A stretch of DNA of 64,000 nucleotides from a phage. Positions within the stretch are counted from its first letter, which is position 1. Each line of letters begins with the position of its first letter. The position numbers were made by a program, and so were the translations under genes. The stretch lies in sequence record OZ335961.1; one strand, written 5' to 3'. Below, piece after piece: positions 1 through 64,000 of this stretch. Under the pieces are notes generated by a model. That model searched no databases. It saw nothing but the letters and a program-made list of their open reading frames with translations, and was not told the DNA's origin.

Positions 1-1833
<1,833 letters not shown>

Positions 1834-1864
1834 ATATATTAAAGCATATTAAAGAGGATTAAAA

Positions 1865-3844
1865 ATGACTTTATTATCTCCGGGCATTGAGCTCAAAGAA
1901 ACTACGGTTCAAAGCACCGTGGTTAATAACTCTACTGGTACAGCAGCTCTGGCCGGTAAATTCCAGTGGGGTCCTGCTTTTCAAATCAAACAGGTTACAA
2001 ATGAAGTAGATTTAGTTAATACTTTTGGTCAACCTACGGCTGAAACTGCTGACTATTTTATGTCTGCAATGAATTTCTTACAATATGGAAATGATTTGCG
2101 AGTTGTGCGTGCTGTCGATAGAGATACCGCTAAAAACTCATCTCCGATTGCCGGTAATATTGAATACACTATTTCTACCCCAGGTAGTAACTACGCGGTT
2201 GGAGATAAAATCACGGTTAAGTATGTTTCAGAAGATGTTGAAACAGAATGTAAAGTTACCGAAGTAGATGCTGATGGAAAAATTAAGAAAATTAATATTC
2301 CTACCGCAAAAATTATCGCTAAAGCGAAAGAAGTAGGCGAATATCCAACATTAGGTTCTAACTGGACCGCGGAAATTTCTTCGTCTTCCTCTGGTTTAGC
2401 TGCAGTAATAACTCTTGGAAAAATTATTACCGATTCTGGTATTTTATTAGCTGAAATTGAAAATGCCGAAGCTGCCATGACAGCTGTTGACTTTCAAGCA
2501 AATCTCGAAAAATATGGAATTCCAGGAGTAGTAGCTCTTTATCCAGGCGAGTTGGGCGATAAAATCGAAATTGAAATCGTATCTAAAGCTGACTACGCAA
2601 AAGGTGCTTCTGCATTACTCCCAATTTATCCAGGTGGCGGAACACGTGCATCTACTGCCAAAGCAGTGTTTGGATATGGACCACAAACTGACTCACAATA
2701 CGCTATTATAGTTCGTCGCAATGATGCTATTGTTCAAAGCGTTGTTCTTTCAACAAAGCGTGGTGAAAAAGATATTTACGATAGTAACATCTATATTGAT
2801 GACTTTTTCGCAAAAGGTGGTTCAGAATATATTTTCGCAACTGCACAAAACTGGCCAGAAGGCTTCTCTGGAATTTTAACTCTGTCTGGTGGATTATCAT
2901 CAAATGCTGAAGTAACAGCAGGAGATTTGATGGAAGCTTGGGACTTCTTTGCTGACCGTGAATCTGTTGATGTTCAGTTGTTTATTGCGGGTTCTTGTGC
3001 CGGTGAATCTTTAGAAACAGCATCTACTGTCCAAAAACACGTCGTTTCAATTGGGGATGCTCGCCAAGATTGCTTAGTACTGTGCTCACCACCGCGTGAA
3101 ACTGTAGTTGGAATTCCTGTAACTCGTGCTGTTGATAACTTAGTCAATTGGAGAACTGCAGCAGGTTCATACACTGATAATAACTTTAATATCAGTTCAA
3201 CCTACGCAGCAATTGATGGTAACTACAAGTATCAGTATGACAAATATAATGATGTAAATCGTTGGGTTCCATTAGCAGCTGATATTGCTGGTTTATGCGC
3301 AAGAACAGATAACATTTCTCAGACTTGGATGTCTCCAGCTGGTTATAATCGTGGCCAGATTCTTAACGTTATTAAACTTGCTATTGAAACTCGTCAGGCG
3401 CAGCGCGACCGTTTATATCAAGAAGCTATCAACCCAGTAACTGGTACAGGTGGTGATGGTTACGTATTGTATGGTGATAAAACAGCTACTTCTGTTCCTT
3501 CTCCATTTGATCGTATTAACGTTCGTCGTCTGTTTAATATGTTGAAAACGAATATCGGACGTAGTTCAAAATATCGTTTGTTCGAATTAAACAACGCGTT
3601 TACTCGTTCATCATTCCGCACAGAAACTGCCCAATACTTACAGGGAATTAAAGCTCTCGGTGGAATTTATGAATATCGTGTAGTTTGCGATACAACAAAT
3701 AACACTCCGTCAGTAATTGATAGAAATGAGTTTGTTGCAACATTCTACATCCAACCAGCTAGAAGCATTAACTACATTACCTTAAACTTCGTAGCAACTG
3801 CTACTGGTGCAGATTTCGATGAGTTAACTGGTCTTGCAGGTTAA
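1865..3844 (+). CDS. 18: contractile tail sheath protein
   Basis: 659-aa ORF, ATG at 1865 after AAGAGGA RBS; position after gene 17 and length as in T4. Confidence 0.95.
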   Translation: MTLLSPGIELKETTVQSTVVNNSTGTAALAGKFQWGPAFQIKQVTNEVDLVNTFGQPTAETADYFMSAMNFLQYGNDLRVVRAVDRDTAKNSSPIAGNIEYTISTPGSNYAVGDKITVKYVSEDVETECKVTEVDADGKIKKINIPTAKIIAKAKEVGEYPTLGSNWTAEISSSSSGLAAVITLGKIITDSGILLAEIENAEAAMTAVDFQANLEKYGIPGVVALYPGELGDKIEIEIVSKADYAKGASALLPIYPGGGTRASTAKAVFGYGPQTDSQYAIIVRRNDAIVQSVVLSTKRGEKDIYDSNIYIDDFFAKGGSEYIFATAQNWPEGFSGILTLSGGLSSNAEVTAGDLMEAWDFFADRESVDVQLFIAGSCAGESLETASTVQKHVVSIGDARQDCLVLCSPPRETVVGIPVTRAVDNLVNWRTAAGSYTDNNFNISSTYAAIDGNYKYQYDKYNDVNRWVPLAADIAGLCARTDNISQTWMSPAGYNRGQILNVIKLAIETRQAQRDRLYQEAINPVTGTGGDGYVLYGDKTATSVPSPFDRINVRRLFNMLKTNIGRSSKYRLFELNNAFTRSSFRTETAQYLQGIKALGGIYEYRVVCDTTNNTPSVIDRNEFVATFYIQPARSINYITLNFVATATGADFDELTGLAG

Positions 3845-3879
3845 TACGGTGCATTCTAAAGGCCTGTTTCGGCAGGCCA

Positions 3880-3887
3880 TATAAATA
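3880..3887 (+). promoter_or_regulatory. late promoter core TATAAATA (upstream of gene 19)
   Basis: Exact TATAAATA; a second copy at 3939-3946. Confidence 0.5.
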
Positions 3888-3938
3888 CACTATATCCTTA
3901 ATTCTTTAATTCTATATGCCCTAGGTTAAACATAGGGA

Positions 3939-3946
3939 TATAAATA
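3939..3946 (+). promoter_or_regulatory. late promoter core TATAAATA (gene 19)
   Basis: Exact TATAAATA about 15 nt upstream of the gene 19 RBS. Confidence 0.55.
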
Positions 3947-3960
3947 CTACAGAGGCTAAT

Positions 3961-4452
3961 ATGTTTGTAGATGATGTAACACGAGCGTTTGAATCTGGTG
4001 ATTTTGCTCGACCTAACTTATTCCAAGTAGAAATTTCTTATCTTGGACAAAATTTTACGTTTCAATGTAAAGCCACTGCTTTACCAGCTGGTATTGTAGA
4101 AAAAATTCCAGTCGGATTTATGAACCGTAAAATTAACGTAGCAGGCGATCGTACATTCGATGACTGGACTATTACAGTAATGAACGATGAGGCACATGAT
4201 GCTCGTCAGAAGTTTGTTGATTGGCAAAGCATTGCCGCTGGGCAGGGGAACGAAATTACTGGTGGAAAACCAGCAGAGTATAAAAAGAGCGCTATTGTTC
4301 GCCAATATGCTCGTGACGCTAAAACTGTAACAAAAGAAGTCGAAATTAAAGGCCTGTGGCCTACTAACGTGGGTGAACTTCAATTAGATTGGGATTCAAA
4401 CAATGAAATCCAAACCTTTGAAGTAACTCTCGCTCTCGATTATTGGGAATAA
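3961..4452 (+). CDS. 19: tail tube protein
   Basis: 163-aa ORF with GAGG RBS, preceded by TATAAATA late promoter cores. Confidence 0.93.
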   Translation: MFVDDVTRAFESGDFARPNLFQVEISYLGQNFTFQCKATALPAGIVEKIPVGFMNRKINVAGDRTFDDWTITVMNDEAHDARQKFVDWQSIAAGQGNEITGGKPAEYKKSAIVRQYARDAKTVTKEVEIKGLWPTNVGELQLDWDSNNEIQTFEVTLALDYWE

Positions 4453-4484
4453 AATGAATGGGGAGAAATCCCCATCCTGCTTAA

Positions 4485-6109
<1,625 letters not shown>

Positions 6110-6110
<1 letters not shown>

Positions 6111-6352
6111 TGGAAGGTTTAATTGAAGCTATTAAATCAAACGACCTCGTAGCCGCTCGTAAATTATTTGCTGAAGCCATGGCTGCAAGAACGATTGATT
6201 TAATTAAAGAAGAAAAAATCGCTATCGCTCGTAATTTCTTAATCGAAGGTGAAGAACCTGAAGACGAGGATGATGACGAAGATGGTGATGATAAAGACGA
6301 CAAAAAAGACAAAGACTCTGACGAAGATGACGAAGACGAGGATGATGAATAA
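6110..6352 (+). CDS. 67: prohead core protein
   Basis: 80-aa ORF with strongly acidic D/E C-terminus; TAATG overlap with gene 20 stop; T4 gene order. Confidence 0.85.
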
Positions 6353-6777
6353 TGCTTCTGATCCCTGAAACTCATGAATTAGTTCTCGAGAATGTCGAAG
6401 CACTTATTCCTGAAGCACAGGGTCGCTTTGACGAATTGTCTTCTGCTTTAAATAAAGACGATATAAATACAATTGTCGAGAATATGCTTGATGATGAAAC
6501 TGATTTAGCAGTTGCATTAGCTTCTATTAATGAAAATATGCCGTTAAATGAATTCATTGTTAAGCACGTTTCAGCTCGTGGCGAAATTACACGTACTAAA
6601 GATCGCAAAACACGCGAACGTAATGCATTTCAAACCACTGGGCTGTCTAAAGCAAAACGTAGACAAATTGCTCGCAAAGCTACCAAAACGAAGATTGCCA
6701 ATCCAGCAGGTCAATCTCGTGCTCAGCGTAAGCGTAAAAAAGCTCTTAAACGCCGTAAAGCATTAGGATTAAGCTAA
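6352..6777 (+). CDS. 68: prohead core protein
   Basis: 141-aa ORF with basic C-terminus; start overlaps gene 67 stop. Confidence 0.85.
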
Positions 6778-7415
6778 TGAATGAACCCCAATTACTAATT
6801 GAAACTTGGGGTCAACCTGGCGAAATTATTGATGGTGTGCCAATGCTTGAATCTCATGATGGAAAAGACCTAGGTTTAAAACCCGGTTTATACATCGAAG
6901 GAATATTCATGCAAGCGGAAGTCGTCAATAGAAATAAACGTCTTTATCCAAAACGCATATTAGAAAAAGCGGTAAAAGACTATATCAATGAGCAAGTTTT
7001 AACTAAACAAGCTCTCGGAGAATTAAATCATCCTCCACGCGCTAATGTTGACCCGATGCAAGCCGCTATCATTATAGAAGATATGTGGTGGAAAGGAAAT
7101 GACGTATACGGACGAGCTCGTGTTATTGAAGGTGACCATGGTCCTGGAGATAAATTAGCAGCTAATATTCGTGCCGGATGGATTCCAGGAGTTTCTTCTC
7201 GTGGATTAGGTTCATTGACTGACACAAATAAAGGTTATCGTATCGTAAACGAAGGATTCAAATTAACTGTAGGTGTTGATGCAGTATGGGGTCCAAGTGC
7301 TCCAGATGCATGGGTAACTCCTAAGGAAATTACCGAATCACAGACGGCGGAAGCCGATACAAGTGCCGATGACGCCTATATGGCTCTCGCAGAGGCCATG
7401 AAAAAAGCGTTATAA
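6777..7415 (+). CDS. 21: prohead core protease
   Basis: 212-aa ORF; position and size of T4 gp21. Confidence 0.9.
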   Translation: MNEPQLLIETWGQPGEIIDGVPMLESHDGKDLGLKPGLYIEGIFMQAEVVNRNKRLYPKRILEKAVKDYINEQVLTKQALGELNHPPRANVDPMQAAIIIEDMWWKGNDVYGRARVIEGDHGPGDKLAANIRAGWIPGVSSRGLGSLTDTNKGYRIVNEGFKLTVGVDAVWGPSAPDAWVTPKEITESQTAEADTSADDAYMALAEAMKKAL

Positions 7416-7418
7416 ATA
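7411..7418 (+). promoter_or_regulatory. late promoter core TATAAATA (gene 22)
   Basis: Exact match overlapping the gene 21 stop. Confidence 0.55.
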
Positions 7419-7445
7419 TTATTATCTAAACAACAGGACTACAAA

Positions 7446-8255
7446 ATGCTTAAAGAACAACTGATTGCTGAAGCGCAAAAAATTGATGCTTCCGTTGCTC
7501 TTGATAGTATTTTCGAATCAGTTAATATTTCTCCGGAAGCAAAAGAAACTTTCGGCACTGTATTCGAAGCTACCGTCAAGCAGCACGCCGTTAAATTAGC
7601 TGAATCTCATATCGCTAAAATTGCTGAAAAAGCAGAAGAAGAAGTAGAAAAAAATAAAGAAGAAGCCGAAGAAAAAGCTGAGAAGAAAATCGCTGAGCAA
7701 GCTTCTAAATTCATCGACCATCTTGCGAAAGAATGGCTCGCTGAAAATAAATTAGCAGTTGATAAAGGCATCAAAGCCGAACTGTTTGAATCCATGCTTG
7801 GTGGATTAAAAGAGCTCTTTGTTGAACACAACGTTGTTGTTCCAGAAGAATCAGTTGATGTTGTAGCTGAAATGGAAGAAGAGCTGCAAGAACATAAAGA
7901 AGAATCAGCTCGTCTGTTCGAAGAACTCAATAAGCGTGACGCATATATCAATTATGTGCAGCGTGAAGTGGCATTGAGCGAAAGTACTAAAGATCTGACT
8001 GAGTCTCAAAAAGAAAAAGTCTCTGCTCTGGTCGAAGGTATGGATTATTCAGATGCATTCTCAAGTAAATTGAGTGCCATCGTAGAAATGGTGAAGAAGT
8101 CTAATAAAGATGAAAGCACTATTACTGAGAGTATAAATACTCCTGATACTGAAGCAGCCGGACTGAATTTCGTCACTGAAGCTGTAGAAGATAAAACTGC
8201 ACCAGGTGCAGAAGATATTGTAAGTGTATATGCGAAAGTCGCATCTCGTTTCTAA
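7446..8255 (+). CDS. 22: prohead core scaffold protein
   Basis: 269-aa highly charged coiled-coil-like protein (EEEVEKNKEEAEEKAEKK) immediately upstream of the major capsid gene. Confidence 0.9.
   Translation: MLKEQLIAEAQKIDASVALDSIFESVNISPEAKETFGTVFEATVKQHAVKLAESHIAKIAEKAEEEVEKNKEEAEEKAEKKIAEQASKFIDHLAKEWLAENKLAVDKGIKAELFESMLGGLKELFVEHNVVVPEESVDVVAEMEEELQEHKEESARLFEELNKRDAYINYVQREVALSESTKDLTESQKEKVSALVEGMDYSDAFSSKLSAIVEMVKKSNKDESTITESINTPDTEAAGLNFVTEAVEDKTAPGAEDIVSVYAKVASRF
8133..8140 (+). promoter_or_regulatory. late promoter core TATAAATA (gene 23)
   Basis: Exact match inside the 3' end of gene 22, the position I recall for the T4 P23 promoter. Confidence 0.65.
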
Positions 8256-8273
8256 TTTTAAAGGTTAACACAA

Positions 8274-9839
8274 ATGACTATCAAAACTAAAGCTGAACTT
8301 TTGAACAAATGGAAGCCATTACTGGAAGGTGAAGGTTTACCGGAAATTGCTAATAGCAAACAAGCGATTATCGCTAAAATCTTTGAAAACCAGGAAAAAG
8401 ATTTCCAGACAGCTCCAGAGTACAAAGACGAAAAAATCGCCCAGGCATTTGGTTCTTTCTTAACAGAAGCTGAAATCGGTGGTGACCACGGTTACAACGC
8501 TACTAACATCGCTGCTGGTCAGACTTCTGGCGCAGTAACTCAGATTGGCCCAGCTGTTATGGGTATGGTACGTCGTGCTATTCCTAACCTGATTGCTTTC
8601 GATATTTGCGGTGTTCAGCCGATGAATAGCCCTACTGGCCAAGTATTCGCACTGCGTGCAGTATATGGTAAAGACCCAATCGCTTCCGGCGCTAAAGAAG
8701 CATTCCACCCAATGTATGGTCCAGATGCAATGTTCTCTGGTCAGGGTGCTGCTAAGAAATTCGCTGCTTTGAAAGCAAGTGATACTCTTGAAGTTGGAAC
8801 TATTTACACCCACTTCTTCCAGGACACTGGTACTGTGTATCTGCAAGCTACAGAAGTTAAGCAAATTGATACTAGTGCAACTGACGCAGCTAAATTAGAT
8901 GCTGAAATTAAGAAACAAATGGAAGCTGGTGTACTGGTAGAAATCGCTGAAGGCATGGCTACTTCTATCGCTGAACTTCAGGAAGGTTTCAACGGTTCTA
9001 CCGATAACCCATGGAATGAAATGGGCTTCCGTATCGATAAACAAGTTATCGAAGCTAAATCTCGTCAGCTGAAAGCTGCTTACTCTATCGAATTAGCACA
9101 AGACCTCCGCGCTGTTCACGGTATGGATGCTGATGCTGAACTGTCTGGTATTCTGGCTACCGAAATCATGCTGGAAATCAACCGCGAAGTTGTTGATTGG
9201 ATTAACTACTCTGCACAGGTTGGTAAATCTGGTATGACCCTGACTCCGGGTTCTAAAGCTGGTGTATTTGACTTCCAGGATCCAATTGATATTCGTGGTG
9301 CTCGCTGGGCGGGTGAATCCTTTAAAGCTCTGTTATTCCAGATTGACAAAGAAGCAGTTGAAATTGCTCGTCAGACCGGTCGTGGTGAAGGTAACTTCAT
9401 TATCGCTTCCCGTAACGTAGTTAACGTTCTGGCTTCAGTTGATACTGGCATTTCTTATGCTGCACAGGGTCTGGCTACCGGCTTTAACACTGATACTACC
9501 AAGTCAGTATTTGCTGGTGTTCTGGGTGGTAAATACCGTGTATATATCGACCAGTATGCTAAACAGGATTATTTCACTGTAGGTTATAAAGGTCCGAACG
9601 AAATGGATGCTGGTATTTACTATGCTCCATATGTAGCTCTGACTCCGCTGCGTGGTTCCGATCCGAAGAACTTCCAACCAGTAATGGGATTCAAAACTCG
9701 TTACGGTATCGGTATCAACCCATTTGCAGAATCCGCTGCTCAGGCTCCGGCTTCTCGCATCCAGAGCGGTATGCCTTCTATTCTGAATAGCCTTGGTAAA
9801 AACGCTTACTTCCGCCGTGTATATGTTAAAGGTATCTAA
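8274..9839 (+). CDS. 23: major capsid protein
   Basis: 521-aa ORF, high-expression codon bias, TATAAATA late promoter at 8133-8140, strong terminator downstream. Confidence 0.95.
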   Translation: MTIKTKAELLNKWKPLLEGEGLPEIANSKQAIIAKIFENQEKDFQTAPEYKDEKIAQAFGSFLTEAEIGGDHGYNATNIAAGQTSGAVTQIGPAVMGMVRRAIPNLIAFDICGVQPMNSPTGQVFALRAVYGKDPIASGAKEAFHPMYGPDAMFSGQGAAKKFAALKASDTLEVGTIYTHFFQDTGTVYLQATEVKQIDTSATDAAKLDAEIKKQMEAGVLVEIAEGMATSIAELQEGFNGSTDNPWNEMGFRIDKQVIEAKSRQLKAAYSIELAQDLRAVHGMDADAELSGILATEIMLEINREVVDWINYSAQVGKSGMTLTPGSKAGVFDFQDPIDIRGARWAGESFKALLFQIDKEAVEIARQTGRGEGNFIIASRNVVNVLASVDTGISYAAQGLATGFNTDTTKSVFAGVLGGKYRVYIDQYAKQDYFTVGYKGPNEMDAGIYYAPYVALTPLRGSDPKNFQPVMGFKTRYGIGINPFAESAAQAPASRIQSGMPSILNSLGKNAYFRRVYVKGI

Positions 9840-9854
9840 TCTTTGACGATTTAA

Positions 9855-9885
9855 GGGACCTTCGGGTCCCTTTAGTTGTTTTTAT
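9855..9885 (+). terminator. intrinsic terminator after gene 23
   Basis: GGGACC-TTCG-GGTCCC hairpin with UUCG tetraloop followed by a T-rich run. Confidence 0.75.
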
Positions 9886-9887
9886 GG

Positions 9888-9895
9888 TATAAATA
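9888..9895 (+). promoter_or_regulatory. late promoter core TATAAATA (gene 24)
   Basis: Exact match between terminator and gene 24. Confidence 0.6.
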
Positions 9896-9922
9896 AATCA
9901 TATAAACCAAAAGGAAAGCGCA

Positions 9923-11206
9923 ATGGCTAAAATCAACGAACTTCTGCGCGAATCAACCACAACGAATAGCAACTCAATCGGTCGCCCAAATCTCGTTGCT
10001 TTGACTCGCGCTACCACTAAATTAATATATTCTGACATTGTAGCAACGCAAAGAACTAATCAACCTGTTGCTGCTTTTTACGGTATCAAATACCTTAACC
10101 CAGATAACGAATTTACATTTAAAACTGGTGCTACTTACGCTGGCGAAGCTGGATACGTAGACCGAGAACAAATCACAGAATTAACAGAAGAGTCTAAATT
10201 AACTCTCAATAAAGGCGATTTATTCAAATATAATAATATCGTTTATAAAGTATTAGAAGATACACCATTTGCTACCATTGAAGAAAGCGATTTAGAATTA
10301 GCTCTTCAGATTGCAATTGTTCTTTTAAAGGTTCGTCTATTTTCTGATGCTGCAGTAACAAGCAAATTTGAAAGCTCTGATAGCGAAATTGCTGATGCTA
10401 GATTCCAGATTAATAAATGGCAAACCGCAGTTAAATCTCGTAAACTTAAAACTGGCATTACAGTTGAATTAGCACAAGATTTAGAAGCAAATGGATTCGA
10501 TGCTCCTAATTTCTTGGAAGATTTGCTTGCAACTGAAATGGCAGATGAAATCAATAAAGATATTTTACAGTCTCTGATTACAGTATCAAAACGCTATAAA
10601 GTTACAGGAATTACTGATACTGGATTCATTGATTTGAGTTATGCATCTGCACCTGAAGCTGGTCGTTCATTATACCGAATGGTATGTGAAATGGTTTCAC
10701 ATATCCAAAAAGAATCAACTTATACTGCAACGTTCTGTGTTGCTTCAGCTCGTGCCGCTGCGATTCTTGCTGCGTCAGGTTGGTTAAAACATAAACCAGA
10801 AGATGACAAATATCTTTCACAAAATGCCTATGGGTTCTTAGCTAATGGTTTACCGCTTTATTGTGATACTAACAGCCCATTAGATTATGTAATCGTTGGT
10901 GTAGTAGAAAATATCGGTGAAAAAGAAATTGTTGGGTCAATTTTCTATGCTCCGTATACAGAAGGTCTTGACTTAGATGACCCTGAACATGTAGGTGCAT
11001 TTAAAGTTGTAGTTGATCCAGAAAGTTTGCAGCCATCTATCGGTTTATTGGTTAGATATGCTTTATCTGCAAATCCTTACACTGTAGCAAAAGATGAAAA
11101 AGAAGCAAGAATAATTGATGGTGGAGACATGGATAAAATGGCGGGTCGTTCAGATTTGTCTGTTTTATTAGGTGTTAAACTACCAAAAATTATCGTTGAT
11201 GAATAA
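9923..11206 (+). CDS. 24: capsid vertex protein (gp23 paralogue)
   Basis: 427-aa ORF after late promoter 9888-9895; C-terminal half resembles gp23. Confidence 0.92.
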   Translation: MAKINELLRESTTTNSNSIGRPNLVALTRATTKLIYSDIVATQRTNQPVAAFYGIKYLNPDNEFTFKTGATYAGEAGYVDREQITELTEESKLTLNKGDLFKYNNIVYKVLEDTPFATIEESDLELALQIAIVLLKVRLFSDAAVTSKFESSDSEIADARFQINKWQTAVKSRKLKTGITVELAQDLEANGFDAPNFLEDLLATEMADEINKDILQSLITVSKRYKVTGITDTGFIDLSYASAPEAGRSLYRMVCEMVSHIQKESTYTATFCVASARAAAILAASGWLKHKPEDDKYLSQNAYGFLANGLPLYCDTNSPLDYVIVGVVENIGEKEIVGSIFYAPYTEGLDLDDPEHVGAFKVVVDPESLQPSIGLLVRYALSANPYTVAKDEKEARIIDGGDMDKMAGRSDLSVLLGVKLPKIIVDE

Positions 11207-11212
11207 AACAAA

Positions 11213-11233
11213 GGGACCGAAAGGTCCCTTTTT
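11213..11233. terminator. bidirectional terminator between convergent gene 24 and rnlB
   Basis: GGGACC-GAAA-GGTCCC hairpin flanked by A-run upstream and T-run downstream. Confidence 0.7.
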
Positions 11234-11235
11234 AT

Positions 11236-12240
11236 TTAACTTACCAATTCAATCCAAGCCGGACGAAGTACATCTTGTACCATTTTAACTAATTCCTTCT
11301 TAATCAAAGAAGGATTATCCGCTTGAGTTAAAGTAATACCTTCACGAGAAGTTTCTTCCAAAATATCTTGAACAGTTAGTCCCATCACCTTTCCAAAATC
11401 CTTTGGACCAATTTCGCCAATTTTAGAAATAACGTTATTTACTCGGTTCAGTGTAACGTAACAAGCTAAAATTCCCAGCAATTTATTATCAGCTTCTGAC
11501 AGTTCAACTTTAGCTTTAATAGGCTTATCAGACTTTTTCTTTTCACTGAATTTAGAGTTCTTGCATTTGATAGCTACGCGATTGCCATTAGGCATCCAAG
11601 AAGTATAACAAGGTTTCAATACATATCCTTCAGCAGTAAATACTTCGCCTTTTGCTTCGGCATTCCAAACGCATTTATTTGCATCAACTAATCCAGCGTG
11701 GTCTACTGTAAAATTATAATCTTGAACGACAGAATCTAAATCATTTGGCAATTTAATAAGCTCTTCAAATTTACCACGACCTAAAAGTGGAGCCATTTTA
11801 AATTTAAATGTACTACAGAATGATTCCATCATATAATCATCGACATAAGTTACATCACCACTTTCTGTAGTAACAATAATGTCAAATACATAAAAATCTT
11901 TATCACCATAATCGACATTCTTCTGAATGCCAGGTCCAGCGAATTCGCCAAAAACTTGATAAGATACAACTGCTGAAGTTTCCATAATATCTTGCACTGC
12001 TTTAATGGAATCAGCGTAATTCTTCAAAATAATTTCATACCCAAAGAAATCTTCAGCAGGAAGAATAGGACCAGTACGTTTAGCACAAGTTACTTTATCA
12101 CGCTCAATAATCAATGAGAAATTTGTGCCGTGAATCTTTTCACGAGCTACCCATTCGCCGCCAGTCAATCCTAAACTGTAAAGTTTTTCAATGAATTTAG
12201 AATTGTAATGATTTTCAAGACTGCTATACTTTTTAAACAT
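11236..12240 (-). CDS. rnlB: RNA ligase 2
   Basis: 334-aa ORF; nucleotidyltransferase lysine motif [11 protein letters not shown] near N-terminus; T4 position after gene 24. Confidence 0.9.
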
Positions 12241-12249
12241 AATTAATCC

Positions 12250-12528
12250 TCAAAATGTAATTTCTAACCAATCACCATCACGCTGATCACTATTGACTTT
12301 AAAGCTAAATCCTTCTTTTCTCAGCCAATCACCAATTTCTTCAGTAATCAATTTATCGCGAGCAGTGCAATAATAACTAAAATATGTTTTACCTTGCTCA
12401 GCTGCTTTATTAGCAAGTTCCGAAAAATCTTTAATAAAACACTCTAGCTTAAACTGTTTGCTTTTAAGTGCTTTTTCACGTAATTGATTAGCAAAAGATT
12501 CATTTTCATAAAGATCATACTGTTCCAT
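12250..12528 (-). CDS. hypothetical protein (positional equivalent of T4 24.2)
   Basis: 92-aa ORF, ATG confirmed, tight packing between rnlB and next ORF. Confidence 0.6.
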   Translation of the reverse strand: MEQYDLYENESFANQLREKALKSKQFKLECFIKDFSELANKAAEQGKTYFSYYCTARDKLITEEIGDWLRKEGFSFKVNSDQRDGDWLEITF

Positions 12529-12730
12529 TTTTCACCTTTTTATTAATATGTCTTTTTCTATAGACAACTTTTTCTCGAGTTTCAAATTTATTCTTAGCAG
12601 TCATAGCTCGAGCCCATAATACAGCCACTTCTTTTGCCTGTAAGTTCAATTCACGAGCAATTTCAATGAATGACTTTCCAGACTCATGAAGAGTAAACAC
12701 CACAACTTCATTTCTCATAATCAATCTCAT
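12515..12730 (-). CDS. small helix-turn-helix protein (positional equivalent of T4 24.3)
   Basis: 71-aa ORF with HTH-like segment SFIEIARELNLQAKEVAVLWARAM. Confidence 0.6.
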   Translation of the reverse strand: MRLIMRNEVVVFTLHESGKSFIEIARELNLQAKEVAVLWARAMTAKNKFETREKVVYRKRHINKKVKNGTV

Positions 12731-12799
12731 GTTATCGAGTTGGTGCCATTATATACATCATTTTCTGAGTGTGTTTTATGTGCTTTCAAAATGAAGAAA

Positions 12800-12813
12800 G
12801 GGGCCGAAGCCCC
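12800..12813 (-). terminator. hairpin terminator downstream of hoc
   Basis: GGGGC-CGAA-GCCCC hairpin; T-rich on minus strand. Confidence 0.55.
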
Positions 12814-12819
12814 TTATAA

Positions 12820-13950
12820 TTATGGATAGGTATAGATTATACCAGTTTCTAAAGCAGTTTTATGAATGATGTATCCATTACGCGATTCTTGAACATCGAC
12901 TTCTGGATAGTCTTTTATCATCTTCTGAAGAGTGTAACGATGCAAGTAATACTTACTATCTGGGTCGTCAGTTTTCCAATCTTTACCTTCTTCAGTCATT
13001 TTTTGGATTTCATCCATAACCCACCAACCGCACCAGATATAAGCTGAAGTACGATGTGGAAGAGGATGAACATAAGGCAATTCACCTTCTGGTTCCGGAG
13101 CAACTTTATCAGTTACCTGAACTTGACCAGTCGCTTTAACTGTTTTACTATCATAGTCAGTTGCTGTAACGACAGCAGTAACTTCAATAGTTTGACTTCC
13201 AACAGATGAGGTATCGATAGTATATACGTTAGTTGACCCTTCTACAGGAGAAGAATCTTTCTTCCATGAATAAGTAATTTGTGCTGCTCCAGGCGCGCCA
13301 GTAACATTAGCAGTAAATGTAGCCGAAGCATCTTGCTGAACATTAATAGAAGGAGGAGTCAATGCAATCTGTGGATTCATTGTCTTCTTATTAACTGTCA
13401 ATGATACTTCATTAGAAGTAACTTCTTTTGTATCATAATCAGTCGCGGTTACTTGAGCTACACACTTGATTTTTTTAACTCCGCTTGTAGTAGGAGTGTA
13501 ATTGAATGTAGCAGAAGTTGCTTCGCTTACAGGAGAACCATCTACATGCCACTGATACGTAGCAGATGCGCCTGGTGGTTGAGAAGCTAAGGCAGCAGTA
13601 AATTGAACTGGGGTTCCAATTACTCCAGCTGAAGGACTATCGGGAGTTACTGCCAAGGTAGTTGTCTGTGTCTTGTTTTGAACTGTAATAGTTGTACTAA
13701 TTTCAGCTGTTTCAGCATCAGTATCTGGAATTGTATTTGTTGCAACTACTTTAATAGTCTTTTGACCGGCAGGTCCTTTTAGTACATAACTAAAAGTTGC
13801 TTCAGTTCCATCTTGTGGAACATCGTCTACAGTCCAAGCATAGGTAATAGTTCCACCTCCAGTTTCACCACTGGGTGTAGCAGTAAACTGCTGAGTCTGA
13901 TCAATAACTCCAGTAGGTGTTTTAGGAGTTATATCAACTGTAAAAGCCAT
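12820..13950 (-). CDS. hoc: highly immunogenic outer capsid protein Hoc (Ig-like domains)
   Basis: 376-aa Thr/Val-rich protein with repeated beta-rich modules; T4 length and position. Confidence 0.88.
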   Translation of the reverse strand: MAFTVDITPKTPTGVIDQTQQFTATPSGETGGGTITYAWTVDDVPQDGTEATFSYVLKGPAGQKTIKVVATNTIPDTDAETAEISTTITVQNKTQTTTLAVTPDSPSAGVIGTPVQFTAALASQPPGASATYQWHVDGSPVSEATSATFNYTPTTSGVKKIKCVAQVTATDYDTKEVTSNEVSLTVNKKTMNPQIALTPPSINVQQDASATFTANVTGAPGAAQITYSWKKDSSPVEGSTNVYTIDTSSVGSQTIEVTAVVTATDYDSKTVKATGQVQVTDKVAPEPEGELPYVHPLPHRTSAYIWCGWWVMDEIQKMTEEGKDWKTDDPDSKYYLHRYTLQKMIKDYPEVDVQESRNGYIIHKTALETGIIYTYP

Positions 13951-13959
13951 AAGTTATCC

Positions 13960-14640
13960 TTATTTTAATGTTACGAAAGAAGAATTGCGTGTTTCACGAA
14001 TTAAAACTGATCCGTCACGGTTAATGTAGTAAATTAAGCTAAATAAAGTTTGGTGTGCCGACGCGTGTTCAAAACTAGTTGGGTGAGATTTCCAATCCGG
14101 AGTTTCAGCAATCCATTGATAAATCCACCAAGGAACAGTACAGAATCCTGGATTTTTTCCAATCAGCTGAAGATTCGGGCTAAAGTTTTCCGGAAGAGTA
14201 AATACAGACGGCTTTTCAGATTCAATAATCTCAGCTACAGCCTGCTCAAATTTTTCTTCAACAAAAGGAGTATCTTCAATCAAAACATCGATATTTTCAG
14301 GAATTTTATCCGTTTCTACCACTTCAATTTTAATGTCAGATTTAACCGGAGAATCAATCAGAAGTGCTGCCTCTGGATTGACCTCTTCATCGTCATATTT
14401 TAATCCCTCTGCAGCATCAGCAGCATTAATTAAGTCTTTAATAGATAACCCATCAGTCTCTGGCATAGGTTCACTAGCGAGCTTCTGGAGGGCTTCTTCA
14501 ATATCAATAACGATATTATCAAAAGATTTATTCTTTTTGACCTTTATACCAAACTGTTCAGCATATTCAGCTAATTTAGCTTTAGCTTCTTTATTATCAT
14601 CAAGAGCCTTCAGCTCTGCAATATAATCTTTATCTATCAT
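13960..14640 (-). CDS. inh: Inh, inhibitor of prohead protease
   Basis: 226-aa acidic protein between hoc and uvsW as in T4. Confidence 0.8.
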   Translation of the reverse strand: MIDKDYIAELKALDDNKEAKAKLAEYAEQFGIKVKKNKSFDNIVIDIEEALQKLASEPMPETDGLSIKDLINAADAAEGLKYDDEEVNPEAALLIDSPVKSDIKIEVVETDKIPENIDVLIEDTPFVEEKFEQAVAEIIESEKPSVFTLPENFSPNLQLIGKNPGFCTVPWWIYQWIAETPDWKSHPTSFEHASAHQTLFSLIYYINRDGSVLIRETRNSSFVTLK

Positions 14641-14653
14641 AATATTTCCTCAG

Positions 14654-14661
14654 TATAAATA
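14654..14661 (+). promoter_or_regulatory. late promoter core TATAAATA (uvsW)
   Basis: Exact match about 30 nt upstream of ATG 14691. Confidence 0.6.
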
Positions 14662-14690
14662 TAGATATATTTATTACATGGTATTTAGAC

Positions 14691-16202
14691 ATGACTGACA
14701 TTAAAGTACATTTTTATGATTTTAGTCACGTGAGAATTGATTGTGAAGAAAGTACATTTCATGAACTCCGTGATTTCTTTAGCTTTGAAGCTGATGGGTA
14801 TCGTTTTAATCCGAAGTACAAATATGGCCACTGGGATGGACGAATCCGTCTTTTAGATTATAATCGCCTTCTTCCATTCGGCTTAGTCGGGCAAATTAAA
14901 AAGTTCTGCGATAACTTTGGTTATAAAGCCTGGATTGACCCACAAATTAACGAAAAAGAAGAATTATCAAGAAAAGATTTTGATGAATGGCTTTCTAAAT
15001 TAGAAATCTATTCAGGAAATAAAAGAATTGAACCGCACTGGTATCAAAAAGATGCAGTGTTCGAAGGATTAGTTAATCGTCGTAGAATTCTTAATCTTCC
15101 AACATCCGCAGGTAAATCTTTAATTCAAGCTTTGCTCGCTCGGTATTATTTGGAAAATTATGAAGGTAAAATTCTTATCATTGTTCCAACAACTGCTCTG
15201 ACAACTCAGATGGCTGATGACTTTGTTGACTATCGTTTATTCAGTCATACAATGATAAAGAAAATCGGTGGTGGAGCATCAAAAGATGATAAATATAAAA
15301 ATGATGCACCGGTAATTGTTGGTACATGGCAAACTGTAGTAAAACAACCGAAAGAGTGGTTCTCACAGTTTGGAATGATGATGAATGATGAATGCCATCT
15401 TGCTACTGGAAAAAGTATTTCATCTATCATATCAGGTTTAAATAACTGTATGTTTAAATTTGGTTTGTCTGGTTCATTACGTGATGGCAAAGCTAATATC
15501 ATGCAGTATGTTGGAATGTTTGGTGAAATATTTAAGCCGGTAACGACCTCTAAATTAATGGAAGATGGACAAGTAACTGAGCTAAAAATTAATAGTATTT
15601 TTCTTCGCTATCCCGATGAATTCACTACTAAATTAAAGGGAAAAACTTACCAAGAAGAAATAAAAATTATTACTGGACTCAGTAAAAGAAATAAATGGAT
15701 CGCTAAATTAGCTATTAAGCTTGCGCAAAAAGATGAAAACGCTTTTGTCATGTTTAAGCATGTATCACATGGTAAAGCTATTTTCGATTTAATTAAAAAT
15801 GAATACGATAAAGTTTATTACGTATCAGGAGAAGTTGACACCGAAACGCGCAATGTAATGAAAACCTTGGCTGAAAACGGTAAAGGAATAATTATAGTAG
15901 CTAGTTATGGTGTATTTTCTACTGGTATTTCAGTTAAAAATCTGCATCACGTTGTTTTAGCGCACGGCGTTAAATCTAAAATTATTGTATTACAAACAAT
16001 AGGCCGCGTATTACGTAAGCATGGTTCTAAAACAATCGCAACGGTCTGGGACCTCATAGATGATTGCGGTGTTAAGCCAAAATCTGCTAATACGAAAAAG
16101 AAATACGTTCATTTGAACTATCTTTTAAAACATGGCATTGATCGTATTCAGCGCTACGCAGATGAAAAATTTAATTACGTAATGAAAACAGTTAATTTAT
16201 AA
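14691..16202 (+). CDS. uvsW: UvsW SF2 DNA/RNA-DNA helicase
   Basis: 503-aa ORF with helicase motifs (PTSAGKS Walker A, DECH box in MMNDECHLATG); late promoter core upstream. Confidence 0.92.
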   Translation: MTDIKVHFYDFSHVRIDCEESTFHELRDFFSFEADGYRFNPKYKYGHWDGRIRLLDYNRLLPFGLVGQIKKFCDNFGYKAWIDPQINEKEELSRKDFDEWLSKLEIYSGNKRIEPHWYQKDAVFEGLVNRRRILNLPTSAGKSLIQALLARYYLENYEGKILIIVPTTALTTQMADDFVDYRLFSHTMIKKIGGGASKDDKYKNDAPVIVGTWQTVVKQPKEWFSQFGMMMNDECHLATGKSISSIISGLNNCMFKFGLSGSLRDGKANIMQYVGMFGEIFKPVTTSKLMEDGQVTELKINSIFLRYPDEFTTKLKGKTYQEEIKIITGLSKRNKWIAKLAIKLAQKDENAFVMFKHVSHGKAIFDLIKNEYDKVYYVSGEVDTETRNVMKTLAENGKGIIIVASYGVFSTGISVKNLHHVVLAHGVKSKIIVLQTIGRVLRKHGSKTIATVWDLIDDCGVKPKSANTKKKYVHLNYLLKHGIDRIQRYADEKFNYVMKTVNL

Positions 16203-16217
16203 GGGCTTCGGCCCTTT
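16203..16217 (+). terminator. hairpin after uvsW
   Basis: GGGC-TTCG-GCCC hairpin followed by TTTGG. Confidence 0.45.
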
Positions 16218-16227
16218 GGAGAAAAAG

Positions 16228-16461
16228 ATGTTACTAGAATTTAAACAATTTCTTTATGAAGCTTCTATTGATGAATTTATGGGTAAAATTGCATCATGCC
16301 AAACATTAGAAGGTCTAGAAGAACTTGAAGCTTATTACAAGAAAAGAGTTAAAGAAACTGAATTAAAAGATACTGATGACATCTCAGTCAGAGATGCTTT
16401 GGCAGGAAAAAGAGCTGAATTAGAAGATTCAGACGATGATGAAGTAGAAGAAAGCTTTTAA
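16228..16461 (+). CDS. uvsW.1: UvsW.1 small acidic protein
   Basis: Track ORF opens at TTG 16216; first ATG 16228 follows GGAGAAAAAG RBS. Confidence 0.7.
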   Translation: MLLEFKQFLYEASIDEFMGKIASCQTLEGLEELEAYYKKRVKETELKDTDDISVRDALAGKRAELEDSDDDEVEESF

Positions 16462-16516
16462 ATTAAAAAAGGCCCAACCAAAAAGGAAGGGCCAAAACTA
16501 TAGACTAAAGGTCACA

Positions 16517-16684
16517 CTATAGCAAAAGTTGTGTTTCATTTAATTGTTCTTCCGAACTTTCTGAAACTGGTAGTTCTTTGATGTAATTATAGCAAGGCCC
16601 AGGATGTACAGGACCTTTGTCTGTTTCAACAACCAATGCAGAATCGATTGGAGTTTTACAGACAACACAAATCTTATCTGACAT
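16517..16684 (-). CDS. small Cys-containing protein (positional equivalent of T4 uvsY.-2)
   Basis: 55-codon ORF found by manual translation (MSDKICVVCKTPIDS...PGPC...); below the 60-aa cut-off of the ORF track. Confidence 0.45.
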   Translation of the reverse strand: MSDKICVVCKTPIDSALVVETDKGPVHPGPCYNYIKELPVSESSEEQLNETQLLL

Positions 16685-16712
16685 GATTGTCTCCTCTAAA
16701 TTATATATCTAT

Positions 16713-16937
16713 TTATATAACTCTCATATGCATATCAATGCCCATATCTTTAGAATAAAAATATTCATCAAGATATCCGGCAAATTTTCCTTTAACATAA
16801 AGTACATCTTCACCACATGGGTGGTCGGCCAGGATACGAATATCCTGACGCTTGAGATTATACTTTTTCATTAAGAATTGAATTTCCGTTTCGAATTCTT
16901 CTTCATAATTAAAAGCATCATCAATGCTATATTTCAT
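16713..16937 (-). CDS. hypothetical protein (positional equivalent of T4 uvsY.-1)
   Basis: 74-aa ORF, ATG confirmed, stop abuts uvsY. Confidence 0.6.
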   Translation of the reverse strand: MKYSIDDAFNYEEEFETEIQFLMKKYNLKRQDIRILADHPCGEDVLYVKGKFAGYLDEYFYSKDMGIDMHMRVI

Positions 16938-17350
16938 TATTTTCCAGCCTCAAATGCTCGCATGTCTTGAATATGCTTAATAGCAAATCCGCGTGATTTA
17001 ATAGCATCAAGAGCTCCGCTACAGAAATCCAATAAAATTCCCCAATACTGTAATGAAGTATCAACTTTTAAAACATCCTTATCAGCTGATAGAACTGTCT
17101 TCATTTCTGATTTCTCATAACGGTCCATACTAAATTCATCACCATCTCCTCGTCCCGAGTAGTAGTCTAATTTAGCTTTAAGAGCAACTTTTTTCTGTGC
17201 TTCAATTCTAAGCATTTCCTTTTTAATACTTGAATGCTTATTGAGCCATTTACTATATAACATCACATTATTAGCTGCTTCATACTGTAATTTAGTCGAA
17301 TCTATAAACACATCTTTCTTCAATTCTTCTTGAAGATCTTCTAATTTCAT
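16937..17350 (-). CDS. uvsY: UvsY recombination mediator
   Basis: 137-aa ORF; T4 length and neighbourhood. Confidence 0.9.
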   Translation of the reverse strand: MKLEDLQEELKKDVFIDSTKLQYEAANNVMLYSKWLNKHSSIKKEMLRIEAQKKVALKAKLDYYSGRGDGDEFSMDRYEKSEMKTVLSADKDVLKVDTSLQYWGILLDFCSGALDAIKSRGFAIKHIQDMRAFEAGK

Positions 17351-17416
17351 ATTGTTCTCTATTCAATTGTTATTGGATGGACTTAGATTCATTATACCAC
17401 GTTTATACGTGAAGCA

Positions 17417-17815
17417 TTATACTCTGTTACTGGAAGCCAGTTGCAGTTTTATCTGCTCAATATCATCAGGGTTATCGATGACTGAAAAGCGTATTTCTAC
17501 TATCAGAGTATAATCATCATAAACTGGTATTACATTAACTGCTAATTTATCAATACGCGGCTCGTAGTTTCTTACTGCGCTTTCAATGTTACGCTCAACA
17601 GTATCAGCAGTAAGAGGAGTCATATTCTCAAAAAGCTGATCAGATAAATCGCATCCAAATTCTGGGTCAAATGGCCTTGACCCTTTCCTAGTTGTAATAA
17701 TTCCTAAAAGGCTATTTTTAATTGACCTTAATCCAAGGGATCTAGAAACATCTTTATCCCAATCCATTTTCATTTCTGGGTCAATGTCAGAATAAAGCTT
17801 ATTAATATTTGCCAT
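17417..17815 (-). CDS. 25: baseplate wedge / sheath initiator protein
   Basis: 132-aa ORF adjacent to gene 26; T4 length. Confidence 0.9.
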   Translation of the reverse strand: MANINKLYSDIDPEMKMDWDKDVSRSLGLRSIKNSLLGIITTRKGSRPFDPEFGCDLSDQLFENMTPLTADTVERNIESAVRNYEPRIDKLAVNVIPVYDDYTLIVEIRFSVIDNPDDIEQIKLQLASSNRV

Positions 17816-18441
17816 TACAATAGCTCAAAGAATTCTTTGAGTCCTCTTATTACATGAGCGTGAGTTTTTCCACACTCTGGACACTTAATTGGAACAGCCA
17901 AATAAACAGTAGGCTTTAAAAGCATATCTTTTATAGCTACAATATCTGACTCTGTGATGATAGAATATAAATCTTCCAACTCTTTTTCATTCAAGTCTTC
18001 AATTGGAATGCTTTCACCGTTAGCATGAATTGTTTCTATACATGATACTATCATGTGGGCTATATTTTTATCATCAAAAATTTTAGGGTAATGGAACTTA
18101 ATTTTAATGTCACCCAGTGTATACCAGAGGTCTTCTGGTGCATCTATTTGCGTATGTAATAGATTTATATGGGTTGGTATTTCAGTTCCACAGGTGCACT
18201 TCCAGGAGTTTTCGTGATTAACTTCTCCAAGAGAATGCGCCCATAAATGAATCAACAATAGTTCTGATTCTTGGCGGTTTAAATCTTTTGCATTTGTACA
18301 GTCTTTAATTAGCTTTTTAACGATCTCTTCTACTGAACCGTTCTTTTTAGCAGTAATAAGTTCTAGATATTCTTTAAGAGTAAATGCGCGACAGTTGATT
18401 ATTTTAGAACCAACTCTCACATCAAATTTGTATTCATACAT
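17815..18441 (-). CDS. 26: baseplate hub subunit
   Basis: 208-aa ORF; AAGGAG RBS and TATAAATA on minus strand upstream. Confidence 0.88.
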
Positions 18442-18466
18442 ATTTAGCTCCTTTATTTATCATATT

Positions 18467-18474
18467 TATAAATA
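18467..18474. promoter_or_regulatory. bidirectional late promoter core in the 26/51 intergenic region
   Basis: ATTTATAAAT palindrome gives TATAAATA on both strands, flanked by AAGGAG RBS for gene 26 (minus) and gene 51 (plus). Confidence 0.6.
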
Positions 18475-18491
18475 GAATAAAAGGAGCATCT

Positions 18492-19496
18492 ATGGCAAAC
18501 ATTATTCGTTGTAAATTACCAGATGGTGTTCATCGTTTTAAACCATTTACGGTAGAAGATTATCGAGATTTTTTGTTAGTTCGAAACGATATAGAACATC
18601 GGTCACCACAAGAACAAAAAGAAATAATTGCTGATTTAATTGCCGATTATTTTGGAGACTATCCGAAGACTTGGCAACCATTTATATTTTTGCAGGTATT
18701 TGTAGGGTTATTTATCATATTTATAAATAGAATAAAAGGAGCATCTATGGCAAACATTATTCGTTGTAAATTACCAGATGGTGTTCATCGTTTTAAACCA
18801 TTTACGGTAGAAGATTATCGAGATTTTTTGTTAGTTCGAAACGATATAGAACATCGGTCACCACAAGAACAAAAAGAAATAATTGCTGATTTAATTGCCG
18901 ATTATTTTGGAGACTATCCGAAGACTTGGCAACCATTTATATTTTTGCAGGTATTTGTAGGGTCAATAGGTAAAACTAAAGTACCGGTCACATTTGTATG
19001 TCCAAAATGTAAAAAAGAAAAGACAGTTCCATTTGAAATATATCAAAAAGAATTAAAGGAACCTGTTTTTGATGTAGCTAATGTTAAAATTAAATTAAAG
19101 TTTCCTTCTGAGTTTTATGAAAATAAAGCAAAGATGATTACTGAAAATATTCATTCTGTTCAAGTAGATGAAACATGGTATGATTGGAAGGAAATTAGCG
19201 AATCAAGTCAAATAGAACTTGTTGATGCAATCGAGATAGAAACATTAGAAAAAATTCTCGATGCAATGAATCCTATTAATTTAACATTGCATATGTCATG
19301 TTGTAATAAGTATGTAAAAAAATACACTGATATAGTAGATGTGTTTAAGCTATTAGTTAACCCAGATGAAATATTTACTTTTTATCAAATTAATCACACA
19401 CTCGTAAAAAGTAATTATAGCTTAAATTCAATAATGAAAATGATTCCTGCTGAGCGCGGATTCGTATTAAAACTGATTGAGAAGGATAAACAATAA
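18492..19496 (+). CDS. 51: baseplate hub assembly catalyst gp51 carrying an 85-codon in-frame N-terminal tandem duplication (alternative start 18747 gives the normal 249 aa)
   Basis: 334-aa ORF in which residues 1-72 ([12 protein letters not shown]...FLQVFVG) recur at 86-157; second ATG at 18747 has its own TATAAATA and AAGGAG. Confidence 0.85.
18722..18729 (+). promoter_or_regulatory. duplicated late promoter core inside the gene 51 duplication
   Basis: Second copy of TATAAATA with AAGGAG and ATG 18747. Confidence 0.55.
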
Positions 19497-20671
19497 TGAG
19501 TATGTTGCAACGCCCAGGATATCCAAATCTCAGCGTTAAATTATTTGATAGCTACGACGCTTGGAGTAATAATAGATTTGTTGAATTAGCTGCTACTATT
19601 ACCACATTAACTATGCGGGATTCTCTTTATGGCCGAAATGAAGGAATGCTGCAGTTTTATGATTCTAAAAATATCCATACAAAAATGGATGGAAATGAAA
19701 TAATTCAGATTTCTGTAGCTAATGCAAACGATATTAATAATGTTAAAACAAGAATTTATGGATGTAAGCATTTTTCAGTGTCAGTAGATTCAAAGGGTGA
19801 TAACATCATTGCTATTGAATTGGGAACTATTCATTCTATAGAAAATCTTAAATTTGGCAGACCGTTTTTCCCTGATGCAGGTGAATCTATAAAAGAAATG
19901 CTTGGCGTCATTTATCAGGATCGCACGTTATTAACTCCAGCAATAAATGCTATAAATGCTTATGTTCCTGATATTCCCTGGACTAGCACATTTGAAAACT
20001 ATTTGTCGTATGTCAGAGAAGTTGCTCTAGCTGTAGGAAGTGACAAATTTGTATTTGTATGGCAAGACATCATGGGAGTTAACATGATGGACTATGATAT
20101 GATGATAAATCAAGAACCGTATCCAATGATTGTCGGTGAGCCATCTTTAATAGGTCAATTCATCCAAGAATTAAAATATCCATTAGCATATGATTTCGTT
20201 TGGTTGACTAAATCGAATCCTCACAAACGTGACCCAATGAAAAACGCTACTATCTATGCTCATTCATTTTTAGATTCTTCATTGCCAATGATTACTACAG
20301 GAAAGGGCGAAAACTCTATTGTAGTGTCAAGGTCAGGTGCTTATTCTGAAATGACTTATAGGAATGGATATGAAGAAGCTATTCGTCTTCAAACTATGGC
20401 ACAATACGATGGTTATGCTAAATGTTCTACTGTCGGTAATTTTAACTTGACTCCTGGCGTTAAAATTATTTTTAATGATAGTAAAAACCAATTTAAAACA
20501 GAATTTTACGTTGATGAAGTTATCCACGAATTATCCAATAATAATTCAGTAACTCATCTATATATGTTCACTAATGCAACGAAACTGGAAACAATAGACC
20601 CAGTTAAGGTTAAAAATGAATTTAAATCTGATACTACCACTGAAGAAAGTAGTTCTTCCAATAAGCAATAA
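19496..20671 (+). CDS. 27: baseplate hub subunit
   Basis: 391-aa ORF, ATG 19496 overlapping gene 51 stop. Confidence 0.92.
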
Positions 20672-21149
20672 AGAAGTTTCTATTCCTAAAATGGGTCTTA
20701 AACACTATAACATTTTAAAAGATGTTAAAGGTCCTGATGAAAATTTAAAACTTCTTATTGATTCTATTTGTCCAAATTTATCACCAGCAGAAGTTGATTT
20801 CGTTTCCATTCATTTATTGGAATTTAATGGAAAGATTAAATCTCGCAAAGAAATAGATGGTTATACTTATGACATTAATGATGTTTATGTATGCCAAAGA
20901 TTAGAATTTCAATACCAAGGAAATACATTTTATTTTAGACCTCCTGGAAAATTTGAACAATTTTTAACGGTGAGCGATATGTTATCCAAATGCTTGCTTA
21001 AGGTCAATGATGAAGTTAAAGAAATTAATTTTCTTGAGATGCCAGCATTCGTTTTAAAATGGGCAAATGATATTTTTACAACTTTAGCAATTCCTGGCCC
21101 TAATGGTCCAATAACCGGAATTGGCAATATTATTGGATTATTTGAATGA
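20616..21149 (+). CDS. 28: baseplate hub distal subunit
   Basis: 177-aa ORF, start overlaps 3' end of gene 27 in another frame. Confidence 0.85.
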
Positions 21150-22918
21150 AAAAGCCACAAGAAATGCAAACGATGCGTAGAAAAGTTATTTCAGATAATA
21201 AACCAACACAGGAAGCGGCTAAATCCGCTTCCAACACTTTATCTGGACTTAACGATATATCTACGAAATTGGATGATGCTCAAGCTGCTTCTGAATTAAT
21301 TGCTCAAACTGTCGAAGAAAAATCGAATGAAATAATTGGAGCAATTGACAACGTAGAAAACGCAGTGAGTGATACTACTGCTGGTTCTGAGTTAATTGCT
21401 GAAACTGTTGAAATTGGCAACAATATTAATAAAGAAATCGGTGAATCACTCGGGAGCAAATTAGATAAATTAACAAGTTTACTAGAGCAAAAAATTCAGA
21501 CAGCCGGAATTCAACAAACAGGAACTAGTTTAGCCACAGTTGAAAGCGCTATTCCTGTTAAAGTTGTTGAGGATGATACAGCTGAATCTGTAGGTCCTTT
21601 ATTACCGGCTCCTGAAGCAGTTAATAATGATCCTGATGCTGATTTTTTCCCTACCCCTCAGCCAGTTGAACCTAAACAAGAATCGCCAGAAGAAAAACAG
21701 AAAAAAGACGCATTTAACTTAAAATTATCTCAAGCTTTAGATAAATTAACAAAGACTGTTGATTTCGGATTTAAGAAATCTATTTCAATTACTGATAAAA
21801 TATCAAGCATGCTATTTAAGTATACCGTCAGTGCTGCTATTGAAGCTGCTAAAATGACTGCAATGATATTGGCTGTTGTTGTTGGAATAGACCTGTTGAT
21901 GGTTCACTTTAAATATTGGTCAGATAAATTTTCGCAGGCTTGGGATTTGTTTAGTACAGACTTTACTAAATTCTCTAGCGAAACCGGAACATGGGGTCCT
22001 TTATTGCAGAGCATCTTTAGTTCTATTGATGAAATTAAAAAATTCTGGGAAGAGGGAGATTGGGGCGGTTTGACGGTAGCTATTGTAGAAGGGCTTGGAA
22101 AGGTTCTTTATAATTTAGGAGAACTTATTCAGCTTGGAATGGCTAAATTATCTGCGGCAATTCTTCGAGTTATTCCTGGTATGAAAGATACTGCTGATGA
22201 AGTAGAAGGAAGAGCACTAGAAAATTTCCAAAATTCTACTGGAGCATCTCTCAATAAAGAAGACCAGGAAAAAGTTGCAAATTATCAAGATAAACGAATG
22301 AACGGAGACCTCGGTCCGATAGCAGAAGGACTAGACAAAATTGCGAACTGGAAAACTCGTGCATCTAACTGGATTCGTGGCGTTGATAATAAAGAAGCAC
22401 TAACTACCGACGAAGAACGTGCAGCAGAAGAAGAAAAATTAAAGCAACTTTCACCCGAAGAAAGAAAAAATGCTTTAATGAAGGCTAATGAAGCGCGTGC
22501 CGCGATGATTCGCTTTGAAAAATATGCTGATTCAGCTGATATGAGTAAAGACTCAACAGTTAAATCAGTTGAAGCTGCCTATGAAGACCTTAAAAAACGG
22601 ATGGATGACCCGGATTTAAATAATTCACCGGCAGTTAAAAAAGAACTTGCTGCTAGATTTTCTAAAATTGATGCTACTTATCAAGAGCTCAAGAAAAATC
22701 AGCCTAACGCCAAGCCTGAAACTTCTGCTAAATCACCAGAAGCAAAACAAGTCCAGGTTATTGAAAAGAACAAAGCACAGCAAGCTCCTGTTCAACAAGC
22801 ATCTCCTTCGATCAATAATACTAATAATGTTATTAAGAAAAATACTGTCGTTCATAATATGACACCTGTTACGAGTACAACTGCTCCCGGTGTATTTGAT
22901 GCGACAGGAGTTAATTAA
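21146..22918 (+). CDS. 29: tail length determinant / baseplate hub protein
   Basis: 590-aa ORF, ATGA overlap with gene 28. Confidence 0.9.
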   Translation: MKKPQEMQTMRRKVISDNKPTQEAAKSASNTLSGLNDISTKLDDAQAASELIAQTVEEKSNEIIGAIDNVENAVSDTTAGSELIAETVEIGNNINKEIGESLGSKLDKLTSLLEQKIQTAGIQQTGTSLATVESAIPVKVVEDDTAESVGPLLPAPEAVNNDPDADFFPTPQPVEPKQESPEEKQKKDAFNLKLSQALDKLTKTVDFGFKKSISITDKISSMLFKYTVSAAIEAAKMTAMILAVVVGIDLLMVHFKYWSDKFSQAWDLFSTDFTKFSSETGTWGPLLQSIFSSIDEIKKFWEEGDWGGLTVAIVEGLGKVLYNLGELIQLGMAKLSAAILRVIPGMKDTADEVEGRALENFQNSTGASLNKEDQEKVANYQDKRMNGDLGPIAEGLDKIANWKTRASNWIRGVDNKEALTTDEERAAEEEKLKQLSPEERKNALMKANEARAAMIRFEKYADSADMSKDSTVKSVEAAYEDLKKRMDDPDLNNSPAVKKELAARFSKIDATYQELKKNQPNAKPETSAKSPEAKQVQVIEKNKAQQAPVQQASPSINNTNNVIKKNTVVHNMTPVTSTTAPGVFDATGVN

Positions 22919-22926
22919 GGAATAAT

Positions 22927-24021
22927 ATGGCAATTGTTAAAGAAATAACTGCTGATTTAATTAAAAAGTCCGGTGAGAAAATTTCAGCCGGACAGAGTAC
23001 TAAATCAGAAGTAGGAACTAAAACATATACTGCCCAGTTTCCAACTGGGCGTGCTAGTGGTAATGACACTACAGGGGACTTCCAGGTAACAGATCTATAT
23101 AAGAATGGATTATTATTTACTGCATACAATATGTCATCTAGGGATTCTGGAAGTCTTAGATCGATGAGATCTAACTACTCTTCTTCATCTTCGAGTATTT
23201 TAAGTACAGCTAGAAACACTATCAGTAATACAGTATCAAAACTATCAAATGGATTAATATCAAATAACAATTCAGGAACAATAAGTAAATCACCTGTTGC
23301 AAATATTCTTTTACCAAGATCTAAATCCGATGTTGATACATCATCACATAGATTTAATGATGTTCAAGAAAGTCTTATCAGCAGAGGCGGAGGTACTGCT
23401 ACTGGTGTGCTAAGTAATATTGCTTCAACTGCAGTATTTGGGGCACTGGAAAGTATAACACAGGGTATAATGGCTGATAATAATGAACAGATTTATACTA
23501 CAGCCAGAAGTATGTATGGTGGTGCTGAGAATAGAACTAAAGTGTTTACATGGGATTTAACTCCACGTTCAACAGAAGATTTAATGGCTATTATCAATAT
23601 CTATCAATATTTTAACTATTTTTCTTATGGTGAAACGGGCAAATCTCAATATGCTGCTGAAATAAAGGGGTATTTAGATGATTGGTATCGTTCTACGTTA
23701 ATTGAACCTTTATCTCCGGAAGACGCAGCTAAAAATAAAACACTATTTGAGAAAATGACATCGAGTTTAACTAACGTTCTAGTAGTTTCAAACCCGACAA
23801 TTTGGATGGTGAAAAACTTTGGTGCAACATCTAAGTTTGATGGAAAAACGGAAATATTTGGCCCATGCCAAATACAGAGCATCAGATTCGATAAAACGCC
23901 TAATGGTAACTTTAACGGATTATCTATTGCTCCAAACCTCCCTAGTACATTTACTCTTGAGATTACCATGAGAGAAATTATCACGTTAAACCGTGCTTCT
24001 TTATATGCGGGGACTTTTTAA
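22927..24021 (+). CDS. 48: baseplate tail-tube junction protein
   Basis: 364-aa ORF; T4 length and order. Confidence 0.9.
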   Translation: MAIVKEITADLIKKSGEKISAGQSTKSEVGTKTYTAQFPTGRASGNDTTGDFQVTDLYKNGLLFTAYNMSSRDSGSLRSMRSNYSSSSSSILSTARNTISNTVSKLSNGLISNNNSGTISKSPVANILLPRSKSDVDTSSHRFNDVQESLISRGGGTATGVLSNIASTAVFGALESITQGIMADNNEQIYTTARSMYGGAENRTKVFTWDLTPRSTEDLMAIINIYQYFNYFSYGETGKSQYAAEIKGYLDDWYRSTLIEPLSPEDAAKNKTLFEKMTSSLTNVLVVSNPTIWMVKNFGATSKFDGKTEIFGPCQIQSIRFDKTPNGNFNGLSIAPNLPSTFTLEITMREIITLNRASLYAGTF

Positions 24022-24986
24022 TGTATTCTTTAGAGGAATTTAATAATCAAGCAATAAACGCAGATTTCCAACGTAATAATATGTTTAGCTGCGTTTTTGC
24101 GACAACTCCATCAACTAAAAGCTCTTCGTTGATAAGTTCAATTAGCAACTTTTCTTATAATAATTTGGGTCTAAATTCAGATTGGTTAGGATTGACTCAA
24201 GGCGATATTAATCAGGGAATTACCACGCTAATTACTGCTGGCACACAAAAACTGATAAGAAAATCAGGGGTTAGTAAATATCTTATTGGTGCCATGAGTC
24301 AACGTACAGTTCAAAGTTTATTGGGCTCATTTACAGTTGGTACATATTTAATTGACTTCTTTAACATGGCATATAACTCGTCTGGATTGATGATATATTC
24401 TGTAAAAATGCCAGAGAATAGATTATCCTATGAAACTGACTGGAACTATAACTCTCCTAATATTCGTATAACTGGGAGAGAATTAGACCCTTTGGTTATT
24501 TCATTTAGAATGGATTCAGAAGCTTGTAACTATCGTGCAATGCAAGACTGGGTTAACGCTGTTCAAGACCCAGTAACTGGATTGCGTGCTTTGCCACAAG
24601 ATGTCGAGGCAGATATTCAGGTTAATCTTCATGCTCGTAATGGATTACCTCATACTGCGGTGATGTTCACCGGATGCATTCCAGTGTCAGTGAGCGCTCC
24701 TGAGTTATCATATGATGGAGATAACCAAATAACCACATTTGATGTTACTTTTGCGTATAGAGTCATGCAGGCTGGATCGGTTGATAGACAAGCTGCGCTT
24801 GAGTGGCTTGAATCTGCTGCTATAAATGGCATTCAAAGCGTTCTCGGAAATAGTGGGGGTGTTACTGGATTATCTAATTCGCTTTCACGACTTAGTAGAT
24901 TAGGAGGAACTGCTGGAAGCATTTCAAACATTAATACTATGACAGGAATTGTCAACTCGCAAAGTAAAATATTAGGAGCAATATAA
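24021..24986 (+). CDS. 54: baseplate tail-tube initiator
   Basis: 321-aa ORF, TAATG overlap with gene 48. Confidence 0.9.
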   Translation: MYSLEEFNNQAINADFQRNNMFSCVFATTPSTKSSSLISSISNFSYNNLGLNSDWLGLTQGDINQGITTLITAGTQKLIRKSGVSKYLIGAMSQRTVQSLLGSFTVGTYLIDFFNMAYNSSGLMIYSVKMPENRLSYETDWNYNSPNIRITGRELDPLVISFRMDSEACNYRAMQDWVNAVQDPVTGLRALPQDVEADIQVNLHARNGLPHTAVMFTGCIPVSVSAPELSYDGDNQITTFDVTFAYRVMQAGSVDRQAALEWLESAAINGIQSVLGNSGGVTGLSNSLSRLSRLGGTAGSISNINTMTGIVNSQSKILGAI

Positions 24987-24990
24987 CAAT

Positions 24991-25020
24991 GGGGACCGAA
25001 AGGTCCCCATATTTTTATTT
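24991..25020. terminator. bidirectional terminator between gene 54 and the alt-region operon
   Basis: GGGGACC-GAA-AGGTCCCC hairpin followed by a T-rich run. Confidence 0.7.
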
Positions 25021-25305
25021 ACGGAATGAAATAAAAGCAGCAACTGAAGCAACTAAACTGTCTTCAATATAAACTTCAATTTTTACCGGAGCTTCTGACT
25101 CAAATTTACCTGTTACTACACCTTGGAAAATGCTTTCAGTCTGCTCTGGCTTTGAAAAATTTTCAGAAGGAAAAATTCCGAACTTTTTATCTGTTCCAAA
25201 AATTTTGATAAATTCATCATAAACTGCTTCATTAAAAGCGTTATCAGCAGGAATAACGCCTTCAACTACAAGTTCTTGACCTAAAAAGCGTAAAGAAGAT
25301 TTCAT
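25015..25305 (-). CDS. hypothetical protein upstream of the alt locus
   Basis: 96-aa ORF with ATG; early-type promoter plus conserved leader immediately upstream (25335-25366). Confidence 0.55.
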   Translation of the reverse strand: MKSSLRFLGQELVVEGVIPADNAFNEAVYDEFIKIFGTDKKFGIFPSENFSKPEQTESIFQGVVTGKFESEAPVKIEVYIEDSLVASVAAFISFRK

Positions 25306-25334
25306 TTTGTGTTCCTCATGTTATGTCAGTAAGA

Positions 25335-25366
25335 TTATTATAACACAACACGAGGGACTTGTAAAC
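25335..25366 (-). promoter_or_regulatory. early-type sigma70 promoter (GTTTAC -35, TATAAT -10)
   Basis: Minus strand reads GTTTACAagtccctcgtgttgtgTTATAAT; near-identical block at 41306-41337. Confidence 0.5.
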
Positions 25367-27423
25367 TACATCTTGAACTTTTTAGACATTCCGTTGATGT
25401 TAACTAAAGAAGCTAAGATTTGAGAAACTTCGTTTTCCTCTTCTTTTGATTCTTCTACAAGGAATTGATTAAACCCAGCCATTAGACGAACTTCACCAGT
25501 TTCCATTAGATGATCGCCATCATATACCGATTCTTCTAATTGTTCAGAAGGAGGAACGATTGTGCCTTCGATTAGATACTTGTTATAAGCAGTTTCTTTC
25601 ATCATGTACGTGCTCACTTTATTAATCTTCAGCAAAATTCCACGCGGTAAAATAACTTCAGCTTCTGACGGAAATCCTGATAAATGACCCGGAACGATAA
25701 CTTTAATTCGCTCAGCTCCTTTAATTACCATACCCACGCTAGTTTCAGCATCTTCATTAGCATATGCAGAATGACTACCCATATGCATTAAATCTTCAGC
25801 ATCAACAGAACCTTCTCCTTCACCAGAAAATACTGCGCCGGAATCATCTAGAGACATATAGTTTTTACCATGCTCACCGAAGATATTTGGTTTAAGCGAT
25901 GTTGATACGAAGTTCTTAAAATAGAACATTTTATTTTCAATATTATGACGTAAAGTTTTAAAAGTAACTTCTTGCCCACGATAAAGCGTAGTTCCTGGAG
26001 GAAGAACTGATCCTTTGGCGAATGCAGAATCCAGCGTCTCGATGCGTTTAATAGCTCGTTCCATGTATTCTTCACGGGTAGAATCTGGTTTACCTAAGAG
26101 GAACGAGTTCATTTCAACATATGAATCTGCACAATAATCTTCAATTACATCAGACTCAGACTGAGTTAATCCTTTTGGAGTTACTTCGGTGCTTGCGTAT
26201 TCATATGCCTGAGCAGCAGATTCATTAATCAATTTATAAATGTTATTCATGACAAATTGAATAATAGCTACCTTTTCGTCTGGTGTGGCTTTAGAACCTT
26301 TAACTAAATCATTGATAATTTTCTTAATAACATCAAAGCTATTAGAAATATTAATGTCAGCGAGATCGCTTAAAATTTTATCAGTTTTATAATCAAAAAA
26401 TTCTTTATTCTTTAAATATTCTTGAGAACCTTGATATGTTATATCGCTCTGCAGCTTGATAGATGGATCACGTAAACGTGCATGGGCCAATGCAATATGA
26501 TTTCGGAAGCTTTCTAGTTCATAATCGTTAGATTTAAAACGAGAAGCACTTCTCATACCACCGATAGCTCCTTTGCTGAAGTTGGAACCAATCTGAATAA
26601 CACCAGAGTTCATTGGTCCTTCTGCTTTATATACCGGAACTTTAGATTCAAACTCTTGATATTTCTTGGCAGCGAAGCTATCACCCTGAAGTGAAGCATC
26701 GACAGTAGAATATTGAGCTTGTGCTGCTAATCGACGGCTAATTTTAGTTTTCTGAATAACAGCTTGATCCGTGCGCTTATCATTTTCTAAAGCAATAGAA
26801 GCAGCCACAGCAACGGCTTTAGGAACAGCATTACCTGTTTTAACATCTACATAAACATCACCAACCTTTGATTCAACTTTTGTGAATAACTCAGTTGAAA
26901 TAGGAGGTACACCTGGAATGTCTTCTAAATTGGCATTTTTACGGTAAACCATAATATATGCATACTTTTTATCATAATCCCAGATTTCTTTTAAAAGAAC
27001 ATATCGACCTGCTCCTTTAGTACGTACTAAACGGTCAGCAATAACTTGCATTTGACGAGCAGCGCCATTTGTTTTACTTTTTAGTACGCGGAATAGGCAT
27101 GCGTCAATTTTATACTGTTTCATTGTTTGAAGAGCAGTATCAAAAACCGCATTAATGACACCAATTGGATTTCCACCCAAGTTTTTAAGTTTAACTAATG
27201 ATAGTTTCTCATTGACACCTATCATTACGATATGCATCATTTTATCGCCTGGCTTAACGTTTTTATTTGTATCACCGCCAGAGGTGTATGTACAAAATCT
27301 AAATCCAGGAAGTACACTTTCTTCGCCGGCTTGAATAGCAAAAATTTGAGGTATTTTATGCTTAGGATTTAAGTTAACAACCGGCGCCGAAGCGCCGTCA
27401 AATAATTCTGTAATAAGTTCCAT
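25366..27423 (-). CDS. Alt-like mono-ADP-ribosyltransferase (second paralogue)
   Basis: 685-aa ORF starting MELITELFD like its neighbour; C-terminal R / STS / EAE triad (LYRGQ ... FVSTSL ... SEAEVILPRG); AAGGA RBS. Confidence 0.8.
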   Translation of the reverse strand: MELITELFDGASAPVVNLNPKHKIPQIFAIQAGEESVLPGFRFCTYTSGGDTNKNVKPGDKMMHIVMIGVNEKLSLVKLKNLGGNPIGVINAVFDTALQTMKQYKIDACLFRVLKSKTNGAARQMQVIADRLVRTKGAGRYVLLKEIWDYDKKYAYIMVYRKNANLEDIPGVPPISTELFTKVESKVGDVYVDVKTGNAVPKAVAVAASIALENDKRTDQAVIQKTKISRRLAAQAQYSTVDASLQGDSFAAKKYQEFESKVPVYKAEGPMNSGVIQIGSNFSKGAIGGMRSASRFKSNDYELESFRNHIALAHARLRDPSIKLQSDITYQGSQEYLKNKEFFDYKTDKILSDLADINISNSFDVIKKIINDLVKGSKATPDEKVAIIQFVMNNIYKLINESAAQAYEYASTEVTPKGLTQSESDVIEDYCADSYVEMNSFLLGKPDSTREEYMERAIKRIETLDSAFAKGSVLPPGTTLYRGQEVTFKTLRHNIENKMFYFKNFVSTSLKPNIFGEHGKNYMSLDDSGAVFSGEGEGSVDAEDLMHMGSHSAYANEDAETSVGMVIKGAERIKVIVPGHLSGFPSEAEVILPRGILLKINKVSTYMMKETAYNKYLIEGTIVPPSEQLEESVYDGDHLMETGEVRLMAGFNQFLVEESKEEENEVSQILASLVNINGMSKKFKM

Positions 27424-27426
27424 GAT

Positions 27427-29520
27427 TTATCCTTGAACGAACTTGTAAGGCATGTTTGCGATATCTATGCAAGACGCAATAATTCCAAGAGATGATTCTA
27501 CTTTCTGTTTAACATTTGATGAAACGAATGATGCAAAGTCAACTCTGTCTTCTATTTCAATATCACCTGTCATTGCAACTACTTCACCAGTTTCCATTAG
27601 ACGGTCACCGTCATAAATTACTGATTCGGTGAGTTCTTCCGTAGTCATAACTTCAGCTTGAATGAGTTTTGTATTATTAGATGTTGTTCCGTCATTATTA
27701 GAAGCATCAGTTATTTTATTAACTTTGACCATCAATCCGCGCGGTAGAATAACTTCAGCTTCTGTTGCTATTCCGAGACTTCCTGGATATACAACATTAA
27801 CTTTATGAGCTCCATCAATTGCCCATCCTATTTGAACTTTAACGTATTCAGGATTTTCTTTATACGCTCTTATTTCGTTTGGATTAATAGTTATTCCTTC
27901 TTCATTTTTATCAACTGTCAATTCATTACGAGCTTCTGGTTCTAAAAGACCAATACCAGCATGCGTAATTCCAAAACGTCCAAAAATGATAGGAGTTAAA
28001 GAAGTAGATACAAAATTTCTGAAATAGAACACTTTATTTTTAACTAGTGCTTCGTATATAGGAGCAGTCATACTTTGAGCACGATAAACTGTAATGCCTT
28101 CTGGTATACGATCACCATTTTCAAAAGCTGAGTCTAAGTTATTTATAGCAGATTCAATTTCTTTTTCACTCATTACATCATATCGTTCTGGATTGTAGCG
28201 GCCTAAAAGAAGATTATTGATGTCAGTATATCCTGATCCACAGTACTCTCTAATGCCGCGCTTTTGTGATGGAGTATATTTAGAACCATCACGGGCAATA
28301 GTAATATCAATCATTGGACCTGCACCAATTCCAGAAAAGCTATAAATCATTCTTTTGAGGAATTTAGTTTTTGCTGCGTTCCAGGAATTTTTAGTTATTT
28401 CTTCCCAGACTTCATCTGGCTGTCCTTTACGGGTTTTATTATGTTTATCAAGCCAAGTATCTTTATATTCTTCAAAGAATTTATTAATAGCTGCTGCATA
28501 CTTCTCTAAACATTTTATTGAAGTAGTTGGTTCATTTTTAATCGCATTAAGAATTACGTCTTTAATTTTTTCAGAAACTTCATTAACCTCACTTTTTGAA
28601 AAGAATTTATAATCATAGTGAAGTTCATCTGCGGTTCCTTCGGCAATAATTTTTGCTGCCTTAGTTTTAGAAGCTAATGAATTGATTCCAAGTTTCATTT
28701 CTTCTGCTTCGGGAATTAAAGGAGCTGTAGCAGGTTTATTGAAATTAGCTGCGGTAGATTCATACTTTTGGAATAATTCACTTTCAAATCTAGAAGATTC
28801 CAATGACTGGCTTTGTGCAATTGCTCTACGGGAAATTTTAACTTTAACGATTACAGCTTGGTCAGAACGTTTATCATTTTCTTGTGCAATAGATGCCGCA
28901 ATTGCCTCATTTTTAGTTACTTGAGCTCCAGTATCTTTATTGATATAAACATCACCGACCTTCGATTCAACTTTAGTAAAGAGCTCGGTACTAATTTCAG
29001 GAACTCCTGGGATGTCTTCTAATGATACATTTTTGCGATGTATAAGAATATATGCATACTTTTTATCGTAATCCCAGAGTTCCTTAAGAAGGACGTATCT
29101 GCCACCTGAACGACTGCGGATAAGTCTATCAGCAATAACTTGAATTTGTCGAGCTTGACCAGCAGTTTTAGACTTAAGAATACGAAGCATACAGGCATCA
29201 ATTTTATACTGGCGCATCGTCTGCATTGCAACAGTAAAAACTGAATTGATGTAATTAATTGGGCTTGGACCGAGACCTTTTAATTTAGCAATTGAACCTT
29301 TAGCGGTTAATGTAAAAGGAACAATGTGCATCATTTTATCGCCCATCTTTAAATCGCGATTAGTATCACCTCCAGATGTATAGGTACATAAACGAAAGCC
29401 TGGTTGTTCAATTGCGTCATCAACATGAACTGAAAAAATTTGCGGTATTTTCTTCTTTGGATTTAAGTTTGTAATCGGAAGAGTAGTATCTTCGTCAAAT
29501 AATTCTGTAATGAGTTCCAT
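27427..29520 (-). CDS. alt: Alt ADP-ribosyltransferase (head-packaged internal protein)
   Basis: 697/698-aa ORF (MMELITELFD; second ATG better spaced from AGAGGA); R / STS / EAE triad (VYRAQ ... FVSTSL ... TEAEVILPRG); minus-strand TATAAATA upstream. Confidence 0.85.
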   Translation of the reverse strand: MELITELFDEDTTLPITNLNPKKKIPQIFSVHVDDAIEQPGFRLCTYTSGGDTNRDLKMGDKMMHIVPFTLTAKGSIAKLKGLGPSPINYINSVFTVAMQTMRQYKIDACMLRILKSKTAGQARQIQVIADRLIRSRSGGRYVLLKELWDYDKKYAYILIHRKNVSLEDIPGVPEISTELFTKVESKVGDVYINKDTGAQVTKNEAIAASIAQENDKRSDQAVIVKVKISRRAIAQSQSLESSRFESELFQKYESTAANFNKPATAPLIPEAEEMKLGINSLASKTKAAKIIAEGTADELHYDYKFFSKSEVNEVSEKIKDVILNAIKNEPTTSIKCLEKYAAAINKFFEEYKDTWLDKHNKTRKGQPDEVWEEITKNSWNAAKTKFLKRMIYSFSGIGAGPMIDITIARDGSKYTPSQKRGIREYCGSGYTDINNLLLGRYNPERYDVMSEKEIESAINNLDSAFENGDRIPEGITVYRAQSMTAPIYEALVKNKVFYFRNFVSTSLTPIIFGRFGITHAGIGLLEPEARNELTVDKNEEGITINPNEIRAYKENPEYVKVQIGWAIDGAHKVNVVYPGSLGIATEAEVILPRGLMVKVNKITDASNNDGTTSNNTKLIQAEVMTTEELTESVIYDGDRLMETGEVVAMTGDIEIEDRVDFASFVSSNVKQKVESSLGIIASCIDIANMPYKFVQG

Positions 29521-29543
29521 CATATCCTCTCTAGTGTTTATTC

Positions 29544-29551
29544 TATTTATA
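29544..29551 (-). promoter_or_regulatory. late promoter core TATAAATA upstream of alt
   Basis: Minus strand reads TTTTATAAATAGAAT about 20 nt before the alt ATG. Confidence 0.55.
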
Positions 29552-29559
29552 AAATTAAA

Positions 29560-29571
29560 GGCCCGAAGGCC
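29560..29571 (-). terminator. hairpin between the gene 30 operon and alt
   Basis: GGCC-CGAA-GGCC hairpin in an A/T-rich context. Confidence 0.45.
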
Positions 29572-29572
29572 T

Positions 29573-29761
29573 TTAATAATCTATTGGTAAGAGAGTACGA
29601 TATATTTCAAACTTTGGACCTTTTTCATAGGTATCAAATGTTTCCGTGAATTTATTATAAGCATATGCATCTATAAATTCAATCATAATTTGTGATACAG
29701 AAGTAGAAACATCTCCACCTTCTTTTTGAGCCACGACAATTGTTTCTAAGTAAGCTTTCAT
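29573..29761 (-). CDS. hypothetical small protein between gene 30 and alt
   Basis: 62-aa ORF, ATG overlaps gene 30 stop; hairpin follows its stop. Confidence 0.4.
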   Translation of the reverse strand: MKAYLETIVVAQKEGGDVSTSVSQIMIEFIDAYAYNKFTETFDTYEKGPKFEIYRTLLPIDY

Positions 29762-31218
29762 AGACCAGTTACCTCATGAAAATCACCAAATACATCCTCG
29801 AATGTATTAGCTTTAGTTTTATCTTCACGTAAACGAATCGCAATCGGAAGAAATAATTTAACGTAATCAGTGCGGCCATCAGATTTTAACCAACCATTAC
29901 ATTCGCATTCTAGAATTTTTCCAATATAATAATTTTGGTTTTCCATAATGCGAGTACGGTCAAGTTCATGCGATTTTACGCCGGCTTTATCTTTTAAGCC
30001 TGAACCAGCATTTACTTTAATTTTTCCACACTCTGATTCAAGAATAAATCCACCTGCTTTAGTAGGGTCTTTACGGTGAGGATAAATTCCTACAATTTTT
30101 AAATCAACATCAATTACTTCTTTAAATTTATAGAGATTTTTTGAACGAGCATTTTCCCATAATCCATCGATATTTTTGAGAATAATACCTTCAAGACCTT
30201 GGTCAATATACTTTTTATAAATTACCTTAGCTTCATCTAGGTTATTTACTACCTGGTTTTCAATTAAAATTACTTTATCATATCCTGATGTCATTTGTTC
30301 TAGTTTAGAAAAACGTGCATCATATTTTAAACGAAACGCCGGAAGACCGTATATTTCTACCAACGGGACATAATCCCAGACCTGAAACTTCATGCATTTG
30401 GCTTCTTTTTCAGAAATGGTTCCTTTTAAGGATTTATTGGCGATTCCATTAGAAGCAGTACGTGATTCAGCTACTTCGGCGAATTCTTTAGCTTTACTGA
30501 TTTCAGGAGCATCAAAAAGAAAATCTAGGCCTTCTGGCTCCTTTTCAACTTGCTCGTGGTATACCAATTCGCCATCGATTAACACACCTTCTGGATGAAT
30601 CTGGCGGGCTTCAGCAGTCATTTTGATTAATTCTTCCTTAAGAAGATCTAATCCTAGATATTCATTACCAGCTCGTGATAAAAGACGAACATCATCTAAT
30701 TCATCGCCTCGGACTTCAGCAAAACACCGAGCTCCATCAGCTTTTAACTGTGCAAAAGCTGGAAACTTGATATTCTTACTAATGCCTTTTTCATCATAAG
30801 AACTTGCCAGCATTTGAGGTTGTTCAGGAATTAAACCTGGCCAAACTTTGTTTGCAATAGATACTGAAGCACCGCATTCAAGGTCTCGCATCATAACTCG
30901 ACGCAAAACTTCAACATCATCCTTTTTACCATCGGTGATATATCCAGTTAATTCCTCAATTGCAGCATTTCCAGTCAATTTCCGAGTAGCTAACGTGAAT
31001 TCAATGAAGTCAAGCATATCGGTAATAGTCAGCATTCCAAAACTCTGGGTAGCAATACCAGGTTTAGGCCATTTCTTGATATAATACTGTAGCCCACGAG
31101 AATAAGTCAGACGATATACTCGTTTAAGCAATTCATTATCTTTATTCTTTTCAAGAATTGCTTGCTTCTGCTTAGTTGATCCAATAGATGCTATTTCATT
31201 CAGAATTTTAAGAATCAT
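29758..31218 (-). CDS. 30: ATP-dependent DNA ligase
   Basis: 486-aa ORF with adenylation motif KADG (AQLKADGARCF). Confidence 0.93.
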   Translation of the reverse strand: MILKILNEIASIGSTKQKQAILEKNKDNELLKRVYRLTYSRGLQYYIKKWPKPGIATQSFGMLTITDMLDFIEFTLATRKLTGNAAIEELTGYITDGKKDDVEVLRRVMMRDLECGASVSIANKVWPGLIPEQPQMLASSYDEKGISKNIKFPAFAQLKADGARCFAEVRGDELDDVRLLSRAGNEYLGLDLLKEELIKMTAEARQIHPEGVLIDGELVYHEQVEKEPEGLDFLFDAPEISKAKEFAEVAESRTASNGIANKSLKGTISEKEAKCMKFQVWDYVPLVEIYGLPAFRLKYDARFSKLEQMTSGYDKVILIENQVVNNLDEAKVIYKKYIDQGLEGIILKNIDGLWENARSKNLYKFKEVIDVDLKIVGIYPHRKDPTKAGGFILESECGKIKVNAGSGLKDKAGVKSHELDRTRIMENQNYYIGKILECECNGWLKSDGRTDYVKLFLPIAIRLREDKTKANTFEDVFGDFHEVTGL

Positions 31219-31484
31219 TGCTCATCCTTCAAGGTTTGGTTTACAGCTCTATTATAAATCAATTCATCATTAAGCTCAGGCAAAGACCTATGATATGTAG
31301 TTCTAACTTTATTTCCTTGCATCCAATGCTTAACGTAAATGAAACCTTGCTCTACACATTTTTTAAAAATTCGTTCGTCTTTTTGAGCTCGGAATTCTGG
31401 ATTGCATCTAAAAAATTGATTTACGTGACCATAATCACGTGTAGTATTACCTTCATTTTCATAAATAGTGTGAACGACAAACAT
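31215..31484 (-). CDS. hypothetical protein (30.x cluster)
   Basis: 89-aa ORF, ATG verified by back-translation, stop/start overlaps with neighbours. Confidence 0.55.
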   Translation of the reverse strand: MFVVHTIYENEGNTTRDYGHVNQFFRCNPEFRAQKDERIFKKCVEQGFIYVKHWMQGNKVRTTYHRSLPELNDELIYNRAVNQTLKDEQ

Positions 31485-32323
31485 TAGAATGCTCCTTGAA
31501 AAATATTGTCACCACTAGTAGGTCTATTATACAAATACTCTATTCCACCAGGTTTAATGTAGTTCCATGTCTGAAACGGATGTGTCTGATATGGATGATA
31601 TAGATGATTATAAGGATTAAATCCAGGCGTTCTCCAGGTAGTGTTCCAAGGAAAAGAATCGTTTTTAATCATCTTCTCAATCACATCTTTTATAGCTTTT
31701 TCACTATCAAAACTTTCTTTATTTTCCTTTGGCGAAAAAAGCTTATTTTCTACATCATTCCATGTATAAACTCGCTGAGCAGTTTTTGGAATATTGTCAC
31801 GCTCTCCTCGAGCCATCCAATAAACAGGAACATTTAATATTTCACTCGCGTGGTCGCAGTGATGAGCGAGATCGTCAATATAACAAATTACGTTATATTT
31901 CTCTTTTGCCTTTTTGAACAGCTCTTCTTTTGAAGAATCATGACCACACATCATTACTTCTGAGAAGGCACCAGGAAAAAGAGCATTCAAATTAAATTGA
32001 CGATTCAGCAGAGCGTCAATAGAATCACCCAATGCTGTAACAGCTACAAAATTATAATCTTCTTTTAGTTTGTTAATTACGCACAGGGCATCTTTATATG
32101 GAGACAAGTAACGAATAAAATCTGATCGATTGTATTTTTCAATTAACTTGACACCAAGTTCTTCATCACAATTAAAGAGTTTACCTGGAGAAATAAATTT
32201 CTCATCTTGGATCATTTTTAAAATATGTTCTAACGGAAGATTATATTTCTGAGCAAAATAAGGAAGTCCTGATTGCCAGCTTAAACATACTCCATCAATA
32301 TCAGTTAAAATAGTAGGCTTCAT
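31484..32323 (-). CDS. HAD-like hydrolase family protein (30.x cluster)
   Basis: 279-aa ORF with N-terminal DxDG motif (ILTDIDGV) typical of HAD phosphatases. Confidence 0.6.
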   Translation of the reverse strand: MKPTILTDIDGVCLSWQSGLPYFAQKYNLPLEHILKMIQDEKFISPGKLFNCDEELGVKLIEKYNRSDFIRYLSPYKDALCVINKLKEDYNFVAVTALGDSIDALLNRQFNLNALFPGAFSEVMMCGHDSSKEELFKKAKEKYNVICYIDDLAHHCDHASEILNVPVYWMARGERDNIPKTAQRVYTWNDVENKLFSPKENKESFDSEKAIKDVIEKMIKNDSFPWNTTWRTPGFNPYNHLYHPYQTHPFQTWNYIKPGGIEYLYNRPTSGDNIFQGAF

Positions 32324-32784
32324 AGAGAGTCTCTTAATAGGTTTAACACATCAATAAATTCAGCTTCGGTTAGTATTGTATCATCTTTTGTTAGACCACT
32401 AGCCATGCTGTGCTTCAAAACTTTTCCTTTCGAGGCTTGTAACGCATCACGAAAGCCCCTATTTTGGAACGCTGCTTCAAAATATGCATTTGTGTATAAT
32501 TCTTTCCACGCCGGTGAATATCTTGAAAACGGAACTCCAAGCCAAAAGAGGGTCCCACGGTCCTGAGCTCTAGCACAAGACCTTCCAGCTTGTTGGGCGG
32601 CAAGCCCGGATAACCCAAATATACGACGTTGCTGTTCAACATTTTTCACCTTGCATCCTTGGAGGAATCCTTCGAGACCTCCAAATTGAATACCATCCAT
32701 AACGAAAGGCCATTGGGCGAAATTACTTAATGCGCATGATGGCCATTTAAAATTGCTTCTTATCTCTAGCTCAGACATTTTCAA
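32320..32784 (-). CDS. NADAR (YbiA-like) domain protein
   Basis: 154-aa ORF with LSNFAQWPF...DG...F..GCK signature resembling E. coli YbiA (FSNFA.WP..DG). Confidence 0.7.
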   Translation of the reverse strand: MKMSELEIRSNFKWPSCALSNFAQWPFVMDGIQFGGLEGFLQGCKVKNVEQQRRIFGLSGLAAQQAGRSCARAQDRGTLFWLGVPFSRYSPAWKELYTNAYFEAAFQNRGFRDALQASKGKVLKHSMASGLTKDDTILTEAEFIDVLNLLRDSL

Positions 32785-32977
32785 TACTTATAATTTCAAC
32801 ATCAGCCCAATGACCATAGCAAGGAAGACGAAATTCAACTGGCCAGTTAGGGTCCTTTTCTAATATAATAGACTCAACTTGTGGTTCTTCATGTTCATCA
32901 GTATATGGATTTTTATCTGTTACTTTATATGTGACCTTAATATACTGAATTCCAAAAATCTTATTAATTATATTCAT
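32771..32977 (-). CDS. hypothetical protein (30.x cluster)
   Basis: 68-aa ORF in operon-like array. Confidence 0.45.
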   Translation of the reverse strand: MNIINKIFGIQYIKVTYKVTDKNPYTDEHEEPQVESIILEKDPNWPVEFRLPCYGHWADVEIISIENV

Positions 32978-33171
32978 ACTAATTCCTTTAATCCGTAAAT
33001 AGGAGATAATTCATCGCCCATACGAAGGTCTTCATTTCCATCTACCCAGGAAACAATATAAGCCTCTTTTATTTGAATACCACTCCATTTAAATGGAGGT
33101 AGAACCTTAGAAATTAATCCAGGTATACCAACTCCCTTTAATTCAACAGTTTGACCTAAAAAGAATTTCAT
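32974..33171 (-). CDS. hypothetical protein (30.x cluster)
   Basis: 65-aa ORF, ATGA-type overlap with neighbours. Confidence 0.45.
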   Translation of the reverse strand: MKFFLGQTVELKGVGIPGLISKVLPPFKWSGIQIKEAYIVSWVDGNEDLRMGDELSPIYGLKELV

Positions 33172-33458
33172 TAGAACCTCATCTGAAAACCGTGCGATTT
33201 AACATTACCGCCGCCAATATCAGAAATGTTAATTTCACGCGCAATTGAAGGGTCAATGTCAATTTCACGATTGAGTTTAGTGATAGCTAAAGTATCGCGC
33301 CCATTTACAGTACGGAATTCTAAAGGACATACTACATTAACGTAGTTTTTAATCGATTCGCTAGTAGGTTGCAAATGAGCAGGAAGGTCTTTAGGCGCCT
33401 TAGAGAAAACTACTTCGCAGAAGTTTTTACGAGTATCAAAATAAGTAGTCATAAACAT
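33171..33458 (-). CDS. hypothetical protein (30.x cluster)
   Basis: Track ORF extends to 33509, but a terminator hairpin (33474-33490) lies inside that extension; GAGGAA RBS precedes the ATG at 33458 (MFMTTYFD...). Confidence 0.5.
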   Translation of the reverse strand: MFMTTYFDTRKNFCEVVFSKAPKDLPAHLQPTSESIKNYVNVVCPLEFRTVNGRDTLAITKLNREIDIDPSIAREINISDIGGGNVKSHGFQMRF

Positions 33459-33473
33459 AGTATTTTCCTCAGT

Positions 33474-33490
33474 AAGGGGCCGAAGCCCCT
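33474..33490 (-). terminator. hairpin terminator inside the 30.x cluster
   Basis: AAGGGGC-TTCG-GCCCCTT (minus strand) followed by T-rich sequence. Confidence 0.55.
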
Positions 33491-33498
33491 TATTTATT

Positions 33499-33864
33499 TT
33501 AAATATCAAATTCGTTAAGAACTACATCAAAGATTGCTTCAAGATGCTCAGGTTTAGCTCTGTTACTCAGAATATGACGAATCCAAGTTTTAACCAGAAG
33601 TTTACGATTAACACCATTCCAGCAAGGATGAGTCCCTAAATCGCGTTGGCGAAAATCATCATCCAGAGCGATTTTAAAAGAAGAACCTTCTTTCGTGATT
33701 GAAACCGTGATGCCATTTTCAAATCGCATATAAACGTAGTTAGGAGTCATATACTGTTCAATTTCGCATACTGATCCATTTTGATGTTTCCAAAGGCAGA
33801 TAGTATCAATAGAACCTGCAATACCGTTAGAAACATATTTACGTTCAAAGTTGATGTAGTTCAT
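33499..33864 (-). CDS. hypothetical protein (30.x cluster)
   Basis: 121-aa ORF followed by hairpin terminator. Confidence 0.55.
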   Translation of the reverse strand: MNYINFERKYVSNGIAGSIDTICLWKHQNGSVCEIEQYMTPNYVYMRFENGITVSITKEGSSFKIALDDDFRQRDLGTHPCWNGVNRKLLVKTWIRHILSNRAKPEHLEAIFDVVLNEFDI

Positions 33865-33932
33865 TTTTATTCTCCGAGATGTTTAATTGCGGTACAGGTA
33901 TATAATATCATATCCTGTACCAAAGTAAACAA

Positions 33933-34265
33933 TTATTTTACTACTTTCCAATGTTGCATGTCAAGTTTACCAACTTTTTTCATCTTCTCAATTAAGCGTT
34001 CGGCACGTTGGCGAGCTGTAACATAATACCATTCACCTAATTCATTTTGTTCAATTTTTCCAACGATTACTGTATTCAATTCATAAATCCAACCAGTAAA
34101 GAAATTATGAACTTGAATTGTAAAGGTGAAATCTGTTCCCATACCTTCTGTTGTTTCTACTTCAATAACATCACCTTCAACTGCCATTAAAAACCACATA
34201 GTTTCATCATATTTACCATTGAAGCATTTAGTTTTAACTGTAGCGTTCAGATTAATCGTTTTCAT
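33933..34265 (-). CDS. hypothetical protein (30.x cluster)
   Basis: 110-aa ORF. Confidence 0.55.
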   Translation of the reverse strand: MKTINLNATVKTKCFNGKYDETMWFLMAVEGDVIEVETTEGMGTDFTFTIQVHNFFTGWIYELNTVIVGKIEQNELGEWYYVTARQRAERLIEKMKKVGKLDMQHWKVVK

Positions 34266-34352
34266 TTTATTCTCCTTTGTTTGTGTAAGATAATACTATC
34301 ACAAAGGAACCATACTGTAAACAACTTTGTGCAATCTTTGAAAAATAAAAAA

Positions 34353-34371
34353 GGACTCCCGAAGGAGTCCT
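34353..34371 (-). terminator. intrinsic terminator after the 58-aa basic-protein gene
   Basis: GGACTCC-TTCG-GGAGTCC (minus strand) followed by TTTTTTATTTTT. Confidence 0.65.
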
Positions 34372-34375
34372 CAAC

Positions 34376-34552
34376 TTATGCTTTCTGCTTACCAAAACGA
34401 GAAGCATCATCTCGAAGAACCGCACGTGCTCGGCGCATGATCTTCTCAACAGTTTGATTGATACGAGAGTTCGACCCACGCTTGTAACCAGCGCGTTTAG
34501 AATCACCAACTTTCTTTTCAACTGCTTTCTTTGCTTTAGCTTGTTTTGCCAT
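34376..34552 (-). CDS. small lysine/arginine-rich protein
   Basis: 58-aa frame (MAKQAKAKKAVEKK...) with AAGAGA RBS and strong hairpin terminator (34353-34371); preferred over the overlapping 84-aa frame. Confidence 0.45.
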   Translation of the reverse strand: MAKQAKAKKAVEKKVGDSKRAGYKRGSNSRINQTVEKIMRRARAVLRDDASRFGKQKA

Positions 34553-34949
34553 TATAAATTCTCTTTTAAATGAAAATGCAGGACTTATTGGCATTGCCTG
34601 CGAAAGCCCTCAAGGGGTACTTAGGTTTTGAATATTTACCGACAGGATAACCATAAACCTCGTCAACATACCTTATAGCTCTTATCTGTTGCACACCGTT
34701 AGCTTAAAGGTTCCGGGTTCGATTTCTCGAGGATAAGATATATACTGATGGATATATAGGCCTTGAGGCGTACTCCCGATTGGCCATCACCTCGGGGTAG
34801 CATGCACTTGCCGCTATAAGAATAACATTCAAGAGGTACACCGTAAAACTGCCGGGGTCTTAAAACTATAATGATTCGCAAATCATTAGTCAGACAGTTC
34901 GACGGCTCCTCGATTTTAGCTCACACTAAGGCAGTGAATCTCCAATAAA

Positions 34950-35198
34950 TTACTTCAGTGTTACCACAAAGTGACGAACTGCTTTTCGTGCGGCAGAAGC
35001 CAGAGGCTTAGCATATTTAAGTTCATCTTTTTCCTGAAGCTCAGCAGCTAATGCAGTTTGAGCAGGATTCAGATGTTTGAAATAACGCAGGATTTCAAGA
35101 GCTTCGGCTTCAACATCAATAGATGCGCCATAGTTTTCGTGACCATTATTCCATGCGTTTCGTTGCAGTTCAAGAGCGTGTTGTAATTGTTTAATCAT
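34950..35198 (-). CDS. rIII: rIII lysis-inhibition accessory protein
   Basis: 82-aa ORF; minus-strand TATAAATA late promoter upstream at about 35337-35344. Confidence 0.85.
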   Translation of the reverse strand: MIKQLQHALELQRNAWNNGHENYGASIDVEAEALEILRYFKHLNPAQTALAAELQEKDELKYAKPLASAARKAVRHFVVTLK

Positions 35199-35345
35199 TT
35201 AAAAATTCTCGTTAGAGATTAAAACTCGGTAGTCACGTTCTTCTGAATTTCATCTTCTTTCGACAGATCTCTCAGTTGTAGACTACCACATAGAATTGTT
35301 CGGTTAACTTATTATTCCGACACCCAATTCATATTATTATTTATA

Positions 35346-35681
35346 TCACTTATAAAGACACGGAATAGCTTTATAGTGACAGGTAACGAATTTTTGCTTA
35401 ATTTCTTTTGGCTGCTTAAGACCCAGAGCTACAAAAGGATGAGGAACGTTTCGAATTTGACCAACTGGAAGAGAAGTCAAATCACCAACTTCGCAGAAAC
35501 CTTCAGGAACATCAGGACCAACAGAGTGAACTACACACAGTTCAGGAACTTCACCTTGGACGCGTTTACCGATAATAAGTCCTGATTCTGTAACTTCTTC
35601 ATCACCGGCTTGTGCAGGTTCAGAAACTAAAATAACATATTCACCGACAGCACGAATTGGTAGCTGTTGTACTTCAGACAT
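35346..35681 (-). CDS. 31: gp31 co-chaperonin (GroES analogue) for capsid folding
   Basis: 111-aa [22 protein letters not shown]...; T4 length and position. Confidence 0.9.
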
Positions 35682-35737
35682 CGTTTTTCCTTTTTGTTAA
35701 CAGATGAATTAATAATAACAAATAATTCTTAAAGCAT

Positions 35738-36046
35738 TTATTTACCAATAAATTGGAGCAAATGCTCAACTTTCATACCATTAACGGAAATCAATTTATC
35801 AATAGAAAAACCTCGCCATGCACCAAGCTCAACATCAAATACTGGAACCATATCAGTAGATTCTTTCCGAGTAGATTCAGTCAATTTACCGGTTTGCATG
35901 GTTGGCATAAAGTCAGCATCACGAGTACCTTTCATAGTACGAATAGTACCATCAGACTTTTCAAAAACTACGTTTGAAATACCCATGGACAATTTAGTTT
36001 TTAAAATTTCACGAATTGCTACTTTCTGTTCAATTGTCAGTTTCAT
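35738..36046 (-). CDS. hypothetical protein (positional equivalent of T4 31.1)
   Basis: 102-aa ORF. Confidence 0.55.
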   Translation of the reverse strand: MKLTIEQKVAIREILKTKLSMGISNVVFEKSDGTIRTMKGTRDADFMPTMQTGKLTESTRKESTDMVPVFDVELGAWRGFSIDKLISVNGMKVEHLLQFIGK

Positions 36047-36283
36047 TTATTTACCTATTACAGTTTTAATATGAGTTGTTCCACGTTCTTTAAGAGTGGA
36101 AAGCAACTTTTGGCATTTTTCTAAATCAGATTTCCAACTATACGGTCTATCAATACAAACCCATTCTGACTTATAATACTGCTTCCATTTAGAGAAAAAA
36201 TATTTCTTATACTCTACAGCAAATGAAATGTTCTCGTTAGAATAAGAACTAATTGCTGTGAGCTGTACCAAACGAAATTTCAT
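36047..36283 (-). CDS. hypothetical protein (positional equivalent of T4 31.2)
   Basis: 78-aa ORF abutting cd. Confidence 0.5.
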   Translation of the reverse strand: MKFRLVQLTAISSYSNENISFAVEYKKYFFSKWKQYYKSEWVCIDRPYSWKSDLEKCQKLLSTLKERGTTHIKTVIGK

Positions 36284-36864
36284 TATTCACCACAGAATTC
36301 GTTGATATTTTCCCAGTTTAACTTATTTAAGTTTTTCTTAGGAACATTAAACACTTCAATACCTGCATTTCGCAGAATATCATCCCAGCCAGGTTTATTT
36401 TTATCATATGTTTCGCAATAAACCAGCTTTTTAATTCCAGATTGAGCTATCGCTTTTGCACAATCTGGGCAAGGAGAAAGTGTTACATACATAGTAGCAC
36501 CTTCAATTGAAGAACCATTTCGCGCAGCAAACAAAATCGCATTTAGTTCAGCATGAATTTCATTTTTAGACGACCATTCAGAATGAGCGCTACGGTGTTC
36601 TTTCGCCAAGACAAAACGATCAGTTGAACCAAACGATACACATTCAGGCTTATGACCTTGAATGATAGTATGTTTAGGTTTATTCAGTAACCAACCTTGC
36701 TCAGCAGCATAATCACAGCAGTTCACGCCCCCGGCAGGTGAACCATTATATCCGGTAGAAATAATACGTCCATTCTTTTCAATTACTGCTCCTACCTTCC
36801 AGGAGCAACATTTTGATTCTTGTGATACTAAATACGCAATTTGAAGTACTGTACTCGCTTTCAT
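36283..36864 (-). CDS. cd: dCMP deaminase
   Basis: 193-aa ORF with zinc-binding deaminase motifs HAELNAI and SPCPDCAKAI. Confidence 0.92.
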   Translation of the reverse strand: MKASTVLQIAYLVSQESKCCSWKVGAVIEKNGRIISTGYNGSPAGGVNCCDYAAEQGWLLNKPKHTIIQGHKPECVSFGSTDRFVLAKEHRSAHSEWSSKNEIHAELNAILFAARNGSSIEGATMYVTLSPCPDCAKAIAQSGIKKLVYCETYDKNKPGWDDILRNAGIEVFNVPKKNLNKLNWENINEFCGE

Positions 36865-37199
36865 TTCATAATCACCAAATAAGCAGATTTAGCAGTTTCA
36901 ACACGATAAATTTCGTGACGAAGTTTAGTTATACTTTTAATAACAGAACTAATTATATTCTGCCCGTCTTTAAAGCGGTTTTTCTTATCAATAAAAATTG
37001 CGCCAACCATCTTTTTGTGAAGCTCAACCGGATACTTCGTCACAATAATAGCATCATACACAGAAGGATGAATACTATTCACTAGAGTGTCATTCATTAA
37101 AGTTATTCTAATGAACTGTGCTGTGTCAGAGTCAAGCGCTCTATGATCGCCAGTATCATTTTCAAGACAAGTATCAATTATATCAGTTAAATTCATCAT
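36861..37199 (-). CDS. hypothetical protein (cd-pseT cluster)
   Basis: 112-aa ORF. Confidence 0.5.
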   Translation of the reverse strand: MMNLTDIIDTCLENDTGDHRALDSDTAQFIRITLMNDTLVNSIHPSVYDAIIVTKYPVELHKKMVGAIFIDKKNRFKDGQNIISSVIKSITKLRHEIYRVETAKSAYLVIMK

Positions 37200-37432
37200 A
37201 GTACGCCATACACCCTTTGTGCTTCAACTAATCCATCAAAATCCAATTTGAGATGTGTTATTTGGTCACCATCACCTGGATTCACAATTACTAATACTGA
37301 ACGAGGAGTTTCGGTAATAACACGAACCGATGTTTCTGGAAATCGTTCAGAAACCTTATTTACCAATTCCTGAGCAAATAGTTTAACTTTTTCTTGGAAT
37401 TCTTTAACAGTAATTGGTTTTTCGCTTAGCAT
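37196..37432 (-). CDS. hypothetical protein (cd-pseT cluster)
   Basis: 78-aa ORF. Confidence 0.5.
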   Translation of the reverse strand: MLSEKPITVKEFQEKVKLFAQELVNKVSERFPETSVRVITETPRSVLVIVNPGDGDQITHLKLDFDGLVEAQRVYGVL

Positions 37433-37953
37433 GTTGATCCCAGCTCCTTACTTTCAACGTTTTTAACTAATTTGACAGAAACTAATTCAGCATCTTGAGT
37501 AATCATTACCGGACCTTCTTCATACTCTTCGAGATACTCTAGAGCTTTCTTTTTAGCTTCTTCCTTCGTATCAGTTTGAGCATAGATATAAAACATACAA
37601 CCAGTAATACCTACTACTTTCCACTTAATTTCTTTATCAGCTTTAATTTCAAATTTACTGACAGAGTCATCTTTTTGAACTTCTTCGAAAAAAGAATATT
37701 CTAACATATAAGCAATTGAAAATAACGGGCTAACTTTATAGGATTCGCCCATTACATCAACAGCTTTATACCAGCAATCATCAATTTCACGTTTAATGCT
37801 AATAACATTTTTCGCAGGATCTATTTTTACTTTAAATGAATTTTCCCCAATAAACTGAGCAATTCGTTTATTAGCCCCACAGGTTTCATTAAAAATATCT
37901 TTATATCCAGCTTTAAAGCGATAAACCTTATCTTCTTCAAACCATTCGCTCAT
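37426..37953 (-). CDS. hypothetical protein (cd-pseT cluster)
   Basis: 175-aa ORF. Confidence 0.55.
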   Translation of the reverse strand: MSEWFEEDKVYRFKAGYKDIFNETCGANKRIAQFIGENSFKVKIDPAKNVISIKREIDDCWYKAVDVMGESYKVSPLFSIAYMLEYSFFEEVQKDDSVSKFEIKADKEIKWKVVGITGCMFYIYAQTDTKEEAKKKALEYLEEYEEGPVMITQDAELVSVKLVKNVESKELGSTC

Positions 37954-38015
37954 TTCAATTTCCTCATTTGTTTTGGTAGAGCTATAATATCACAACTCTA
38001 CCGTAAAGTAAACTG

Positions 38016-38291
38016 TTAAATTGCCTTGAATTCTGATGTCTGTGATTCAAAGCGAATATCGCCTGTGATGACTAGCTCAGCGTCAAGACCAAATACGACA
38101 ATGATATGCGCGGAACCTGGATACAGCGTAATGGCAATAGAATCCACCTGGTCTGGAAGCAAAGTGTTCAATACATGAGTCACTTGAGCATGAATTCTAA
38201 GCTCAGCTGCGTTATCAAGCTTTTCAAACATATTATTAGCAATAATTTGACTAAACACTACTTCTACGATTTTAGAATAAGTCGGAAACAT
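38016..38291 (-). CDS. hypothetical protein (cd-pseT cluster)
   Basis: 91-aa ORF. Confidence 0.5.
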   Translation of the reverse strand: MFPTYSKIVEVVFSQIIANNMFEKLDNAAELRIHAQVTHVLNTLLPDQVDSIAITLYPGSAHIIVVFGLDAELVITGDIRFESQTSEFKAI

Positions 38292-38293
38292 AT

Positions 38294-38494
38294 TTACCTC
38301 ACATAATTTTCTTCAAGCCAATCAATAACATCCAACGCATTATCAAAAGTTGAACCATCTACTCTGTCTTCTGTTTCATAATCAAGAACATCTAAGCCTA
38401 CTCTTCCATCAACAATAGGCCATAAACAAAATAGATATTTCTTTTCTTTTTCAATTTTATCACAAAGTTGATAAATCTTTTCTATGTTATTCAT
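38294..38494 (-). CDS. hypothetical protein (cd-pseT cluster)
   Basis: 66-aa ORF. Confidence 0.45.
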   Translation of the reverse strand: MNNIEKIYQLCDKIEKEKKYLFCLWPIVDGRVGLDVLDYETEDRVDGSTFDNALDVIDWLEENYVR

Positions 38495-38683
38495 AAGTTT
38501 TCCATGGTAAAGGCAGTTTAGTTTTCTTTACTGTTAGTTCAACATCAGGATTCTTTTCTCTTAATTTAAGACATTCCTCCCAAGCTCTGATTTCACTAGT
38601 GAATACACAAAATTGCCCATTACTAGTACCAACTAAACCGCTATTTACAATAACAATAGACCAAGTTTCATGATGCCAAGCCA

Positions 38684-38684
<1 letters not shown>
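38487..38684 (-). CDS. hypothetical protein (cd-pseT cluster)
   Basis: 65-aa ORF. Confidence 0.45.
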
Positions 38685-39905
<1,221 letters not shown>

Positions 39906-39909
<4 letters not shown>

Positions 39910-40136
39910 CTATTTTTCTCAACCAATGATTGAATATAATCATGTAGGTCTTTAGATGCTTTACCCCACTTATTTTGGTATTCATTTTTAAGATTAGCAC
40001 GAGATTGAGCTAATAAAACATCATTAGTTGGAGGTAAAGATTCTAACCGCTGAATCTGGCGTCCGTAAATCATTGCAGCCATCTCGGATTCATAAATCAA
40101 TCCTTTGAGATGTTCAAATTGATGCCATGAAATCAT
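39906..40136 (-). CDS. hypothetical protein (pseT-alc cluster)
   Basis: 76-aa ORF. Confidence 0.45.
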
Positions 40137-40432
40137 TTACATTTATCCTCTTTTAGCTCTTGACGATAATAACATATCATAGTTTTCTGATCATGCACAT
40201 ATCGTTTTACATCATTAAGCCAAATACGAAATTCCTGGGAATCTTCAAATGGCATACCGACCCAAGCTTTACCATCGATAACTTTAACTTGCCAAGATAG
40301 TTTAGCTTCATCATATGACTTTATCTGCACAGGCCAATTAGGATGAACTGTTTCTTTCTTTACTTCTAGAGGCTTTGTCGAACAACCAACTAGAAGACCA
40401 ATAGATAATATTACTGCTGATAGTTTAATCAT
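40133..40432 (-). CDS. pseT.2: outer-membrane spanin (lipoprotein)
   Basis: 99-aa ORF with signal peptide and lipobox LVGC (MIKLSAVILSIGLLVGC); directly downstream of a TM plus coiled-coil partner. Confidence 0.65.
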   Translation of the reverse strand: MIKLSAVILSIGLLVGCSTKPLEVKKETVHPNWPVQIKSYDEAKLSWQVKVIDGKAWVGMPFEDSQEFRIWLNDVKRYVHDQKTMICYYRQELKEDKCK

Positions 40433-40782
40433 TTAGAAAGGTCCTGGATGTCTTCTGCGAACTTGTTGAAGGAGTTGTTGATTTGTTTTTCAACCAATCC
40501 TGGCTTATGAGCCACCACATCCGCCTTCTTTGCGTCTTTGCGCAGTTTTTCATTTTCACGCTCAATAGCAGCAATTGCCTCACGATTTTTATTATTCATC
40601 GCATCAATATAATTATACTGAATTCGCAAATTATTTAATGCTAAAGCGTTTTCATTGGCCGTTTTTGTAATTTCAGTAACCGATGTTTCTAATCTTTCTA
40701 CCTTATTTTTTAAAATAATAGATGTTCCGCCAAATGCTATTACAAGTAATAGCAATCCAGCTGTAAAATTACTTACATGCAT
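40429..40782 (-). CDS. pseT.3: inner-membrane spanin
   Basis: 117-aa ORF with N-terminal transmembrane helix (GLLLLVIAFGGTSIIL) and charged coiled-coil periplasmic domain. Confidence 0.65.
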   Translation of the reverse strand: MHVSNFTAGLLLLVIAFGGTSIILKNKVERLETSVTEITKTANENALALNNLRIQYNYIDAMNNKNREAIAAIERENEKLRKDAKKADVVAHKPGLVEKQINNSFNKFAEDIQDLSK

Positions 40783-41279
40783 AAAGTTTTAATAACCTCT
40801 ACAATATCGTCTTGAGAAAGACCGTTAATTAAAATATGATGTTCAGCCGGAGATTTAGAAATTTTAAAGCATGCCTCAACATCTTCTGCCATATCCGATG
40901 CGCTACGATTTGGATTACTAATTCCAAGACGATGTTTTCCCGTCAAAGGATTAACGATGATGTAGCATTTACAATTATTGATATGAACATTAGGTTGAGT
41001 CTGATTAATGAACACATCACAATCATATTTCGCAAGCTGATTTTCTAAAAAGACTTTCATCTCCTCAACTGCATCAGGAAGCATATCACGGGCTTGCTCA
41101 AGACGACGATTTCGATATTCTTTAATGGTCGTTTTCCGCTTGACTTGCTTAGCTAAATCTTTCTTAAGATCGGTGATATATCCAACTCGACGATTTCCTT
41201 TAAATACAGAAATCCCATCTGTAGTATCACCGTATGCTTCAACGACCATCTCAGTAGTAATAAGCTGCAAATCCATCAT
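40773..41279 (-). CDS. alc: Alc, host transcription terminator
   Basis: 168-aa ORF (MMDLQLITTE...); early promoter and conserved leader upstream. Confidence 0.8.
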   Translation of the reverse strand: MMDLQLITTEMVVEAYGDTTDGISVFKGNRRVGYITDLKKDLAKQVKRKTTIKEYRNRRLEQARDMLPDAVEEMKVFLENQLAKYDCDVFINQTQPNVHINNCKCYIIVNPLTGKHRLGISNPNRSASDMAEDVEACFKISKSPAEHHILINGLSQDDIVEVIKTLCM

Positions 41280-41305
41280 AAAGTCCTCATGTTATGTCAG
41301 TAAGA

Positions 41306-41337
41306 CTACTATAACACAACACGAGGGACTTGTAAAC
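41306..41337 (-). promoter_or_regulatory. early-type promoter upstream of alc
   Basis: Minus strand reads GTTTACAagtccctcgtgttgtgTTATAGT with a leader near-identical to the 25335-25366 block. Confidence 0.5.
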
Positions 41338-41340
41338 AGC

Positions 41341-42928
<1,588 letters not shown>

Positions 42929-42936
42929 AATAAAAT

Positions 42937-42950
42937 GGGCCTTGCGGCCC
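42937..42950 (-). promoter_or_regulatory. stable hairpin between the AAGGAG RBS and the denA ATG
   Basis: Minus strand reads AAGGAG-t-GGGCCGCAAGGCCC-attttatt-ATG. Confidence 0.45.
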
Positions 42951-42955
42951 ACTCC

Positions 42956-44125
42956 TTAAAAATATTTTTTAAAACTCATCATAACTTTATCATCAACATC
43001 ATTATCAATCTGTGCTACAAGGTAAGATGACAGTTCTACTTCCTGTGGCGCGGATTGAACATTATCAGAATTAAGGTATTCACGAATCCAAGGATACGGA
43101 TGTTTAACCGGAGCATCGGTAATTGGGCATGGAAGACCACACTGTTTCATACGAGATACAGTTAAGTAATCAATAAAGCTCCACATGCTATTTGTATTTA
43201 ATCCAGGAACATCGCCATCTTTAAATAAATGAACTGCCCAGTCTTTTTCTTGACGGTTAACTTCCATGAAAATATCAACTGCTTCTTGTTCACACTCTTG
43301 GGCGATTTTAACCCATTCATCACCATCAGTGCCAAGTTGAAGTTGACGAATAATATATTGGGTGCCTTTAAGGTGAAGCTGCTCATCACGTGCAATGAAC
43401 TTCATAATCTTGGCATTACCTTCCATGATTTCCATGTTCTTATGGAAGTTAAAGGTACATGCGAAAGATACATAAAAACGAATAGCTTCCAGTGCATTGA
43501 TTACATGAAGGCAAAGATAAAGAGATTTCATTAGTGCTTGTTTAGTACATTCAACAACTTTGCCTAACTCTTCTTTGCGAAATCCTTCTGATAAAATTCC
43601 TTCATAATCTTCAACCGCATTCTGATATTCACGAGTCTTAACTAGAACGTCATCATAATAACGACCAATAGATTCAGCACGTTTCATGATAGCTTTATCT
43701 AATACAATCTCATCAAATACCTTTGACGGATCAGTATAAAGATTTCGCATGATATGAGTATATGAACGGCTGTGAATAGTTTCACTAAAAGTCCATGTAG
43801 CAACCCATGTATCAAGACTTGGATCTGAAATTAACGACATAAGTACAGCAGACGGTGCACGACCCTGAATGCTATCTAGAAGTGATTGATACTTCAGGTT
43901 ATTAGTAAAAATATCTTGCTGATATTGAGGAAGCTTGTTAAATTGCGCAGCATCCATCATCAAGTTTACTTCTTCAGGACGCCAGAAAAATGATAATTGC
44001 TTTTCGGTTAAATCTTCAAAAACTTTATGGCGTTGAATATCATAACGCGCAATACCAAGACCTGAACCGAAGAACATAGGTTCTTTTAAAACATCAACTG
44101 GATTTGTATTAAAAACTGTAGACAT
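42956..44125 (-). CDS. nrdB: aerobic ribonucleotide reductase small subunit, uninterrupted
   Basis: Start at MSTVFNTNP (about 389 aa); continuous reading frame, no intron; TAATG overlap with upstream HNH gene. Confidence 0.92.
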   Translation of the reverse strand: MSTVFNTNPVDVLKEPMFFGSGLGIARYDIQRHKVFEDLTEKQLSFFWRPEEVNLMMDAAQFNKLPQYQQDIFTNNLKYQSLLDSIQGRAPSAVLMSLISDPSLDTWVATWTFSETIHSRSYTHIMRNLYTDPSKVFDEIVLDKAIMKRAESIGRYYDDVLVKTREYQNAVEDYEGILSEGFRKEELGKVVECTKQALMKSLYLCLHVINALEAIRFYVSFACTFNFHKNMEIMEGNAKIMKFIARDEQLHLKGTQYIIRQLQLGTDGDEWVKIAQECEQEAVDIFMEVNRQEKDWAVHLFKDGDVPGLNTNSMWSFIDYLTVSRMKQCGLPCPITDAPVKHPYPWIREYLNSDNVQSAPQEVELSSYLVAQIDNDVDDKVMMSFKKYF

Positions 44126-44856
44126 TAATTTTTCCTCTTTAAAATTCTGCCGTGTTTCCAACCTGGCGGTATAATATCATCTTTACCTATAAGCGTGCAT
44201 TCACTTCCATTATTAATCCATTTCTTACCGCGGATTCCTTTATAATCTCTTGGTTTTATTTTGTCAAACTTTGCATCAAGTTGATATGACCATCTAAATC
44301 CATAAGCATATTGAAATTTACCCTCGGCGCAATATTTGATATTTGACCCGTTTCCATTAACTGACCGGGACGCTGCTGCAATAGAGTGAAAAGTTTCTAT
44401 GAAATCCCCATCTAATGAGAATTTATGTATTTCTACAGATGGGCACGCATATCTATTCACGTTAGATACATGTTGTTTAGTTTCGTTTTTATGATGCTTA
44501 CCTAGCATTCCTTTAGGATGAGGATTATTTTTCCAATATTTCTTAAAGAACTCAGAATTAGCTTTAGCAAATAATTTTCTGTGTAAGCTGTACAATCTAT
44601 TATTAATTCTATTGCCAGCTTTATCTGTTGCCATTAGCGTTAATGCAGAGGCAAGTCCAAAATGGCCTTCATTTATCTTACACAGTAATAGATGTGCTAT
44701 AAAATGTTCTCTAGCTGTTAATTCAACTAAATTTTCTTTATCATCAGAACCTCCCATGCATCTAGGGATTATATGATGTGTCTCTTTATATTCTGATAAA
44801 GATTCCCGAGCCTGAGCTCGGGAAATTAGGTCGTTATAGATTTTTTGATAATTCAT
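44125..44856 (-). CDS. mobE: freestanding HNH homing endonuclease (MobE-like)
   Basis: 243-aa ORF with N-terminal HNH motif (HHIIPRCMGGSDDKENLVELTAREHFIAH) and C-terminal basic DNA-binding repeats; between nrdA and nrdB. Confidence 0.75.
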   Translation of the reverse strand: MNYQKIYNDLISRAQARESLSEYKETHHIIPRCMGGSDDKENLVELTAREHFIAHLLLCKINEGHFGLASALTLMATDKAGNRINNRLYSLHRKLFAKANSEFFKKYWKNNPHPKGMLGKHHKNETKQHVSNVNRYACPSVEIHKFSLDGDFIETFHSIAAASRSVNGNGSNIKYCAEGKFQYAYGFRWSYQLDAKFDKIKPRDYKGIRGKKWINNGSECTLIGKDDIIPPGWKHGRILKRKN

Positions 44857-47120
44857 TATAATTTACACGCTGCGCAATCATCGGCTTTTGGAGCTTCTAT
44901 TTCATAATCATCAGTACCAGAACCATCGCGAGTATTATGATAATAGAAATTTTTAATGCCATAATACCATCCGTATAGCATGTCATCAATCATTATTGAC
45001 ATTGGAACCTTTCCTTTTGGAAAAATCTGCGGGTCATAATATGTATTCGCTGAAGCTGATTGACATACCCATTTCAGCATAATAGCTACTTGCGTAAGAT
45101 AAGGTTTATTACCTTTCTTAGCTAATTTCCACGTATAATCATATAGGTCTATGTTATGCTCAATATTGGGCACGACTTGATTAAAGGAACCCTCTTTTGA
45201 TTCTTTAACAGAGACTGGTCCACGTGGAGGCTCGATACCGTTTGTACTGTTAGAAACTTGGGAAGATGACTCACATGGCATAAGTGCTGATAATGTGCTA
45301 TTACGGATGCCAAAGAGCTTAAGGTCTTCCCGCAGCGACGACCAGTCACAAACGTATTTTGGAGCTGCGATTTGGTCAATCTTTTTATTGTACCAGTCGA
45401 TAGGTAATTCGCCTCGAGACCAACGAGTGTCTGAATAATATTCGCAAGGTCCTTTTTCTTTGGCGAGTTTAATGGATGCTTTAATGAGTCCATACTGCAA
45501 TCTCTCAAATAGTTCATGTGTTAAATCGTTAGCATCTTCATAAGAAGCAAAATTACTTGCCAGCCAAGCTGCATAGTTAGTAACACCTACGCCAAGGTTT
45601 CGACGCTTTTTAGCTTTTTCTGCTTCAGGAACTGGATATCCTTGGTAATCCAAAAGATTATCAAGAGCACGAACTTGGACTTCTGCCAATTCATTAATTT
45701 TATCTTGGTCTTGCCAATCGAAGTTATCTAACACAAATGCAGATAACGTGCACAATCCAATTTCAGCATCAGGACTATTCACATCATTTGTTGGAATAGC
45801 AATTTCACAGCACAAGTTACTCTGACGAATAGGTGCCTTTTCACGAATAAATGGCGTATAGTTATTCGTATTATCAATGAACTGCACATAAATCCTTGCT
45901 GTTCCTGAGCGTTCAGTCATAAGTAATTCAAACAGTTCACGGGCTTTAATACGCTTTTTACGAATATTAGGGTCTTTTTCTGCGGCTTCGTATAATTCAC
46001 GGAAACGGTCTTGGTCTTTAAAATAAGAATAATAAAGTTCGCCACCCATTTCATGCGGACTAAACAAAGTAATGTAATCGTTCTTTCCGAATCGTTCCAT
46101 CATTAGGTCATTCAGTTGAACGCCATAATCCATATGACGGATACGGTTTTCTTCTACACCTTTGTTGTTTTTCAAAACGAGAAGATTTTCAACTTCCAAA
46201 TGCCAAATAGGATAATAAGCAGTAGCAGCGCCGCCACGAATTCCACCCTGTGAGCATGATTTAACAGCAGTCTGAAAATGTTTCCAAAAAGGAATAACAC
46301 CAGTATGACGTACTTCACCTGTGCCAATCTTAGAACCTTCGGCACGAATCATACCAACGTTAATACCAATTCCAGCACGTTTGGAGATATATTCAACAAT
46401 TGAAGCGGAAGCCTTATTGATAGACTTTAATGAATCACCTGCTTCAATAACAACACATGAACTAAACTGTCGAGTTGGAGTACGACAACCAGCCATAATA
46501 GGAGTTGGCAATGAAATCTGTCGAGTAGATACTGCTTCATAAAAACGAATAACGTGTTTTAGTCTATCAACAGGTTCATCTTGATGCAATGCCATTCCAA
46601 TAGTCATAAATGCAAACTGTGGAGTTTCATAAATTTGACCAGTGGTTTTATCTTTAACTAGATATTTTTCTTTTAATTGCATCGCCCCGGAATAAGTAAA
46701 TTCCATATCCCGCTCGTGCTTAATTTTTGATTCTAAAAATGTAATTTCTTCTGCTGAATATTTTGACAACAGTTCAGGGTCGTATTTACCTTCATTTACA
46801 CAGTAAGAAATATGGTCAATAAATGAACGTGGTTCATATTGTCCATAAACATGCTTACGAAGAGCGAACATTAAACAGCGTGCAGCTACGTATTGATAAT
46901 CAGGCTCTTCAACTGAAATAGAATTCGCAGCAGCCTTAATTACAATGGTTTGAATGTCATCAGTGGTCATTCCATCACGGAGATATGATTTAATATTTTC
47001 ATATAATTCATAAGGATCTACAGATGTTCCTTCAGCTGCCCAAGATAAAACTTTAATAATTTTTTGCGGGTCAAAGCTCTGAGAAACACCACTACTTTTG
47101 ATAACATTAATTAATTGCAT
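44856..47120 (-). CDS. nrdA: aerobic ribonucleotide reductase large subunit
   Basis: 754-aa ORF; T4 length. Confidence 0.95.
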   Translation of the reverse strand: MQLINVIKSSGVSQSFDPQKIIKVLSWAAEGTSVDPYELYENIKSYLRDGMTTDDIQTIVIKAAANSISVEEPDYQYVAARCLMFALRKHVYGQYEPRSFIDHISYCVNEGKYDPELLSKYSAEEITFLESKIKHERDMEFTYSGAMQLKEKYLVKDKTTGQIYETPQFAFMTIGMALHQDEPVDRLKHVIRFYEAVSTRQISLPTPIMAGCRTPTRQFSSCVVIEAGDSLKSINKASASIVEYISKRAGIGINVGMIRAEGSKIGTGEVRHTGVIPFWKHFQTAVKSCSQGGIRGGAATAYYPIWHLEVENLLVLKNNKGVEENRIRHMDYGVQLNDLMMERFGKNDYITLFSPHEMGGELYYSYFKDQDRFRELYEAAEKDPNIRKKRIKARELFELLMTERSGTARIYVQFIDNTNNYTPFIREKAPIRQSNLCCEIAIPTNDVNSPDAEIGLCTLSAFVLDNFDWQDQDKINELAEVQVRALDNLLDYQGYPVPEAEKAKKRRNLGVGVTNYAAWLASNFASYEDANDLTHELFERLQYGLIKASIKLAKEKGPCEYYSDTRWSRGELPIDWYNKKIDQIAAPKYVCDWSSLREDLKLFGIRNSTLSALMPCESSSQVSNSTNGIEPPRGPVSVKESKEGSFNQVVPNIEHNIDLYDYTWKLAKKGNKPYLTQVAIMLKWVCQSASANTYYDPQIFPKGKVPMSIMIDDMLYGWYYGIKNFYYHNTRDGSGTDDYEIEAPKADDCAACKL

Positions 47121-47437
47121 AAGTCCTCAACTTGAAAATCGTCTTTAAACAATCGGTTAACTATATGAGCTATTATATCACCATGACACGGCTTTGGTTT
47201 ACATGTGCATCCTATCCTCATTCCACGTAAAGGCTCTAAATGTGCTTTAGTTATTTCTCCGGATTTAATTCGACGTATAAAATCTTTTTTGAATAATTCA
47301 ATGGCAGCCTCCCGGCTGCCAGCATCTTTACCGACGTAATTTCCCCAAAATGTACCACGGTGAATATTAACATCAAAGTCGGATTTATATTTATTCACTA
47401 CCTGACATAGACGGCCCGCGCGGTGATAATTCGTCAT
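47111..47437 (-). CDS. hypothetical protein (positional equivalent of T4 nrdA.1)
   Basis: 108-aa ORF with Cys/His cluster ([11 protein letters not shown]). Confidence 0.5.
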
Positions 47438-47666
47438 ATTGTTTTTCCGTTAAAACAGTAATATCATAATAACAATCAGAAGAAGTTTTAACTGTAGAAA
47501 TTTTATTATCAAAATACTCACGAGTCATTTTATGAGTATAATATTTTTTGCCATAAATGATAATAGGCTGATTTGGTCCTGGAACTTCTAACTCGCTTGG
47601 ATTAGGAAGTGTAAAAAGAACTACACCAGAAGTATCCTTAAATCGTAAAATCATATATCCTCTCAA
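47391..47666 (-). CDS. hypothetical protein (positional equivalent of T4 nrdA.2)
   Basis: 91-aa ORF. Confidence 0.5.
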
Positions 47667-47677
47667 TTAAATTAAAA

Positions 47678-48537
47678 TTACACCGCCATCTTTCCTTTAA
47701 TTGGCGGGTGAGATACATAGTTGTTAAGAACAAAATTATGCGGCTTTGCGAATTGACTCAACCAAAATACCTGCGATTCTGTGTCCCATTCATCAAATTC
47801 ATCTGGAAATTTTAATTGTAATTCGCATAAATCCATAGGTTCACGACGCAAAATTTCTTTACATTGTTCTACGTGATTCATATAGATATGAGTATTACCA
47901 CCAGAAAATATCAAATCTCCTGGAATAAGATTACACATCTTAGCTACAATATGAACTAATGCAGCATATGACGCAATATTAAATGGAAGACCGAGGAAAA
48001 CATCTACTGAACGTTGATACCACTGCAAATCCAAATAGCCATTACGCACATTAAATTGATAGAACATATGACAAGGTGGTAATGCCATTTGCTTGAGTTC
48101 AGCTGGATTCCATGCTGAAACAATTTGACGTCTATCATTTGGCAGTTTTTTAATACGATCAATAACTTCTATAATTTGGTCTACACCGCCAAAATCGCGC
48201 CACTGTTTTCCATAAATTGGACCAAGTTCACCGCTATGGTATCCTAAATCTTTTGCTTGGTTTTCGTAATTTTCATCCCAGACCGTTTTGCCTTGAATTA
48301 ATGAATCATGTTGAATTAATCGCAAATCATTGACATTTGTGCTTCCCGATAAAAACCATATTAGTTCAGCAATGCAAGCTTTCCAGGCGAGCTTCTTAGT
48401 CGTTACTGCAGGAAAACCTTTAGTTAAATCCCAGCGTAATTTAGTACCGAACAAAGCAATTGTTCCTGTGCCTGTTCGGTCATCGGTTTCATAGCCATTT
48501 TCCAGGATATCTTTAATTAAAAATTGGTATTGTTTCA

Positions 48538-48538
<1 letters not shown>
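47678..48538 (-). CDS. td: thymidylate synthase, uninterrupted
   Basis: Start at MKQYQ gives 286 aa; active-site region PPCHMFYQFNV; coding sequence continuous, no intron. Confidence 0.93.
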
Positions 48539-49570
<1,032 letters not shown>

Positions 49571-49581
49571 ATTATCTCCTA

Positions 49582-49914
49582 TTAAAAAGGATCAGGAACA
49601 TATCCACTAGCTTTAATCATTTTAACTAATGTTACCATTCCTTTGTTAACTGCTTGTGAGATTTCATCAAAAACTTCATCATTAAAAAGTTCTAGCACAC
49701 CCTTCTGAACTTTTAATTTACAGCCAACAATTTCGTCATCGCCTATAGTAAATTCATTACCGCCAATTCCACCGAAAAACTTAATTACGCCAGTTAACTG
49801 TCTTCCACGAGAATATGGGTCGTGTGATAAAGTAATATGAGTCACCCCAGGTACAGTTTTAAATTGACAGCGGATGTTTACTTGAGCAATTCCAGTTACA
49901 TGAATGTCAGACAT
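49582..49914 (-). CDS. hypothetical protein (frd-32 cluster)
   Basis: 110-aa ORF. Confidence 0.5.
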   Translation of the reverse strand: MSDIHVTGIAQVNIRCQFKTVPGVTHITLSHDPYSRGRQLTGVIKFFGGIGGNEFTIGDDEIVGCKLKVQKGVLELFNDEVFDEISQAVNKGMVTLVKMIKASGYVPDPF

Positions 49915-49924
49915 AATATTTTCC

Positions 49925-50167
49925 TCAAACAGACTTTTTCACAATTTTCCAATCAGCTTTAAACTGTTCAACATCAGAATGGTAAATCCAGAATCCTGCG
50001 CTTTCTCCATCCTCATAAAGAGGGCATCCATCGCATTCATCTTCCCATCCCATATCACGCAAAAGATGTTCAGCTTTTTCAACAAGTTCAGAATCTTTAC
50101 CGATGATATTAAAATACCATTTACCTCTAACTTCTGAATCTTTAATGCTCTGACGTTGTAATCTCAT
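49925..50167 (-). CDS. hypothetical protein (frd-32 cluster)
   Basis: 80-aa ORF with early-type promoter upstream. Confidence 0.5.
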   Translation of the reverse strand: MRLQRQSIKDSEVRGKWYFNIIGKDSELVEKAEHLLRDMGWEDECDGCPLYEDGESAGFWIYHSDVEQFKADWKIVKKSV

Positions 50168-50221
50168 TTTATTCTCCTTAGTTGATAGGGTAATAGTATC
50201 ACACTACTACCCTTCTGTAAA

Positions 50222-50602
50222 CTACTTTTTGAAAGTTTTTCGCAAAAGTTCAATGATTTCATCTACATTGTTTTCGTCAACAATGCAATGAATTTTTGTT
50301 ACGCCAGAAACCTTGTCTTTGACTTCATCTTCTTCAGAAGTCGGTTCTTTATACTCACGAAAACAATGAAATTCATCTTCGCAAATTTCTAAAAGTCTAT
50401 CTTTAAGGTAAAAATGCTTTCCATTTGCGCATTCAATGTGTTTTACGGCTTTATATCCATTAGCGACTGAAACTTCTTTAACTTCAAACCATCCGCCATT
50501 ATCTCGAATAGCTTTAACTATTGATGAATTGGAACGTGGGCTATAATTAATAAATGTATCAATAAGTCTTGGAACAAGTTCATACTTTCGACCAGTATAC
50601 AT
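50222..50602 (-). CDS. hypothetical protein (frd-32 cluster)
   Basis: 126-aa ORF, GAGGAAA RBS after a hairpin. Confidence 0.5.
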   Translation of the reverse strand: MYTGRKYELVPRLIDTFINYSPRSNSSIVKAIRDNGGWFEVKEVSVANGYKAVKHIECANGKHFYLKDRLLEICEDEFHCFREYKEPTSEEDEVKDKVSGVTKIHCIVDENNVDEIIELLRKTFKK

Positions 50603-50646
50603 TGTGTTTTCCTCATTTTAACGGGGCTGTAATAGCCCCTTGATAA

Positions 50647-50874
50647 TTATTGTTCAATCAATCCCATGTAAAATTCTGTGTCTTCAGAATCCATACCATC
50701 ACAATATTCATTAGCCATAAAGCGGGTGAGGTCTTCAAGAGGACCTTCAATAACGATTTGAATACTCCAAAACTTAGAATCTTGCACGCTTGCGATACTA
50801 AGTTCAGGATAACGATTACGAATAATTTCTTCAATATATTCAAAATCAACGATGTCAATATCAACTTTAGCCAT
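50647..50874 (-). CDS. hypothetical protein (frd-32 cluster)
   Basis: Second ATG (MAKVDIDIV...) has GAGGAAA RBS; about 75 aa. Confidence 0.45.
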
Positions 50875-50981
50875 ATTATTTTCCTCTTTAATCATCAGCA
50901 GTATTGCCGATAGTTGTATAGTACCACAGTATGCTTTGGTTGTAAACCGTTTTGTGAAAAAAAAAATTTTTGAAATAAAAA

Positions 50982-50999
50982 GGGGACCTCTAGGGTCCC
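50982..50999 (-). terminator. intrinsic terminator downstream of gene 32
   Basis: Minus strand GGGGACCC-tagag-GTCCCC followed by TTTTTATTTC. Confidence 0.7.
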
Positions 51000-51022
51000 C
51001 AATTAATTAGTAATATAATCTA

Positions 51023-51931
51023 TTAAAGGTCATTCAAAAGGTCATCCAGGTCTGTGTCATCAGCACTAGATGAACTGCCAGAGCTCGAGCTCATAAAATC
51101 ATCTTCAGTTTTTGTATTGAAGTCATCAACATTAAATGCATCCAAATCATCAGCAACTTTATCAGCTTTCTTAGCGGCAGTCGCTGCGGCACCACCCATA
51201 GCAGCAGTTCCCATAACTTGACTGAACTTAGTGCTCAGTTCTTCAAACGATTTGAATTTATCTTTAGAAGTCATTTCAGAAAGGTCAACCATTTGTTCGA
51301 ACAATTCTTTCTGGAAAGATTCATCATCAATGTTTGGAATCGCAGATTGATTCAGGAATTTAGATTCGTCGTAGTTACTAAAACCAGAAACTTGTTTAAC
51401 TTTCAGTACAAAGTTAGCACCTTCCCACGGACAAGTTACATCAACCGGAGTTTCACCCATTTCAACATCAACTGCAATCATTGCATTGATTTTATCCCAG
51501 ATTTTCTTACCAAAACGGTATTTAAATACTTTACCTTCATTTTCTGGAGCAGCTGGGTCTTTTACTACAAGAATGTTAGCCCAGTAAGAAGTTTTACGTT
51601 TAACAAGACCGTACTCTTTATTGTCAGTGTTGTACAAATCATTTTTACTGATGTACTGACATACTGGACAAGAATCGTAATCACCGTGGGTAGATGAACA
51701 GTTTTCAATATACCATTTACCATTTTTCTTGAAACCGTGATTTACAAGAATTGCGAATGGTGCTTGTTCATCATTTTTAGACGGAAGAAAACGAATTACT
51801 GCTTGACCGTTACCCGCATTATCGAGTTTCAGTTTCCACTCGCCTTTATCTTCAGAAGAAAAACCACCTTTGTTTCCAGCCAGTTTAGCCATTTGTGCAG
51901 CGAGTTCAGCAGTAGATTTACGTTTAAACAT
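51023..51931 (-). CDS. 32: single-stranded DNA-binding protein
   Basis: 302-aa ORF with acidic Ser/Asp C-tail; preceded by the autoregulatory leader TTAAATTAAAAAGGAAATAAAAATG. Confidence 0.93.
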
Positions 51932-52010
51932 TTTTATTTCCTTTTTAATTTAATTAACAGTTGGTGCTATGACGATGTATGACCTCATAGCTGGTCAGTG
52001 AGATAATTAT
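51932..52010 (-). promoter_or_regulatory. gene 32 translational operator (pseudoknot plus unstructured A/U-rich leader)
   Basis: Minus strand contains CTATGAggtcatacatcgTCATAG stem elements followed by TTAAATTAAAAAGGAAATAAAAATG. Confidence 0.55.
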
Positions 52011-52030
52011 AATCTATTTATAATAAGCAA

Positions 52031-52684
52031 TTAATACTTGCAAGATTTCACAGTTTCAATAAAAACACTTTTAGCTTTCTGCGAATCAATATTTAAAATT
52101 TTTCTATAAGCCTTTAACTTTATAGAATAATTATTCCAGACTAAATTATCAGTCTGTTCATCATGTTTATCGATTATATTTAAAAACGAATCAAGCAAGA
52201 TAAACGTCTCAAACGAAATTATATTCGATTGAAGTAGTTTAAAAATATAACTTGATTGAACTTTTGGATTATACTCAAAGATTTCTTTAAAAGCAGAAAC
52301 TTCAACTTTTTTACTAAAATAATAAATGTTGCGAATATCTTCTTCAAACTTAAATTTAATTTGCTTTAAGCGTCCGATATATTCACGATAAAACACAAGT
52401 GCATCAGCGTCAGAGATGTCACCAATCCAAGCATCTTGGTTAGCAACGAGATTGCTTATAAAGATTAAAGCAAGTTCCTTTAATTTATATTTTTCTGATA
52501 ACTTCTGGAAAAAATACTTATCCCTTCGCTTTTGATAAGCGGCATCAGACACCCGCATGCACCAATTATACTTAATTACATCATACTTTCCATTCATATG
52601 TTGTTTTATCATTAAGTATAATTTATAAACTGATTTACCATCAATGTATCTTTCACCACCAGCAGGCATGCGGAGTTTAATCAT
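52031..52684 (-). CDS. 59: helicase loader
   Basis: 217-aa ORF directly upstream of gene 32; T4 length. Confidence 0.9.
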   Translation of the reverse strand: MIKLRMPAGGERYIDGKSVYKLYLMIKQHMNGKYDVIKYNWCMRVSDAAYQKRRDKYFFQKLSEKYKLKELALIFISNLVANQDAWIGDISDADALVFYREYIGRLKQIKFKFEEDIRNIYYFSKKVEVSAFKEIFEYNPKVQSSYIFKLLQSNIISFETFILLDSFLNIIDKHDEQTDNLVWNNYSIKLKAYRKILNIDSQKAKSVFIETVKSCKY

Positions 52685-53019
52685 AGTAGAAAATCTAATG
52701 TATTAGTTTTTTCACAACGAACAACAGAAGGACGTAAAAGATTTTCGTCAATAGCTTCTGACTGAATTTTTTCAATTATACCCGAAGGAATAAATTTAGC
52801 AAATTGAGTTTCAGGAATAGAATTTTCTTCTAAGAATGCTGTTGTAGCTTCAAGATAACTCATTCCAAACTCTTCTACCATTTTTTCAATTATAAATCCA
52901 TTTTCTTGACGGTCAAGAAGCTTTGCAATTTCATCTTTTTCTTTCTTAATTGAAAGTTCTTTTTCTGAAAGACCGGTCTCATCGACCGGACGAATATCAT
53001 TTAGAGAAAACTGTGTCAT
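52681..53019 (-). CDS. 33: late transcription co-activator
   Basis: Start at MTQFSL gives 112 aa. Confidence 0.85.
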   Translation of the reverse strand: MTQFSLNDIRPVDETGLSEKELSIKKEKDEIAKLLDRQENGFIIEKMVEEFGMSYLEATTAFLEENSIPETQFAKFIPSGIIEKIQSEAIDENLLRPSVVRCEKTNTLDFLL

Positions 53020-53266
53020 AAAGTTCAACTACCTCTTCAGTTTCAGCTTCAAACACATCACGGTTATCTTTATGATACAAAGCTAACAGACGATTAAACA
53101 TCTTGCCATCAACACCAAGTTCATCTTTGGCACGAATTCGAATATCTTTAATCAATTCATTATAACCAGAAATTTTCAGTTTATGATCAGATGCTTCTTT
53201 AATAAATTTAGCCAAGTCTTCGCCATGGATAGCTTCATCAAATTCAACCATTTCTTTTTTAGCCAT
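52997..53266 (-). CDS. dsbA: DsbA dsDNA-binding protein (late transcription)
   Basis: 89-aa ORF between rnh and 33. Confidence 0.85.
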   Translation of the reverse strand: MAKKEMVEFDEAIHGEDLAKFIKEASDHKLKISGYNELIKDIRIRAKDELGVDGKMFNRLLALYHKDNRDVFEAETEEVVELYDTVFSK

Positions 53267-53274
53267 TATTCACC

Positions 53275-54192
53275 TCAAAATTCATTAATGCTATTAGTTA
53301 ATTTAGAAAGACCCGCTTTTACAAAATATGAATAAATTTTGCCACGCGGTGGTAATTTATATGAATTATAGTAATTCACAATGTTTGAAGCAATATTATC
53401 AGGAATATAATCAAAATCAATTAGAACTAAATTTTCTTTATAACGATTATATTCAGATTCTGTGAGAAGCACCTTAGCTTGCTCACGGTCATTAGCAATA
53501 GCTTCAACAATAGAGGTTTTCATTGAAGGAGTTCGTTCACCTTCAACTCTGGTAAACCAAAAGTCAGATCGTACTTTAACTGAAGCAACGTTATCCTTTT
53601 TGTCGCCTTTAAGGATTTTAGTCATACAGTCAATTTCAGCAGAACCGCTTTTAATTTTAACCCATTTCTTGTGCATCGGTGACCATTGCTTAACATTTGG
53701 GTATTTGTGAAGTTGAGTAAAGTCACCATCCGACGAAATGATTAAAATCTTATGTCCTTCTAAAGAGAACTTTTTAACAAGAACAGCGATATGATCATCT
53801 GCTTCATACTTATCAATATCCATAACGATGTATGGCATATAAGCTTTCAATTCATCTATAACTTTATGACTGGATTCAAAATAACCTTCCCAGTCCCAAG
53901 TAGATTCTTCTCGTGCTTTTCCACGGTTTTTCTTATAATAATAAGCGAAATCACGGCGCCAGTATCCAGATTTAGCGTTATCAATACACAGCACAATTTT
54001 AGTGTATCCAAGAGTTTTTGCTTTTTTGACATTAAACTTAATTGAGTTCAATATCAAATGACGAACCATCGATAAATTAATTTTTTCTTTATCTGGGAAG
54101 TTTACCAGAGCAGTTGAAAGTGCAATCTGACTAAAGTCAATTAAGCAAATTCCTTCTTTGTAATCTTCATCCAGCATCATTTCTAAATCCAT
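53275..54192 (-). CDS. rnh: RNase H / 5'-3' exonuclease (FEN family)
   Basis: Start at MDLEMMLDEDYKEG gives 305 aa. Confidence 0.9.
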   Translation of the reverse strand: MDLEMMLDEDYKEGICLIDFSQIALSTALVNFPDKEKINLSMVRHLILNSIKFNVKKAKTLGYTKIVLCIDNAKSGYWRRDFAYYYKKNRGKAREESTWDWEGYFESSHKVIDELKAYMPYIVMDIDKYEADDHIAVLVKKFSLEGHKILIISSDGDFTQLHKYPNVKQWSPMHKKWVKIKSGSAEIDCMTKILKGDKKDNVASVKVRSDFWFTRVEGERTPSMKTSIVEAIANDREQAKVLLTESEYNRYKENLVLIDFDYIPDNIASNIVNYYNSYKLPPRGKIYSYFVKAGLSKLTNSINEF

Positions 54193-54254
54193 ATGAACCC
54201 CGTTCAATTAGTGAGATTTCTATTATATACCATCTAAATCTTAAAGTAAACAAG

Positions 54255-54262
54255 TATAAATA
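54255..54262 (+). promoter_or_regulatory. late promoter core TATAAATA (gene 34)
   Basis: Exact match about 35 nt upstream of ATG 54297. Confidence 0.6.
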
Positions 54263-54296
54263 CTTATTATTGAAAACACAATAGGAGCCCGGGAGA

Positions 54297-57200
54297 ATGG
54301 CCGAGATTAAAAGAAAGTTCAGAGCAGAAGATGGTCTGGACGCAGGTGGCGATAAAATAATCAACGTAGCTTTAGCTGATCGTACCGTAGGAACTGACGG
54401 TGTTAACGTTGATTACTTAATTCAAGAAAACACAGTTCAACAATATGATCCAACTCGTGGATATTTAAAAGATTTTGTAATCATTTATAATAATCGTTTT
54501 TGGGCAGCAACGGATAATATTCCAAAACCTGCTGGAAGTTTTAATAGAATTCGTTGGAAAGCATTACGTACTGATGCCGTATATACAACCGTATCATCTG
54601 GACCGTATCAATTAAAATCCGGAGAAGCAATTTCAGTAGATACATCAGTTGGTAATGACATTGAGTTTACTTTACCACCTTCTCCGCTCGATGGAGAAAC
54701 AGTAATAATTCAAGATATCGGTGGAAAACCTGGTATAAATCAGGTTAAAATAAGTTCTTCAAATCAGAGCATTGTTAATTTTAGAGGTGAACAAGTACGT
54801 TCAGTTTTAATGACTCATCCAAAGTCACAGATGATATTCATTTTTAATAATCGTTTGTGGCAAATGTATGTTGCTGATTATAGCAGAGAAGCTGCAATTG
54901 TTACTCCATCGACTGCGTATCAAGCACAATCTAATGATTTTATCGTGCGTAGATTTACTTCCGCAGCGCCGATTAATATTAAACTTCCGAAATTTGCTAA
55001 TCATGGCGATATTATTAATTTCGTTGATTTAGATAAATTAAATCCTCTTTATCATACAATTGTCACGACATATGATGAAACAACTTCAGTACAAGAAGTT
55101 GGAACTCATTCCATTGAAGGCCGTACATCGATTGACGGTTTCTTGATGTTTGATGATAATGAAAAATTATGGAGATTGTTTGACGGGGATAGTAAAGCGC
55201 GTTTACGTATCATAACGACTAATTCAAACATTCGTCCAAATGAAGAAGTTATGGTATTTGGTGCGAATAACGGAACAACCCAAACAATTGAGCTTCAGCT
55301 TCCAACTAATATTTCTGTTGGTGATACTGTTAAAATTTCCATGAATTACATGAGAAAAGGCCAAACAGTTAAAATCAAAGCTGCCGGTGAAGATAAAATT
55401 GCTTCTTCAGTTCAATTGTTGCAATTCCCAAAGCGTTCAGAGTATCCGCCTGAAGCTGAATGGGTGACTGTTCAAGAATTAGTTTTTAATGGTGAAACTA
55501 ATTATGTTCCAGTTTTACAGCTTGCTTATATTGAAGATTCTGACGGAAAATACTGGGTAGTACAACAAAACGTTCCAACAGTTGAAAGAGTTGATTCTTT
55601 AAATAATTCTACTAGAGCAAGATTAGGCGTAATTGCTTTAGCTACACAAGCCCAAGCTAACGTCGATTTAGAAAATTCTCCACAAAAAGAATTAGCAATT
55701 ACTCCAGAAACATTAGCTAACCGTACTGCTACAGAAACTCGTAGAGGTATCGCAAGAATAGCAACTACTGCTCAAGTAAATCAGAACACTACATTCTCTT
55801 TTGCTGATGACCTTATCATCACTCCTAAAAAGCTGAATGAAAGAACTGCTACAGAAACTCGCAGAGGTGTTGCTGAAATTGCTACGCAGCAGGAAACTAA
55901 TACAGGTACTGATGATACTACAATCATCACTCCTAAAAAGCTTCAAGCTCGTCAAGGTTCTGAAACATTATCGGGTATTGTAACTTTTGTATCTACCGCA
56001 GGAGCTACTCCAGCCTCTAGTCGTGAATTAAATGGTACAAATGTTTATAATAAAAATACTAATAATTTAGTTGTTTCGCCTAAAGCTTTGGATCAGTATA
56101 AAGCTACTCCAACACAACAAGGCGCAGTAATTTTAGCAGTTGAAAGTGAAGTAATTGCTGGACAGAGTCAAGAAGGATGGGCAAATGCGGTTGTAACGCC
56201 AGAAACGTTACATAAAAAAACATCAACTGATGGAAGAATTGGTTTAATTGAAATTGCTACGCAAAGCGAAGTTAATACAGGAACTGATTATACTCGCGCA
56301 GTCACTCCTAAAACTTTAAATGACCGTAGAGCAACTGAAAGTTTAAGTGGTATAGCTGAAATTGCTACACAAGTTGAATTCGACGCAGGCGTCGACGATA
56401 CTCGTATCTCTACACCATTAAAAATTAAAACTAGATTTGATAGTACTGATCGTACTTCTGTTGTTGCTCTGTCTGGATTAGTTGAATCAGGAACTCTCTG
56501 GGACCATTATACCCTTAATATTCTTGAAGCAAATGAGACACAACGTGGTACACTTCGTGTGGCTACACAAGTTGAAGCTGCTGCAGGAACATTAGATAAT
56601 GTTTTGATAACTCCTAAAAAGCTTTTAGGTACTAAATCTACTGAAGCGCAAGAAGGCGTTATTAAAGTTGCAACTCAAGTTGAAACTGTTACTGGAACGT
56701 CAGCAAATACTGCTGTATCTCCAAAAAATTTAAAATGGATTGTGCAAAGTGAACCTACTTGGGCAGCAACTACTTTGGTAAGAGGTTTTGTTAAAACTTC
56801 ATCTGGTTCAATTACATTCGTTGGTAATGATACAGTTGGTTCAACACAGTCATTAGACTTGTACGAGAAAAATAGCTATGCAGTATCGCCATATGAATTA
56901 AACCGTGTATTAGCAAATTATTTGCCGTTAAAAGCAAAAGCTGTAGATAGTAATTTATTGGATGGTCTAGATTCATCTCAGTTCATTCGTAGGGATATTG
57001 CGCAGACGGTTAATGGTTCACTAACCTTAACACAACAAACGAATCTGAGTGCCCCTCTTGTATCGTCTAGTACTGCTACGTTTGGTGGATCAGTTTCGGC
57101 AAATAGTACATTAACTATTTCTAATACTGGAACGGCAACTCGTCTGATTTTTGAGAAAGGACCTCAAACTGGGACGAACCCAGCTCAAACGATGACAGTC

Positions 57201-58166
57201 AGAGTGTGGGGAAATCAATTCAGCGGTGAATCGGACACAACACGTTCTACCGTATTTGAAGTTAGTGATGAAACGTCTAGTCATTTTTATTCTCAGCGTA
57301 ATAAAGCTGGTAATATAACATTTAATATCAATGGTACAGTAACGCCGATAAATGTTAATGCTTCAGGAACATTGAATGCGAATGGCGTAGCAACATTCGG
57401 CAGTTCGGTTACTGCTAATGGCGAATTTATCAGTAAATCATCGAATGCTTTTAGAGCAATAAACGGTGATTATGGATTCTTTATTCGTAATGATGGTGCT
57501 AACACCTATTTTATGCTTACTGCATCTGGTGATCAGACCGGTGGATTTAATGGATTACGTCCTTTAACTATTAATAATGCATCTGGTCAAGTAACGATTG
57601 GTGAAAGTTTAATCATTGCCAAAGGTGCTACTATAAGTTCAGGCGGTTTAACTGTTAACTCGAGAATTCGTTCTCAGGGTACTAAAACCTCTGATTTATA
57701 TACCCGTGCGCCAACATCTGATACTGTAGGATTCTGGTCAATCGATATTAATGATTCAGCCACTTATAACCAGTTCCCGGGTTATTTTAAGATGGTTGAA
57801 AAAACTAATGAAGTGACTGGGCTTCCATACTTAGAACGTGGTGAAGAAGTTAAATCTCCTGGTACATTGACCCAGTTTGGTAACACACTTGATTCGCTTT
57901 ACCAAGATTGGATTACTTATCCAACGACTCCAGAAGCACGTACCACTCGCTGGACACGTACATGGCAGAAAACCAAAAACTCTTGGTCAAGTTTTGTTCA
58001 GGTATTTGACGGAGGTAACCCTCCTCAACCTTCAGATATAGGAGCGATCCCATCTGATAACGGAATAATAGGTAATCTTACTATTCGCGATTTCTTACGA
58101 ATTGGTAATGTTCGCATTATTCCTGACCCAGTGAATAAAACTGTTAAATTTGAGTGGATTGAATAA
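54297..58166 (+). CDS. 34: long tail fibre proximal subunit
   Basis: 1289-aa ORF with repeated ATxTxxGI.xIAT motifs; late promoter 54255-54262. Confidence 0.93.
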   Translation: MAEIKRKFRAEDGLDAGGDKIINVALADRTVGTDGVNVDYLIQENTVQQYDPTRGYLKDFVIIYNNRFWAATDNIPKPAGSFNRIRWKALRTDAVYTTVSSGPYQLKSGEAISVDTSVGNDIEFTLPPSPLDGETVIIQDIGGKPGINQVKISSSNQSIVNFRGEQVRSVLMTHPKSQMIFIFNNRLWQMYVADYSREAAIVTPSTAYQAQSNDFIVRRFTSAAPINIKLPKFANHGDIINFVDLDKLNPLYHTIVTTYDETTSVQEVGTHSIEGRTSIDGFLMFDDNEKLWRLFDGDSKARLRIITTNSNIRPNEEVMVFGANNGTTQTIELQLPTNISVGDTVKISMNYMRKGQTVKIKAAGEDKIASSVQLLQFPKRSEYPPEAEWVTVQELVFNGETNYVPVLQLAYIEDSDGKYWVVQQNVPTVERVDSLNNSTRARLGVIALATQAQANVDLENSPQKELAITPETLANRTATETRRGIARIATTAQVNQNTTFSFADDLIITPKKLNERTATETRRGVAEIATQQETNTGTDDTTIITPKKLQARQGSETLSGIVTFVSTAGATPASSRELNGTNVYNKNTNNLVVSPKALDQYKATPTQQGAVILAVESEVIAGQSQEGWANAVVTPETLHKKTSTDGRIGLIEIATQSEVNTGTDYTRAVTPKTLNDRRATESLSGIAEIATQVEFDAGVDDTRISTPLKIKTRFDSTDRTSVVALSGLVESGTLWDHYTLNILEANETQRGTLRVATQVEAAAGTLDNVLITPKKLLGTKSTEAQEGVIKVATQVETVTGTSANTAVSPKNLKWIVQSEPTWAATTLVRGFVKTSSGSITFVGNDTVGSTQSLDLYEKNSYAVSPYELNRVLANYLPLKAKAVDSNLLDGLDSSQFIRRDIAQTVNGSLTLTQQTNLSAPLVSSSTATFGGSVSANSTLTISNTGTATRLIFEKGPQTGTNPAQTMTVRVWGNQFSGESDTTRSTVFEVSDETSSHFYSQRNKAGNITFNINGTVTPINVNASGTLNANGVATFGSSVTANGEFISKSSNAFRAINGDYGFFIRNDGANTYFMLTASGDQTGGFNGLRPLTINNASGQVTIGESLIIAKGATISSGGLTVNSRIRSQGTKTSDLYTRAPTSDTVGFWSIDINDSATYNQFPGYFKMVEKTNEVTGLPYLERGEEVKSPGTLTQFGNTLDSLYQDWITYPTTPEARTTRWTRTWQKTKNSWSSFVQVFDGGNPPQPSDIGAIPSDNGIIGNLTIRDFLRIGNVRIIPDPVNKTVKFEWIE

Positions 58167-58174
58167 GAGGTATT

Positions 58175-59290
58175 ATGGAAAAATTTATGGCAGAGTTTGG
58201 ACAAGGATATGTCCAAACGCCATTTTTATCGGAAAGTAATTCAGTAAGATACAAAATAAGTATAGCGGGTTCTTGCCCGCTTTCCACAGCAGGACCGTAT
58301 GTTAAATTTCAAGATAACCCAGTTGGAAATCAAACATTTAGTGCAGGTCTTCATTTAAGAGTTTTTGATCCTTCTACGGGAGCATTAGTTGATAGTAAGT
58401 CATATGCTTTTTCTACTTCAAATAATACTACATCAGCTGCTTTTGTTAGTTTCATGAATTCTTTGTCAAACAATAGACTTGCTGCTATATTGACTAGCGG
58501 AAAGGTTAATTTTCCTCCTGAAGTGGTATCTTGGCTAAGGAAAGCAGGAACTTCAGTTTTTCCATCAGATTCAGTATTGTCAAGATTTGACGTATCATAT
58601 GCTGCTTTTTACACTTCTTCTAAAAGAGCTATTGCATTAGAACATGTTAAACTAAGTAATAGAAAAAGCACAGATGATTATCAAACTATTTTAGATGTTG
58701 TATTTGACAGCTTAGAAGATGTTGGGGCGACAGGATTTCCTAAAAGAACATATGAAAGTGTCGAGCAATTTATGTCAGCGGTTGGTGGAACTAATAACGA
58801 AATTGCGCGATTGCCAACTTCAGCTGCTATAAGTAAACTTTCTGACTATAATTTAATTCCTGGTGATGTTCTTTATCTTAAAGCACAGTTATATGCTGAT
58901 GCTGATTTACTTGATCTTGGAACTACAAATATATCCATTCGTTTTTATGATGCATCAAATGGATATATTTCTTCGACACAGGCTGAGTTTACTGGACAAG
59001 CTGGATCTTGGGAATTAAAGGAAGATTATGTAGTTGTTCCTGAAAATGCAGTCGGATTTACGATATATGCACAGAGAACTGCTCAAGCTGGTCAAGGCGG
59101 CATGAGGAATTTAAGTTTTTCTGAAGTGTCAAGAAATGGCGGCATTTCAAAACCTGCCGAATTTGGCGTCAATGGTATTCGCGTTAATTATGTCTGTGAA
59201 TCGGCTTCACCTCCAGATATAATGGTACTTCCTACACAAGCATCGTCTAAAACTGGCAAAGTATTTGGGCAAGAATTTAGAGAAGTTTAA
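58175..59290 (+). CDS. 35: long tail fibre hinge connector
   Basis: 371-aa ORF, AAGAGG RBS. Confidence 0.88.
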   Translation: MEKFMAEFGQGYVQTPFLSESNSVRYKISIAGSCPLSTAGPYVKFQDNPVGNQTFSAGLHLRVFDPSTGALVDSKSYAFSTSNNTTSAAFVSFMNSLSNNRLAAILTSGKVNFPPEVVSWLRKAGTSVFPSDSVLSRFDVSYAAFYTSSKRAIALEHVKLSNRKSTDDYQTILDVVFDSLEDVGATGFPKRTYESVEQFMSAVGGTNNEIARLPTSAAISKLSDYNLIPGDVLYLKAQLYADADLLDLGTTNISIRFYDASNGYISSTQAEFTGQAGSWELKEDYVVVPENAVGFTIYAQRTAQAGQGGMRNLSFSEVSRNGGISKPAEFGVNGIRVNYVCESASPPDIMVLPTQASSKTGKVFGQEFREV

Positions 59291-59295
59291 ACTGA

Positions 59296-59318
59296 GGGAG
59301 CCTTCGGGTTCCCTTTTT
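59296..59318 (+). terminator. intrinsic terminator after gene 35
   Basis: GGGAGCC-TTCG-GGTTCCC hairpin followed by TTTTTCTTT. Confidence 0.7.
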
Positions 59319-59321
59319 CTT

Positions 59322-59329
59322 TATAAATA
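59322..59329 (+). promoter_or_regulatory. late promoter core TATAAATA (gene 36)
   Basis: Exact match directly after the terminator. Confidence 0.6.
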
Positions 59330-59352
59330 ATATTAAAATAAAGGGGCATATA

Positions 59353-60003
59353 ATGGCTGATTTAAAAGTAGGTTCAACTGTGGGTGGATCTGTCATTTGG
59401 CATCAAGGAAATTTTCCATTGAATTCAGCCGGTGACGATGTACTCTACAAATCATTTAAAATATATTCAGAATATAATAAACCGCAGGCAGCTGATAACG
59501 ATTTCGTTTCTAAAGCTAATGGTGGTACTTACACCGGTCCAGTTACTATTAATTATGGTGTAAATAGTTATCTTCAATTAAGTAATAATGAAACCCCCAT
59601 TCGAATTCGTTCTGGTGGCGGTACCGGTAATACTCTTGTAGTTGGCGGCTCTTCTGGCGGTATTAGTTTTAGACCTGCAGGTAGTGAAATCACAACTGGA
59701 CAAATTACTATTACGCCAGAAGGTTTGACAACATTTACTAGGGCTGTAACGGCTCCATCTGTAACTGTTACATCTACTCCTTCCGCAGCATCTGATGTTA
59801 CTCGTAAAGATTATGTTGATGGAGCAATAAATACTGTTACAGCAAATGCAAACTCTAGAGTGTTACGATCTGGTGACACCATGACAGGTAATTTAACAGC
59901 GCCAAACTTTTTCTCGCAGAATCCTGCATCTCAACCTTCACACGTTCCACGATTTGATCAAATTGTTATTAAAGATTCTGTTCAAGATTTCGGCTATTAT
60001 TAA
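59353..60003 (+). CDS. 36: long tail fibre distal small subunit
   Basis: 216-aa ORF after terminator and late promoter. Confidence 0.85.
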
Positions 60004-60011
60004 GAGGACTT

Positions 60012-62978
60012 ATGGCTACTTTAAAACAAATACAATTTAAAAGAAGCAAAACTGCAGGTCAACTTCCTGCTGCTTCAGTATTAGCCGAAGGTGAATTGGC
60101 TATTAATTTAAAAGATAAAACAATTTTCACAAAAGATGACTCAGGCAATGTTATAGAATTAGGTTTAAAATATGGAGGAACAATTGATGGTTCTTTAACT
60201 GTTAATGGAAATATAATTGGAAATTTAACAGGTAACGCTGCAACTGCAACGAAATTAAAAACAGCACGAAAAATTAATGGTATATCCTTTGATGGGTCAA
60301 AAGATATCACGCTAACTCCATCTGACATAAATGTCAATAGCACAACGTTTATAAAAAATAACGGCGAATTACCGGTTGATGCTAATTTAGATACGTATGG
60401 GCCTGTTGAAGAATATCTTGGAGTTTGGTCGAAAGCAACTTCAACCAACGCTCAACCAGCAAATAAATTTCCAGAAGAAAATGCTGTAGGTGTGCTAGAA
60501 GTATTTGTGGCCGGTCAATTTGCTGGTACTCAGCGTTATACAACTAGATACGGAAATGTTTATATTCGTTCCTTGACTGCTACATGGAACGGAGTAAACG
60601 GTCCGTGGAGTGTGTGGCGAAATATTCAATCCGGTACTCGTCCACTGTCAACAACAATTGATCTTAATGATTTAGGAGGAGCTGAACACCTTGGTTTGTG
60701 GCGAAATAGTTCAAATTCCATTGCTACATTTGACAGAAATTTCCCAGAAGAGGGGTCGTCAGCTCAAGGTCTTTTGGAAGTATATGAAGGTGGAAACTAT
60801 TCTCGTACACAAAGATATACAACCAGATTTGGTGTTGTTTATACTCGTTGTCTTGCTGCCGCGTGGGATTCTACTGCGCCTAAATGGGGACCGTGGCAAC
60901 AAGTCGGTAATGTCACACCAGCGACTTTTTATGATGGAGATCTGAATGATTTTAAAACTCCTGGGTTATATAATATTTTAGGCACTGATGCCGTTATTAA
61001 TTGTCCTACAGGCGAAGGTTTACCAGCCGTTATTGTTGGTTTGCTGGAAGTTAAACAGCGTGCTTCTGGTGGTGCTATTTTCCAAAAATTTACTACTGCC
61101 GGAACAGGTGCAACTACCCGCGATCGTATTTTTGAGCGCGCATATACCGGCGGTGTGTGGGGTGAATGGAACGAAGTATACACATCTTATTCTCTACCAA
61201 TTACTTTGGGTATGGGCGGTATTAAATCTAACTTAGCAGAGTTAGACTGGCAAGCATTTGATTTTGTTCCTGGTAGTATGTTTAGCGTTCCTTTGAACAA
61301 AATAAAGAACATGCCAGCTAATATGGATTGGGGTACGATTAACGGAAACTTAATTATGTTTTCTGTTGGTCCTAGCGAGCACACCAGCACAGGACGTACT
61401 GTTCAAGTTTGGCGTGGAACTGTATCCCAGACAAACTATCGTTATTTTGTCGTTCGTGTATTCGGTAATCCAGGGAGTAGAACATGTACAGTTCGACGCG
61501 TTGTTCTTGAAGACGGATCACATACTTGGACTGCTAAACAAGATTTTAATGGCGCAGTTAACTTTAACTCTACTGTTAACCTTAATAACACTACCACATT
61601 TAAAACAGAAGTTAAATTCCGCTCGTTGAATGCATTCCGTATGTATGGCGGAAAATTTGGTACATTTTTACGTAATGATGGAGAGAGTCTTTATATTCTT
61701 TCCACCGACGAAGATGATCAAGATGGAAACTTTAATACAAATAGACCTTTCCGTTATGAATTAAGAACTGGTGATGTTACTTTAGGTGGTACTAGTGGTG
61801 CTAACGTTTTAAAATTAAAACGTGATTCTCTCACCGCATTTTTTGGTGGTGATATTAACATGAAAGGCTTGCTGACTTTTGACGCCGGACGTTTAGGATC
61901 ACGAGATTATTTTAAATTTAACCATTGGGGTGATAGTAATAATGCGCGTGATAACATTATTCAGTTAGAAGACAGCAAAGGCGCTCATTTTTCCACTGAA
62001 CGTACTTTAGCGACTGGTGCAATTAAGACTAAATTTTTTGGTGAAATTGAATCCGATGGTAAATTGGTTATTAAACGTCCGGGTGATTCTATTGTATTAT
62101 CAACAACTGCTAGTAATTCTTTGCATATTCGTGGTGACATAGACGGGACTGGTAACTGGTATATTGGTAAGGGTGGTGCTGATAATGGATTAGCGTTATA
62201 TAGTTATGCTACTAATGCTGGTGTATACATTACAAACGCAGGAGATATCACGCTAAGTCCAAAAGGCGTCGAAATGGCCCATGTCAATAACGTTCGATTA
62301 TATGTTCACGGTGAACGTTGGACTGCTAGTCAACCAGGTGATTGGGGTAGTCAGTGGCAAGTGGAAGCGCCAATATTCGTCGATCATGGTTATGTTTCAC
62401 AGGATTGTTATTATCCAATTATTAAAGGAAGAAGTGTAATCACCAATCAAGGGTTTGTAACTGCCGTCGATCTTGGTATTCGTCGTGTCAATAACAATTG
62501 GGGACAAGCAATTATTCGTGTTGGATCTGCGGAGGCATCGCCAGCGGCTGGACACCCTAACGCGGTATTTGAATTTCATTACGACGGTACTTTCTATTCT
62601 CCTGGTAATGGTAACTTTAACGATGTGTATATTCGTTCCGATGGTCGTCTTAAGATTAATAAAAAAGAGCTAGAAAACGGAGCACTTGAAAAAGTATGCC
62701 GACTGAAAGTTTATACATACGATAAGGTTAAGTCTATTAAAGATCGTAGTGTTATTAAACGTGAAGTTGGTATTATTGCTCAGGATCTTGAAAAAGAATT
62801 ACCAGAAGCTGTGTCTAAAGTTGAAGTTGATGGATCTGATGTTCTGACAATTTCTAACTCCGCTGTGAATGCTCTTTTAATTAAGGCTATCCAAGAAATG
62901 AGCGAAGAAATTAAAGAATTAAAAACGCCTTTCTTCACTAAAATTGCTCGCAAAATTAGTAATTATTTTAAATTCTAA
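60012..62978 (+). CDS. 37: long tail fibre distal subunit with C-terminal intramolecular-chaperone domain (T2-type)
   Basis: 988-aa ORF; C-terminal about 112 aa carry S/DGRLK cleavage motif and [15 protein letters not shown]...[19 protein letters not shown]. Confidence 0.9.
62640..62975 (+). other. intramolecular chaperone / autoproteolytic C-terminal domain of gp37 (peptidase S74-like)
   Basis: Motif IRS|DGRLK followed by [15 protein letters not shown] and an amphipathic C-terminal helix. Confidence 0.7.
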
Positions 62979-62984
62979 CAACAA

Positions 62985-63000
62985 GGGGCTTTGCCCCTTT
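62985..63000 (+). terminator. hairpin after gene 37
   Basis: GGGGC-TTT-GCCCC followed by TTT; sits directly in front of the gene 38 RBS. Confidence 0.5.
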
Positions 63001-63010
63001 GGAGAAAATT

Positions 63011-63811
63011 ATGGCAGTAGTTGGTGTTCCCGGTTGGATTGGAAGTTCATCTGTAAATGAAACAGGACAACGATGGATGAGTCAAGCGGCTGGTCAATTA
63101 AGATTGGGTGTTCCTTGCTGGATGAGCCAATTCGCCGGACGCTCAAGAGAGATTATTCATACCGTAACAGCAAACCATAACTTTAATGGTCAATGGTTCC
63201 GCGACCGTTGCTTTGAAGCTGGCGGTGCACCCATTGTATTCAATATTGTTGGTGATATCGTTTCTTATTCTAAAGATGTGCCACTTTTCTTTATGTATGG
63301 GGATACGCCTAATGAATATGTTGTTCTTAATATTCATGGTGGTGTTCATATGTGGGGTCGTGGTGGTAATGGTGGATACACTCACTCAGGAGGCGACGGT
63401 AACGGTACACAAGGCGGTCATGTTATTCAAAATGATATCGGTGGACGGCTTCGTATTTGGAACTACGGTGTTATAGCTGCTGGGGGTGGCGGCGGTGGTG
63501 GTATTGCATATCGTCCACACTCAGGGGCAAACTGGCAAGATATCGGCGGTGGTGGTGGTCGACCTTTCGGTGGCGCTGGCGGCGGCGGTTATTCCGGTGG
63601 TGCTGCTTCGTATGAAGGTCCGGGTGGTGGTTATGACTATGGTAACGCACACTCCGGCGCAGGCGGTAATGCTGGTGCTGCTGGTCAGAATGCATGGTAT
63701 GACGGCGGTAAAGTTCTTAAAGTTGGTGTTGGTGGTGCGTCTGGTCATGCAGTGTTTGGGTCTTCTCCAACTTGGGGTGCTGTTGGAACAATTTACGGAC
63801 CAAGAGTATAA
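63011..63811 (+). CDS. 38: receptor-binding adhesin gp38 (T2-type, glycine-rich motifs)
   Basis: Track ORF opens at TTG 62999; ATG 63011 ([13 protein letters not shown]...); C-terminal half of poly-Gly blocks separated by short variable segments. Confidence 0.85.
63350..63750 (+). other. glycine-rich motif / hypervariable-segment region of gp38
   Basis: Runs of GGT/GGC codons ([40 protein letters not shown]) interrupted by short non-Gly segments. Confidence 0.7.
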
Positions 63812-63841
63812 TTTGAATAAATATCTTTAAAAGGAGGGTCT

Positions 63842-64000
63842 ATGGCAGCACCTAGAATATCATTTTCGCCCTCTGGTATTCTGTTTGGTGTTCTGGATCG
63901 CTTGTTCAAAGATAACGCTACCGGGAAGGTTCTTGCTTCCCGAGTAGCTGTCGTAATTCTTTTATTTATGATGGCGATTGTTTGGTATAGGGGAGATAGT
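63842..64000 (+). CDS. t: holin t (5' part only, truncated by window end)
   Basis: MAAPRISFSPSGILFGVLDRLFKDNATGKVLASRVAVVILLFMMAIVWYRGDS; AAGGAGG RBS. Confidence 0.8.
   Translation, partial: MAAPRISFSPSGILFGVLDRLFKDNATGKVLASRVAVVILLFMMAIVWYRGDS

What the first reader, a model, noticed from the sequence alone, without database searches (positions are those of the whole stretch)
18453..18962. Perfect 255-bp in-frame tandem duplication of the promoter, RBS and 5' end of baseplate gene 51
Positions 18453-18707 and 18708-18962 are identical. Each copy carries the late-promoter core TATAAATA (18467-18474 and 18722-18729), an AAGGAG Shine-Dalgarno and the gene 51 ATG (18492 and 18747) with the first 72 codons. 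Because 255 is a multiple of 3, translation from the first ATG reads through the duplicated promoter and RBS (translated as [13 protein letters not shown]) into the second copy, giving a 334-aa protein; the second ATG would give a normal 249-aa product. Both the native-length gp51 and a longer N-terminally duplicated form could therefore be made. A perfect tandem repeat of this length should be lost quickly by homologous recombination in a T-even phage, so it is either very recent, maintained by selection, engineered, or an assembly artefact. Every other baseplate gene here has the T4 length I remember.
Basis: seen in the sequence. Interest (0 to 1): 0.75.

Follow-up and report, generated by a model that had tools for sequence, protein, structure and literature searches.

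The report
Likely assembly-overlap duplication in gene 51
The perfect 255-base tandem repeat at the start of baseplate gene 51 is really in the sequence, but it is most likely leftover end-overlap from assembling a circular phage genome that was then rotated to start at the terminase gene, not a biological duplication.

Summary

The biological reading is probably wrong.
- The repeat period is exactly 255. That is odd, equals 2^8-1, and is a maximum k-mer size used with MEGAHIT. De Bruijn assemblers leave an identical repeat of length k at both ends of a contig built from a circular template.
- The window starts on the first base of the large-terminase ATG and cuts the overlapping 3' end of gene 16. 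The sequence was therefore rotated after assembly, and rotation turns an untrimmed end overlap into an internal tandem duplication.
- The breakpoints share only 1 base of identity, which is the chance value. Documented T4 duplications use 2-10 bp microhomologies.
- The junction is absent from 50,697 phage records, IMG/VR, JGI metagenomes and GTDB genomes.
- About 500 relatives appear to hold one copy each (rows shown for 40). All 98 gp51 clusters are 220-266 aa.

The source record and its reads could not be found, so a real, very recent duplication remains possible (about 10%). Interest is low.

The parts
18453..18707 (.). Repeat copy 1. It holds 39 bases of the gene 26 / gene 51 intergenic region plus codons 1-72 of gene 51. 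Under the artefact model this is the last 255 bases of the original contig.
   Evidence: Its left edge and start are colinear with T4.
18708..18962 (.). Repeat copy 2, 100% identical to copy 1. Under the artefact model this is the first 255 bases of the original contig.
   Evidence: Its end and the right flank are colinear with T4.
18688..18727 (.). Copy-to-copy junction 40-mer TTTTGCAGGTATTTGTAGGG|TTATTTATCATATTTATAAA. This is the only sequence here that a single-copy genome lacks.
   Evidence: No match in 50,697 phage records, with a positive control under DUST. Exact junction patterns are absent from IMG/VR, JGI metagenomes and GTDB genomes.
18467..18474 (+). Late-promoter core TATAAATA for gene 51, copy 1. 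The duplicate is at 18722-18729.
   Evidence: The consensus is from established T4 knowledge.
18463..18470 (-). Late-promoter core TATAAATA on the minus strand, facing gene 26, copy 1. The duplicate is at 18718-18725. It overlaps the gene 51 core within the palindrome-like TATTTATAAATA.
18481..18486 (+). Shine-Dalgarno AAGGAG of gene 51, copy 1. The duplicate is at 18736-18741.
18492..19496 (+). 334-aa reading frame created by the repeat: gp51 residues 1-72, then the 13-aa linker [13 protein letters not shown], then full gp51.
   Evidence: Pfam finds a full T4_baseplate match at residues 86-286 plus a second partial stretch. This exact protein is not on record in the 153-billion-gene index.
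18747..19496 (+). Native-length gene 51 (baseplate hub assembly protein, 249 aa).
   Evidence: The exact protein is found in 197 blocks of the collection, always as a single-copy gene in the loci read. T4 gene 51 is 750 bases and follows a 50-base spacer.
17815..18441 (-). Gene 26 (baseplate hub, 208 aa), transcribed divergently from gene 51. Its Shine-Dalgarno (CTCCT on the + strand at 18448) lies just outside the repeat.
1..1833 (+). Large terminase gene (gp17, 610 aa) starting on window base 1. The 3' end of gene 16, which overlaps this start by 17 bases in relatives, is cut off. This is evidence that the assembly was rotated to terL.
   Evidence: Tools that do this are described in PMC13338908.

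Best explanation
The duplication is most likely an assembly and circularisation artefact.

Proposed sequence of events:
1. A circularly permuted T-even genome was assembled with a de Bruijn assembler whose final k was 255.
2. The circular path was written out as a linear contig whose first and last 255 bases were the same sequence. The contig started at window 18708 and ended at window 18707.
3. The contig was then re-oriented to begin at the terL start codon by cutting it and joining old end to old start, without trimming the overlap.
4. That join placed the two copies head to tail inside gene 51.

Shown directly: the exact repeat, its period of 255, the rotation to terL, the absence of microhomology, and the absence of the junction elsewhere.

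Inferred: which assembler and k were used, and that the overlap was left untrimmed.

If this is right, the phage has one ordinary 249-aa gp51 and no 334-aa form exists.
For: 1. The period is exactly 255 and the copies are 100% identical. CheckV (PMC8116208, Extended Data Fig. 3 legend) reports that assemblers break a circular template at a random place and leave a repeat at the contig's start and end equal to the odd k-mer length. COBRA (PMC10914622) states that the end overlap is maxK for metaSPAdes and MEGAHIT. '--k-max 255' with MEGAHIT appears in 8 held papers, one of them a phage virome. That 255 is MEGAHIT's upper limit is from my memory of its help text.

2. The sequence was rotated. 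Window base 1 is the A of the terL ATG, giving a full 610-aa protein with Terminase_6N and Terminase_6C. In relatives gene 16 overlaps that start by 17 bases, so this opening point truncates gene 16. That is typical of automated terL re-orientation with Pharokka or Dnaapler (PMC13338908).

3. The breakpoints look random. Flanking identity is 0 bases on the left and 1 on the right. Among random 255-base segments of this window, 80% have 0 or 1 base and only 0.5% have 6 or more. Real T4 duplications have 6-10 bp, or 2-10 bp, microhomology at their boundaries (PMC9391042).

4. The junction occurs nowhere else. The 40 related phage records listed each hold one copy. The 20 related loci read all call gene 51 at 249-250 aa. 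All 98 gp51 clusters in a 5.8-billion-protein database are 220-266 aa.

5. The breakpoint cuts the T4_baseplate domain at about residue 72 of 219, so it respects no functional boundary.

6. Neighbouring genes have the lengths seen in relatives, which fits an accurate short-read assembly.
Against: - Neither the reads, the assembly log nor the source record could be found. The assembler and k are therefore inferred, not seen.
- k = 255 is an uncommon setting and needs reads longer than 255 bases.
- A real duplication would also be perfect if recent, and would be viable because copy 2 is a complete gene with its own promoter and RBS.
- Rotation to terL would have been applied to a genuine genome as well, so it shows opportunity, not proof.
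- Junctions with 0-1 base of homology are not impossible for illegitimate recombination.
Confidence: 0.84

Rival explanations
1. This is a real, very recent tandem duplication in the phage genome. It arose by illegitimate recombination or replication slippage and has not yet been removed by T4's active homologous recombination. Late transcripts would then give both native 249-aa gp51, from the second ATG, and a 334-aa form with an N-terminal extension, from the first ATG. The second minus-strand late promoter would add antisense transcription across copy 1 into gene 26.
For: - The sequence as given encodes exactly this.
- The arrangement would be viable because copy 2 is a complete gene.
- T4 does form tandem duplications and amplifications readily (PMC9391042).
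- Natural tandem duplications do persist in T-even genes. An example is the 288-base Ig-domain repeats of hoc.
Against: - There is no microhomology at the boundaries: 1 base, which is the chance level. Documented T4 events have 2-10 bp.
- The length coincides exactly with an assembler k value.
- The breakpoint falls inside a domain.
- It is unique among about 500 relatives, four sequence collections and 98 gp51 clusters.
- Nothing points to a selective benefit.
Confidence: 0.1
2. The duplication is real and held in place by selection. It might raise gp51 or gp26 expression through doubled divergent late promoters, or supply a useful longer gp51 isoform.
For: Both the gene 51 and the gene 26 late-promoter cores are duplicated. 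The fusion is in frame.
Against: - All the points against the rival above apply.
- gp51 length is tightly conserved at 220-266 aa across the whole family, down to 39% identity.
- No second lineage carries the duplication.
- The in-frame property is not needed, because copy 2 is autonomous.
- The extension is a truncated domain fragment plus a translated promoter.
Confidence: 0.02
3. The duplication was introduced deliberately, either as an engineered construct or as a synthetic edit of the sequence.
For: It is perfect, and the window's genome is not found in any public collection searched.
Against: The junction is a bare end-to-start join with no linker, tag, restriction-site scar or foreign sequence. 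There is no obvious design purpose, and the rest of the region is ordinary Tequatrovirus sequence.
Confidence: 0.04

Closest known systems
k-mer-length direct terminal repeats on contigs assembled from circular or circularly permuted viral genomes (CheckV, PMC8116208; COBRA, PMC10914622)
   Same: The repeat is exact, has two copies, has an odd length equal to an assembler k, sits at an arbitrary place relative to genes, and does not exist in the virus itself.
   Different: Here the two copies are adjacent inside the sequence rather than at its two ends. This is explained by the later rotation to terL. Also, k = 255 is far less common than 55, 77, 99, 127 or 141.
Microhomology-mediated tandem duplications and segmental amplifications of phage T4, such as rII duplications and the dmd-tifA amplification (Srikant et al. 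2022, PMC9391042)
   Same: Both are head-to-tail repeats of a genome segment in a T-even phage, and both are unstable in principle.
   Different: The documented events are bounded by 2-10 bp microhomologies, are usually kilobases long, arise under strong selection, and are confirmed by coverage and junction PCR. Here the microhomology is 1 base, the unit is 255 bases, and no selection or read support is known.
Ig-like domain tandem repeats in hoc of T-even phages
   Same: Both are in-frame tandem repeats inside a structural-module gene of the same genomes (period 288 bases).
   Different: The hoc repeats are domain-precise, old (75-80% identical), vary in number between strains and are shared by many genomes. 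The gene 51 repeat cuts a domain, is 100% identical and is unique.

Membership tests
Untrimmed assembler end-overlap carried inside by rotation (artefact) | Exactly two copies, strictly tandem, 100% identical | tested here: met
Untrimmed assembler end-overlap carried inside by rotation (artefact) | Period equals an odd k-mer size usable in an assembler whose end overlap is k | tested here: met
   The period is 255. MEGAHIT '--k-max 255' is in use. The overlap equals maxK for MEGAHIT. The actual assembler used for this sequence is unknown.
Untrimmed assembler end-overlap carried inside by rotation (artefact) | The sequence was circularly re-oriented after assembly | tested here: met
   Base 1 is the terL ATG, and the overlapping end of gene 16 is cut off.
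Untrimmed assembler end-overlap carried inside by rotation (artefact) | Breakpoints are random with respect to sequence and gene structure | tested here: met
   Flanking identity is 1 base, against a chance P(<=1) of 0.80. The breakpoint falls inside the PF12322 domain.
Untrimmed assembler end-overlap carried inside by rotation (artefact) | No sequencing read contains the copy-to-copy junction | not testable with these tools
   The reads and the source record were not found.
Microhomology-mediated tandem duplication of T4 | Head-to-tail copies of a contiguous genome segment | tested here: met
Microhomology-mediated tandem duplication of T4 | Short (2-10 bp) microhomology at the two boundaries, with one copy retained at the junction | tested here: not met
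   Only 1 base is shared. The criterion comes from PMC9391042.
Microhomology-mediated tandem duplication of T4 | Junction supported by reads or PCR, and doubled read depth over the unit | not testable with these tools
   No reads are available.
gp51 baseplate hub assembly protein (the 249-aa ORF at 18747-19496) | Full-length T4_baseplate (PF12322) match, position between genes 26 and 27, and a length of about 250 aa | tested here: met
   Pfam E-value 5e-56. Synteny and length match T4 and 20 relatives. The nearest cluster is 98% identical.
Physical direct terminal repeats of a phage chromosome | The repeat lies at the fixed ends of the packaged DNA | tested here: not met
   The repeat is internal and interrupts an essential gene. 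From established knowledge, T4-type phages package by headful with permuted ends and kilobase-scale redundancy.

The most novel reading that the evidence does not exclude
The duplication is real. A natural Tequatrovirus isolate would then carry a freshly arisen 255-base tandem duplication of the divergent 26/51 late-promoter region and the first 72 codons of gene 51. It would have formed without microhomology, and it would produce both native gp51 and an N-terminally extended isoform. That would be a snapshot of a duplication before recombination removes it.
Probability: 0.1. Interest if true: 0.35.

Novelty: not a real feature. Interest (0 to 1): 0.08.

Why it matters
It matters mainly for data quality. 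If this sequence is annotated as it stands, it gains a false 334-aa gp51 and an extra promoter. The genome length is also too long by 255 bases. The case gives a simple rule for spotting the problem: suspect an untrimmed assembler overlap when a rotated phage genome contains a perfect two-copy tandem repeat whose period is an odd k-mer value. If the duplication were real, it would be a modest curiosity about how often T-even genomes carry transient duplications. It would not be a new kind of system.

Tried and rejected
**Search for the source record or reads (nothing found)**
- Best phage records are 97.5% identical over 22 kb and 98.6% over terL.
- Nothing in the E. coli genome or plasmid collections.
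- Window-specific 80-100-mers are absent from IMG/VR and JGI metagenomes.
- The exact UvsW protein led only to a Logan contig that is 97% identical, so a different phage.
- The exact gp48 is not on record.

**Junction queries**
- A 100-base junction query was uninformative because BLAST joined the two halves. I replaced it with a 40-mer and checked that with a positive control.
I used a 100-mer instead.

**Other leads**
- A horse-faeces virome paper that used MEGAHIT with k-max 255 was considered as a possible source. Nothing links it to this window. I cite it only as proof that k = 255 is used.

**Rejected readings**
- Physical terminal repeat: the repeat is internal, and T4-type phages package by headful.
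- Engineered insert: there is no scar and no foreign sequence.
- Chance repeat: impossible at 255 exact bases.

**Not attempted**
- Structure prediction of the 334-aa protein. It would not distinguish an artefact from a real duplication.

Full report
**1. Observation**

Window 18453-18707 and 18708-18962 are identical over 255 bases and lie head to tail. TRF reports period 255, 2.0 copies, 100% matches, no indels and score 1022. The repeat finder family D1 agrees, as does a direct string comparison.

- TATAAATA on the + strand starts at 18467 and 18722.
- AAGGAG starts at 18481 and 18736.
- The ATGs are at 18492 and 18747.
- The reading frame 18492-19496 gives 334 aa. It consists of gp51 residues 1-72, the linker [13 protein letters not shown], and full-length gp51. 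The frame from 18747 gives 249 aa.

I add two points. Each unit also holds a minus-strand late-promoter core, seen as TATTTATA on the + strand at 18463 and 18718. It faces gene 26, so the unit duplicates a pair of overlapping divergent late promoters. The Shine-Dalgarno of gene 26 (CTCCT at 18448) lies just outside the unit.

It is the only exact long repeat in the window.

**2. Genes and context**

The region is ordinary Tequatrovirus sequence. In T4, gene 26, a 50-base spacer and the 750-base gene 51 have the same layout as one copy here.

An alignment to T4 shows three things. The left flank plus the start of copy 1 is colinear with T4. The end of copy 2 plus the right flank is colinear with T4. 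Only the copy-to-copy junction is new.

The 249-aa product matches the whole Pfam T4_baseplate model. The 334-aa product has that full match at residues 86-286 plus a partial second stretch. The breakpoint therefore cuts the domain at about residue 72 of 219.

**3. Is the duplication found anywhere else? No.**

- About 500 related phage records match the region. The 40 best each span 1,246 bases for the 1,501-base query, which means one copy.
- A 40-mer centred on the junction has too little sequence on either side to seed a half-match. It finds nothing in 50,697 phage records. A local control shows that the low-complexity filter does not hide it.
- Exact junction patterns are absent from IMG/VR, JGI metagenomes and GTDB genomes.
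- The 334-aa protein is not on record in the exact-protein index. The 249-aa protein is on record in 197 blocks.
- All 20 related loci read call gene 51 at 249-250 aa, and none contains the junction.
- In the 5.8-billion-protein database, all 98 gp51 clusters are 220-266 aa, down to 39% identity and spanning Escherichia to Aeromonas and Acinetobacter phages. None covers more than 75% of the 334-aa query.

**4. Provenance**

The source genome could not be found.
- The best phage records are 97.5% identical over 22 kb and 98.6% over terL.
- There is nothing in the E. coli genome or plasmid collections.
- Window-specific probes are absent from IMG/VR and JGI metagenomes.
- The exact UvsW protein occurs only on a Logan contig that is 97% identical, so a different phage.
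- The exact gp48 is not on record.

No reads could therefore be examined, and the verdict rests on the internal evidence below.

**5. The period is an assembler constant**

255 is odd and equals 2^8-1.

CheckV's Extended Data Fig. 3 legend reports that many direct terminal repeats on assembled viral contigs have specific odd lengths that match assembler k-mer sizes. [quoted passage not shown]

COBRA states that the end overlap equals maxK for metaSPAdes and MEGAHIT, and maxK-1 for IDBA_UD (PMC10914622).

MEGAHIT run with '--k-max 255' appears in eight held papers, one of them a dsDNA phage virome study. That 255 is MEGAHIT's upper limit, and 127 is SPAdes's, is from my memory of their documentation.

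**6. The sequence was rotated**

Window base 1 is the A of the ATG of the large terminase gene. The ORF 1-1833 encodes 610 aa and matches Terminase_6N and Terminase_6C.

In relatives the small terminase gene overlaps that start codon by 17 bases. This opening point therefore cuts off the end of gene 16. A natural contig end or a hand-chosen intergenic opening would not do that. Automated re-orientation to terL does, for example with Pharokka's --dnaapler or --terminase options (PMC13338908).

Rotating a linear contig joins its old end to its old start. If a k-base overlap was not trimmed first, the join creates a perfect two-copy tandem repeat of period k. On this model the original contig began at window 18708 and ended at 18707.

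**7. The breakpoints look random**

The two boundaries share 0 bases of identity on the left and 1 on the right. I took every 255-base segment of the collapsed window as a null model. Of these, 80% have 0 or 1 base, 20% have 2 or more, and 0.5% have 6 or more.

Experimentally verified T4 amplifications are bounded by microhomologies, typically of 6-10 bp. Earlier T4 work found 2-10 bp (PMC9391042). The signature expected of a real T4 duplication is therefore missing, and the value expected of a random cut is present.

**8. Base rate**

In about 500 kb of this and related T-even sequence, the only other long-period tandem repeats are the 288-base Ig-domain repeats of hoc. These are 75-80% identical. 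They are domain-precise, old and shared between genomes, which is the opposite of the gene 51 repeat on each count.

**9. Weighing**

Perfect identity, uniqueness and viability fit both an artefact and a very recent real duplication. Two observations discriminate between them. One is the exact coincidence with k = 255. The other is the lack of microhomology. The demonstrated rotation supplies the step the artefact model needs.

| Reading | Probability |
|---|---|
| Artefact | about 0.84 |
| Real recent duplication | about 0.10 |
| Real duplication maintained by selection | about 0.02 |
| Deliberate edit | about 0.04 |

It has no bearing on viability, because copy 2 is a complete gene with its own promoter and RBS.

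**10. What would settle it**

Reads containing the junction 40-mer, doubled read depth over the unit, or an 801-bp rather than a 546-bp PCR product across 18300-19100 would show that the duplication is real. Their absence would confirm the artefact. So would an assembly log with a final k of 255 and contig ends at 18707/18708.

**11. Verdict**

The most probable explanation is an untrimmed k = 255 end overlap carried inside the sequence by rotation to terL. This is not a real biological feature, and interest is low.

Noticed in passing
window 1-17: The window starts exactly on the terL (gp17) ATG. In relatives the small terminase gene 16 overlaps this start by 17 bases. Its last codons are therefore split off, presumably to the far end of the source record.
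   Followed up: yes
window 25313-25366 and 41284-41337: A 54-base element occurs twice at 96% identity. On the minus (transcribed) strand it reads GTTTAC-N18-TATAAT (TATAGT in the second copy) and overlaps a stable hairpin (-21.4 and -27.3 kcal/mol; z -4.2 and -4.4). It looks like a T4 early promoter plus stem-loop cassette. The resemblance to 'PeSL' elements is from my memory, not a test.
   Followed up: partly
window 12820-13950; L005, L011, L013, L015, L016, L018, L020: hoc is 376 aa here but 472 or 664 aa in several relatives. Those relatives carry tandem 288-base (96-aa Ig-domain) repeats that are 75-80% identical. This is a real, old, domain-precise tandem duplication that varies in copy number between strains.
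   Followed up: partly
window 14640-14691 and 16202-16300: There is no segE homing endonuclease between inh and uvsW, and no NUMOD3 endonuclease gene after uvsW. T4 and several related loci do carry one or the other.
   Followed up: no
window 17815-18441 and 18747-19496: gp26 and gp51 each match the whole Pfam T4_baseplate model (PF12322). They are divergently transcribed paralogues sharing one 50-base control region with overlapping late-promoter cores (TATTTATAAATA).
   Followed up: partly
window 25366-27423 and 27427-29523: Two adjacent Alt-type ADP-ribosyltransferase genes (685 and 698 aa) share stretches of about 70-78% nucleotide identity. The same pair is present in most relatives.
   Followed up: no
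whole window: The genome is not in any collection searched. The best public relatives are 97.5-98.6% identical. No tRNA gene and no Rfam family match was found in the 64 kb.
   Followed up: yes

Follow-up and report, generated by a model that had tools for sequence, protein, structure and literature searches.

A standard two-gene alt locus encoding paralogous Alt-family ADP-ribosyltransferases in a T-even phage

Organization of the alt locus

The window analyzed here (64,000 nucleotides of phage DNA, record OZ335961.1) contains two large, adjacent genes, designated AltA and AltB, flanked by alt.1/gene 30 on one side and alt.-3/gene 54 on the other, in synteny with T4, T2, T6, and JS10. The genes and their expression signals are as follows.

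29557..29574, minus strand: hairpin AAAGGCC-TTCG-GGCCTTT, then AATTTT, read from the sequence and overlapping the alt.1 stop codon
29544-29551, minus strand: TATAAATA, a T4-type late promoter motif (putative promoter), 24 nt upstream of the AltA ATG
27427..29520, minus strand: AltA, 697 aa, the positional orthologue of T4 alt
27430..27434, minus strand: AAGGA, Shine-Dalgarno sequence for AltB, within the AltA 3' end
25366..27423, minus strand: AltB, 685 aa, the second Alt paralogue and the intact form of the T4 alt.-1/alt.-2 remnant

The ORF list and the sequence bear out the layout described in an initial sequence-only reading, namely two minus-strand ORFs of 697/698 and 685 aa with a 3-nt spacer; both products do begin with MELITELFD. 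The two lengths given for AltA reflect adjacent ATGs in the ORF listing (29523 for 698 aa, 29520 for 697 aa). The AltA stop codon TAA (27429-27427) is followed by the spacer ATC (27426-27424) and then the AltB ATG (27423-27421). The two proteins align over their full length at 41% identity (BLASTP, E=2e-158). Both genes are intact, and strong purifying selection acts on each (dN/dS of 0.053 for AltA and 0.060 for AltB).

The late-promoter motif that the same reading had placed ahead of the upstream copy is present there; TATAAATA occurs 20 times in the window against 8.3 expected, with an internal copy at 28140-28147, and the combination of hairpin and TATAAATA likewise lies upstream of T4 alt. 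The hairpin, which is conserved 5' of the alt operon in T4 and whose homologous site in phage Ge15 is annotated as a terminator, shields the operon from upstream transcription. A search for a terminator-like site between AltA and AltB gave none. The two genes are translationally close-coupled, and the phage Ge15 annotation has a ribosome-binding site at the place matching the AltB Shine-Dalgarno sequence.

ADP-ribosyltransferase domains and catalytic residues

Each protein has one ADP-ribosyltransferase (ART) domain detectable with Pfam, with a C3/VIP2-like ART fold.

27640..28389, minus strand: AltA ART domain (PF03496)
28083-28081, 27762-27760, and 27756-27754, minus strand: AltA catalytic codons for R480, E587, and E589, respectively, together with S505-T-S507
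25564..26178, minus strand: AltB ART domain (PF03496), interrupted between STS and ExE by an acidic insert of low model confidence
25980-25978, 25665-25663, and 25659-25657, minus strand: AltB catalytic codons for R482, E587, and E589, respectively, together with S507-T-S509

The matches to PF03496 (ADPrib_exo_Tox) are far above chance for both AltA (129 bits, E=1.7e-37) and AltB (74 bits, E=1.7e-20), the cut-off being 23.4 bits. NCBIfam gave no match to either protein, and phmmer searches of PDB sequences returned weak CdtA and iota matches only for AltA and no match for AltB.

The arginine motif is YRAQ in AltA (residues 479-482) and YRGQ in AltB (481-484), and FVSTSL and EAEVILPRG are found in both. 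Across 68 family representatives, the invariant positions are the Arg, the first Ser of STS, E-x-E, and LPRG, all of which AltA and AltB possess. This alignment upholds the earlier claim of a complete R / S-T-S / E-x-E set in both copies; loss of a catalytic residue, which had been named as an observation that would count against the claim, is seen in neither. The E-x-E form, as opposed to Q-x-E, is that of arginine-specific ARTs. In T4 Alt, the substitution E577A abolishes activity (PMC11404850); E577 is the second Glu of ExE when counting from the first ATG.

The ART domains of AltA and AltB are 35% identical. The AltB insert between STS and ExE is an acidic stretch of 49 aa modelled at low confidence. 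Three residues ahead of ExE, at an ARTT-loop position that varies across the family, AltB has Phe and AltA has Ile.

Modular architecture and evolution of the paralogues

Both proteins have the Alt-family architecture of an N-terminal module, a helical centre, an ART domain, and a C-tail, in the same order in their AF2 models; the C-tail is acidic and paralogue-specific. The family profile phrog_802 covers both proteins over their whole length (906 and 847 bits), and database relatives of both carry PF26846 and PF03496, the former as precomputed for close cluster relatives. When the N-terminal and central parts were searched alone against Pfam, nothing credible was found at E up to 5; an N-terminal module profile likewise found nothing among PDB sequences.

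28801..29520, minus strand: AltA N-terminal module (aa 1-240), basic (pI 9.4), the presumed head-targeting/internal-protein part
26710..27423, minus strand: AltB N-terminal module (aa 1-238), basic (pI 9.5)

The sequence-only reading had described a similar N-terminal region of about 250 aa and differing central regions. Alignment agrees on both points: identity between AltA and AltB is 56-75% per 40-column block over the N-terminal ~240 aa (68% over the module) and 18-26% in the centre. Because a homologue search from Krischvirus JSE Alt gave only two proteins, a profile search was used instead. The AltA N-terminal module is only 42-46% identical to the Dhakavirus and Mosigvirus copies, such that N-terminal identity is 42-46% between genera vs. 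65-68% within one genome. The tree of this module tracks phage lineage, not paralogue; the rest of the protein, from the centre through the ART domain to the C-terminus, groups by paralogue type. AltB-type effector modules form their own clade, common to Dhakavirus altb; thus, the two types have long been kept apart. These comparisons show that the AltA/AltB duplication predates the Tequatrovirus/Dhakavirus split, and that effector modules have been exchanged between lineages. Recent gene conversion between AltA and AltB was considered and rejected because the N-terminal DNA identity is only ~70-72%, with no long identical tracts past the first 31 nt. The N-terminal pattern is still explained by concerted evolution at an earlier time or by co-adaptation with the capsid.

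Distribution and the T4 remnant of AltB

In the sequence-only reading, the novelty of the pair hinged on whether other T-even phages share the arrangement, and the state of reference T4 was left unsure. T2 and T6 carry the two genes in identical arrangement, with 98.3-98.9% amino acid identity between AltA and T2/T6 alt, as do ~80% of ~500 Tequatrovirus records; T4 has one gene and a remnant. Intact AltB is present in ~403 records vs. 90 with the T4 junction, and at least 80% of the 5-kb locus is covered in 357 records. The AltA effector allele (at least 90% identity) is found in 319 records, and the T4 type in 173. The outcome is largely against novelty: the two-gene locus is the normal, already annotated T-even state, and reference T4 is the exception. 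The pair is already known: hundreds of phage records contain these genes, annotated as Alt-like ADP-ribosyltransferases, and duplications of alt had been noted by 2006 (PMC1524935). A full-text literature search found no characterization of AltB (expression, packaging, cleavage, or activity).

The T4 locus differs from the intact one by a deletion between two copies of a direct repeat.

27076..27084, minus strand: CTAAAAAGT, left copy of a 9-bp direct repeat (AltB nt 340-348), the left deletion endpoint in T4
25377..25385, minus strand: CTAAAAAGT, right copy (AltB nt 2039-2047), the right deletion endpoint in T4

At the DNA level, T4 alt.-1/alt.-2 matches the opening 346 nt and the final 19 nt of AltB with ~97% identity; the 1,699 bp between the CTAAAAAGT copies is missing, and a 1-nt deletion in an A-run causes a frameshift. 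The profiles phrog_23015 and phrog_15247, built from T4 alt.-1 and alt.-2, match AltB residues 1-56 and 62-117 with 138 and 131 bits, respectively, vs. 78 and 70 bits for AltA. This shows that T4 alt.-1/alt.-2 is the pseudogene stump of the full-length paralogue AltB, lost by repeat-bounded deletion and frameshift. The T4 record describes the remnant as 'an old duplication of the first part of gene alt', whereas the alignment shows a truncated full-length paralogue; the T6 record's 'apparent insertion in alt.-2' is, by the same alignment, a deletion in T4. The deletion junction was scored in phage records with an 80-nt probe; a 421-nt T4-remnant probe was abandoned, as 82% of it also matches intact AltB and it could not tell deleted from intact loci. 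AltB is absent from T4 and 90 related records and is therefore dispensable, at least on laboratory hosts.

Packaging and proposed function

T4 Alt is injected with the phage DNA and modifies the RNA polymerase alpha subunit and other host proteins on arginine. Each head has ~40 copies of gpAlt, from which gp21 cuts off a small N-terminal peptide (PMC9958956), and Alt is also regarded as a head core protein (PMC11404850). An [LI]xE motif is present at residues 4-6 in 65 of the 68 representatives, and further conserved [LI]xE motifs lie close to the C-terminus, with L-x-E629-631 and L-M-E639-641 as putative cleavage sites there. A check for a gp21 site, suggested earlier, thus yields a conserved candidate, I-T-E at residues 4-6, in both proteins. 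Co-expression, head packaging, and different targets, as first proposed for the pair, are consistent with the conserved N-terminal module and this motif.

We consider it likely that this is the standard T-even two-gene alt locus, in which one late unit encodes two paralogous R-S-E Alt-family mono-ADP-ribosyltransferases that are made late, packaged in the head, and injected, each with its own set of targets. The unit would consist of the hairpin, TATAAATA, AltA, the 3-nt spacer, and AltB, with the AltB Shine-Dalgarno sequence internal. By analogy with T4 Alt, both proteins would be made late and enter the prohead core via the shared N-terminal module, the gp21 prohead protease would trim both at I-T-E (residues 4-6), leaving Leu7 as the new N-terminus, and both would be injected, each to ADP-ribosylate a host protein set of its own as soon as infection begins. 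The choice of target would be set by the divergent central region together with the ART loops, and the divergence of these sequences suggests that the targets of AltA and AltB differ.

It is unlikely that AltB is made late and left unpackaged, to modify host or phage proteins inside the producing cell late in infection. Packaging is known from T4 Alt alone, and T4 is without AltB, which leaves room for such a role; however, the AltB N-terminal module is 68% identical to that of AltA/T4 Alt, keeps all family-invariant positions and the conserved N-terminal [LI]xE, and co-varies with phage lineage, as a capsid-interacting part would. Slightly more doubtful still is that AltB is a redundant duplicate, merely raising the dose of the same activity. 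AltB does share its architecture, catalytic motifs, and operon with AltA, but identity falls to 35% in the ART domain and 18% in the centres, the AltB-type clade is shared with Dhakavirus altb, and the Phe/Ile difference before ExE lies at a family-variable site. The lower Pfam score of AltB (74 vs. 129 bits), its disordered acidic insert, and the view of Alt as a head core protein (PMC11404850) would fit a catalytically dead pseudo-enzyme kept inside the head for a structural or DNA-packing role; we consider this very improbable. An origin of the second gene by recent, lineage-specific duplication in this phage alone, implied by the first reading and seemingly in keeping with the single full-length alt of reference T4, is refuted by the presence of both genes in T2, T6, and ~400 records and of the same pair in Dhakavirus, by AltA/AltB DNA identity of only ~70% even in the N-terminal part, and by the 97% identity of T4 alt.-1/alt.-2 to the AltB ends across a repeat-bounded deletion.

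For the preferred two-enzyme reading, a wider proposal can be made, to which we give about even credence: T-even phages normally inject two different Alt enzymes, and AltB joins Alt, ModA, and ModB as a fourth T-even ADP-ribosyltransferase, one that acts on host targets of its own and possibly has a role in host range or anti-defence, missed because the model phage T4 deleted AltB. Under this proposal, the alt locus would be a polymorphic-effector cassette, in which a lineage-locked head-packaging module is joined to effector modules that are swapped from genus to genus and between positions A and B.

As a discovery, the pair carries little weight. The textbook count for T4 is three ADP-ribosyltransferases; because T2, T6, and most relatives have an intact AltB, this count under-describes T-even phages. 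The effector region of T4 Alt, the one studied biochemically, is a minority allele, and the known targets of T4 Alt may not transfer to most T-even phages.

Comparison with known systems

The bacterial R-S-E toxins C3, VIP2, iota, and Vis share only 15-27% sequence identity with Alt and have no counterpart of its N-terminal, central, and C-terminal parts; they rely on secretion or a binary translocon, whereas Alt is delivered by ejection from the phage head. The binary AB toxins (iota, CDT, C2, VIP2) combine two ART-fold domains with a translocation partner, an organization that AltA and AltB do not have; there is no B-component gene in their neighbourhood. Among phage enzymes, ModA and ModB are ~200 aa and early-expressed, and are not known to be packaged or to have the Alt N-terminal module. 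These T4 proteins are R-S-E ARTs of the same broad clade as Alt (Iyer et al., PMC5512222).

Dhakavirus JS10 alta and altb (ACL78420, ACL78419) have the same tandem order and 3-nt spacer as the window genes. JS10 altb groups with AltB (centre 44%, ART 57%, C-terminal part 62% identity) and JS10 alta with AltA (68%, 94%, and 56%, respectively), whereas the JS10 N-terminal modules differ from the window copies by genus, not by paralogue. T2 BBC14817 ('hypothetical protein') and T6 AXN58232 ('apparent insertion in alt.-2; also similar to alt') are the AltB gene: 685 aa, in the same position with the 3-nt spacer, and 97.8-98.0% identical in amino acid sequence, with no material difference other than database names. 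T4 alt.-1/alt.-2 (NP_049810, NP_049809), unlike AltB, is a pseudogene remnant.

The closest characterized relative is T4 Alt (gpAlt, NP_049811), a head-packaged arginine mono-ADP-ribosyltransferase whose architecture and catalytic motifs both proteins share. AltB is 42% identical to it overall. AltA lies at the same position in the same promoter context and is 70% identical overall, and is a different effector allele from T4 Alt: identity is ~100% at the N-terminus and 96% in the C-tail but drops to 65% over the ART domain and 31% over the central region.

Organization of the alt locus

The region is the alt locus of a T4-type phage, in which two long minus-strand ORFs of the Alt family of ADP-ribosyltransferases (ARTs) lie in tandem: AltA, the positional orthologue of T4 alt, and its paralogue AltB, directly downstream. 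Baseplate genes 48 and 54 (plus strand) and DNA ligase gene 30 flank the locus.

Features of the alt locus
25015-25305, minus strand: alt.-3 (DUF5498), flanking gene
25366-27423, minus strand: AltB, 685 aa (ORF listing)
27427-29523, minus strand: AltA, 698 aa when read from the upstream one of a pair of adjacent ATGs, 697 aa when read from the ATG at 29520 (ORF listing)
27724-28797, minus strand: allelic central and ART region of AltA (aa 243-600)
29544-29551, minus strand: late-promoter motif TATAAATA (exact motif search)
29573-29761: alt.1 (Phage_blade), flanking gene upstream of AltA

Three nucleotides separate the AltA stop codon (TAA, 27429-27427) from the AltB ATG (27423-27421), and the AltB Shine-Dalgarno sequence (AAGGA) is located within the 3' end of AltA. 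Paired ATGs at the alt start are present both in the window (29520-29523) and in T4 (locus L001, 9503-9506). Because the second ATG is the start annotated in the T4, T2, and T6 records, and is better spaced than the first from a GAGG ribosome-binding site, 697 aa is the likelier length of AltA.

Both proteins begin with MELITELFD and are 41% identical overall (E=2e-158), with identities per 40-column block of 56-75% over the first ~240 aa vs. 18-26% in the centre. Both match the ADP-ribosyltransferase exoenzyme family PF03496 (AltA 129 bits, AltB 74 bits; Pfam cut-off 23.4), and the catalytic motifs are complete: YRAQ in AltA and YRGQ in AltB, plus FVSTSL and EAEVILPRG in each. The sequence-only reading, which had described the two ORFs with their spacer and common start, the similar N-terminal ~250 aa and differing centres, the intact motifs, and a minus-strand TATAAATA upstream of the first copy, is confirmed in full as an observation, and its interpretation of the two genes is sound.

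The upstream TATAAATA is preceded by a hairpin that overlaps the stop codon of alt.1, and no terminator-like site was found between AltA and AltB in the window locus. Together with the 3-nt spacer and internal Shine-Dalgarno sequence, these signals suggest that the two genes would be co-transcribed on a single late transcript. A second exact TATAAATA (28140-28147, minus strand) falls within the AltA coding sequence (codons A-I-N-N), ~720 nt before AltB begins, and may represent either a coincidental match or an internal late promoter giving AltB a separate transcript. A near-consensus sigma-70/T4-early promoter (TTTACA, 17 nt, TATAAT, TG extension; 11/12 matches) is predicted at 25337-25365 (minus strand), beginning 1 nt past the end of AltB, and would serve alt.-3. 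In T4, Alt.-3 with C-terminal extensions permits phage escape from the CmdTAC defence system (PMC11618068). Between genes 54 and alt.-3, which converge, lies a GC-rich hairpin (9-bp stem, 24989-25010); it scores as a terminator on either strand and is kept in T4 and Ge15.

Catalytic competence and proposed function

Across a family alignment of 68 representatives (mutual identity at most about 88%, from three database searches), the catalytic Arg, the first Ser of S-T-S, both Glu of E-x-E, and the following L-P-R-G are invariant. All of these are present in AltA and in AltB; neither copy has lost catalytic residues, in agreement with the sequence-only reading. In a phmmer alignment, R480 and E-x-E of AltA pair with their counterparts in CdtA and iota toxin Ia. 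The E577A substitution in T4 Alt eliminates ADP-ribosylation in vivo (PMC11404850). This residue corresponds to the second Glu of the T4 E-M-E, equivalent to E589 in AltA and AltB, only when counting starts at the first ATG (683 aa); the start given in GenBank is the second (682 aa).

Both N-terminal modules have a basic pI (9.4-9.5), and the C-tails are acidic. The cleavage consensus of the gp21 protease in T4 is [LI]-x-E, a motif found at residues 4-6 in 65 of the 68 representatives; two more conserved copies lie toward the C-terminus (AltB 629-631 and 639-641). About 40 copies of T4 Alt occupy the prohead core, and gp21 removes a small N-terminal peptide from the protein (PMC9958956). By analogy, both proteins would enter the prohead via their common N-terminal module, be trimmed, and be ejected together with the phage DNA, and would then modify arginines of host proteins by ADP-ribosylation (E-x-E type).

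Full-text literature searches found no paper characterising AltB. The central helical regions of the two proteins are unrelated, and the insert between S-T-S and E-x-E is structured in the predicted model of AltA, whereas that of AltB is acidic and modelled with low confidence. The ARTT-loop residue three before E-x-E, a position variable across the family, is Ile in AltA and Phe in AltB. These differences suggest that AltA and AltB have different targets.

T4 alt.-1 and alt.-2 as a remnant of AltB

In T4 (NC_000866), a single alt (682 aa) is followed by alt.-1 (61 aa), alt.-2 (67 aa), and alt.-3. By DNA alignment, the alt.-1/alt.-2 stretch shares ~97% identity with nt 1-346 of AltB, after which the T4 sequence jumps to the last 19 nt of AltB and on into alt.-3; 1,699 bp of AltB are absent. 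In the window, this segment is bounded by two copies of the direct repeat CTAAAAAGT (AltB nt 340-348, 27084-27076, and nt 2039-2047, 25385-25377), one of which is retained in T4. This is the signature of deletion between short direct repeats, by which T4 lost AltB.

An additional 1-nt loss in an A-run divides the T4 stump into alt.-1 and alt.-2. Because this frameshift is common to resequenced T4 (T4 wild, L012) and the natural sewage isolate ACG-C40 (JN986846; L013, 201-570), and ACG-C40 has an additional nonsense change (GAA to TAA, codon 6 of the stump), the stump is a decaying pseudogene. The PHROG families derived from alt.-1 and alt.-2 hit AltB at residues 1-56 (138 bits) and 62-117 (131 bits), and score lower against AltA (78 and 70 bits). 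The T4 record describes the stump as 'an old duplication of the first part of gene alt'; in the T6 record, the second gene is called an 'apparent insertion in alt.-2'. Both notes invert the event, full-length AltB being the older state. The re-reading of alt.-1/alt.-2 as a deletion stump is one of three contributions of this analysis; the second is a locus structure that is modular and exchangeable, and the third is the absence from T4 of an apparently functional ART.

Modularity and history of the alt genes

Region-by-region identities and neighbour-joining trees show that the N-terminal module clusters by phage lineage (AltA vs. AltB 68% in the window genome and 65% in JS10, a Dhakavirus; only 42-46% between Tequatrovirus and Dhakavirus), whereas the central, ART, and C-terminal parts cluster by paralogue type. 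For these three parts, respectively, AltB is 44%, 57%, and 62% identical to JS10 altb, and AltA 68%, 94%, and 56% identical to JS10 alta, vs. 18%, 35%, and 42% between AltA and AltB. The duplication therefore predates the Tequatrovirus/Dhakavirus split, and the N-terminal module has been homogenised or co-adapted inside each lineage. Recent gene conversion in this module was rejected, since A/B DNA identity is only ~70%, with no long identical tracts.

Effector modules also move. The AltA ART is 94% identical to that of Dhakavirus alta and only 65% to that of T4 Alt, and the ART of the second gene of phage Bp7 clusters with T4-type Alt (neighbour-joining tree). The AltA central region has at least two alleles in Tequatrovirus (~45% identical), with 319 records at >=90% identity to the window type and 173 to the T4 type; the T4 Alt effector, on which the biochemistry was done, is the minority form. 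Over aa 243-600, the window type and Dhakavirus alta share 81-94% identity, a level that implies exchange across genera. Each AltA allele is found both with and without AltB, giving four combinations, including window-type AltA with the AltB deletion (Lv5cm) and T4-type AltA with intact AltB (G4498).

Comparison with other T4-like phages

A megablast search with 24900-29900 matched 545 phage records, 357 covering >=80% of the query (best identity 97.9%), and in many of them two genes are labelled 'Alt-like RNA polymerase ADP-ribosyltransferase'. T2 (LC348380) and T6 (MH550421) have the identical layout (697 aa, 3-nt spacer, 685 aa; AltA 98.3-98.9% and AltB 97.8-98.0% identical to the window proteins). 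About 403 records of the phage collection encode an AltB with >=80% identity (95-99% in 394 of these), 502 contain its 5' end, and 90 match in full an 80-nt probe spanning the T4 deletion junction, so that AltB is intact in ~80% of Tequatrovirus records and has the T4-type deletion in 18%. JS10 encodes alta then altb, with order and spacer as in the window. With both genes present in reference T-even phages, the novelty suggested for the tandem layout largely falls; it is commonplace and annotated in existing records.

Mosigvirus has one alt, and Krischvirus JSE has alt and a short ART. Other T4-like genera likewise have a second ART gene beside alt, of different kinds, and the locus seems to have gained ART genes repeatedly. 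The JSE gene (L005, 5553-6377) encodes 274 aa downstream of alt, and phage IME13 has another Alt-like gene upstream of alt (L008, 1-246). The alt.-1/alt.-2 genes and other alt-adjacent paralogues were already recorded in T4-like genomes (Nolan et al., 2006; PMC1524935). Compared with most of its relatives, the model phage T4 is without an apparently functional ART that they inject or at least encode.

Follow-up and report, generated by a model that had tools for sequence, protein, structure and literature searches.

Gene 30.3 of a T4-like phage as a very probable orthologue of adfN, the NADAR gene that counters DarTG1

The window analysed here is a stretch of 64,000 nucleotides from sequence record OZ335961.1 and was found to be part of a Tequatrovirus (T4-like) genome. 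Its gene order agrees with that of T4 all the way from alt to gene 30 (DNA ligase), genes 30.1 to 30.9, rIII and 31, and gene 30.3 lies upstream of DNA ligase in a row of small genes that overlap one another (30.8 to 30), in the same succession as in T4 (30.8-30.7-30.6-30.5-30.4-30.3-30.2-30.1-30). The 2.5 kb around 30.3 matched 676 phage records and showed 97.5% identity to Escherichia phage EPIMRB01. Members of the 30.3 family occur in 1511 phage records, only 3 of which carry a protein at least 99% identical to that of the window, and nearly all GenBank records matching 30.3 label the product 'hypothetical protein'. A scan for promoters and terminators around the 30.3 locus gave signals no higher than the shuffled expectation and was left unused. 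The features on which the analysis is based are as follows.

32320..32778, minus strand: gene 30.3 (adfN), a 152-aa NADAR of the phage clade and predicted DNA ADP-ribosylglycohydrolase (PF08010, identity to T4, AlphaFold2 model with Foldseek)
32322..32320, minus strand: stop codon TGA of 30.3
32671..32673, minus strand: codon GAA of catalytic Glu36, read from the sequence
32650..32652, minus strand: codon AAG of catalytic Lys43, read from the sequence
32410..32412, minus strand: codon CAC of His123, marker of the phage NADAR clade, in the last beta-strand
32323..32367, minus strand: C-terminal helix, residues 138-152 (helix 140-153 of the model, in 154-aa numbering)
32415..32642, minus strand: 30.3', a 75-codon reading frame inside 30.3 in the +1 frame (T4 annotation)
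32320..32323, minus strand: ATGA overlap between the 30.3 stop (TGA) and the 30.2 start (ATG); the junction reads CTCTCTATGAAGCC
32771..32977, minus strand: gene 30.4, 68 aa, phrog_2042, its stop overlapping the 30.3 ATG by 8 nt
31484..32323, minus strand: gene 30.2, a 279-aa HAD-superfamily protein closest to 5'(3')-deoxyribonucleotidases (motifs, profile, AlphaFold2 model with Foldseek)
25366..27423 and 27427..29523: two full-length Alt paralogues in tandem, both with a PF03496 ADP-ribosyltransferase domain

A first-pass annotation of the letters alone had placed a 154-aa reading frame with a NADAR signature at 32320..32784 on the minus strand. The frame is real, as is the signature: its product matches the Pfam family PF08010 (Phage_30_3, 'Bacteriophage protein GP30.3') at E=1.6e-68, and the motif aligns to that of E. 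coli YbiA. The length holds in part, since a 154-aa frame does run from the first TTG, at 32784, where a mechanical longest-ORF rule puts the start; the true start is most likely the ATG at 32778, giving 152 aa (MSELEIRS...), because the T4 annotation and all close homologues begin there. From this ATG the protein is identical to T4 gp30.3 at 147 of 152 positions (97%), gap-free and with the same stop position.

Both ends of 30.3 overlap a neighbouring gene. Upstream, the stop of 30.4 overlaps the 30.3 ATG (ATGTCTGA), and no Shine-Dalgarno sequence was found before 30.3 in the upstream sequence inspected; translation of 30.3 is therefore probably coupled to that of 30.4. Downstream, the ATGA junction fits the translational coupling of 30.3 to 30.2 that had been proposed at first pass, and the two genes abut in the window as they do in each of the 15 T4-like loci that reach beyond the stop of 30.3, with identities as low as 45%. 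The following junction, between 30.2 and 30.1, has one base in common (TAATG). The internal frame 30.3', which T4 annotates as 'internal translation, in a different reading frame', is open (76 codons) in nearly all homologues of 75-98% identity covering the region, one of which (L012) has 61 codons; in distant 30.3 homologues it is not kept open.

The predicted fold of 30.3 is that of the NADAR proteins. The AlphaFold2 model (pLDDT 82.8, pTM 0.82) was compared with the PDB by Foldseek, and its best three matches were the three solved NADARs: E. coli YbiA (2B3W) as best structural match (E=2.8e-4, TM 0.65), the Geobacter lovleyi NADAR (8BAT, probability 0.92) and the Phytophthora NADAR (8BAU, probability 0.96). 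All remaining matches stood at E of 1.9 or above and were read as noise. The model thus displays the YbiA-type alpha+beta arrangement, with core helices flanked by small beta-hairpins, and the structure prediction suggested earlier as a check came out in favour of a NADAR. The profile search suggested beside it gave a divided answer. The Pfam NADAR model PF08719 did not match 30.3 even at E<=10, and phmmer of 30.3 against the PDB returned only a spurious match to HIV-2 integrase, so that the Pfam NADAR/DUF1768 check alone gives a false negative. Profiles built from the 30.3 family do reach YbiA, which came on top of the PDB search with 10 sequences (E=0.041) and with 67 sequences (E=0.001, the sole significant match). 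The alignment pairs the 30.3 motif (SNFA-WP..DG....E..FQ..K; in residues, L17-S-N-F-A-Q-W-P-F25, D28-G29 and F38..G41-C42-K43) with 'FSNFAAWPIKVDG...SEHYFQAQK' of YbiA. The miss of PF08719 reflects the sensitivity of that model and is no argument against NADAR membership; Pfam files 30.3 separately as PF08010, and 5 of the 54 long PF08010 family members scanned match PF08719 (best E=1.2e-6), as does a fusion protein on the viral contig L024 (E=9.5e-4). A word-indexed search found only 22 close relatives of 30.3; the wider family (1459 clusters at 50% identity) came into view with an exhaustive profile search.

The residues required for NADAR chemistry are kept. E36, K43 and H123 are the same in every locus examined; among the 67 aligned family sequences E36 never varies and K43 and H123 hardly do. 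The counterparts of E36 and K43 in YbiA are the E and the K of 'SEHYFQAQK'; the two residues stand at the beginning of the core helix with a distance of seven, the same E-x6-K spacing as in E88/K95 of the E. coli C7 NADAR, whose catalytic residues are E88/K95/D171 (PMC11543638). H123 falls within the predicted strand 122-125 of the model (154-aa numbering); the phage NADAR clade is defined by this last-strand His, where YbiA has Glu and DarG1 has Asp (PMC11125620, PMC11543638). The reading frame of the window allele is intact to the T4 stop and the C-terminal helix is present. Five substitutions separate it from T4 gp30.3 (R11K, Y68C, I104F, K107R and I125M), none of them on a conserved column. 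Residue 68 is aromatic in all close homologues (>=58% identical) and variable among distant ones; Y68C may have a modest effect on stability or activity.

The function of the T4 gene is already known and published. Johannesman et al. (Nat Commun 2025, PMC11825919) combined chimera mapping with deletion and complementation on DarTG1 hosts to trace the resistance of T-even phages back to T4 gene 30.3, which they renamed adfN. In that work, purified wild-type T4 AdfN strips ADP-ribose from DarT1-modified DNA and the E36A variant does not; E36A, K43A and C-terminal truncation variants give only partial rescue in vivo. The RB69 allele, which is frameshifted, 15 residues shorter and without the C-terminal helix, is inactive, and T4 AdfN neither binds DarT1 nor acts against DarTG2 (PMC11825919). 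In vitro, T4 gp30.3 hydrolyses guanine-ADPr and leaves thymine-ADPr intact (Toxins 2024, PMC11125620), in a study that gives its T4 construct as 'residues 1-208', at odds with a 152-aa protein. A 2026 paper found that NADARs of all four families, the T4 one included, take guanine-ADPr off RNA and DNA in vitro, and that the T4 enzyme is inactive on cytidine-ADPr, on which some non-phage NADARs do act (PMC12945103). In transposon sequencing of T4 on DarTG1 (HIDEN-SEQ, bioRxiv 10.1101/2025.11.20.689424), insertions in 30.3 are all but lost, falling from 261.0 to 0.7 mean reads (log2FC -7.25, adjusted p 0); in the part of the table that runs from gene 26 to rnlA, 30.3 and 30.4 are the only significant genes.

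Given 97% identity, synteny and the presence of all functional residues, the window ORF is very probably the Tequatrovirus orthologue of T4 30.3 (adfN), a minimal single-domain NADAR that reverses guanine ADP-ribosylation by DarT1. The proposal of the first-pass annotation that the gene counters a DarT-type toxin is thereby borne out through its T4 orthologue, which is needed on DarTG1 hosts (PMC11825919); from the 97% identity we infer that the window allele, with its five substitutions, would act like T4 AdfN. In the mechanism so proposed, host DarT1 would put ADP-ribose on guanines of the phage DNA during infection and block replication; AdfN would hydrolyse the N-glycosidic bond joining ADP-ribose to the guanine base, and with the adduct gone replication would resume and the phage would escape the DarTG1 toxin-antitoxin defence. 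Glu36 and Lys43 would contact the ADP-ribose, together with the phage-clade His123 in the last strand, and full activity would need the C-terminal helix.

Comparison with characterised proteins places the window protein closest to T4 AdfN, to which it is alike along all 152 aa, in its location between 30.4 and 30.2 and in E36, K43, H123 and the C-terminal helix; only the five substitutions set the two apart. The antitoxin of the DarTG1 system, the NADAR protein DarG1 (E. coli C7; Geobacter lovleyi, 8BAT; Schuller et al. 2023, PMC11543638), is reported to be the NADAR clade nearest to the phage clade (PMC11825919), and has in common with it the fold, the E-x6-K pair and the guanine-ADPr hydrolase chemistry. 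Unlike DarG1, the phage protein is without an N-terminal extension, carries His at the position of DarG1's catalytic Asp and stands as an orphan without a neighbouring DarT, and its T4 form does not neutralise DarT1 in uninfected cells. E. coli YbiA (2B3W), the founding member of NADAR/COG3236, shares the SNFA-WP...DG...E..FQ..K motif with 30.3, but is only 19% identical to it, has Glu at the third catalytic position, and is encoded on the chromosome in a LexA-controlled operon with a housekeeping role in riboflavin metabolism (PMC11125620, PMC11543638). AdfN(Bas32), AdfN(Bas60) and AdfM (the T4 Tk.4 macrodomain) are likewise orphan, antitoxin-like ADP-ribosylglycohydrolases of phages that counter DarTG. 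The Bas32 and Bas60 NADARs, however, belong to other NADAR clades and are effective without T-even infection, whereas AdfM is a macrodomain countering DarTG2, the thymine-modifying system.

T4 AdfN gives uninfected cells no rescue from DarT1 and non-T-even phages only a weak one, its full effect appearing only in T-even infection (PMC11825919, PMC11125620), a dependence that the authors ascribed to a further phage factor (PMC11825919). Since the protein is ineffective in uninfected cells, the picture of an enzyme that erases the damage alone is incomplete, and a T-even factor or context is required; for the same reason, rescue of cells from DarT toxicity by expression of the ORF, suggested at first pass as a check, would probably come out negative though the interpretation is right. 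In the same stretch of the HIDEN-SEQ table (bioRxiv 10.1101/2025.11.20.689424), insertions in T4 30.4 showed partial depletion on DarTG1 (log2FC -1.79, adjusted p 0.014), most simply explained by polarity on 30.3, whose translation is probably coupled to that of 30.4. Separately, 30.4 might have a role beyond that of a translational leader of adfN and contribute to the T-even specificity of AdfN.

The neighbour on the other side, gene 30.2, had been called a HAD-like hydrolase of 279 aa at 31484..32323, and this is supported. The protein is 98% identical to T4 gp30.2, and all 27 homologues compared share the HAD residues D8, D10, K132, D150 and D151, with T96 nearly invariant, so that motif classes I (DxD), II (T/S), III (K) and IV (DD) are all present. 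The best PDB match of the family profile is the mouse 5'(3')-deoxyribonucleotidase 2JAO (E=0.0075). No Pfam family matched 30.2 at E<=10, and the PHROG matches were weak ones to polynucleotide kinase/phosphatase. The AlphaFold2 model (pLDDT 82, with low confidence in the C-terminal ~80 aa, residues about 200-279) has 92 Foldseek matches at E<=1e-3, the best 50 of which are all HAD-type folds, and among the matches listed the target-normalised TM is highest (0.63-0.71) with 5'(3')-deoxyribonucleotidases. Motifs and model together argue for a Rossmannoid HAD fold. As for a part in DarTG1 resistance, insertions in T4 30.2 (71 TA sites) were neutral in the same portion of the transposon table (log2FC -0.12, p 0.61; bioRxiv 10.1101/2025.11.20.689424); by these data 30.2 is dispensable for DarTG1 resistance, and its candidacy as the missing T-even cofactor of AdfN was rejected for that phenotype.

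The constancy of the 30.3-30.2 pair nevertheless invites the reading that the NADAR and 30.2 form a two-enzyme module with a shared substrate, either for further clearance of ADP-ribosylated nucleotides or DNA or with 30.2 as the T-even factor of AdfN, which is required according to the T4 work (PMC11825919). Beyond the overlap conserved in the window and the 15 T4-like loci above, 30.3 and 30.2 occur in similar numbers of phage records (1511 vs 1453) with near-identical genus counts, although this may merely mean that both are common in Straboviridae. In addition, NADARs of the 30.3 clade were found fused C-terminally to an NT5C-type HAD domain (PF08010 with PF06941) on two viral contigs (L023 and L024) and in three protein clusters (P0135, P0140 and P0250), and a further cluster (P0242) joins a 30.3-clade NADAR to another HAD-like C-terminus. 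These NADAR-HAD fusions in environmental phages are a new observation, and the 30.2 family is distantly related to the fused HAD domains (hhalign E=5.7e-5). Against the module stand the neutrality of 30.2 insertions on DarTG1, in the same data in which 30.3 is lost, the six more distant phage loci that carry no HAD gene within 6 kb of the NADAR, and the loss of catalytic aspartates in some of the fused HAD domains. No constant partner gene was found beside distant gp30.3 homologues, whose neighbours are a mixed set of genes of DNA and nucleotide metabolism (ligase, a RecJ-like protein, thymidylate synthase and PTH2). A shared substrate of the two enzymes is considered unlikely, and it is equally doubtful that the NADAR and an NT5C-like HAD constitute a conserved two-part module (overlapping genes in T-even phages, fused in some environmental ones) with a joint function outside the DarTG1 assay.

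Slightly less probable still is that the main targets of 30.3 are other ADP-ribosylated molecules, such as RNA guanines or soluble defence signals derived from ADP-ribose, with the reversal of DarT1 as one facet. The activity of the T4 and other NADARs on RNA guanine-ADPr in vitro (PMC12945103) is consistent with this, and Johannesman et al. speculate on further ADP-ribosylating defences (PMC11825919). However, DarTG1 is the only phenotype demonstrated in vivo (PMC11825919), as also in the portion of the transposon data covering genes 26 to rnlA; the phage clade is not known to act on a soluble substrate, and the T4 NADAR is inactive on cytidine-ADPr and thymine-ADPr (PMC11125620, PMC12945103).

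The two Alt ADP-ribosyltransferases announced in the first-pass annotation are present at full length and are 41% identical to one another; in T4 nothing but the remnants alt.-1 and alt.-2 is left of the second copy. The targets of Alt and Mod are arginines of proteins. The companion claim, that the phage has both writers and a putative eraser of ADP-ribosylation, found no support, since the reported NADAR substrates are ADP-ribosylated bases and the writer that is countered is host DarT1. That 30.3 erases the marks of the phage's own Alt, ModA and ModB is accordingly very improbable despite its place in the same early gene block as the two Alt paralogues: what NADARs are reported to act on is ADP-ribosylated guanine in nucleic acids, and for some non-phage members also cytidine, with no protein-linked ADP-ribose reported as substrate (PMC11125620, PMC11543638, PMC12945103), and in the HIDEN-SEQ data on T4 from gene 26 to rnlA (bioRxiv 10.1101/2025.11.20.689424) insertions in alt, modA or modB come out as neutral on DarTG1.

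Structure and profile searches both give YbiA as the best match of 30.3, and one 30.2 homologue carries the source label 'FMN phosphatase YigB'. The YbiA family cleaves riboflavin intermediates, which would suit a metabolic N-glycosidase acting on intermediates of that pathway, perhaps with the HAD phosphatase. There is hardly any likelihood of such a role for 30.3, as the phage clade has His in place of the YbiA-defining Glu and clusters nearest DarG1 and not YbiA (PMC11125620, PMC11543638, PMC11825919), the phenotype in vivo is defence-specific in the stretch of transposon data from gene 26 to rnlA, and gene 30.3 is dispensable on K-12.

In conclusion, AdfN, an orphan homologue of an antitoxin that serves a lytic phage as an enzymatic counter-defence, is the first of its kind and accounts for the resistance of T-even phages to DarTG1. 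For annotation, 30.3 of the window can be named adfN; with its full length and intact catalytic residues it is predicted to be functional, in contrast to the shortened RB69 allele. The NADAR-HAD fusions offer a specific starting point, if as yet a weak one, for the role of 30.2; if the two-part module were true, it could clear ADP-ribosylated deoxyguanosine nucleotides from the recycled pool, or counter another defence that ADP-ribosylates guanine.

An N-terminal NADAR domain of the gp30.3 type and an NT5C-type HAD domain were found in one open reading frame in two viral contigs, L023 and L024, and in three protein entries of the gp30.3 family, P0135, P0140 and P0250. The two contig copies are:

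L023:5914-6969, plus strand, NADAR-HAD fusion, single ORF
L024:3478-4440, plus strand, NADAR-HAD fusion, single ORF

The HAD part of the fusions is PF06941 (E=6e-10 to 7e-15), and the order of the two domains is the gene order of the T4-like 30.3-30.2 pair. P0242, another entry of the family, was grouped with these fusions but ends in a different HAD-like domain. The motif I or motif IV aspartates are missing from some of the fused HAD domains; that of L023 has the sequence DMG, and those of P0140 and P0250 have no DD.

In the separate HAD-superfamily protein gp30.2, the C-terminal tail contains many aromatic residues and prolines, is modeled with low confidence and varies in length, several related loci matching residues 1-191 only.

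window 31484-31725, minus strand, gp30.2 C-terminal tail (residues about 200-279)

The surroundings of the L024 fusion form a cluster with many ADP-ribose and signaling genes:

L024:1533-9396, DSP-type phosphatase, phage lysozyme, NADAR-HAD fusion, ADP-ribosylglycohydrolase (PF03747, E=3e-67), metallopeptidase, PP2C and RelA/SpoT-like protein

Two further frames touch adfN (gene 30.3) itself:

window 32771-32977, minus strand, gene 30.4
window 32415-32642, minus strand, 30.3', +1-frame ORF of 75 codons nested within adfN

In a published T4 Tn-seq screen, 30.4 insertions were partly depleted on the DarTG1 defense (log2FC -1.79, adjusted p 0.014; bioRxiv 10.1101/2025.11.20.689424). This depletion is likely caused by polarity on adfN, because no Shine-Dalgarno sequence precedes adfN, whose ATG and the stop codon of 30.4 overlap; 30.4 may instead have a real helper role on DarTG1. 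The 30.3' frame, annotated in T4 as internally translated, is open in nearly all homologues of 75-98% identity that cover the region and for 61 codons in the homologue locus L012, and is not kept open in homologues at 34-45% identity.

Among the 30.3 proteins in the databases, many are either cut short, at 109-126 aa, or joined to domains of neighboring genes, namely PF11097, PF06919 and PF06019 (P0004-P0007, P0013-P0016, P0021). They may be natural frameshift alleles, as in the inactive RB69 adfN, or may be artefacts of assembly or annotation. The T4 gp30.3 construct in PMC11125620 (Methods 4.2) is given as 'residues 1-208', which mismatches the 152-aa T4 protein and may be a typo or refer to a different phage protein.

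Two Alt ADP-ribosyltransferase paralogues, 41% identical, lie in tandem:

window 25366-27423, minus strand, full-length Alt paralogue, 685 aa, PF03496
window 27427-29523, minus strand, full-length Alt paralogue, 698 aa, PF03496

In T4 only the fragments alt.-1 and alt.-2 are left of the second Alt copy.

Follow-up and report, generated by a model that had tools for sequence, protein, structure and literature searches.

The spacer between rIII and gene 30.9 in this phage raises the question of what is encoded by a GC-enriched, hairpin-dense stretch in which no credible ORF can be found. The window analyzed here is the whole 64,000-nt stretch of DNA from the phage (OZ335961.1), and the original prediction, made for 34595-34949, had considered a structured RNA in the form of a long leader or 3' UTR, a small RNA, a tRNA-like remnant or the scar of a lost gene. 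The two genes that frame the spacer are as follows:

34950..35198, minus strand: rIII gene, 82 aa (phrog_1457, lysis inhibition accessory protein, E 5e-44), the upstream neighbor
34376..34552, minus strand: gene 30.9, 58 aa, basic (phrog_1427, unknown function, E 2e-31), the downstream neighbor

Non-coding character of the spacer

The label rIII is that of the same gene in related records, based on annotation comparison, and 30.9 is the T4 annotation of the downstream neighbor, with an intrinsic terminator placed 3' of it at 34372-34351 by a terminator scan. Recognizing that the start of 30.9 is most likely the ATG at 34552 (MAKQAK..., 58 aa, like T4), the non-coding gap spans ~34553-34949; the ORF-free stretch is real, but a little larger than the 34595-34949 first noted. 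Within 34595-34949 there are only short frames on either strand, namely a 60-aa TTG frame and a 45-aa GVG/GTG frame on the minus strand and frames of 25-26 aa on the plus strand, and the rIII–30.9 spacer holds no conserved ORF. The reported GC enrichment is also borne out, with 49.2% G+C over 34741-34860 vs. a window mean of 36.4%; the value is 43.9% over 34595-34949 and 47.0% over the RNA described below, and 47% is reached by only 1.8% of 149-nt windows. A single weak sigma-70-like match (minus strand 34893-34865, 9/12 positions) was found and, since the promoter-like count in the region is not above that of shuffles, the statement that the stretch has no promoter consensus is fair.

Fold and covariation of R1

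By comparison across homologs, we show that the minus strand, read from 34820 to 34672, encodes a structured RNA of 145-149 nt, here called R1, in the same orientation as the flanking rIII and 30.9. The R1 covariance model matched 34817-34674 with 172.8 bits (E 4e-39) and found no second copy in the 64-kb window; the element coincides exactly with the 155-bp segment absent from T4 (window 34670-34824). The fold is a four-way junction whose arms are P1, a long P2 arm, the hairpin P3, and P4 carrying P5 and P6:

34672..34820, minus strand: whole R1 element, read 34820→34672, 149 nt including the 8-bp closing stem P1
34813-34820 with 34672-34679, minus strand: P1, 5' strand CUUAUAGC (34813-34820) with GCUAUAAG (34672-34679), a perfect 8-bp inverted repeat
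34762..34812, minus strand: P2 arm, with GGC (34810-34812) paired to GCC (34759-34761) at its base
34802-34809 opposite 34762-34767, minus strand: conserved, asymmetric internal loop of the P2 arm, AAGUGCAU opposite CUCAAG
34768-34801, minus strand: helix P2, loop L2 UGAUGG (34784-34789); 9/10 P2 pairs covary
34739..34758, minus strand: hairpin P3, UAUAUAU/GUAUAUA, loop L3 CCAUCA (34746-34751); 4/7 pairs covary
34680..34738, minus strand: P4 domain, UCUUAUC (34732-34738) with GAUAAGA (34680-34686); 5/7 pairs covary
34719-34730, minus strand: P5, UCGA-GAAA-UCGA, inside P4; 4/4 pairs covary
34714-34718 with 34693-34698, minus strand: P6, ACCCG with CGGUGU, inside P4; 2/5 pairs covary
34699-34713, minus strand: P6 loop GAACCuuuaaGCUAA, 15 nt
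34687-34692, minus strand: junction strand GCAACA, closing the P4 domain

On the plus strand, P1 reads CTTATAGC (34672-34679) with GCTATAAG (34813-34820), a pair that encloses R1 and had been overlooked in the original prediction. All modelled P1 pairs covary (5/5), with UAAAC/GUUUA in JD18, CAUAC/GUAUG in Serratia SP1 and AUUAG/CUAAU in JC221, and covariation in the P4 domain includes the change from CCCGG/ACGG to CCUGG/ACAG in Slopekvirus-type copies. The GGC/GCC pairs and GGCAAG.GCAUG are unchanging in 23 distinct sequences, ACC.GGA.CC and GCUAAC.GUG.GCAAC of the P4 domain are invariant or nearly so, and the unpaired positions of R1 that never vary number ~29, residing in the internal loop, the P6 loop and the P6/P4 junction strand.

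The case for this structure is strong and is drawn from comparison across homologs, not from folding energy, the single-sequence folding z-score of only -1.9 being unremarkable. The consensus comprises 44 pairs in 8 helices; among 23 distinct homologs, 98.7% of 1011 pair cells are canonical and 30 of the 44 pairs display compensatory (double) changes, these pair counts coming from an alignment fitted to the R1 model and hence biased toward the structure, while an independent MAFFT/RNAalifold result agrees with the model-fitted structure. With slid partners, only 27-42% were paired vs. the 98.7% observed, and the observed pairing values were attained in 0/500 shuffles. The comparative folding proposed at the outset has yielded the compensatory changes sought, and of the structured-RNA prediction it is one discrete element at 34672-34820, with strong covariation, that stands, not the whole 355 bp.

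Pairing also differs between the two strands, with 53 G·U pairs and 13 mismatches on the minus strand vs. 1 G·U and 65 mismatches on the plus strand; judged by these counts, the functional strand of R1 is the minus (gene) strand. We attach next to no probability to a plus-strand tRNA-like remnant, or to the scar of a lost or frameshifted protein gene, as an account of this stretch, even though the plus strand does have a 7-bp acceptor-like pair together with GGTTCGATT, and short hypothetical ORFs are annotated across R1 in some records. The TCTTATC/GATAAGA inverted pair is indeed present on the plus strand (34680-34686 / 34732-34738), but it is the P4 helix with its domain, read on the wrong strand: the span of TCTTATC...GATAAGA is just 59 nt, the pair is not an acceptor stem, and mismatches rise from 13 to 65 on the plus strand. 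As the T-loop-like GGTTCGATT (34716-34724) is the antisense of the GAAA hairpin UCGA-GAAA-UCGA (P5), we reject both the tRNA remnant and the gene scar; moreover, ARAGORN found 0 genes in the whole window, and neither tRNA nor tmRNA models of Rfam matched at E<=10. A lost or frameshifted gene is further refuted by the homologs, in which substitutions track base-pairing, not codon positions, and stops occur in every frame of essentially all sequences. In a six-frame check of 23 distinct homologs, 22 had 1-5 stops per frame and the remaining one had stops in all frames bar a single stop-free frame.

Known RNA families did not account for R1 either. Rfam 15 (4227 models, including riboswitches, ribozymes, pRNA and phage motifs) gave no match in 34595-34949 at E<=10, nor did a scan of 34655-34835 with permissive filters yield any match whatever at E<=10; the nearest matches, Atu_C8 and Phe_leader (34337-34420), were below threshold and correspond to the 30.9 terminator hairpin. 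Several likenesses were considered and rejected. Mimicry of rRNA (GGGAGUACG.CC.CAAGG resembling 16S rRNA 885-903, and an 11-mer on the other strand) was dismissed, local alignment to the rrnH operon scoring no better than 22% of shuffles. A SAM-I riboswitch, seen by eye in UCUUAUC...CCCGG.AACC...GGUG...AGAUAAGAG, has no Rfam support, and its UCUUAUC stem covaries freely. A K-turn or GNRA-receptor reading of the internal loop misfits the consensus, and the P5 loop is non-GNRA in Slopekvirus-type copies. Kinship with T4 rnaC/rnaD was discarded after a search with the R1 model, filters off, over the T4 tRNA region, where the best score (7.8 bits, E 0.29) was not on rnaC or rnaD.

The loops L2 and L3 are Watson-Crick complementary over 6-7 nt in 23/23 homologs with seven loop combinations, among them CGAUGG/CCAUCG, UGAUGG/CCAUCA, CUAUGG/CCAUAG, CAAUGA/UCAUUG, UUGUAUU/AAUACAA and UGCAUU/AAUGCA; composition-preserving shuffles matched this complementarity in 0.2-0.8% of cases per loop pair. 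The L2-L3 pairing could be intermolecular instead of intramolecular. Carried to its end, and by analogy, R1 would then be a multimerizing scaffold RNA in which L2 and L3 pair between molecules to form dimers or rings that hold a protein, an account that we regard as very improbable. In its favor, the two loops covary so as to stay complementary, and evidence of this type was what established the contact between molecules in phi29 pRNA; with ~15 pairs plus an internal loop, the P2 arm is far longer than P3 with its 7 pairs, so that intramolecular L2-L3 pairing would need a sharp bend. Adjacent junction arms can, however, kiss intramolecularly if an internal loop bends one of them, as in the lysine riboswitch, and the conserved internal loop might bend P2 in this way. 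In addition, the Rfam scans, pRNA included, found no matching family, no RNA requirement is known for T4-type packaging motors, and R1 is dispensable.

Distribution, genomic context and neighboring structures

R1 is carried by ~407 phage records in many Straboviridae genera, both therapeutic and environmental, with hosts in Escherichia, Shigella, Klebsiella, Enterobacter, Yersinia, Salmonella, Serratia and others. Scans of viral contigs and metagenomes gave model-supported matches only on T4-like enterobacterial phage contigs; the remaining pattern matches had no covariance-model support, and the six inspected (metagenome) were unrelated, apparently protein-coding sequence. Of two scans of bacterial and archaeal genome contigs, one returned 0 matches and the other 3 chance matches without model support, and no R1 was found in E. 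coli genomes and plasmids. Where present, the element is well preserved, with 82-92% identity to R1 of JD18, PEi20, Serratia SP1 and PS49 vs. 60-76% for rIII and gp31 in those phages; in one case, Serratia SP1, 30.9 is conserved about as well as R1. T4, T2 and T6, with which a comparison had been suggested at the outset, lack R1, as do some relatives whose rIII is 100% identical; in phages without it, the slot is filled by an unrelated ~55-nt hairpin or is empty. No description of R1 was found in the literature searched, and the element seems to have escaped description so far, probably because T4, T2 and T6 do not carry it.

In ~95% of carrier records, R1 lies between rIII and 30.9. P1 starts 9 nt past the rIII stop codon in one relative (L017) and a few nt further on in two others (L032, L038); with R1 beginning so close to rIII in relatives, we infer that it is read within the rIII transcript. 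In this window, ~120 nt separate R1 from the start of 30.9. Slopekvirus/Pseudotevenvirus-type phages (JC221, K41P2, Olmo) carry R1 at a second locus, the uvsY operon 3' UTR, where it follows the last small ORFs and is itself followed by 190-350 nt and then by a terminator common to the convergent uvsW.1. Between R1 and this terminator no conserved ORF was found in JC221, K41P2 and Olmo; a conserved small ORF 3' of R1 was considered here and rejected, as the JC221 and K41P2 frames differ. The remainder of the rIII–30.9 spacer holds additional structures:

34622..34664, minus strand: module M2, candidate H-type pseudoknot, GACGAGG..UAUGGUU..CCUGUC..GGUAAAUAUUCAAA..ACCUA; outside R1, within the flagged stretch
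34604..34620, minus strand: small GC hairpin GUACCCCUUGAGGGCUU, stem kept, loop variable
34835..34888, minus strand: stretch upstream of R1, with an AU-rich hairpin and the hairpin GACCCCGGCAGUUUUACGGUGUACC; the weak sigma-70-like match overlaps it

For M2, the 12 pairs are 82.5% canonical in 13 sequences vs. 35-53% when slid, with both-side changes at 8 pairs; the module also occurs in T4. It lies downstream of R1 here and upstream of it in JD18, PEi20 and Serratia SP1. The small GC hairpin, which is terminator-like on the plus strand only (terminator scan), comes directly after R1 in JD18 and PEi20, close after it in K41P2, and before it in PS49 and EcS1, and is retained in T4. The order of R1, M2 and small hairpin thus varies among lineages. 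In the stretch upstream of R1, the perfect 8-bp hairpin reported at 34869-34888 (TAATGATT-CGCA-AATCATTA) is present, with the minus-strand form UAAUGAUU-UGCG-AAUCAUUA, and the hairpin GACCCCGGCAGUUUUACGGUGUACC (34835-34859) has a stem similar to P6. The whole 34835-34888 stretch is retained in the R1-less T4 and T2 and lost in SH-1 and EP01. An 8-nt complementarity between CCUCAAGG in the junction and the downstream hairpin is not kept in other lineages and was taken as chance.

These arrangements bear on whether R1 is a cis-acting element in the long 5' UTR of 30.9, be it a riboswitch-like aptamer or a protein-binding operator, in which binding of a metabolite or protein would shift P1 stability and thereby read-through, translation or decay of the 30.9-30.x early genes. 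We consider this unlikely. The architecture is typical of a riboswitch aptamer, with a junction closed by a P1 that varies, kissing loops far from it and a core that does not vary, ~95% of carrier records place R1 between rIII and 30.9, and the rest of the UTR has more conserved structures in M2 and the hairpin. However, a conserved expression platform is absent, the sequence 3' of P1 differing by lineage (M2 in this window, a GC hairpin in JD18 and PEi20, other sequence elsewhere); JC221, K41P2 and Olmo have no downstream gene before the terminator; phages with the same rIII and 30.9 genes manage without R1; and known riboswitch families in Rfam 15 did not match. R1 does reside physically in the rIII 3' UTR and 30.9 5' UTR, as the leader or 3' UTR version of the original prediction would have it, but its variable position vs. 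the neighboring modules and the context without a downstream gene argue against a dedicated 30.9 leader. Since most carriers have R1 upstream of 30.9, a cis effect on that gene cluster may still occur there.

The same mobility could be taken to mean that R1 acts as DNA, as a PeSL-like recombination or regulatory cassette, or is a selfish insertion without RNA function, and we deem this highly improbable. Its presence or absence differs between near-identical phages, there are two genomic locations and a permuted module order, and PeSL-type cassettes drive such shuffling in T4-like phages (PMC2839356, PMC4122927). This account nevertheless leaves unexplained the 30 compensatory pairs, the covarying loop-loop pairing and the one-strand G·U pairs; the sigma-70-type promoter and the Shine-Dalgarno/start codon of PeSLs are absent from R1; and, with 145 nt and 29 invariant unpaired bases, R1 is far more complex than a PeSL.

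Proposed role of R1 and likeness to known systems

On the comparative evidence, our leading proposal, which we put forward tentatively, is that R1 functions as an autonomous, dispensable RNA module in the binding of a ligand or protein. We postulate that the invariant unpaired core of ~29 nt forms a specific binding pocket or surface, whose putative partner may be a host or phage protein or a small molecule. R1 would act independently of the identity of the downstream gene, and we surmise that, with such independence, it may work as a stable mRNA domain or as a processed RNA. It would provide an accessory function that is gained and lost as a cassette, like host-takeover or counter-defence factors, and would be no switch-type leader of gene 30.9.

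The invariant nucleotides could equally be suited to catalysis. In this regard, R1 might belong to a new class of catalytic RNA, self-cleaving or other, and process the rIII-30.9 or uvsY-operon transcript at a fixed site, a role that we judge distinctly improbable. Small self-cleaving ribozymes are self-contained and functional in any context, and frequently, like R1, they unite a junction of several helices with contacts between loops and an unpaired core that does not vary; R1 is, moreover, placed between cistrons or in a 3' UTR. On the other hand, the ribozyme families of Rfam 15 gave no match at E<=10 with permissive filters, and no cleavage-site signature was recognized in R1. A broader conjecture, which we hold to be possible though rather doubtful, is that R1 is the founder of a new functional RNA class confined to T4-like phages, either an aptamer or a new ribozyme that cleaves itself, and that phages exchange it as an accessory cassette. 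If so, the aptamer version would sense or sequester a small molecule or host protein in infection, with candidate targets such as a signal derived from nucleotides or an RNA-binding factor of defence or housekeeping.

R1 is of interest in that T4-type phages are among the best-studied viruses, though it is apparently undescribed. It bears the marks of a functional RNA with a complex fold: four arms meet in one junction, the kissing loop covaries, ~29 unpaired nucleotides are invariant and, in most comparisons, R1 is more conserved than the neighboring rIII and gp31. RNAs with such marks have repeatedly proved to be riboswitches, ribozymes or RNAs with specific protein partners. As natural isogenic-like pairs with and without the R1 cassette exist, its function is directly testable. 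R1 is also relevant to annotation, as many genome records carry spurious short 'hypothetical protein' ORFs across it.

Among known systems, the lysine and purine riboswitch aptamers resemble R1 in their multi-helix junction, variable P1, neighboring hairpins with pairing apical loops, highly conserved unpaired nucleotides in the junction or internal loop, and size (70-180 nt). R1 has the conserved, structured architecture of an aptamer, with an invariant core and a loop-loop contact; in contrast to these riboswitches, it has no sequence or covariance-model similarity to them, has no conserved expression platform, is found only in phages and occurs in one context without a downstream gene. Hammerhead, hairpin and twister-sister ribozymes are, like R1, self-contained and context-independent, occur in phage non-coding regions and have an invariant unpaired core framed by covarying helices, but R1 matches none of their Rfam models and has no recognizable cleavage motif. 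The rnaC and rnaD of T4 (species 1 and 2 RNAs) share with R1 a stable-RNA size (119-139 nt), a non-coding nature and an origin in T4-type phages; their genes belong to the tRNA cluster and their processing is coupled to that of the tRNAs, whereas R1 lies in mRNA UTRs and is absent from T4. The phi29-family pRNA is likewise phage-encoded, ~120-170 nt long and endowed with two loops that are complementary through covariation, a property that R1 displays as well; its pairing is intermolecular and serves the packaging motor, whereas R1 is dispensable, occurs in unrelated phages and, in the Rfam scans, had no detectable similarity or homology to pRNA. Finally, the PeSL cassettes of T4-like phages resemble R1 as small non-coding units that close relatives reshuffle, acquire and drop at similar intergenic slots (PMC2839356, PMC4122927). 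In a PeSL, a plain stem-loop is combined with an early promoter of sigma-70 type and with the Shine-Dalgarno/start codon of a gene (PMC4122927), whereas the promoter scan placed no candidate site within 34672-34820, and R1 has an elaborate fold that is under constraint as RNA.

Gene setting of the gap and the fold of R1

The window is a segment of a T4-like (Tequatrovirus) genome, in which the minus strand carries every gene near the gap between rIII and 30.9:

36283-36864, minus strand: cd, then 31.2 and 31.1
35346-35681, minus strand: gene 31
34950-35198, minus strand: rIII, then the gap
34376-34552, minus strand: 30.9, 3' of the gap, with an intrinsic terminator after it
33933-34265, minus strand: 30.8, next after 30.9

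Elsewhere in the window, two tandem full-length alt-like ORFs (685 and 698 aa; 25366-29523, minus strand) lie where T4 has a single alt gene and two truncated remnants, alt.-1 and alt.-2, and a 520-bp segment that T4 lacks bears an additional 175-aa ORF between the cd.2 and cd.3 homologs (37426-37953, minus strand). Compared with T4, the window lacks segD, segE, the nrdB intron with I-TevIII, mobE and the td intron with I-TevI (sites at ~9850-9911, 14677-14697, 43458-43461, 44126-44687 and 47989-47990); none of the T4 homing-endonuclease insertions of the compared 48-kb stretch is present.

The original prediction of a structured RNA in the gap was borne out for a core at 34672-34820, by covariation in 23 distinct homologs. 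As it had stated, the gap has no credible ORF, and relatives likewise keep no frame open; the GC enrichment is also real (49.2% over 34741-34860 and 47% over the core vs. 36.4% for the window), with only 1.8% of 149-nt windows matching the core. Its 8-bp hairpin is present at 34869-34888, as are TCTTATC (34680-34686) and GATAAGA (34732-34738); it had missed an 8-bp inverted repeat, CTTATAGC (34672-34679) and GCTATAAG (34813-34820), enclosing the core. Aligning homologs from the phage collection, IMG/VR and metagenomes (23 distinct sequences), we obtained for this RNA, termed R1, a consensus of 44 base pairs in 8 helices:

34813-34820 / 34672-34679, minus strand: P1, CUUAUAGC / GCUAUAAG
34810-34812 / 34759-34761, minus strand: invariant GGC/GCC pairs
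34802-34809 / 34762-34767, minus strand: invariant, asymmetric internal loop, AAGUGCAU opposite CUCAAG
34768-34801, minus strand: P2, with loop L2 (UGAUGG, 34784-34789)
34739-34758, minus strand: P3, with loop L3 (CCAUCA, 34746-34751)
34732-34738 / 34680-34686, minus strand: P4, UCUUAUC / GAUAAGA
34719-34730, minus strand: P5, within P4, UCGA-GAAA-UCGA
34693-34718, minus strand: P6, within P4, ACCCG / CGGUGU with a 15-nt loop
34687-34692, minus strand: P6/P4 junction strand, GCAACA

Canonical pairs made up 98.7% of 1011 pair cells and two-sided changes occurred at 30 pairs, in an alignment partly fitted to the R1 model and composed mostly of closely related copies, so that the cell counts overstate the number of independent events. 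Not one of 500 column shuffles attained any of five measures; when the 3' partners were shifted by 1-3 columns, pairing fell to 27-42%, and an independent MAFFT/RNAalifold run recovered the same helices. Read on the minus strand, the fold contains 53 G·U pairs with 13 mismatches vs. 1 G·U pair with 65 mismatches at the same positions on the plus strand; the wobble pairs thus settle the strand as minus, giving R1 the polarity of rIII and 30.9. These data show that R1 is a conserved, strand-specific, complex RNA fold, in which 29 unpaired positions are invariant.

The T-loop-like GGTTCGATT that had hinted at a tRNA is present at 34716, but it is the opposite strand of P5, and the supposed acceptor stem plus T-loop is actually P4 and P5 read on the wrong strand. 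With no tRNA or tmRNA detected, the fold placed on the minus strand by its wobble pairs, and stops in all frames across relatives, the likelihood that R1 is a tRNA remnant or the scar of a lost or frameshifted gene is practically negligible; the stops also led us to reject a protein-coding gene or pseudogene. Other identities fared no better: R1 has no similarity to T4 rnaC/rnaD, its likeness to rRNA is not above that expected by chance, and the defining parts of a PeSL promoter cassette are missing.

Complementarity between L2 and L3

A mutual-information scan over unpaired columns singled out the P2 and P3 loops, which are Watson-Crick complementary over 6-7 nt in 23 of 23 sequences. Complementarity is kept in the pairs CGAUGG/CCAUCG, UGAUGG/CCAUCA, CUAUGG/CCAUAG, CAAUGA/UCAUUG, UUGUAUU/AAUACAA and UGCAUU/AAUGCA; non-cognate loop pairs had a mean of 3.6 complementary nt, and only 0.2-0.8% of composition-preserving shuffles equalled each cognate pair. 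Covariation of this kind identifies a kissing-loop interaction, either within one molecule or between molecules. The latter arrangement would suit a multimerising scaffold joined via L2/L3, which we consider quite improbable as the role of R1.

Distribution of R1 and its swappable slot

BLAST against 50,697 phage records showed the gap flanks to be common to ~1000 T4-like phages; the 135-150 bp core (34672-34820) is distributed differently, with ~407 phage records carrying it as a single copy per genome. Core identity is 91-96% in Klebsiella (Jiaodavirus), Enterobacter and Edwardsiella phages and 84-85% in Serratia phage SP1 and Karamvirus phage PS49. The core is cleanly missing from T4, T2 and T6; in an alignment with T4, 155 bp of the window (34670-34824) face 2 bp. 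Carriers include part of Tequatrovirus, Mosigvirus, Jiaodavirus, Karamvirus, Kanagawavirus, Kagamiyamavirus, Serratia phages and others, and in the inspected carriers of these groups R1 lies between rIII and 30.9. When IMG/VR, metagenomes and 185,579 prokaryotic genomes were scanned for sequence patterns, only matches on T4-like phage contigs had model support, and BLAST of E. coli genomes and plasmids gave no hits. In most comparisons R1 was 82-92% identical where rIII and gp31 were 60-76% identical; in one case conservation of 30.9 was comparable. The "hypothetical protein" ORFs annotated across R1 in many deposited genomes (e.g. JN986846, MK327940, PQ537380) are very likely false gene calls.

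In Tequatrovirus, the slot (window 34670-34824) is bounded by CUCUUGAAUGU and AUG(A/U)UGACG. As it holds R1 in the window, nothing in T4, and an unrelated ~55-nt hairpin, ACUAUCACGCGUCAGAAAAAGGUUAUCUGUCUAAGUCGUGG, in T2 and many others, including contigs with rIII 100% identical to that of the window, there are at least three allelic states. Hairpin carriers include T2 (L076) and the related loci L079, L081, L085-L087, L090, L092 and L094, in some of which CAGA/UCUG has given way to the compensated pair CAGC/GCUG; the deletions in SH-1 and EP01 are larger. The varying contents, together with the presence of R1 at 15 of 40 rIII loci in IMG/VR, show that these phages can do without R1, and that its gain or loss has happened more than once. 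A DNA-level cassette, another reading of such an insert, is very improbable beside the strand-specific wobble pairs. Two further small structures, both conserved, share the spacer with R1:

34604-34620, minus strand: small GC hairpin GUACCC-loop-GGGCUU (GUACCCCUUGAGGGCUU), stem conserved, loop variable
34622-34664, minus strand: M2, candidate H-type pseudoknot in the 30.9 5' UTR

Their order relative to R1 varies by lineage, with M2 downstream of R1 in the window and upstream in JD18, PEi20 and Serratia SP1, and the GC hairpin 5' of R1 in PS49 and EcS1. In M2, two stems would interleave, and the loop CGUUAAAUA..CAAAA is conserved. The GC hairpin accompanies R1 at both of its genomic sites; as it lacks a U-tract on the gene strand, it is not a classical terminator. 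T4 has both modules, as well as a hairpin, GACCCCGGCAGUUUUACGGUGUACC (34835-34859, minus strand), just 5' of R1, whose resemblance to P6 (ACCCGG...ACGGUGU) could be partial duplication or chance. Two IMG/VR contigs (L117 and L118, 97 and 150 kb) have at 1501-1640, among 12 tRNA genes, an rIII-like gene reduced to its C-terminal half, along with the 16 nt found behind the rIII stop in the window; apparently, part of a T4-type rIII region was transferred into the tRNA array of a different phage.

Diverged R1 copies (95-109 bits against the model) occupy another site in JC221, Olmo, K41P2 and two IMG/VR contigs, after small ORFs downstream of uvsY and uvsY.-2, followed 3' by 190-350 nt without a conserved ORF up to a terminator shared with convergent uvsW.1. 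Here CATAAATA (JC221, K41P2) or TAAATATAAT (Olmo) lies 6-8 nt upstream of P1 (locus L048, ~2640-2660; L036, ~1645-1660; L047, ~2640-2655); since these motifs resemble the T4 late promoter TATAAATA or a -10 box, R1 may have its own promoter in this context. In the Slopekvirus-type long 3' UTR after R1, further blocks conserved between JC221 and K41P2, e.g. CGCCGUCCGAUGGAGUUUACCUUCGGCG (L048, 2290-2480; L036, 1140-1480), may be additional RNA structures.

Proposed role and architectural analogues

At locus L017, P1 starts 9 nt after the rIII stop, and at L032 and L038 a few nt further downstream; because of this proximity, R1 is probably co-transcribed with the upstream gene. We favor, with slightly less than even confidence, a self-contained module over a dedicated 30.9 leader, because R1 sequence is kept while its neighbors change, one context has no downstream gene, and R1 is gained or lost as a unit between near-identical phages. 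The core of such a module would bind a small molecule or a factor of the phage or its host, and its function would be accessory. Regulation of the 30.9 cluster in cis by an aptamer or operator, which the usual position ahead of 30.9 would suit, is rather unlikely beside the uvsY context.

The variable closing stem, covarying peripheral helices, distal loop-loop contact and invariant unpaired core resemble in pattern ligand-binding aptamers, small ribozymes and specific protein-binding RNAs. A new self-cleaving ribozyme would share this pattern with the self-contained binding module that we prefer, and is distinctly unlikely. R1 matched none of 4227 Rfam families, and we found no published description in a literature search that did not extend to large unpublished or supplementary motif catalogues. 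R1 is an unclassified phage RNA of complex fold, and we tentatively raise the lesser possibility of its being the first member of a new ribozyme or aptamer/sponge class. Its closest known analogues, the lysine and purine riboswitch aptamers, the junction ribozymes and pRNA, resemble it in architecture and are not its relatives.

Follow-up and report, generated by a model that had tools for sequence, protein, structure and literature searches.

[quoted passage not shown] In T2 and T6, gp37 is cleaved and is then capped by gp38 (PMC3157838, citing Drexler 1986), and the processing of T2 gp37 has been shown by experiment (Drexler 1986, cited in PMC3157838). In S16, the site where gp38 docks is reported to be uncovered when the gp37 chaperone domain is removed (PMC7917993), and three N-terminal tryptophans of gp38 dock into the gp37 trimer (PMC6851490). 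In T5, the tip stays covered, and receptor binding blocked, for as long as the chaperone is present (PMC4690869). The receptors reported for T2 are FadL and OmpF (PMC3157838), while Ox2 binds the loops of OmpA and the phages FL08 and AV119 need OmpA (PMC12032242).

In the present work, we have analysed a 64,000-nucleotide stretch of phage DNA (sequence record OZ335961.1; the window), near the end of which lie genes 36, 37 and 38. The genes and domains observed, the conservation of catalytic and docking residues, the matches in fold, the boundaries of the mosaic and the sequence identities indicate that this module is very probably the distal long-tail-fibre tip, in its adhesin-capped (T2/T6/Ox2/S16) form, from a Tequatrovirus, working as proposed below, and nothing in the sequence examined speaks against this reading. 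The features of the locus are as follows:

59322..59329, + strand: T4-type late promoter motif TATAAATA upstream of gene 36, from an exact-motif search
59353..60003, + strand: gene 36, 216 aa, gp35-gp37 connector (PHROG 1425, Pfam Phage_T4_gp36)
60012..62978, + strand: gene 37, 988-aa precursor of the distal half-fibre subunit
60012..60209, + strand: conserved N-terminus of gp37 (aa 1-66), common to T4 and T2 by blastp
61566..61754, + strand: Gp34_trimer-like domain of gp37 (aa 519-581; Pfam PF21446, 48.5 bits, cut-off 27)
62622..62636, + strand: DVYIR, gp37 aa 871-875, predicted last strand of mature gp37 and gp38 docking surface
62637..62975, + strand: S74 intramolecular chaperone domain, gp37 aa 876-988 (113 aa; Pfam PF13884)
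62637-62639 and 62652-62654, + strand: catalytic residues Ser876 and Lys881 of the S74 domain, from motif alignment
62985..62997, + strand: GGGGC-TTT-GCCCC hairpin between genes 37 and 38, read from the sequence
63011..63811, + strand: gene 38, 266 aa, predicted receptor-recognising adhesin
63011..63148, + strand: gp38 N-terminal attachment domain (aa 1-46) with Trp9, Trp22 and Trp37
63149..63361, + strand: gp38 central beta-helix region (aa 47-117), from homology to T6 and Ox2 and the AF2 model
63371..63418, + strand: gp38 variable segment 1 (aa 121-136), from column entropy
63500..63547, + strand: gp38 variable segment 2 (aa 164-179), from column entropy; follows the G7 run; N174 (K in Ox2)
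63575..63661, + strand: gp38 variable segment 3 (aa 189-217), from column entropy; G193 (R in Ox2)
63677..63739, + strand: gp38 variable segment 4 (aa 223-243), from column entropy; Y230 (S in Ox2)
63842..64000, + strand: beginning of gene t (holin), conserved right flank of the exchanged block

The genes run in the order 37-38-t, with 32 nt between the stop of gene 37 and the start of gene 38 and a 30-nt spacer ahead of gene t, whose translation (MAAPRISFSP...) is the counterpart of T4 gene t. Although the open reading frame of gene 38 was listed from a TTG at 62999 (270 aa), its true start is the ATG at 63011, since a Shine-Dalgarno sequence, GGAG (63001-63004), lies just 5' of it and the resulting 266 aa agree with the Ox2 annotation 'AA 1-266'. 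This GGAG is situated 3' of the intergenic hairpin, which was not called as a terminator in a terminator scan. On the plus strand, the late promoter motif precedes gene 34 (54255) and gene 36 (59322), and an exact-motif search of 59330-64000 on that strand returned zero sites; the window holds 20 sites against 8.3 expected. By its motif match, the site at 59322 is a putative promoter and the probable start of the 36-37-38 late transcript.

Comparison with T4 by blastn revealed 92.6% identity up to 59531, 89.8% over 59774-60166 and 96.2% from 63817, with nothing detectable across 60167-63816. Because the similarity stops at 60166 and resumes at 63817, the module has been swapped relative to T4, and the proposal in the preliminary description that the receptor-recognition module was exchanged within a T4-like backbone is borne out. 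Its remark that genes 34, 35 and 36 are close to T4 in length is also correct (1289, 371 and 216 aa vs 1289, 372 and 221 aa), as are the lengths it gave for T4 gp37 (1026 aa) and gp38 (183 aa), which are 988 and 266 aa here. The likeness to T4 comprises genes 34, 35 and t (92-96% identical), the gene order and gp37 aa 1-66. In gene 36 the central part has diverged, with DNA similarity lost over 59531-59774, and gp36 retains 70.9% aa identity to T4 gp36. The N-terminus of gp37 is 78.8% identical to aa 1-66 of T4 gp37 and 76% identical to aa 1-67 of T2 gp37, and blastp against T4 gp37 found no similarity beyond aa 1-66; this region is presumed to join gp36 and to form the left recombination anchor. 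T4 gp37 ends in a Collar and a His-rich receptor-binding needle and has no S74 domain, and T4 gp38, an assembly chaperone of 183 aa, is not related to the gp38 of the window. In contrast, the gp37 of the window has no His-rich needle tip, and a Pfam search of it found neither the Collar nor the Phage_fiber domain, both of which T4 gp37 has. A T4-type gp38 chaperone together with a T4-type gp37 needle was considered and rejected, gp38 having no detectable similarity to its T4 namesake and gp37 being common over aa 1-66 only. Adhesin-form gp38 is found in 806 phage records vs 297 with T4-type gp38; the adhesin form is thus the majority, and it is T4, not the phage of the window, that has the minority arrangement (PMC3157838; PMC6851490).

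Over its full length gp37 matches PHROG 1699 ('long tail fiber protein distal subunit', E 4e-223), and aa 512-593 are matched by the PDB gp34 chains 4UXE and 5NXF. That this protein ends in an S74-type self-cleaving chaperone domain is supported by a Pfam match, an intact catalytic dyad and a fold match, its cleavage being expected by analogy. The Peptidase_S74 model (PF13884) aligns at positions 1-57 of 58 with gp37 aa 876-934 (45.3 bits, cut-off 22), and as controls the domain was present in T2 gp37 and absent from T4 gp37. It comprises the last 113 of the 988 residues of the distal fibre subunit, and its SDGRLK sequence places the catalytic serine and lysine at i/i+5 (Ser876/Lys881), a spacing equal to that of Ser1264/Lys1269 in T5 pb1 (PMC4690869). 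Alignment with the S16 gp37 construct in 6F45_A (SSDRRIK) and with 8JOV (SDERLK) agrees with this assignment of Ser876 and Lys881, and these two residues, as well as the whole DVYIR cut-site motif, are intact in 12 of the 12 relatives that cover the site. An AF2 monomer model of the chaperone (pLDDT 79.9) predicts a mixed alpha/beta body and, after it, a long helix at the C-terminus (fragment residues 89-125), which in the S74 family builds the trimeric coiled coil, and in a Foldseek search with this model ranks 1-11 were all S74 domains (7DC3, 3GUD, 3GW6 and 4UW8), the top match being 7DC3 (E 1.2e-5, TM 0.68). With the K1F endosialidase (3GW6), GA-1 neck appendage (3GUD), T5 pb1 (4UW8) and MyRF (7DC3) the domain shares its fold, the Ser/Lys i/i+5 spacing and a C-terminal position on a trimeric fibre (PMC4690869); it differs in that Foldseek identities are 8-22% and the upstream passenger domains are unrelated.

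By analogy with T5, K1F and S16, the scissile bond is most likely Arg875/Ser876, before the serine (PMC7917993; PMC4690869). The autoproteolysis motif IRSDGRLK of the preliminary description is indeed present (gp37 aa 874-881), but the cut was there placed after the serine, a position that these precedents do not favour. The chaperone length of about 112 aa presumed the same cut, and a cut before Ser876 would instead release 113 aa. The identical motif DVYIR^SDGRLKI is in print as a tip strand with a predicted cut site (PMC7917993), and from T2, S16 and T5 we infer autoproteolytic release after folding of the gp37 trimer (PMC3157838, PMC7917993, PMC4690869).

The second component, gp38, is supported as a tip adhesin of the T2/S16 class by its Pfam, PDB sequence and fold matches, and its presence on the virion is expected by analogy. 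Pfam identified Gp38_N (PF21721; 70.2 bits, aa 1-42) and GP38 (PF05268; 223.7 bits, aa 47-266), both with cut-offs of 25; T2 gp38 has both families and T4 gp38 neither. The full length matches PHROG 2056 ('tail fiber protein; host specificity', E 9e-108), and sequence matches in the PDB are 9V85 (E 3.9e-61) and 6F45_D (E 3.2e-43). These are also the only significant PDB matches of the AF2 model (pLDDT 84.9), with a target-normalised TM of 0.87 and an rmsd of 2.6 A for 9V85 and a TM of 0.72-0.77 for 6F45_D. The model has strands through the aa 47-117 region and the beta-helix and polyglycine sandwich of the adhesin class, and gene 38 lies directly 3' of a gene 37 with a predicted cleavable C-terminus. 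The N-terminal 45 residues are modelled at low confidence, as one would expect where folding takes place against the gp37 trimer. Within aa 1-46, which are 100% identical to T6 and Ox2, Trp9, Trp22 and Trp37 align with the three S16 tryptophans and are found in 114, 114 and 103 of 120 gp38 homologues, respectively. The aa 47-117 region is 98.6% identical to T6 and 91.5% to Ox2. Glycine makes up 26% of the protein and 36% of aa 118-266, with runs of G7 (aa 158-164), G5, G4 and G3, so that the earlier account of a glycine-rich protein of about 266 aa, typical of a tip adhesin, stands. Homologues of gene 38 carry labels such as 'assembly catalyst' and 'tail protein and peptidase', which are misleading for the adhesin class.

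Four variable segments were defined by column entropy across the 120 gp38 homologues. These alternate in the C-terminal half with glycine motifs, whose invariant clusters are at aa 116-121, 135-136, 158-162, 181-187 and 222-225, a pattern that agrees with the published scheme of five motifs and four segments (PMC3157838). The measured extent, 63371-63739, falls inside the approximate span of 63350-63750 suggested previously.

The nearest relatives of the module are Ox2 and T6. Ox2, an OmpA phage of the Henning laboratory, is represented by GenBank X05675.1, which covers the 3' end of gene 37 and gene 38, the rest of its gp37 being absent from the record. Its gp38, likewise 266 aa long, is 96.2% identical to that of the window, and the receptor-binding half reaches 97.3%. 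In gp37 the C-terminal 251 aa, which take in the cut site and the chaperone domain, are 99.2% identical with two substitutions, and the order 37-38-t and the 30-nt spacer ahead of t are shared. Ten substitutions separate the gp38s, six of them in aa 52-83, where the window is nearer to T6 (whose residues 1-117 are close to its own), and four in the receptor domain (window/Ox2: N174/K, G193/R, Y230/S and A257/V). The gp38 of vB_VIPECOOM01-03, already in GenBank, is 100% identical. The VIPECOOM01 gp37, however, shows just 79.5% identity and has diverged over aa 525-682, a sign of recombination within gene 37. The phages vB_EcoM_Nami and EcNP1 match across the entire 3.8-kb module, with 97.4-97.5% DNA identity; in Nami, gp37 is 98.1% and gp38 99.6% identical at the aa level, and six aa are inserted in its gp37 after aa 516. 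The S16 tip complex (PDB 6F45) has the architecture predicted for the module, namely a gp37 trimer with a 113-residue C-terminal chaperone cut before a serine (DLNVS^SDRRIKK) (PMC7917993) and a gp38 cap in which three tryptophans for docking are joined to a beta-helix and a polyglycine sandwich (PMC6851490), whereas the gp38 identity is 41% (Foldseek) and the gp37 tip before the cut and the variable loops differ. T2 shares the S74 domain at the gp37 C-terminus, Gp38_N with GP38, and a cut motif of the form NVYIR-SD.RLK (NVYIR-SDIRLK in T2). Its gp37, however, is 1341 aa long, and what it has in common is limited to aa 1-67 and some 125 aa at the C-terminus (45%). For gp38 the identity to T2 is 53% over the whole protein and 28% over the variable segments. 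The designation "T2-type" therefore holds for the architecture and fails as a statement of closeness to T2 itself.

Two other accounts of how the tip works have to be set against the adhesin-capped reading. It is very improbable that the S74 domain is inactive or uncleaved and stays on the mature fibre, with gp38 binding elsewhere or transiently. Cleavage of this gp37 is predicted from homologues, and the position of the phi29 serine relative to the cut has been modelled differently, details varying in the family (PMC4690869), but Ser876 and Lys881 are intact here and kept in every relative covering the site, T2 gp37 with its NVYIR-SDIRLK motif is processed, and the T5 and S16 precedents make removal of the domain the step that frees the tip. 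That gp38 acts solely as an assembly chaperone as in T4, with gp37 itself recognising the receptor, is hardly credible. Its position equals that of T4 gene 38, and some homologue records are labelled 'distal long tail fiber assembly catalyst', yet such labels are inherited T4 gene names, and an alignment of gp38 with T4 gp38 is meaningless, with 0 identities and no detectable similarity. T4 gp38 matches neither Pfam family, the Collar and His-rich needle tip are lacking from gp37, and gp38 is strongly homologous, by sequence as well as by fold, to adhesins that were crystallised on the tip of the fibre or whose receptor-binding domain is defined. From Ox2, T2, T6, S16 and PP01, the gp38 of the window is thus expected to be on the virion and to set receptor specificity (PMC3157838, PMC6851490, PMC12892980).

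The receptor prediction leaves more room for doubt. Over the variable segments alone, identity is 96.3% to Ox2, 84.1% to FL08, 85.4% to AV119 and 84-90% across the experimentally typed OmpA binders FL08, AV119, KIT03 and SH7, vs 21-28% to T6, T2, M1, FL18, Ac3 and Bp7, which represent Tsx, FadL/OmpF and OmpA 'type 2' sets (receptors as assigned in PMC12032242). OmpA is therefore the predicted receptor, most likely as primary receptor and maybe with an LPS contribution. RB32, whose gp38 is 86.5% identical to that of the window, requires OmpA and is affected by the composition of the LPS (PMC3157838). For phages whose gp38 is 99% or more identical, a search of the literature turned up no receptor experiment. 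The same architecture could serve a receptor that is not OmpA, or not OmpA alone (OmpC, OmpF, Tsx, LPS or a second receptor), which we regard as unlikely though a realistic prospect. Small changes in variable segments are reported to switch receptors, as in PST vs T6 and SV76 vs T2, and for Ox2 and RB32 a single receptor is reported not to suffice (PMC3157838); Ox2 host-range mutants are on record (cited in PMC12892980), and related Yersinia phages with an equal gp37 cut-site motif use OmpF and LPS (PMC7917993). The four receptor-domain differences from Ox2 (174, 193, 230 and 257) point the same way, but at positions 174 and 193 the residues, while unlike Ox2, are those of OmpA 'type 1' adhesins, and closely related gp38s mostly share a receptor (PMC12032242). 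Single substitutions in Ox2-type gp38 are reported to alter receptor specificity (PMC12892980, PMC12032242, citing Drexler 1989), and the presence of a T6-like body (aa 1-117) with Ox2-like loops carrying Y230, A257, N174 and G193 raises the rather improbable suggestion that the range of receptors or OmpA variants is unlike that of Ox2.

Under the adhesin-capped reading with OmpA as most likely receptor, genes 36-37-38 would be transcribed late, probably from TATAAATA at 59322, and gp37 would be made as a 988-aa precursor whose last 113 residues, the S74 chaperone, nucleate fibre trimerisation. After correct folding of the trimer, Ser876, with Lys881 as its activator, would cut Arg875/Ser876 and the chaperone would leave, yielding 875-aa mature gp37 subunits and exposing a tip of DVYIR strands. 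By analogy with homologues, one copy of gp38 would dock on this tip via its N-terminal helical domain with Trp9, Trp22 and Trp37. Its C-terminal half would form the polyglycine sandwich, with the conserved glycine motifs as scaffold and the four variable segments as distal loops touching the receptor; the loop set, being as in Ox2 and the 'type 1' OmpA binders, would make OmpA the most likely primary receptor, with LPS possible.

This tail-fibre tip module is ordinary and already known, and its importance beyond correct annotation is slight, as it represents the majority form among T-even phages. If the range of the adhesin does differ from that of Ox2, it would show in nature the kind of host-range switch by single residues that was first obtained by laboratory selection. 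The practical value of the analysis lies in the receptor prediction (OmpA, perhaps with LPS), which may be of use for the design of phage cocktails and for anticipating resistance, and in the exact loop coordinates, which give the segments to swap when retargeting the phage.

Comparison of the window with T4 by blastn reveals 92.6% identity over 52030-59531, 89.8% over 59774-60166, and 96.2% from 63817, with no detectable similarity over 60167-63816. This gap between similar flanks upholds the proposal of the preliminary description that the receptor-recognition module has been exchanged relative to a T4-like backbone. The swapped block is therefore ~3.65 kb long, with its left anchor in the conserved N-terminus of the fibre subunit gp37 (aa 1-66) and its right anchor just beyond the stop of gene 38. 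A smaller second patch in the centre of gene 36 (59531-59774; gp36, 70.9% aa identity) has also lost DNA similarity to T4, so that the mosaic reaches upstream of gene 37. Mosaicism is also seen among close relatives, viz. VIPECOOM01, in which gp37 has diverged over aa 525-682 despite an identical gp38. In the phage collection, the adhesin-type gp38 is found in 806 records vs. 297 for the T4-type gp38, in agreement with published statements that the T4 form is the less common one (PMC3157838, PMC6851490).

The long tail fibre genes 34-38 are five open reading frames in succession.

Long tail fibre genes and the adjoining holin gene
54297-58166, + strand, gene 34, 1289 aa
58175-59290, + strand, gene 35, 371 aa
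59353-60003, + strand, gene 36, 216 aa
60012-62978, + strand, gene 37, 988 aa
62999-63811 (as listed), + strand, gene 38, 270 aa if read from TTG
63842 (start), gene t (holin)

The corresponding lengths in the T4 record (gp34-38: 1289, 372, 221, 1026, and 183 aa) match those given in the preliminary description, which were therefore correct. The TTG at 62999 is rejected as the start of gene 38 and the true start is the ATG at 63011, giving 266 aa, because the TTG sits just 3' of a hairpin between genes 37 and 38 (GGGGC-TTT-GCCCC, 62985-62997), a Shine-Dalgarno sequence (GGAG, 63001-63004) precedes the ATG, and 266 aa is the annotated gp38 length in Ox2, Nami, and VIPECOOM01 alike. T4-type late promoter motifs (TATAAATA) are present on the + strand at 54255 (5' of gene 34) and 59322 (5' of gene 36) and none was found on this strand downstream of 59322, which suggests that genes 36-38 probably form a single late transcript. 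Scans for sigma-70 promoters and terminators gave matches only at chance level, and tRNA and Rfam scans across the window gave no match.

Several other differences from T4 were observed elsewhere in the window. A 255-bp unit is perfectly (100%) duplicated in tandem at 18453-18963 (2.0 copies), covering the late-promoter motif, the ribosome-binding site, and the beginning of gene 51 (baseplate hub assembly); the open reading frame from 18492 encodes 334 aa vs. 249 aa in T4, and a normal start is regained in the second copy, at 18747. In the best-matching relatives, this stretch measures 596 bp vs. 851 here, and they therefore have one copy of the unit; the duplication could be a very recent event or an assembly artefact. 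The T4 mobile elements segD, segE, the nrdB intron with I-TevIII, the td intron with I-TevI, and segG are absent, with clean junctions vs. T4 at ~9850-9911, ~14677-14697, 43458-43461, 47989/47990, and 51994-52030. Two full-length alt-like paralogues (RNA polymerase ADP-ribosyltransferase) are located on the - strand (25366-27423 and 27427-29523; 685 and 698 aa), and two copies are annotated in relatives as well; T4 has one alt and the remnants alt.-1 and alt.-2. For four stretches (37431-37951, 39589-39903, 49345-49858, and 44126-44687), T4 has no equivalent in the corresponding position; one of them contains a 175 aa open reading frame (37426-37953, - strand), and the region in which mobE lies in T4 is diverged and overlaps a 243 aa open reading frame (44125-44856, - strand).

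The C-terminus of gp37 was described earlier as an S74-type self-cleaving intramolecular chaperone, and this assignment is borne out by the Pfam match, the catalytic residues, and the fold. Peptidase_S74 scores 45.3 bits (cut-off 22) over aa 876-934 (model positions 1-57), and alignment to known S74 domains confirms Ser876 and Lys881 within the motif IRSDGRLK (aa 874-881). The region aligns with the crystallised S16 gp37 construct of 6F45 (SSDRRIK) and with 8JOV (SDERLK), and more weakly with the MyRF ICA domain. In control searches, the T2 gp37 C-terminus carries Peptidase_S74, and in T4 gp37 Collar and Phage_fiber are found in its place; NCBIfam returned no family for gp37, gp38, or T4 gp38. 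The AlphaFold2 model of aa 861-988 (pLDDT 79.9) combines a mixed alpha/beta body with a long helix at its end, and its top 11 Foldseek matches in the PDB are all S74 chaperone domains, viz. MyRF 7DC3 (E 1.2e-5, TM 0.68), GA-1 3GUD, endoNF 3GW6, and T5 pb1 4UW8. A search with the C-terminal 128 aa gave 21 matches, mostly gene fragments, a set sufficient for checking the motif and too shallow for broad family statistics; the 12-letter cut-site motif is kept in all 12 relatives covering the site.

The cut itself had been placed at IRS|DGRLK, one residue too late. In T5 pb1, Lys1269 activates the catalytic Ser1264, residue 1263 is the last of the mature fibre, and the serine leaves with the released chaperone, as also reported for K1F (PMC4690869). 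For S16 gp37, PMC7917993 gives the cut as DLNVS^SDRRIKK and a chaperone of 113 residues, and for Yersinia T4-like phages with the identical sequence DVYIR^SDGRLKI cleavage is predicted between Arg and Ser (PMC7917993). By analogy with these positions, cleavage is predicted to leave a mature gp37 of aa 1-875 and to release the last 113 residues (aa 876-988).

No internal repeats were seen when gp37 was compared with itself by BLASTP. A Smith-Waterman test against shuffled sequences showed one clear duplicated domain in the shaft (aa 134-209 and 225-302; 60411-60638 and 60684-60917), with the motif ...GxLEV...TQRYTTRxGxVYxRxL...W and a score of 166 vs. 29 +/- 5 for the shuffles; near aa 341-389 there may be a weak third copy, which is not significant. 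A match to PHROG 4618 ("tail collar fiber protein") overlaps this duplication. The Gp34_trimer domain at aa 519-581 (61566-61754) is also found in gp34 and represents an old intra-fibre duplication.

The tip adhesin gp38 is covered over its whole length by Gp38_N (aa 1-42, 70 bits) and GP38 (aa 47-266, 224 bits), and matches PHROG 2056 ("tail fiber protein; host specificity") at full length. Searching the PDB by sequence returned only 9V85 (E 3.9e-61), the receptor-binding domain of PP01 gp38 (PMC12892980), and S16 gp38 6F45_D (E 3.2e-43), and the AlphaFold2 model (pLDDT 84.9) likewise matches only these two folds (TM 0.87 and 0.72-0.77, respectively). Three tryptophans (Trp9, Trp22, and Trp37, kept in 114, 114, and 103, respectively, of the 120 homologues compared) align with those by which S16 gp38 plugs into the gp37 trimer (PMC6851490). 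By analogy with its homologues, gp38 is predicted to be carried on the virion. Its glycine motifs are invariant across the 120 homologues and four segments are variable, which reproduces an arrangement already described (PMC3157838), with four hypervariable segments alongside five glycine-rich motifs.

Variable segments of gp38, from variability over 120 homologues
Segment 1, aa 121-136
Segment 2, aa 164-179
Segment 3, aa 189-217
Segment 4, aa 223-243

Together they span 63371-63739, in agreement with the 63350-63750 estimated previously, and the expected homology to T2/S16-type adhesins was found.

The label "T2-type" holds for the architecture of the module and not for its kinship, the relatives being Ox2 and T6. 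T2 gp38 shares 53% identity, and T2 gp37 (1341 aa) has only the first 67 and last ~125 aa in common. The classical phage Ox2 has a gp38 of equal length (96.2% identity) and a gp37 that is 99.2% identical over the last 251 aa. Nami and EcNP1 share the whole 3.8-kb module (97.4-97.5% DNA identity; Nami gp37, 98.1% protein identity), and vB_VIPECOOM01-03 have 100% identical gp38.

Identity to gp38 by region (OmpA "type 1" group: FL08, AV119, KIT03, SH7)
aa 1-46: Ox2 100%; T6 100%; OmpA "type 1" group 50-57%; T2, M1, FL18, Ac3, Bp7 28-96%
aa 47-117: Ox2 91.5%; T6 98.6%; OmpA "type 1" group 83-85%; T2, M1, FL18, Ac3, Bp7 38-89%
Variable segments: Ox2 96.3%; T6 25.9%; OmpA "type 1" group 84-90%; T2, M1, FL18, Ac3, Bp7 21-28%

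Labels of gene 38 homologues vary (viz. "distal long tail fiber assembly catalyst", "tail protein and peptidase", and "hypothetical protein"), and a near-identical module (95.6% DNA identity) occurs in the record of Pseudomonas phage PsgM02F, a host label unexpected for a Tequatrovirus.

OmpA dependence has been shown for FL08 and AV119, Ox2 binds OmpA loops (PMC12032242), and RB32, whose gp38 is 86.5% identical to that here, needs OmpA and also shows sensitivity to LPS composition (PMC3157838). For EcNP1, VIPECOOM01, Nami, ASO78A, WL-3, and ECML-134, which have near-identical gp38, a literature search listed no paper with a receptor experiment in its title or abstract. By analogy with the phages of established OmpA use, OmpA is the likely receptor, a prediction to be read with the caveat that small changes in gp38 can switch the receptor.

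Overall, the original observation is confirmed and its interpretation is supported with three refinements, concerning the predicted cut, the closest relatives, and the place of T4. Tail-fibre tip modules of this type are already known, and it is T4 that is the outlier.
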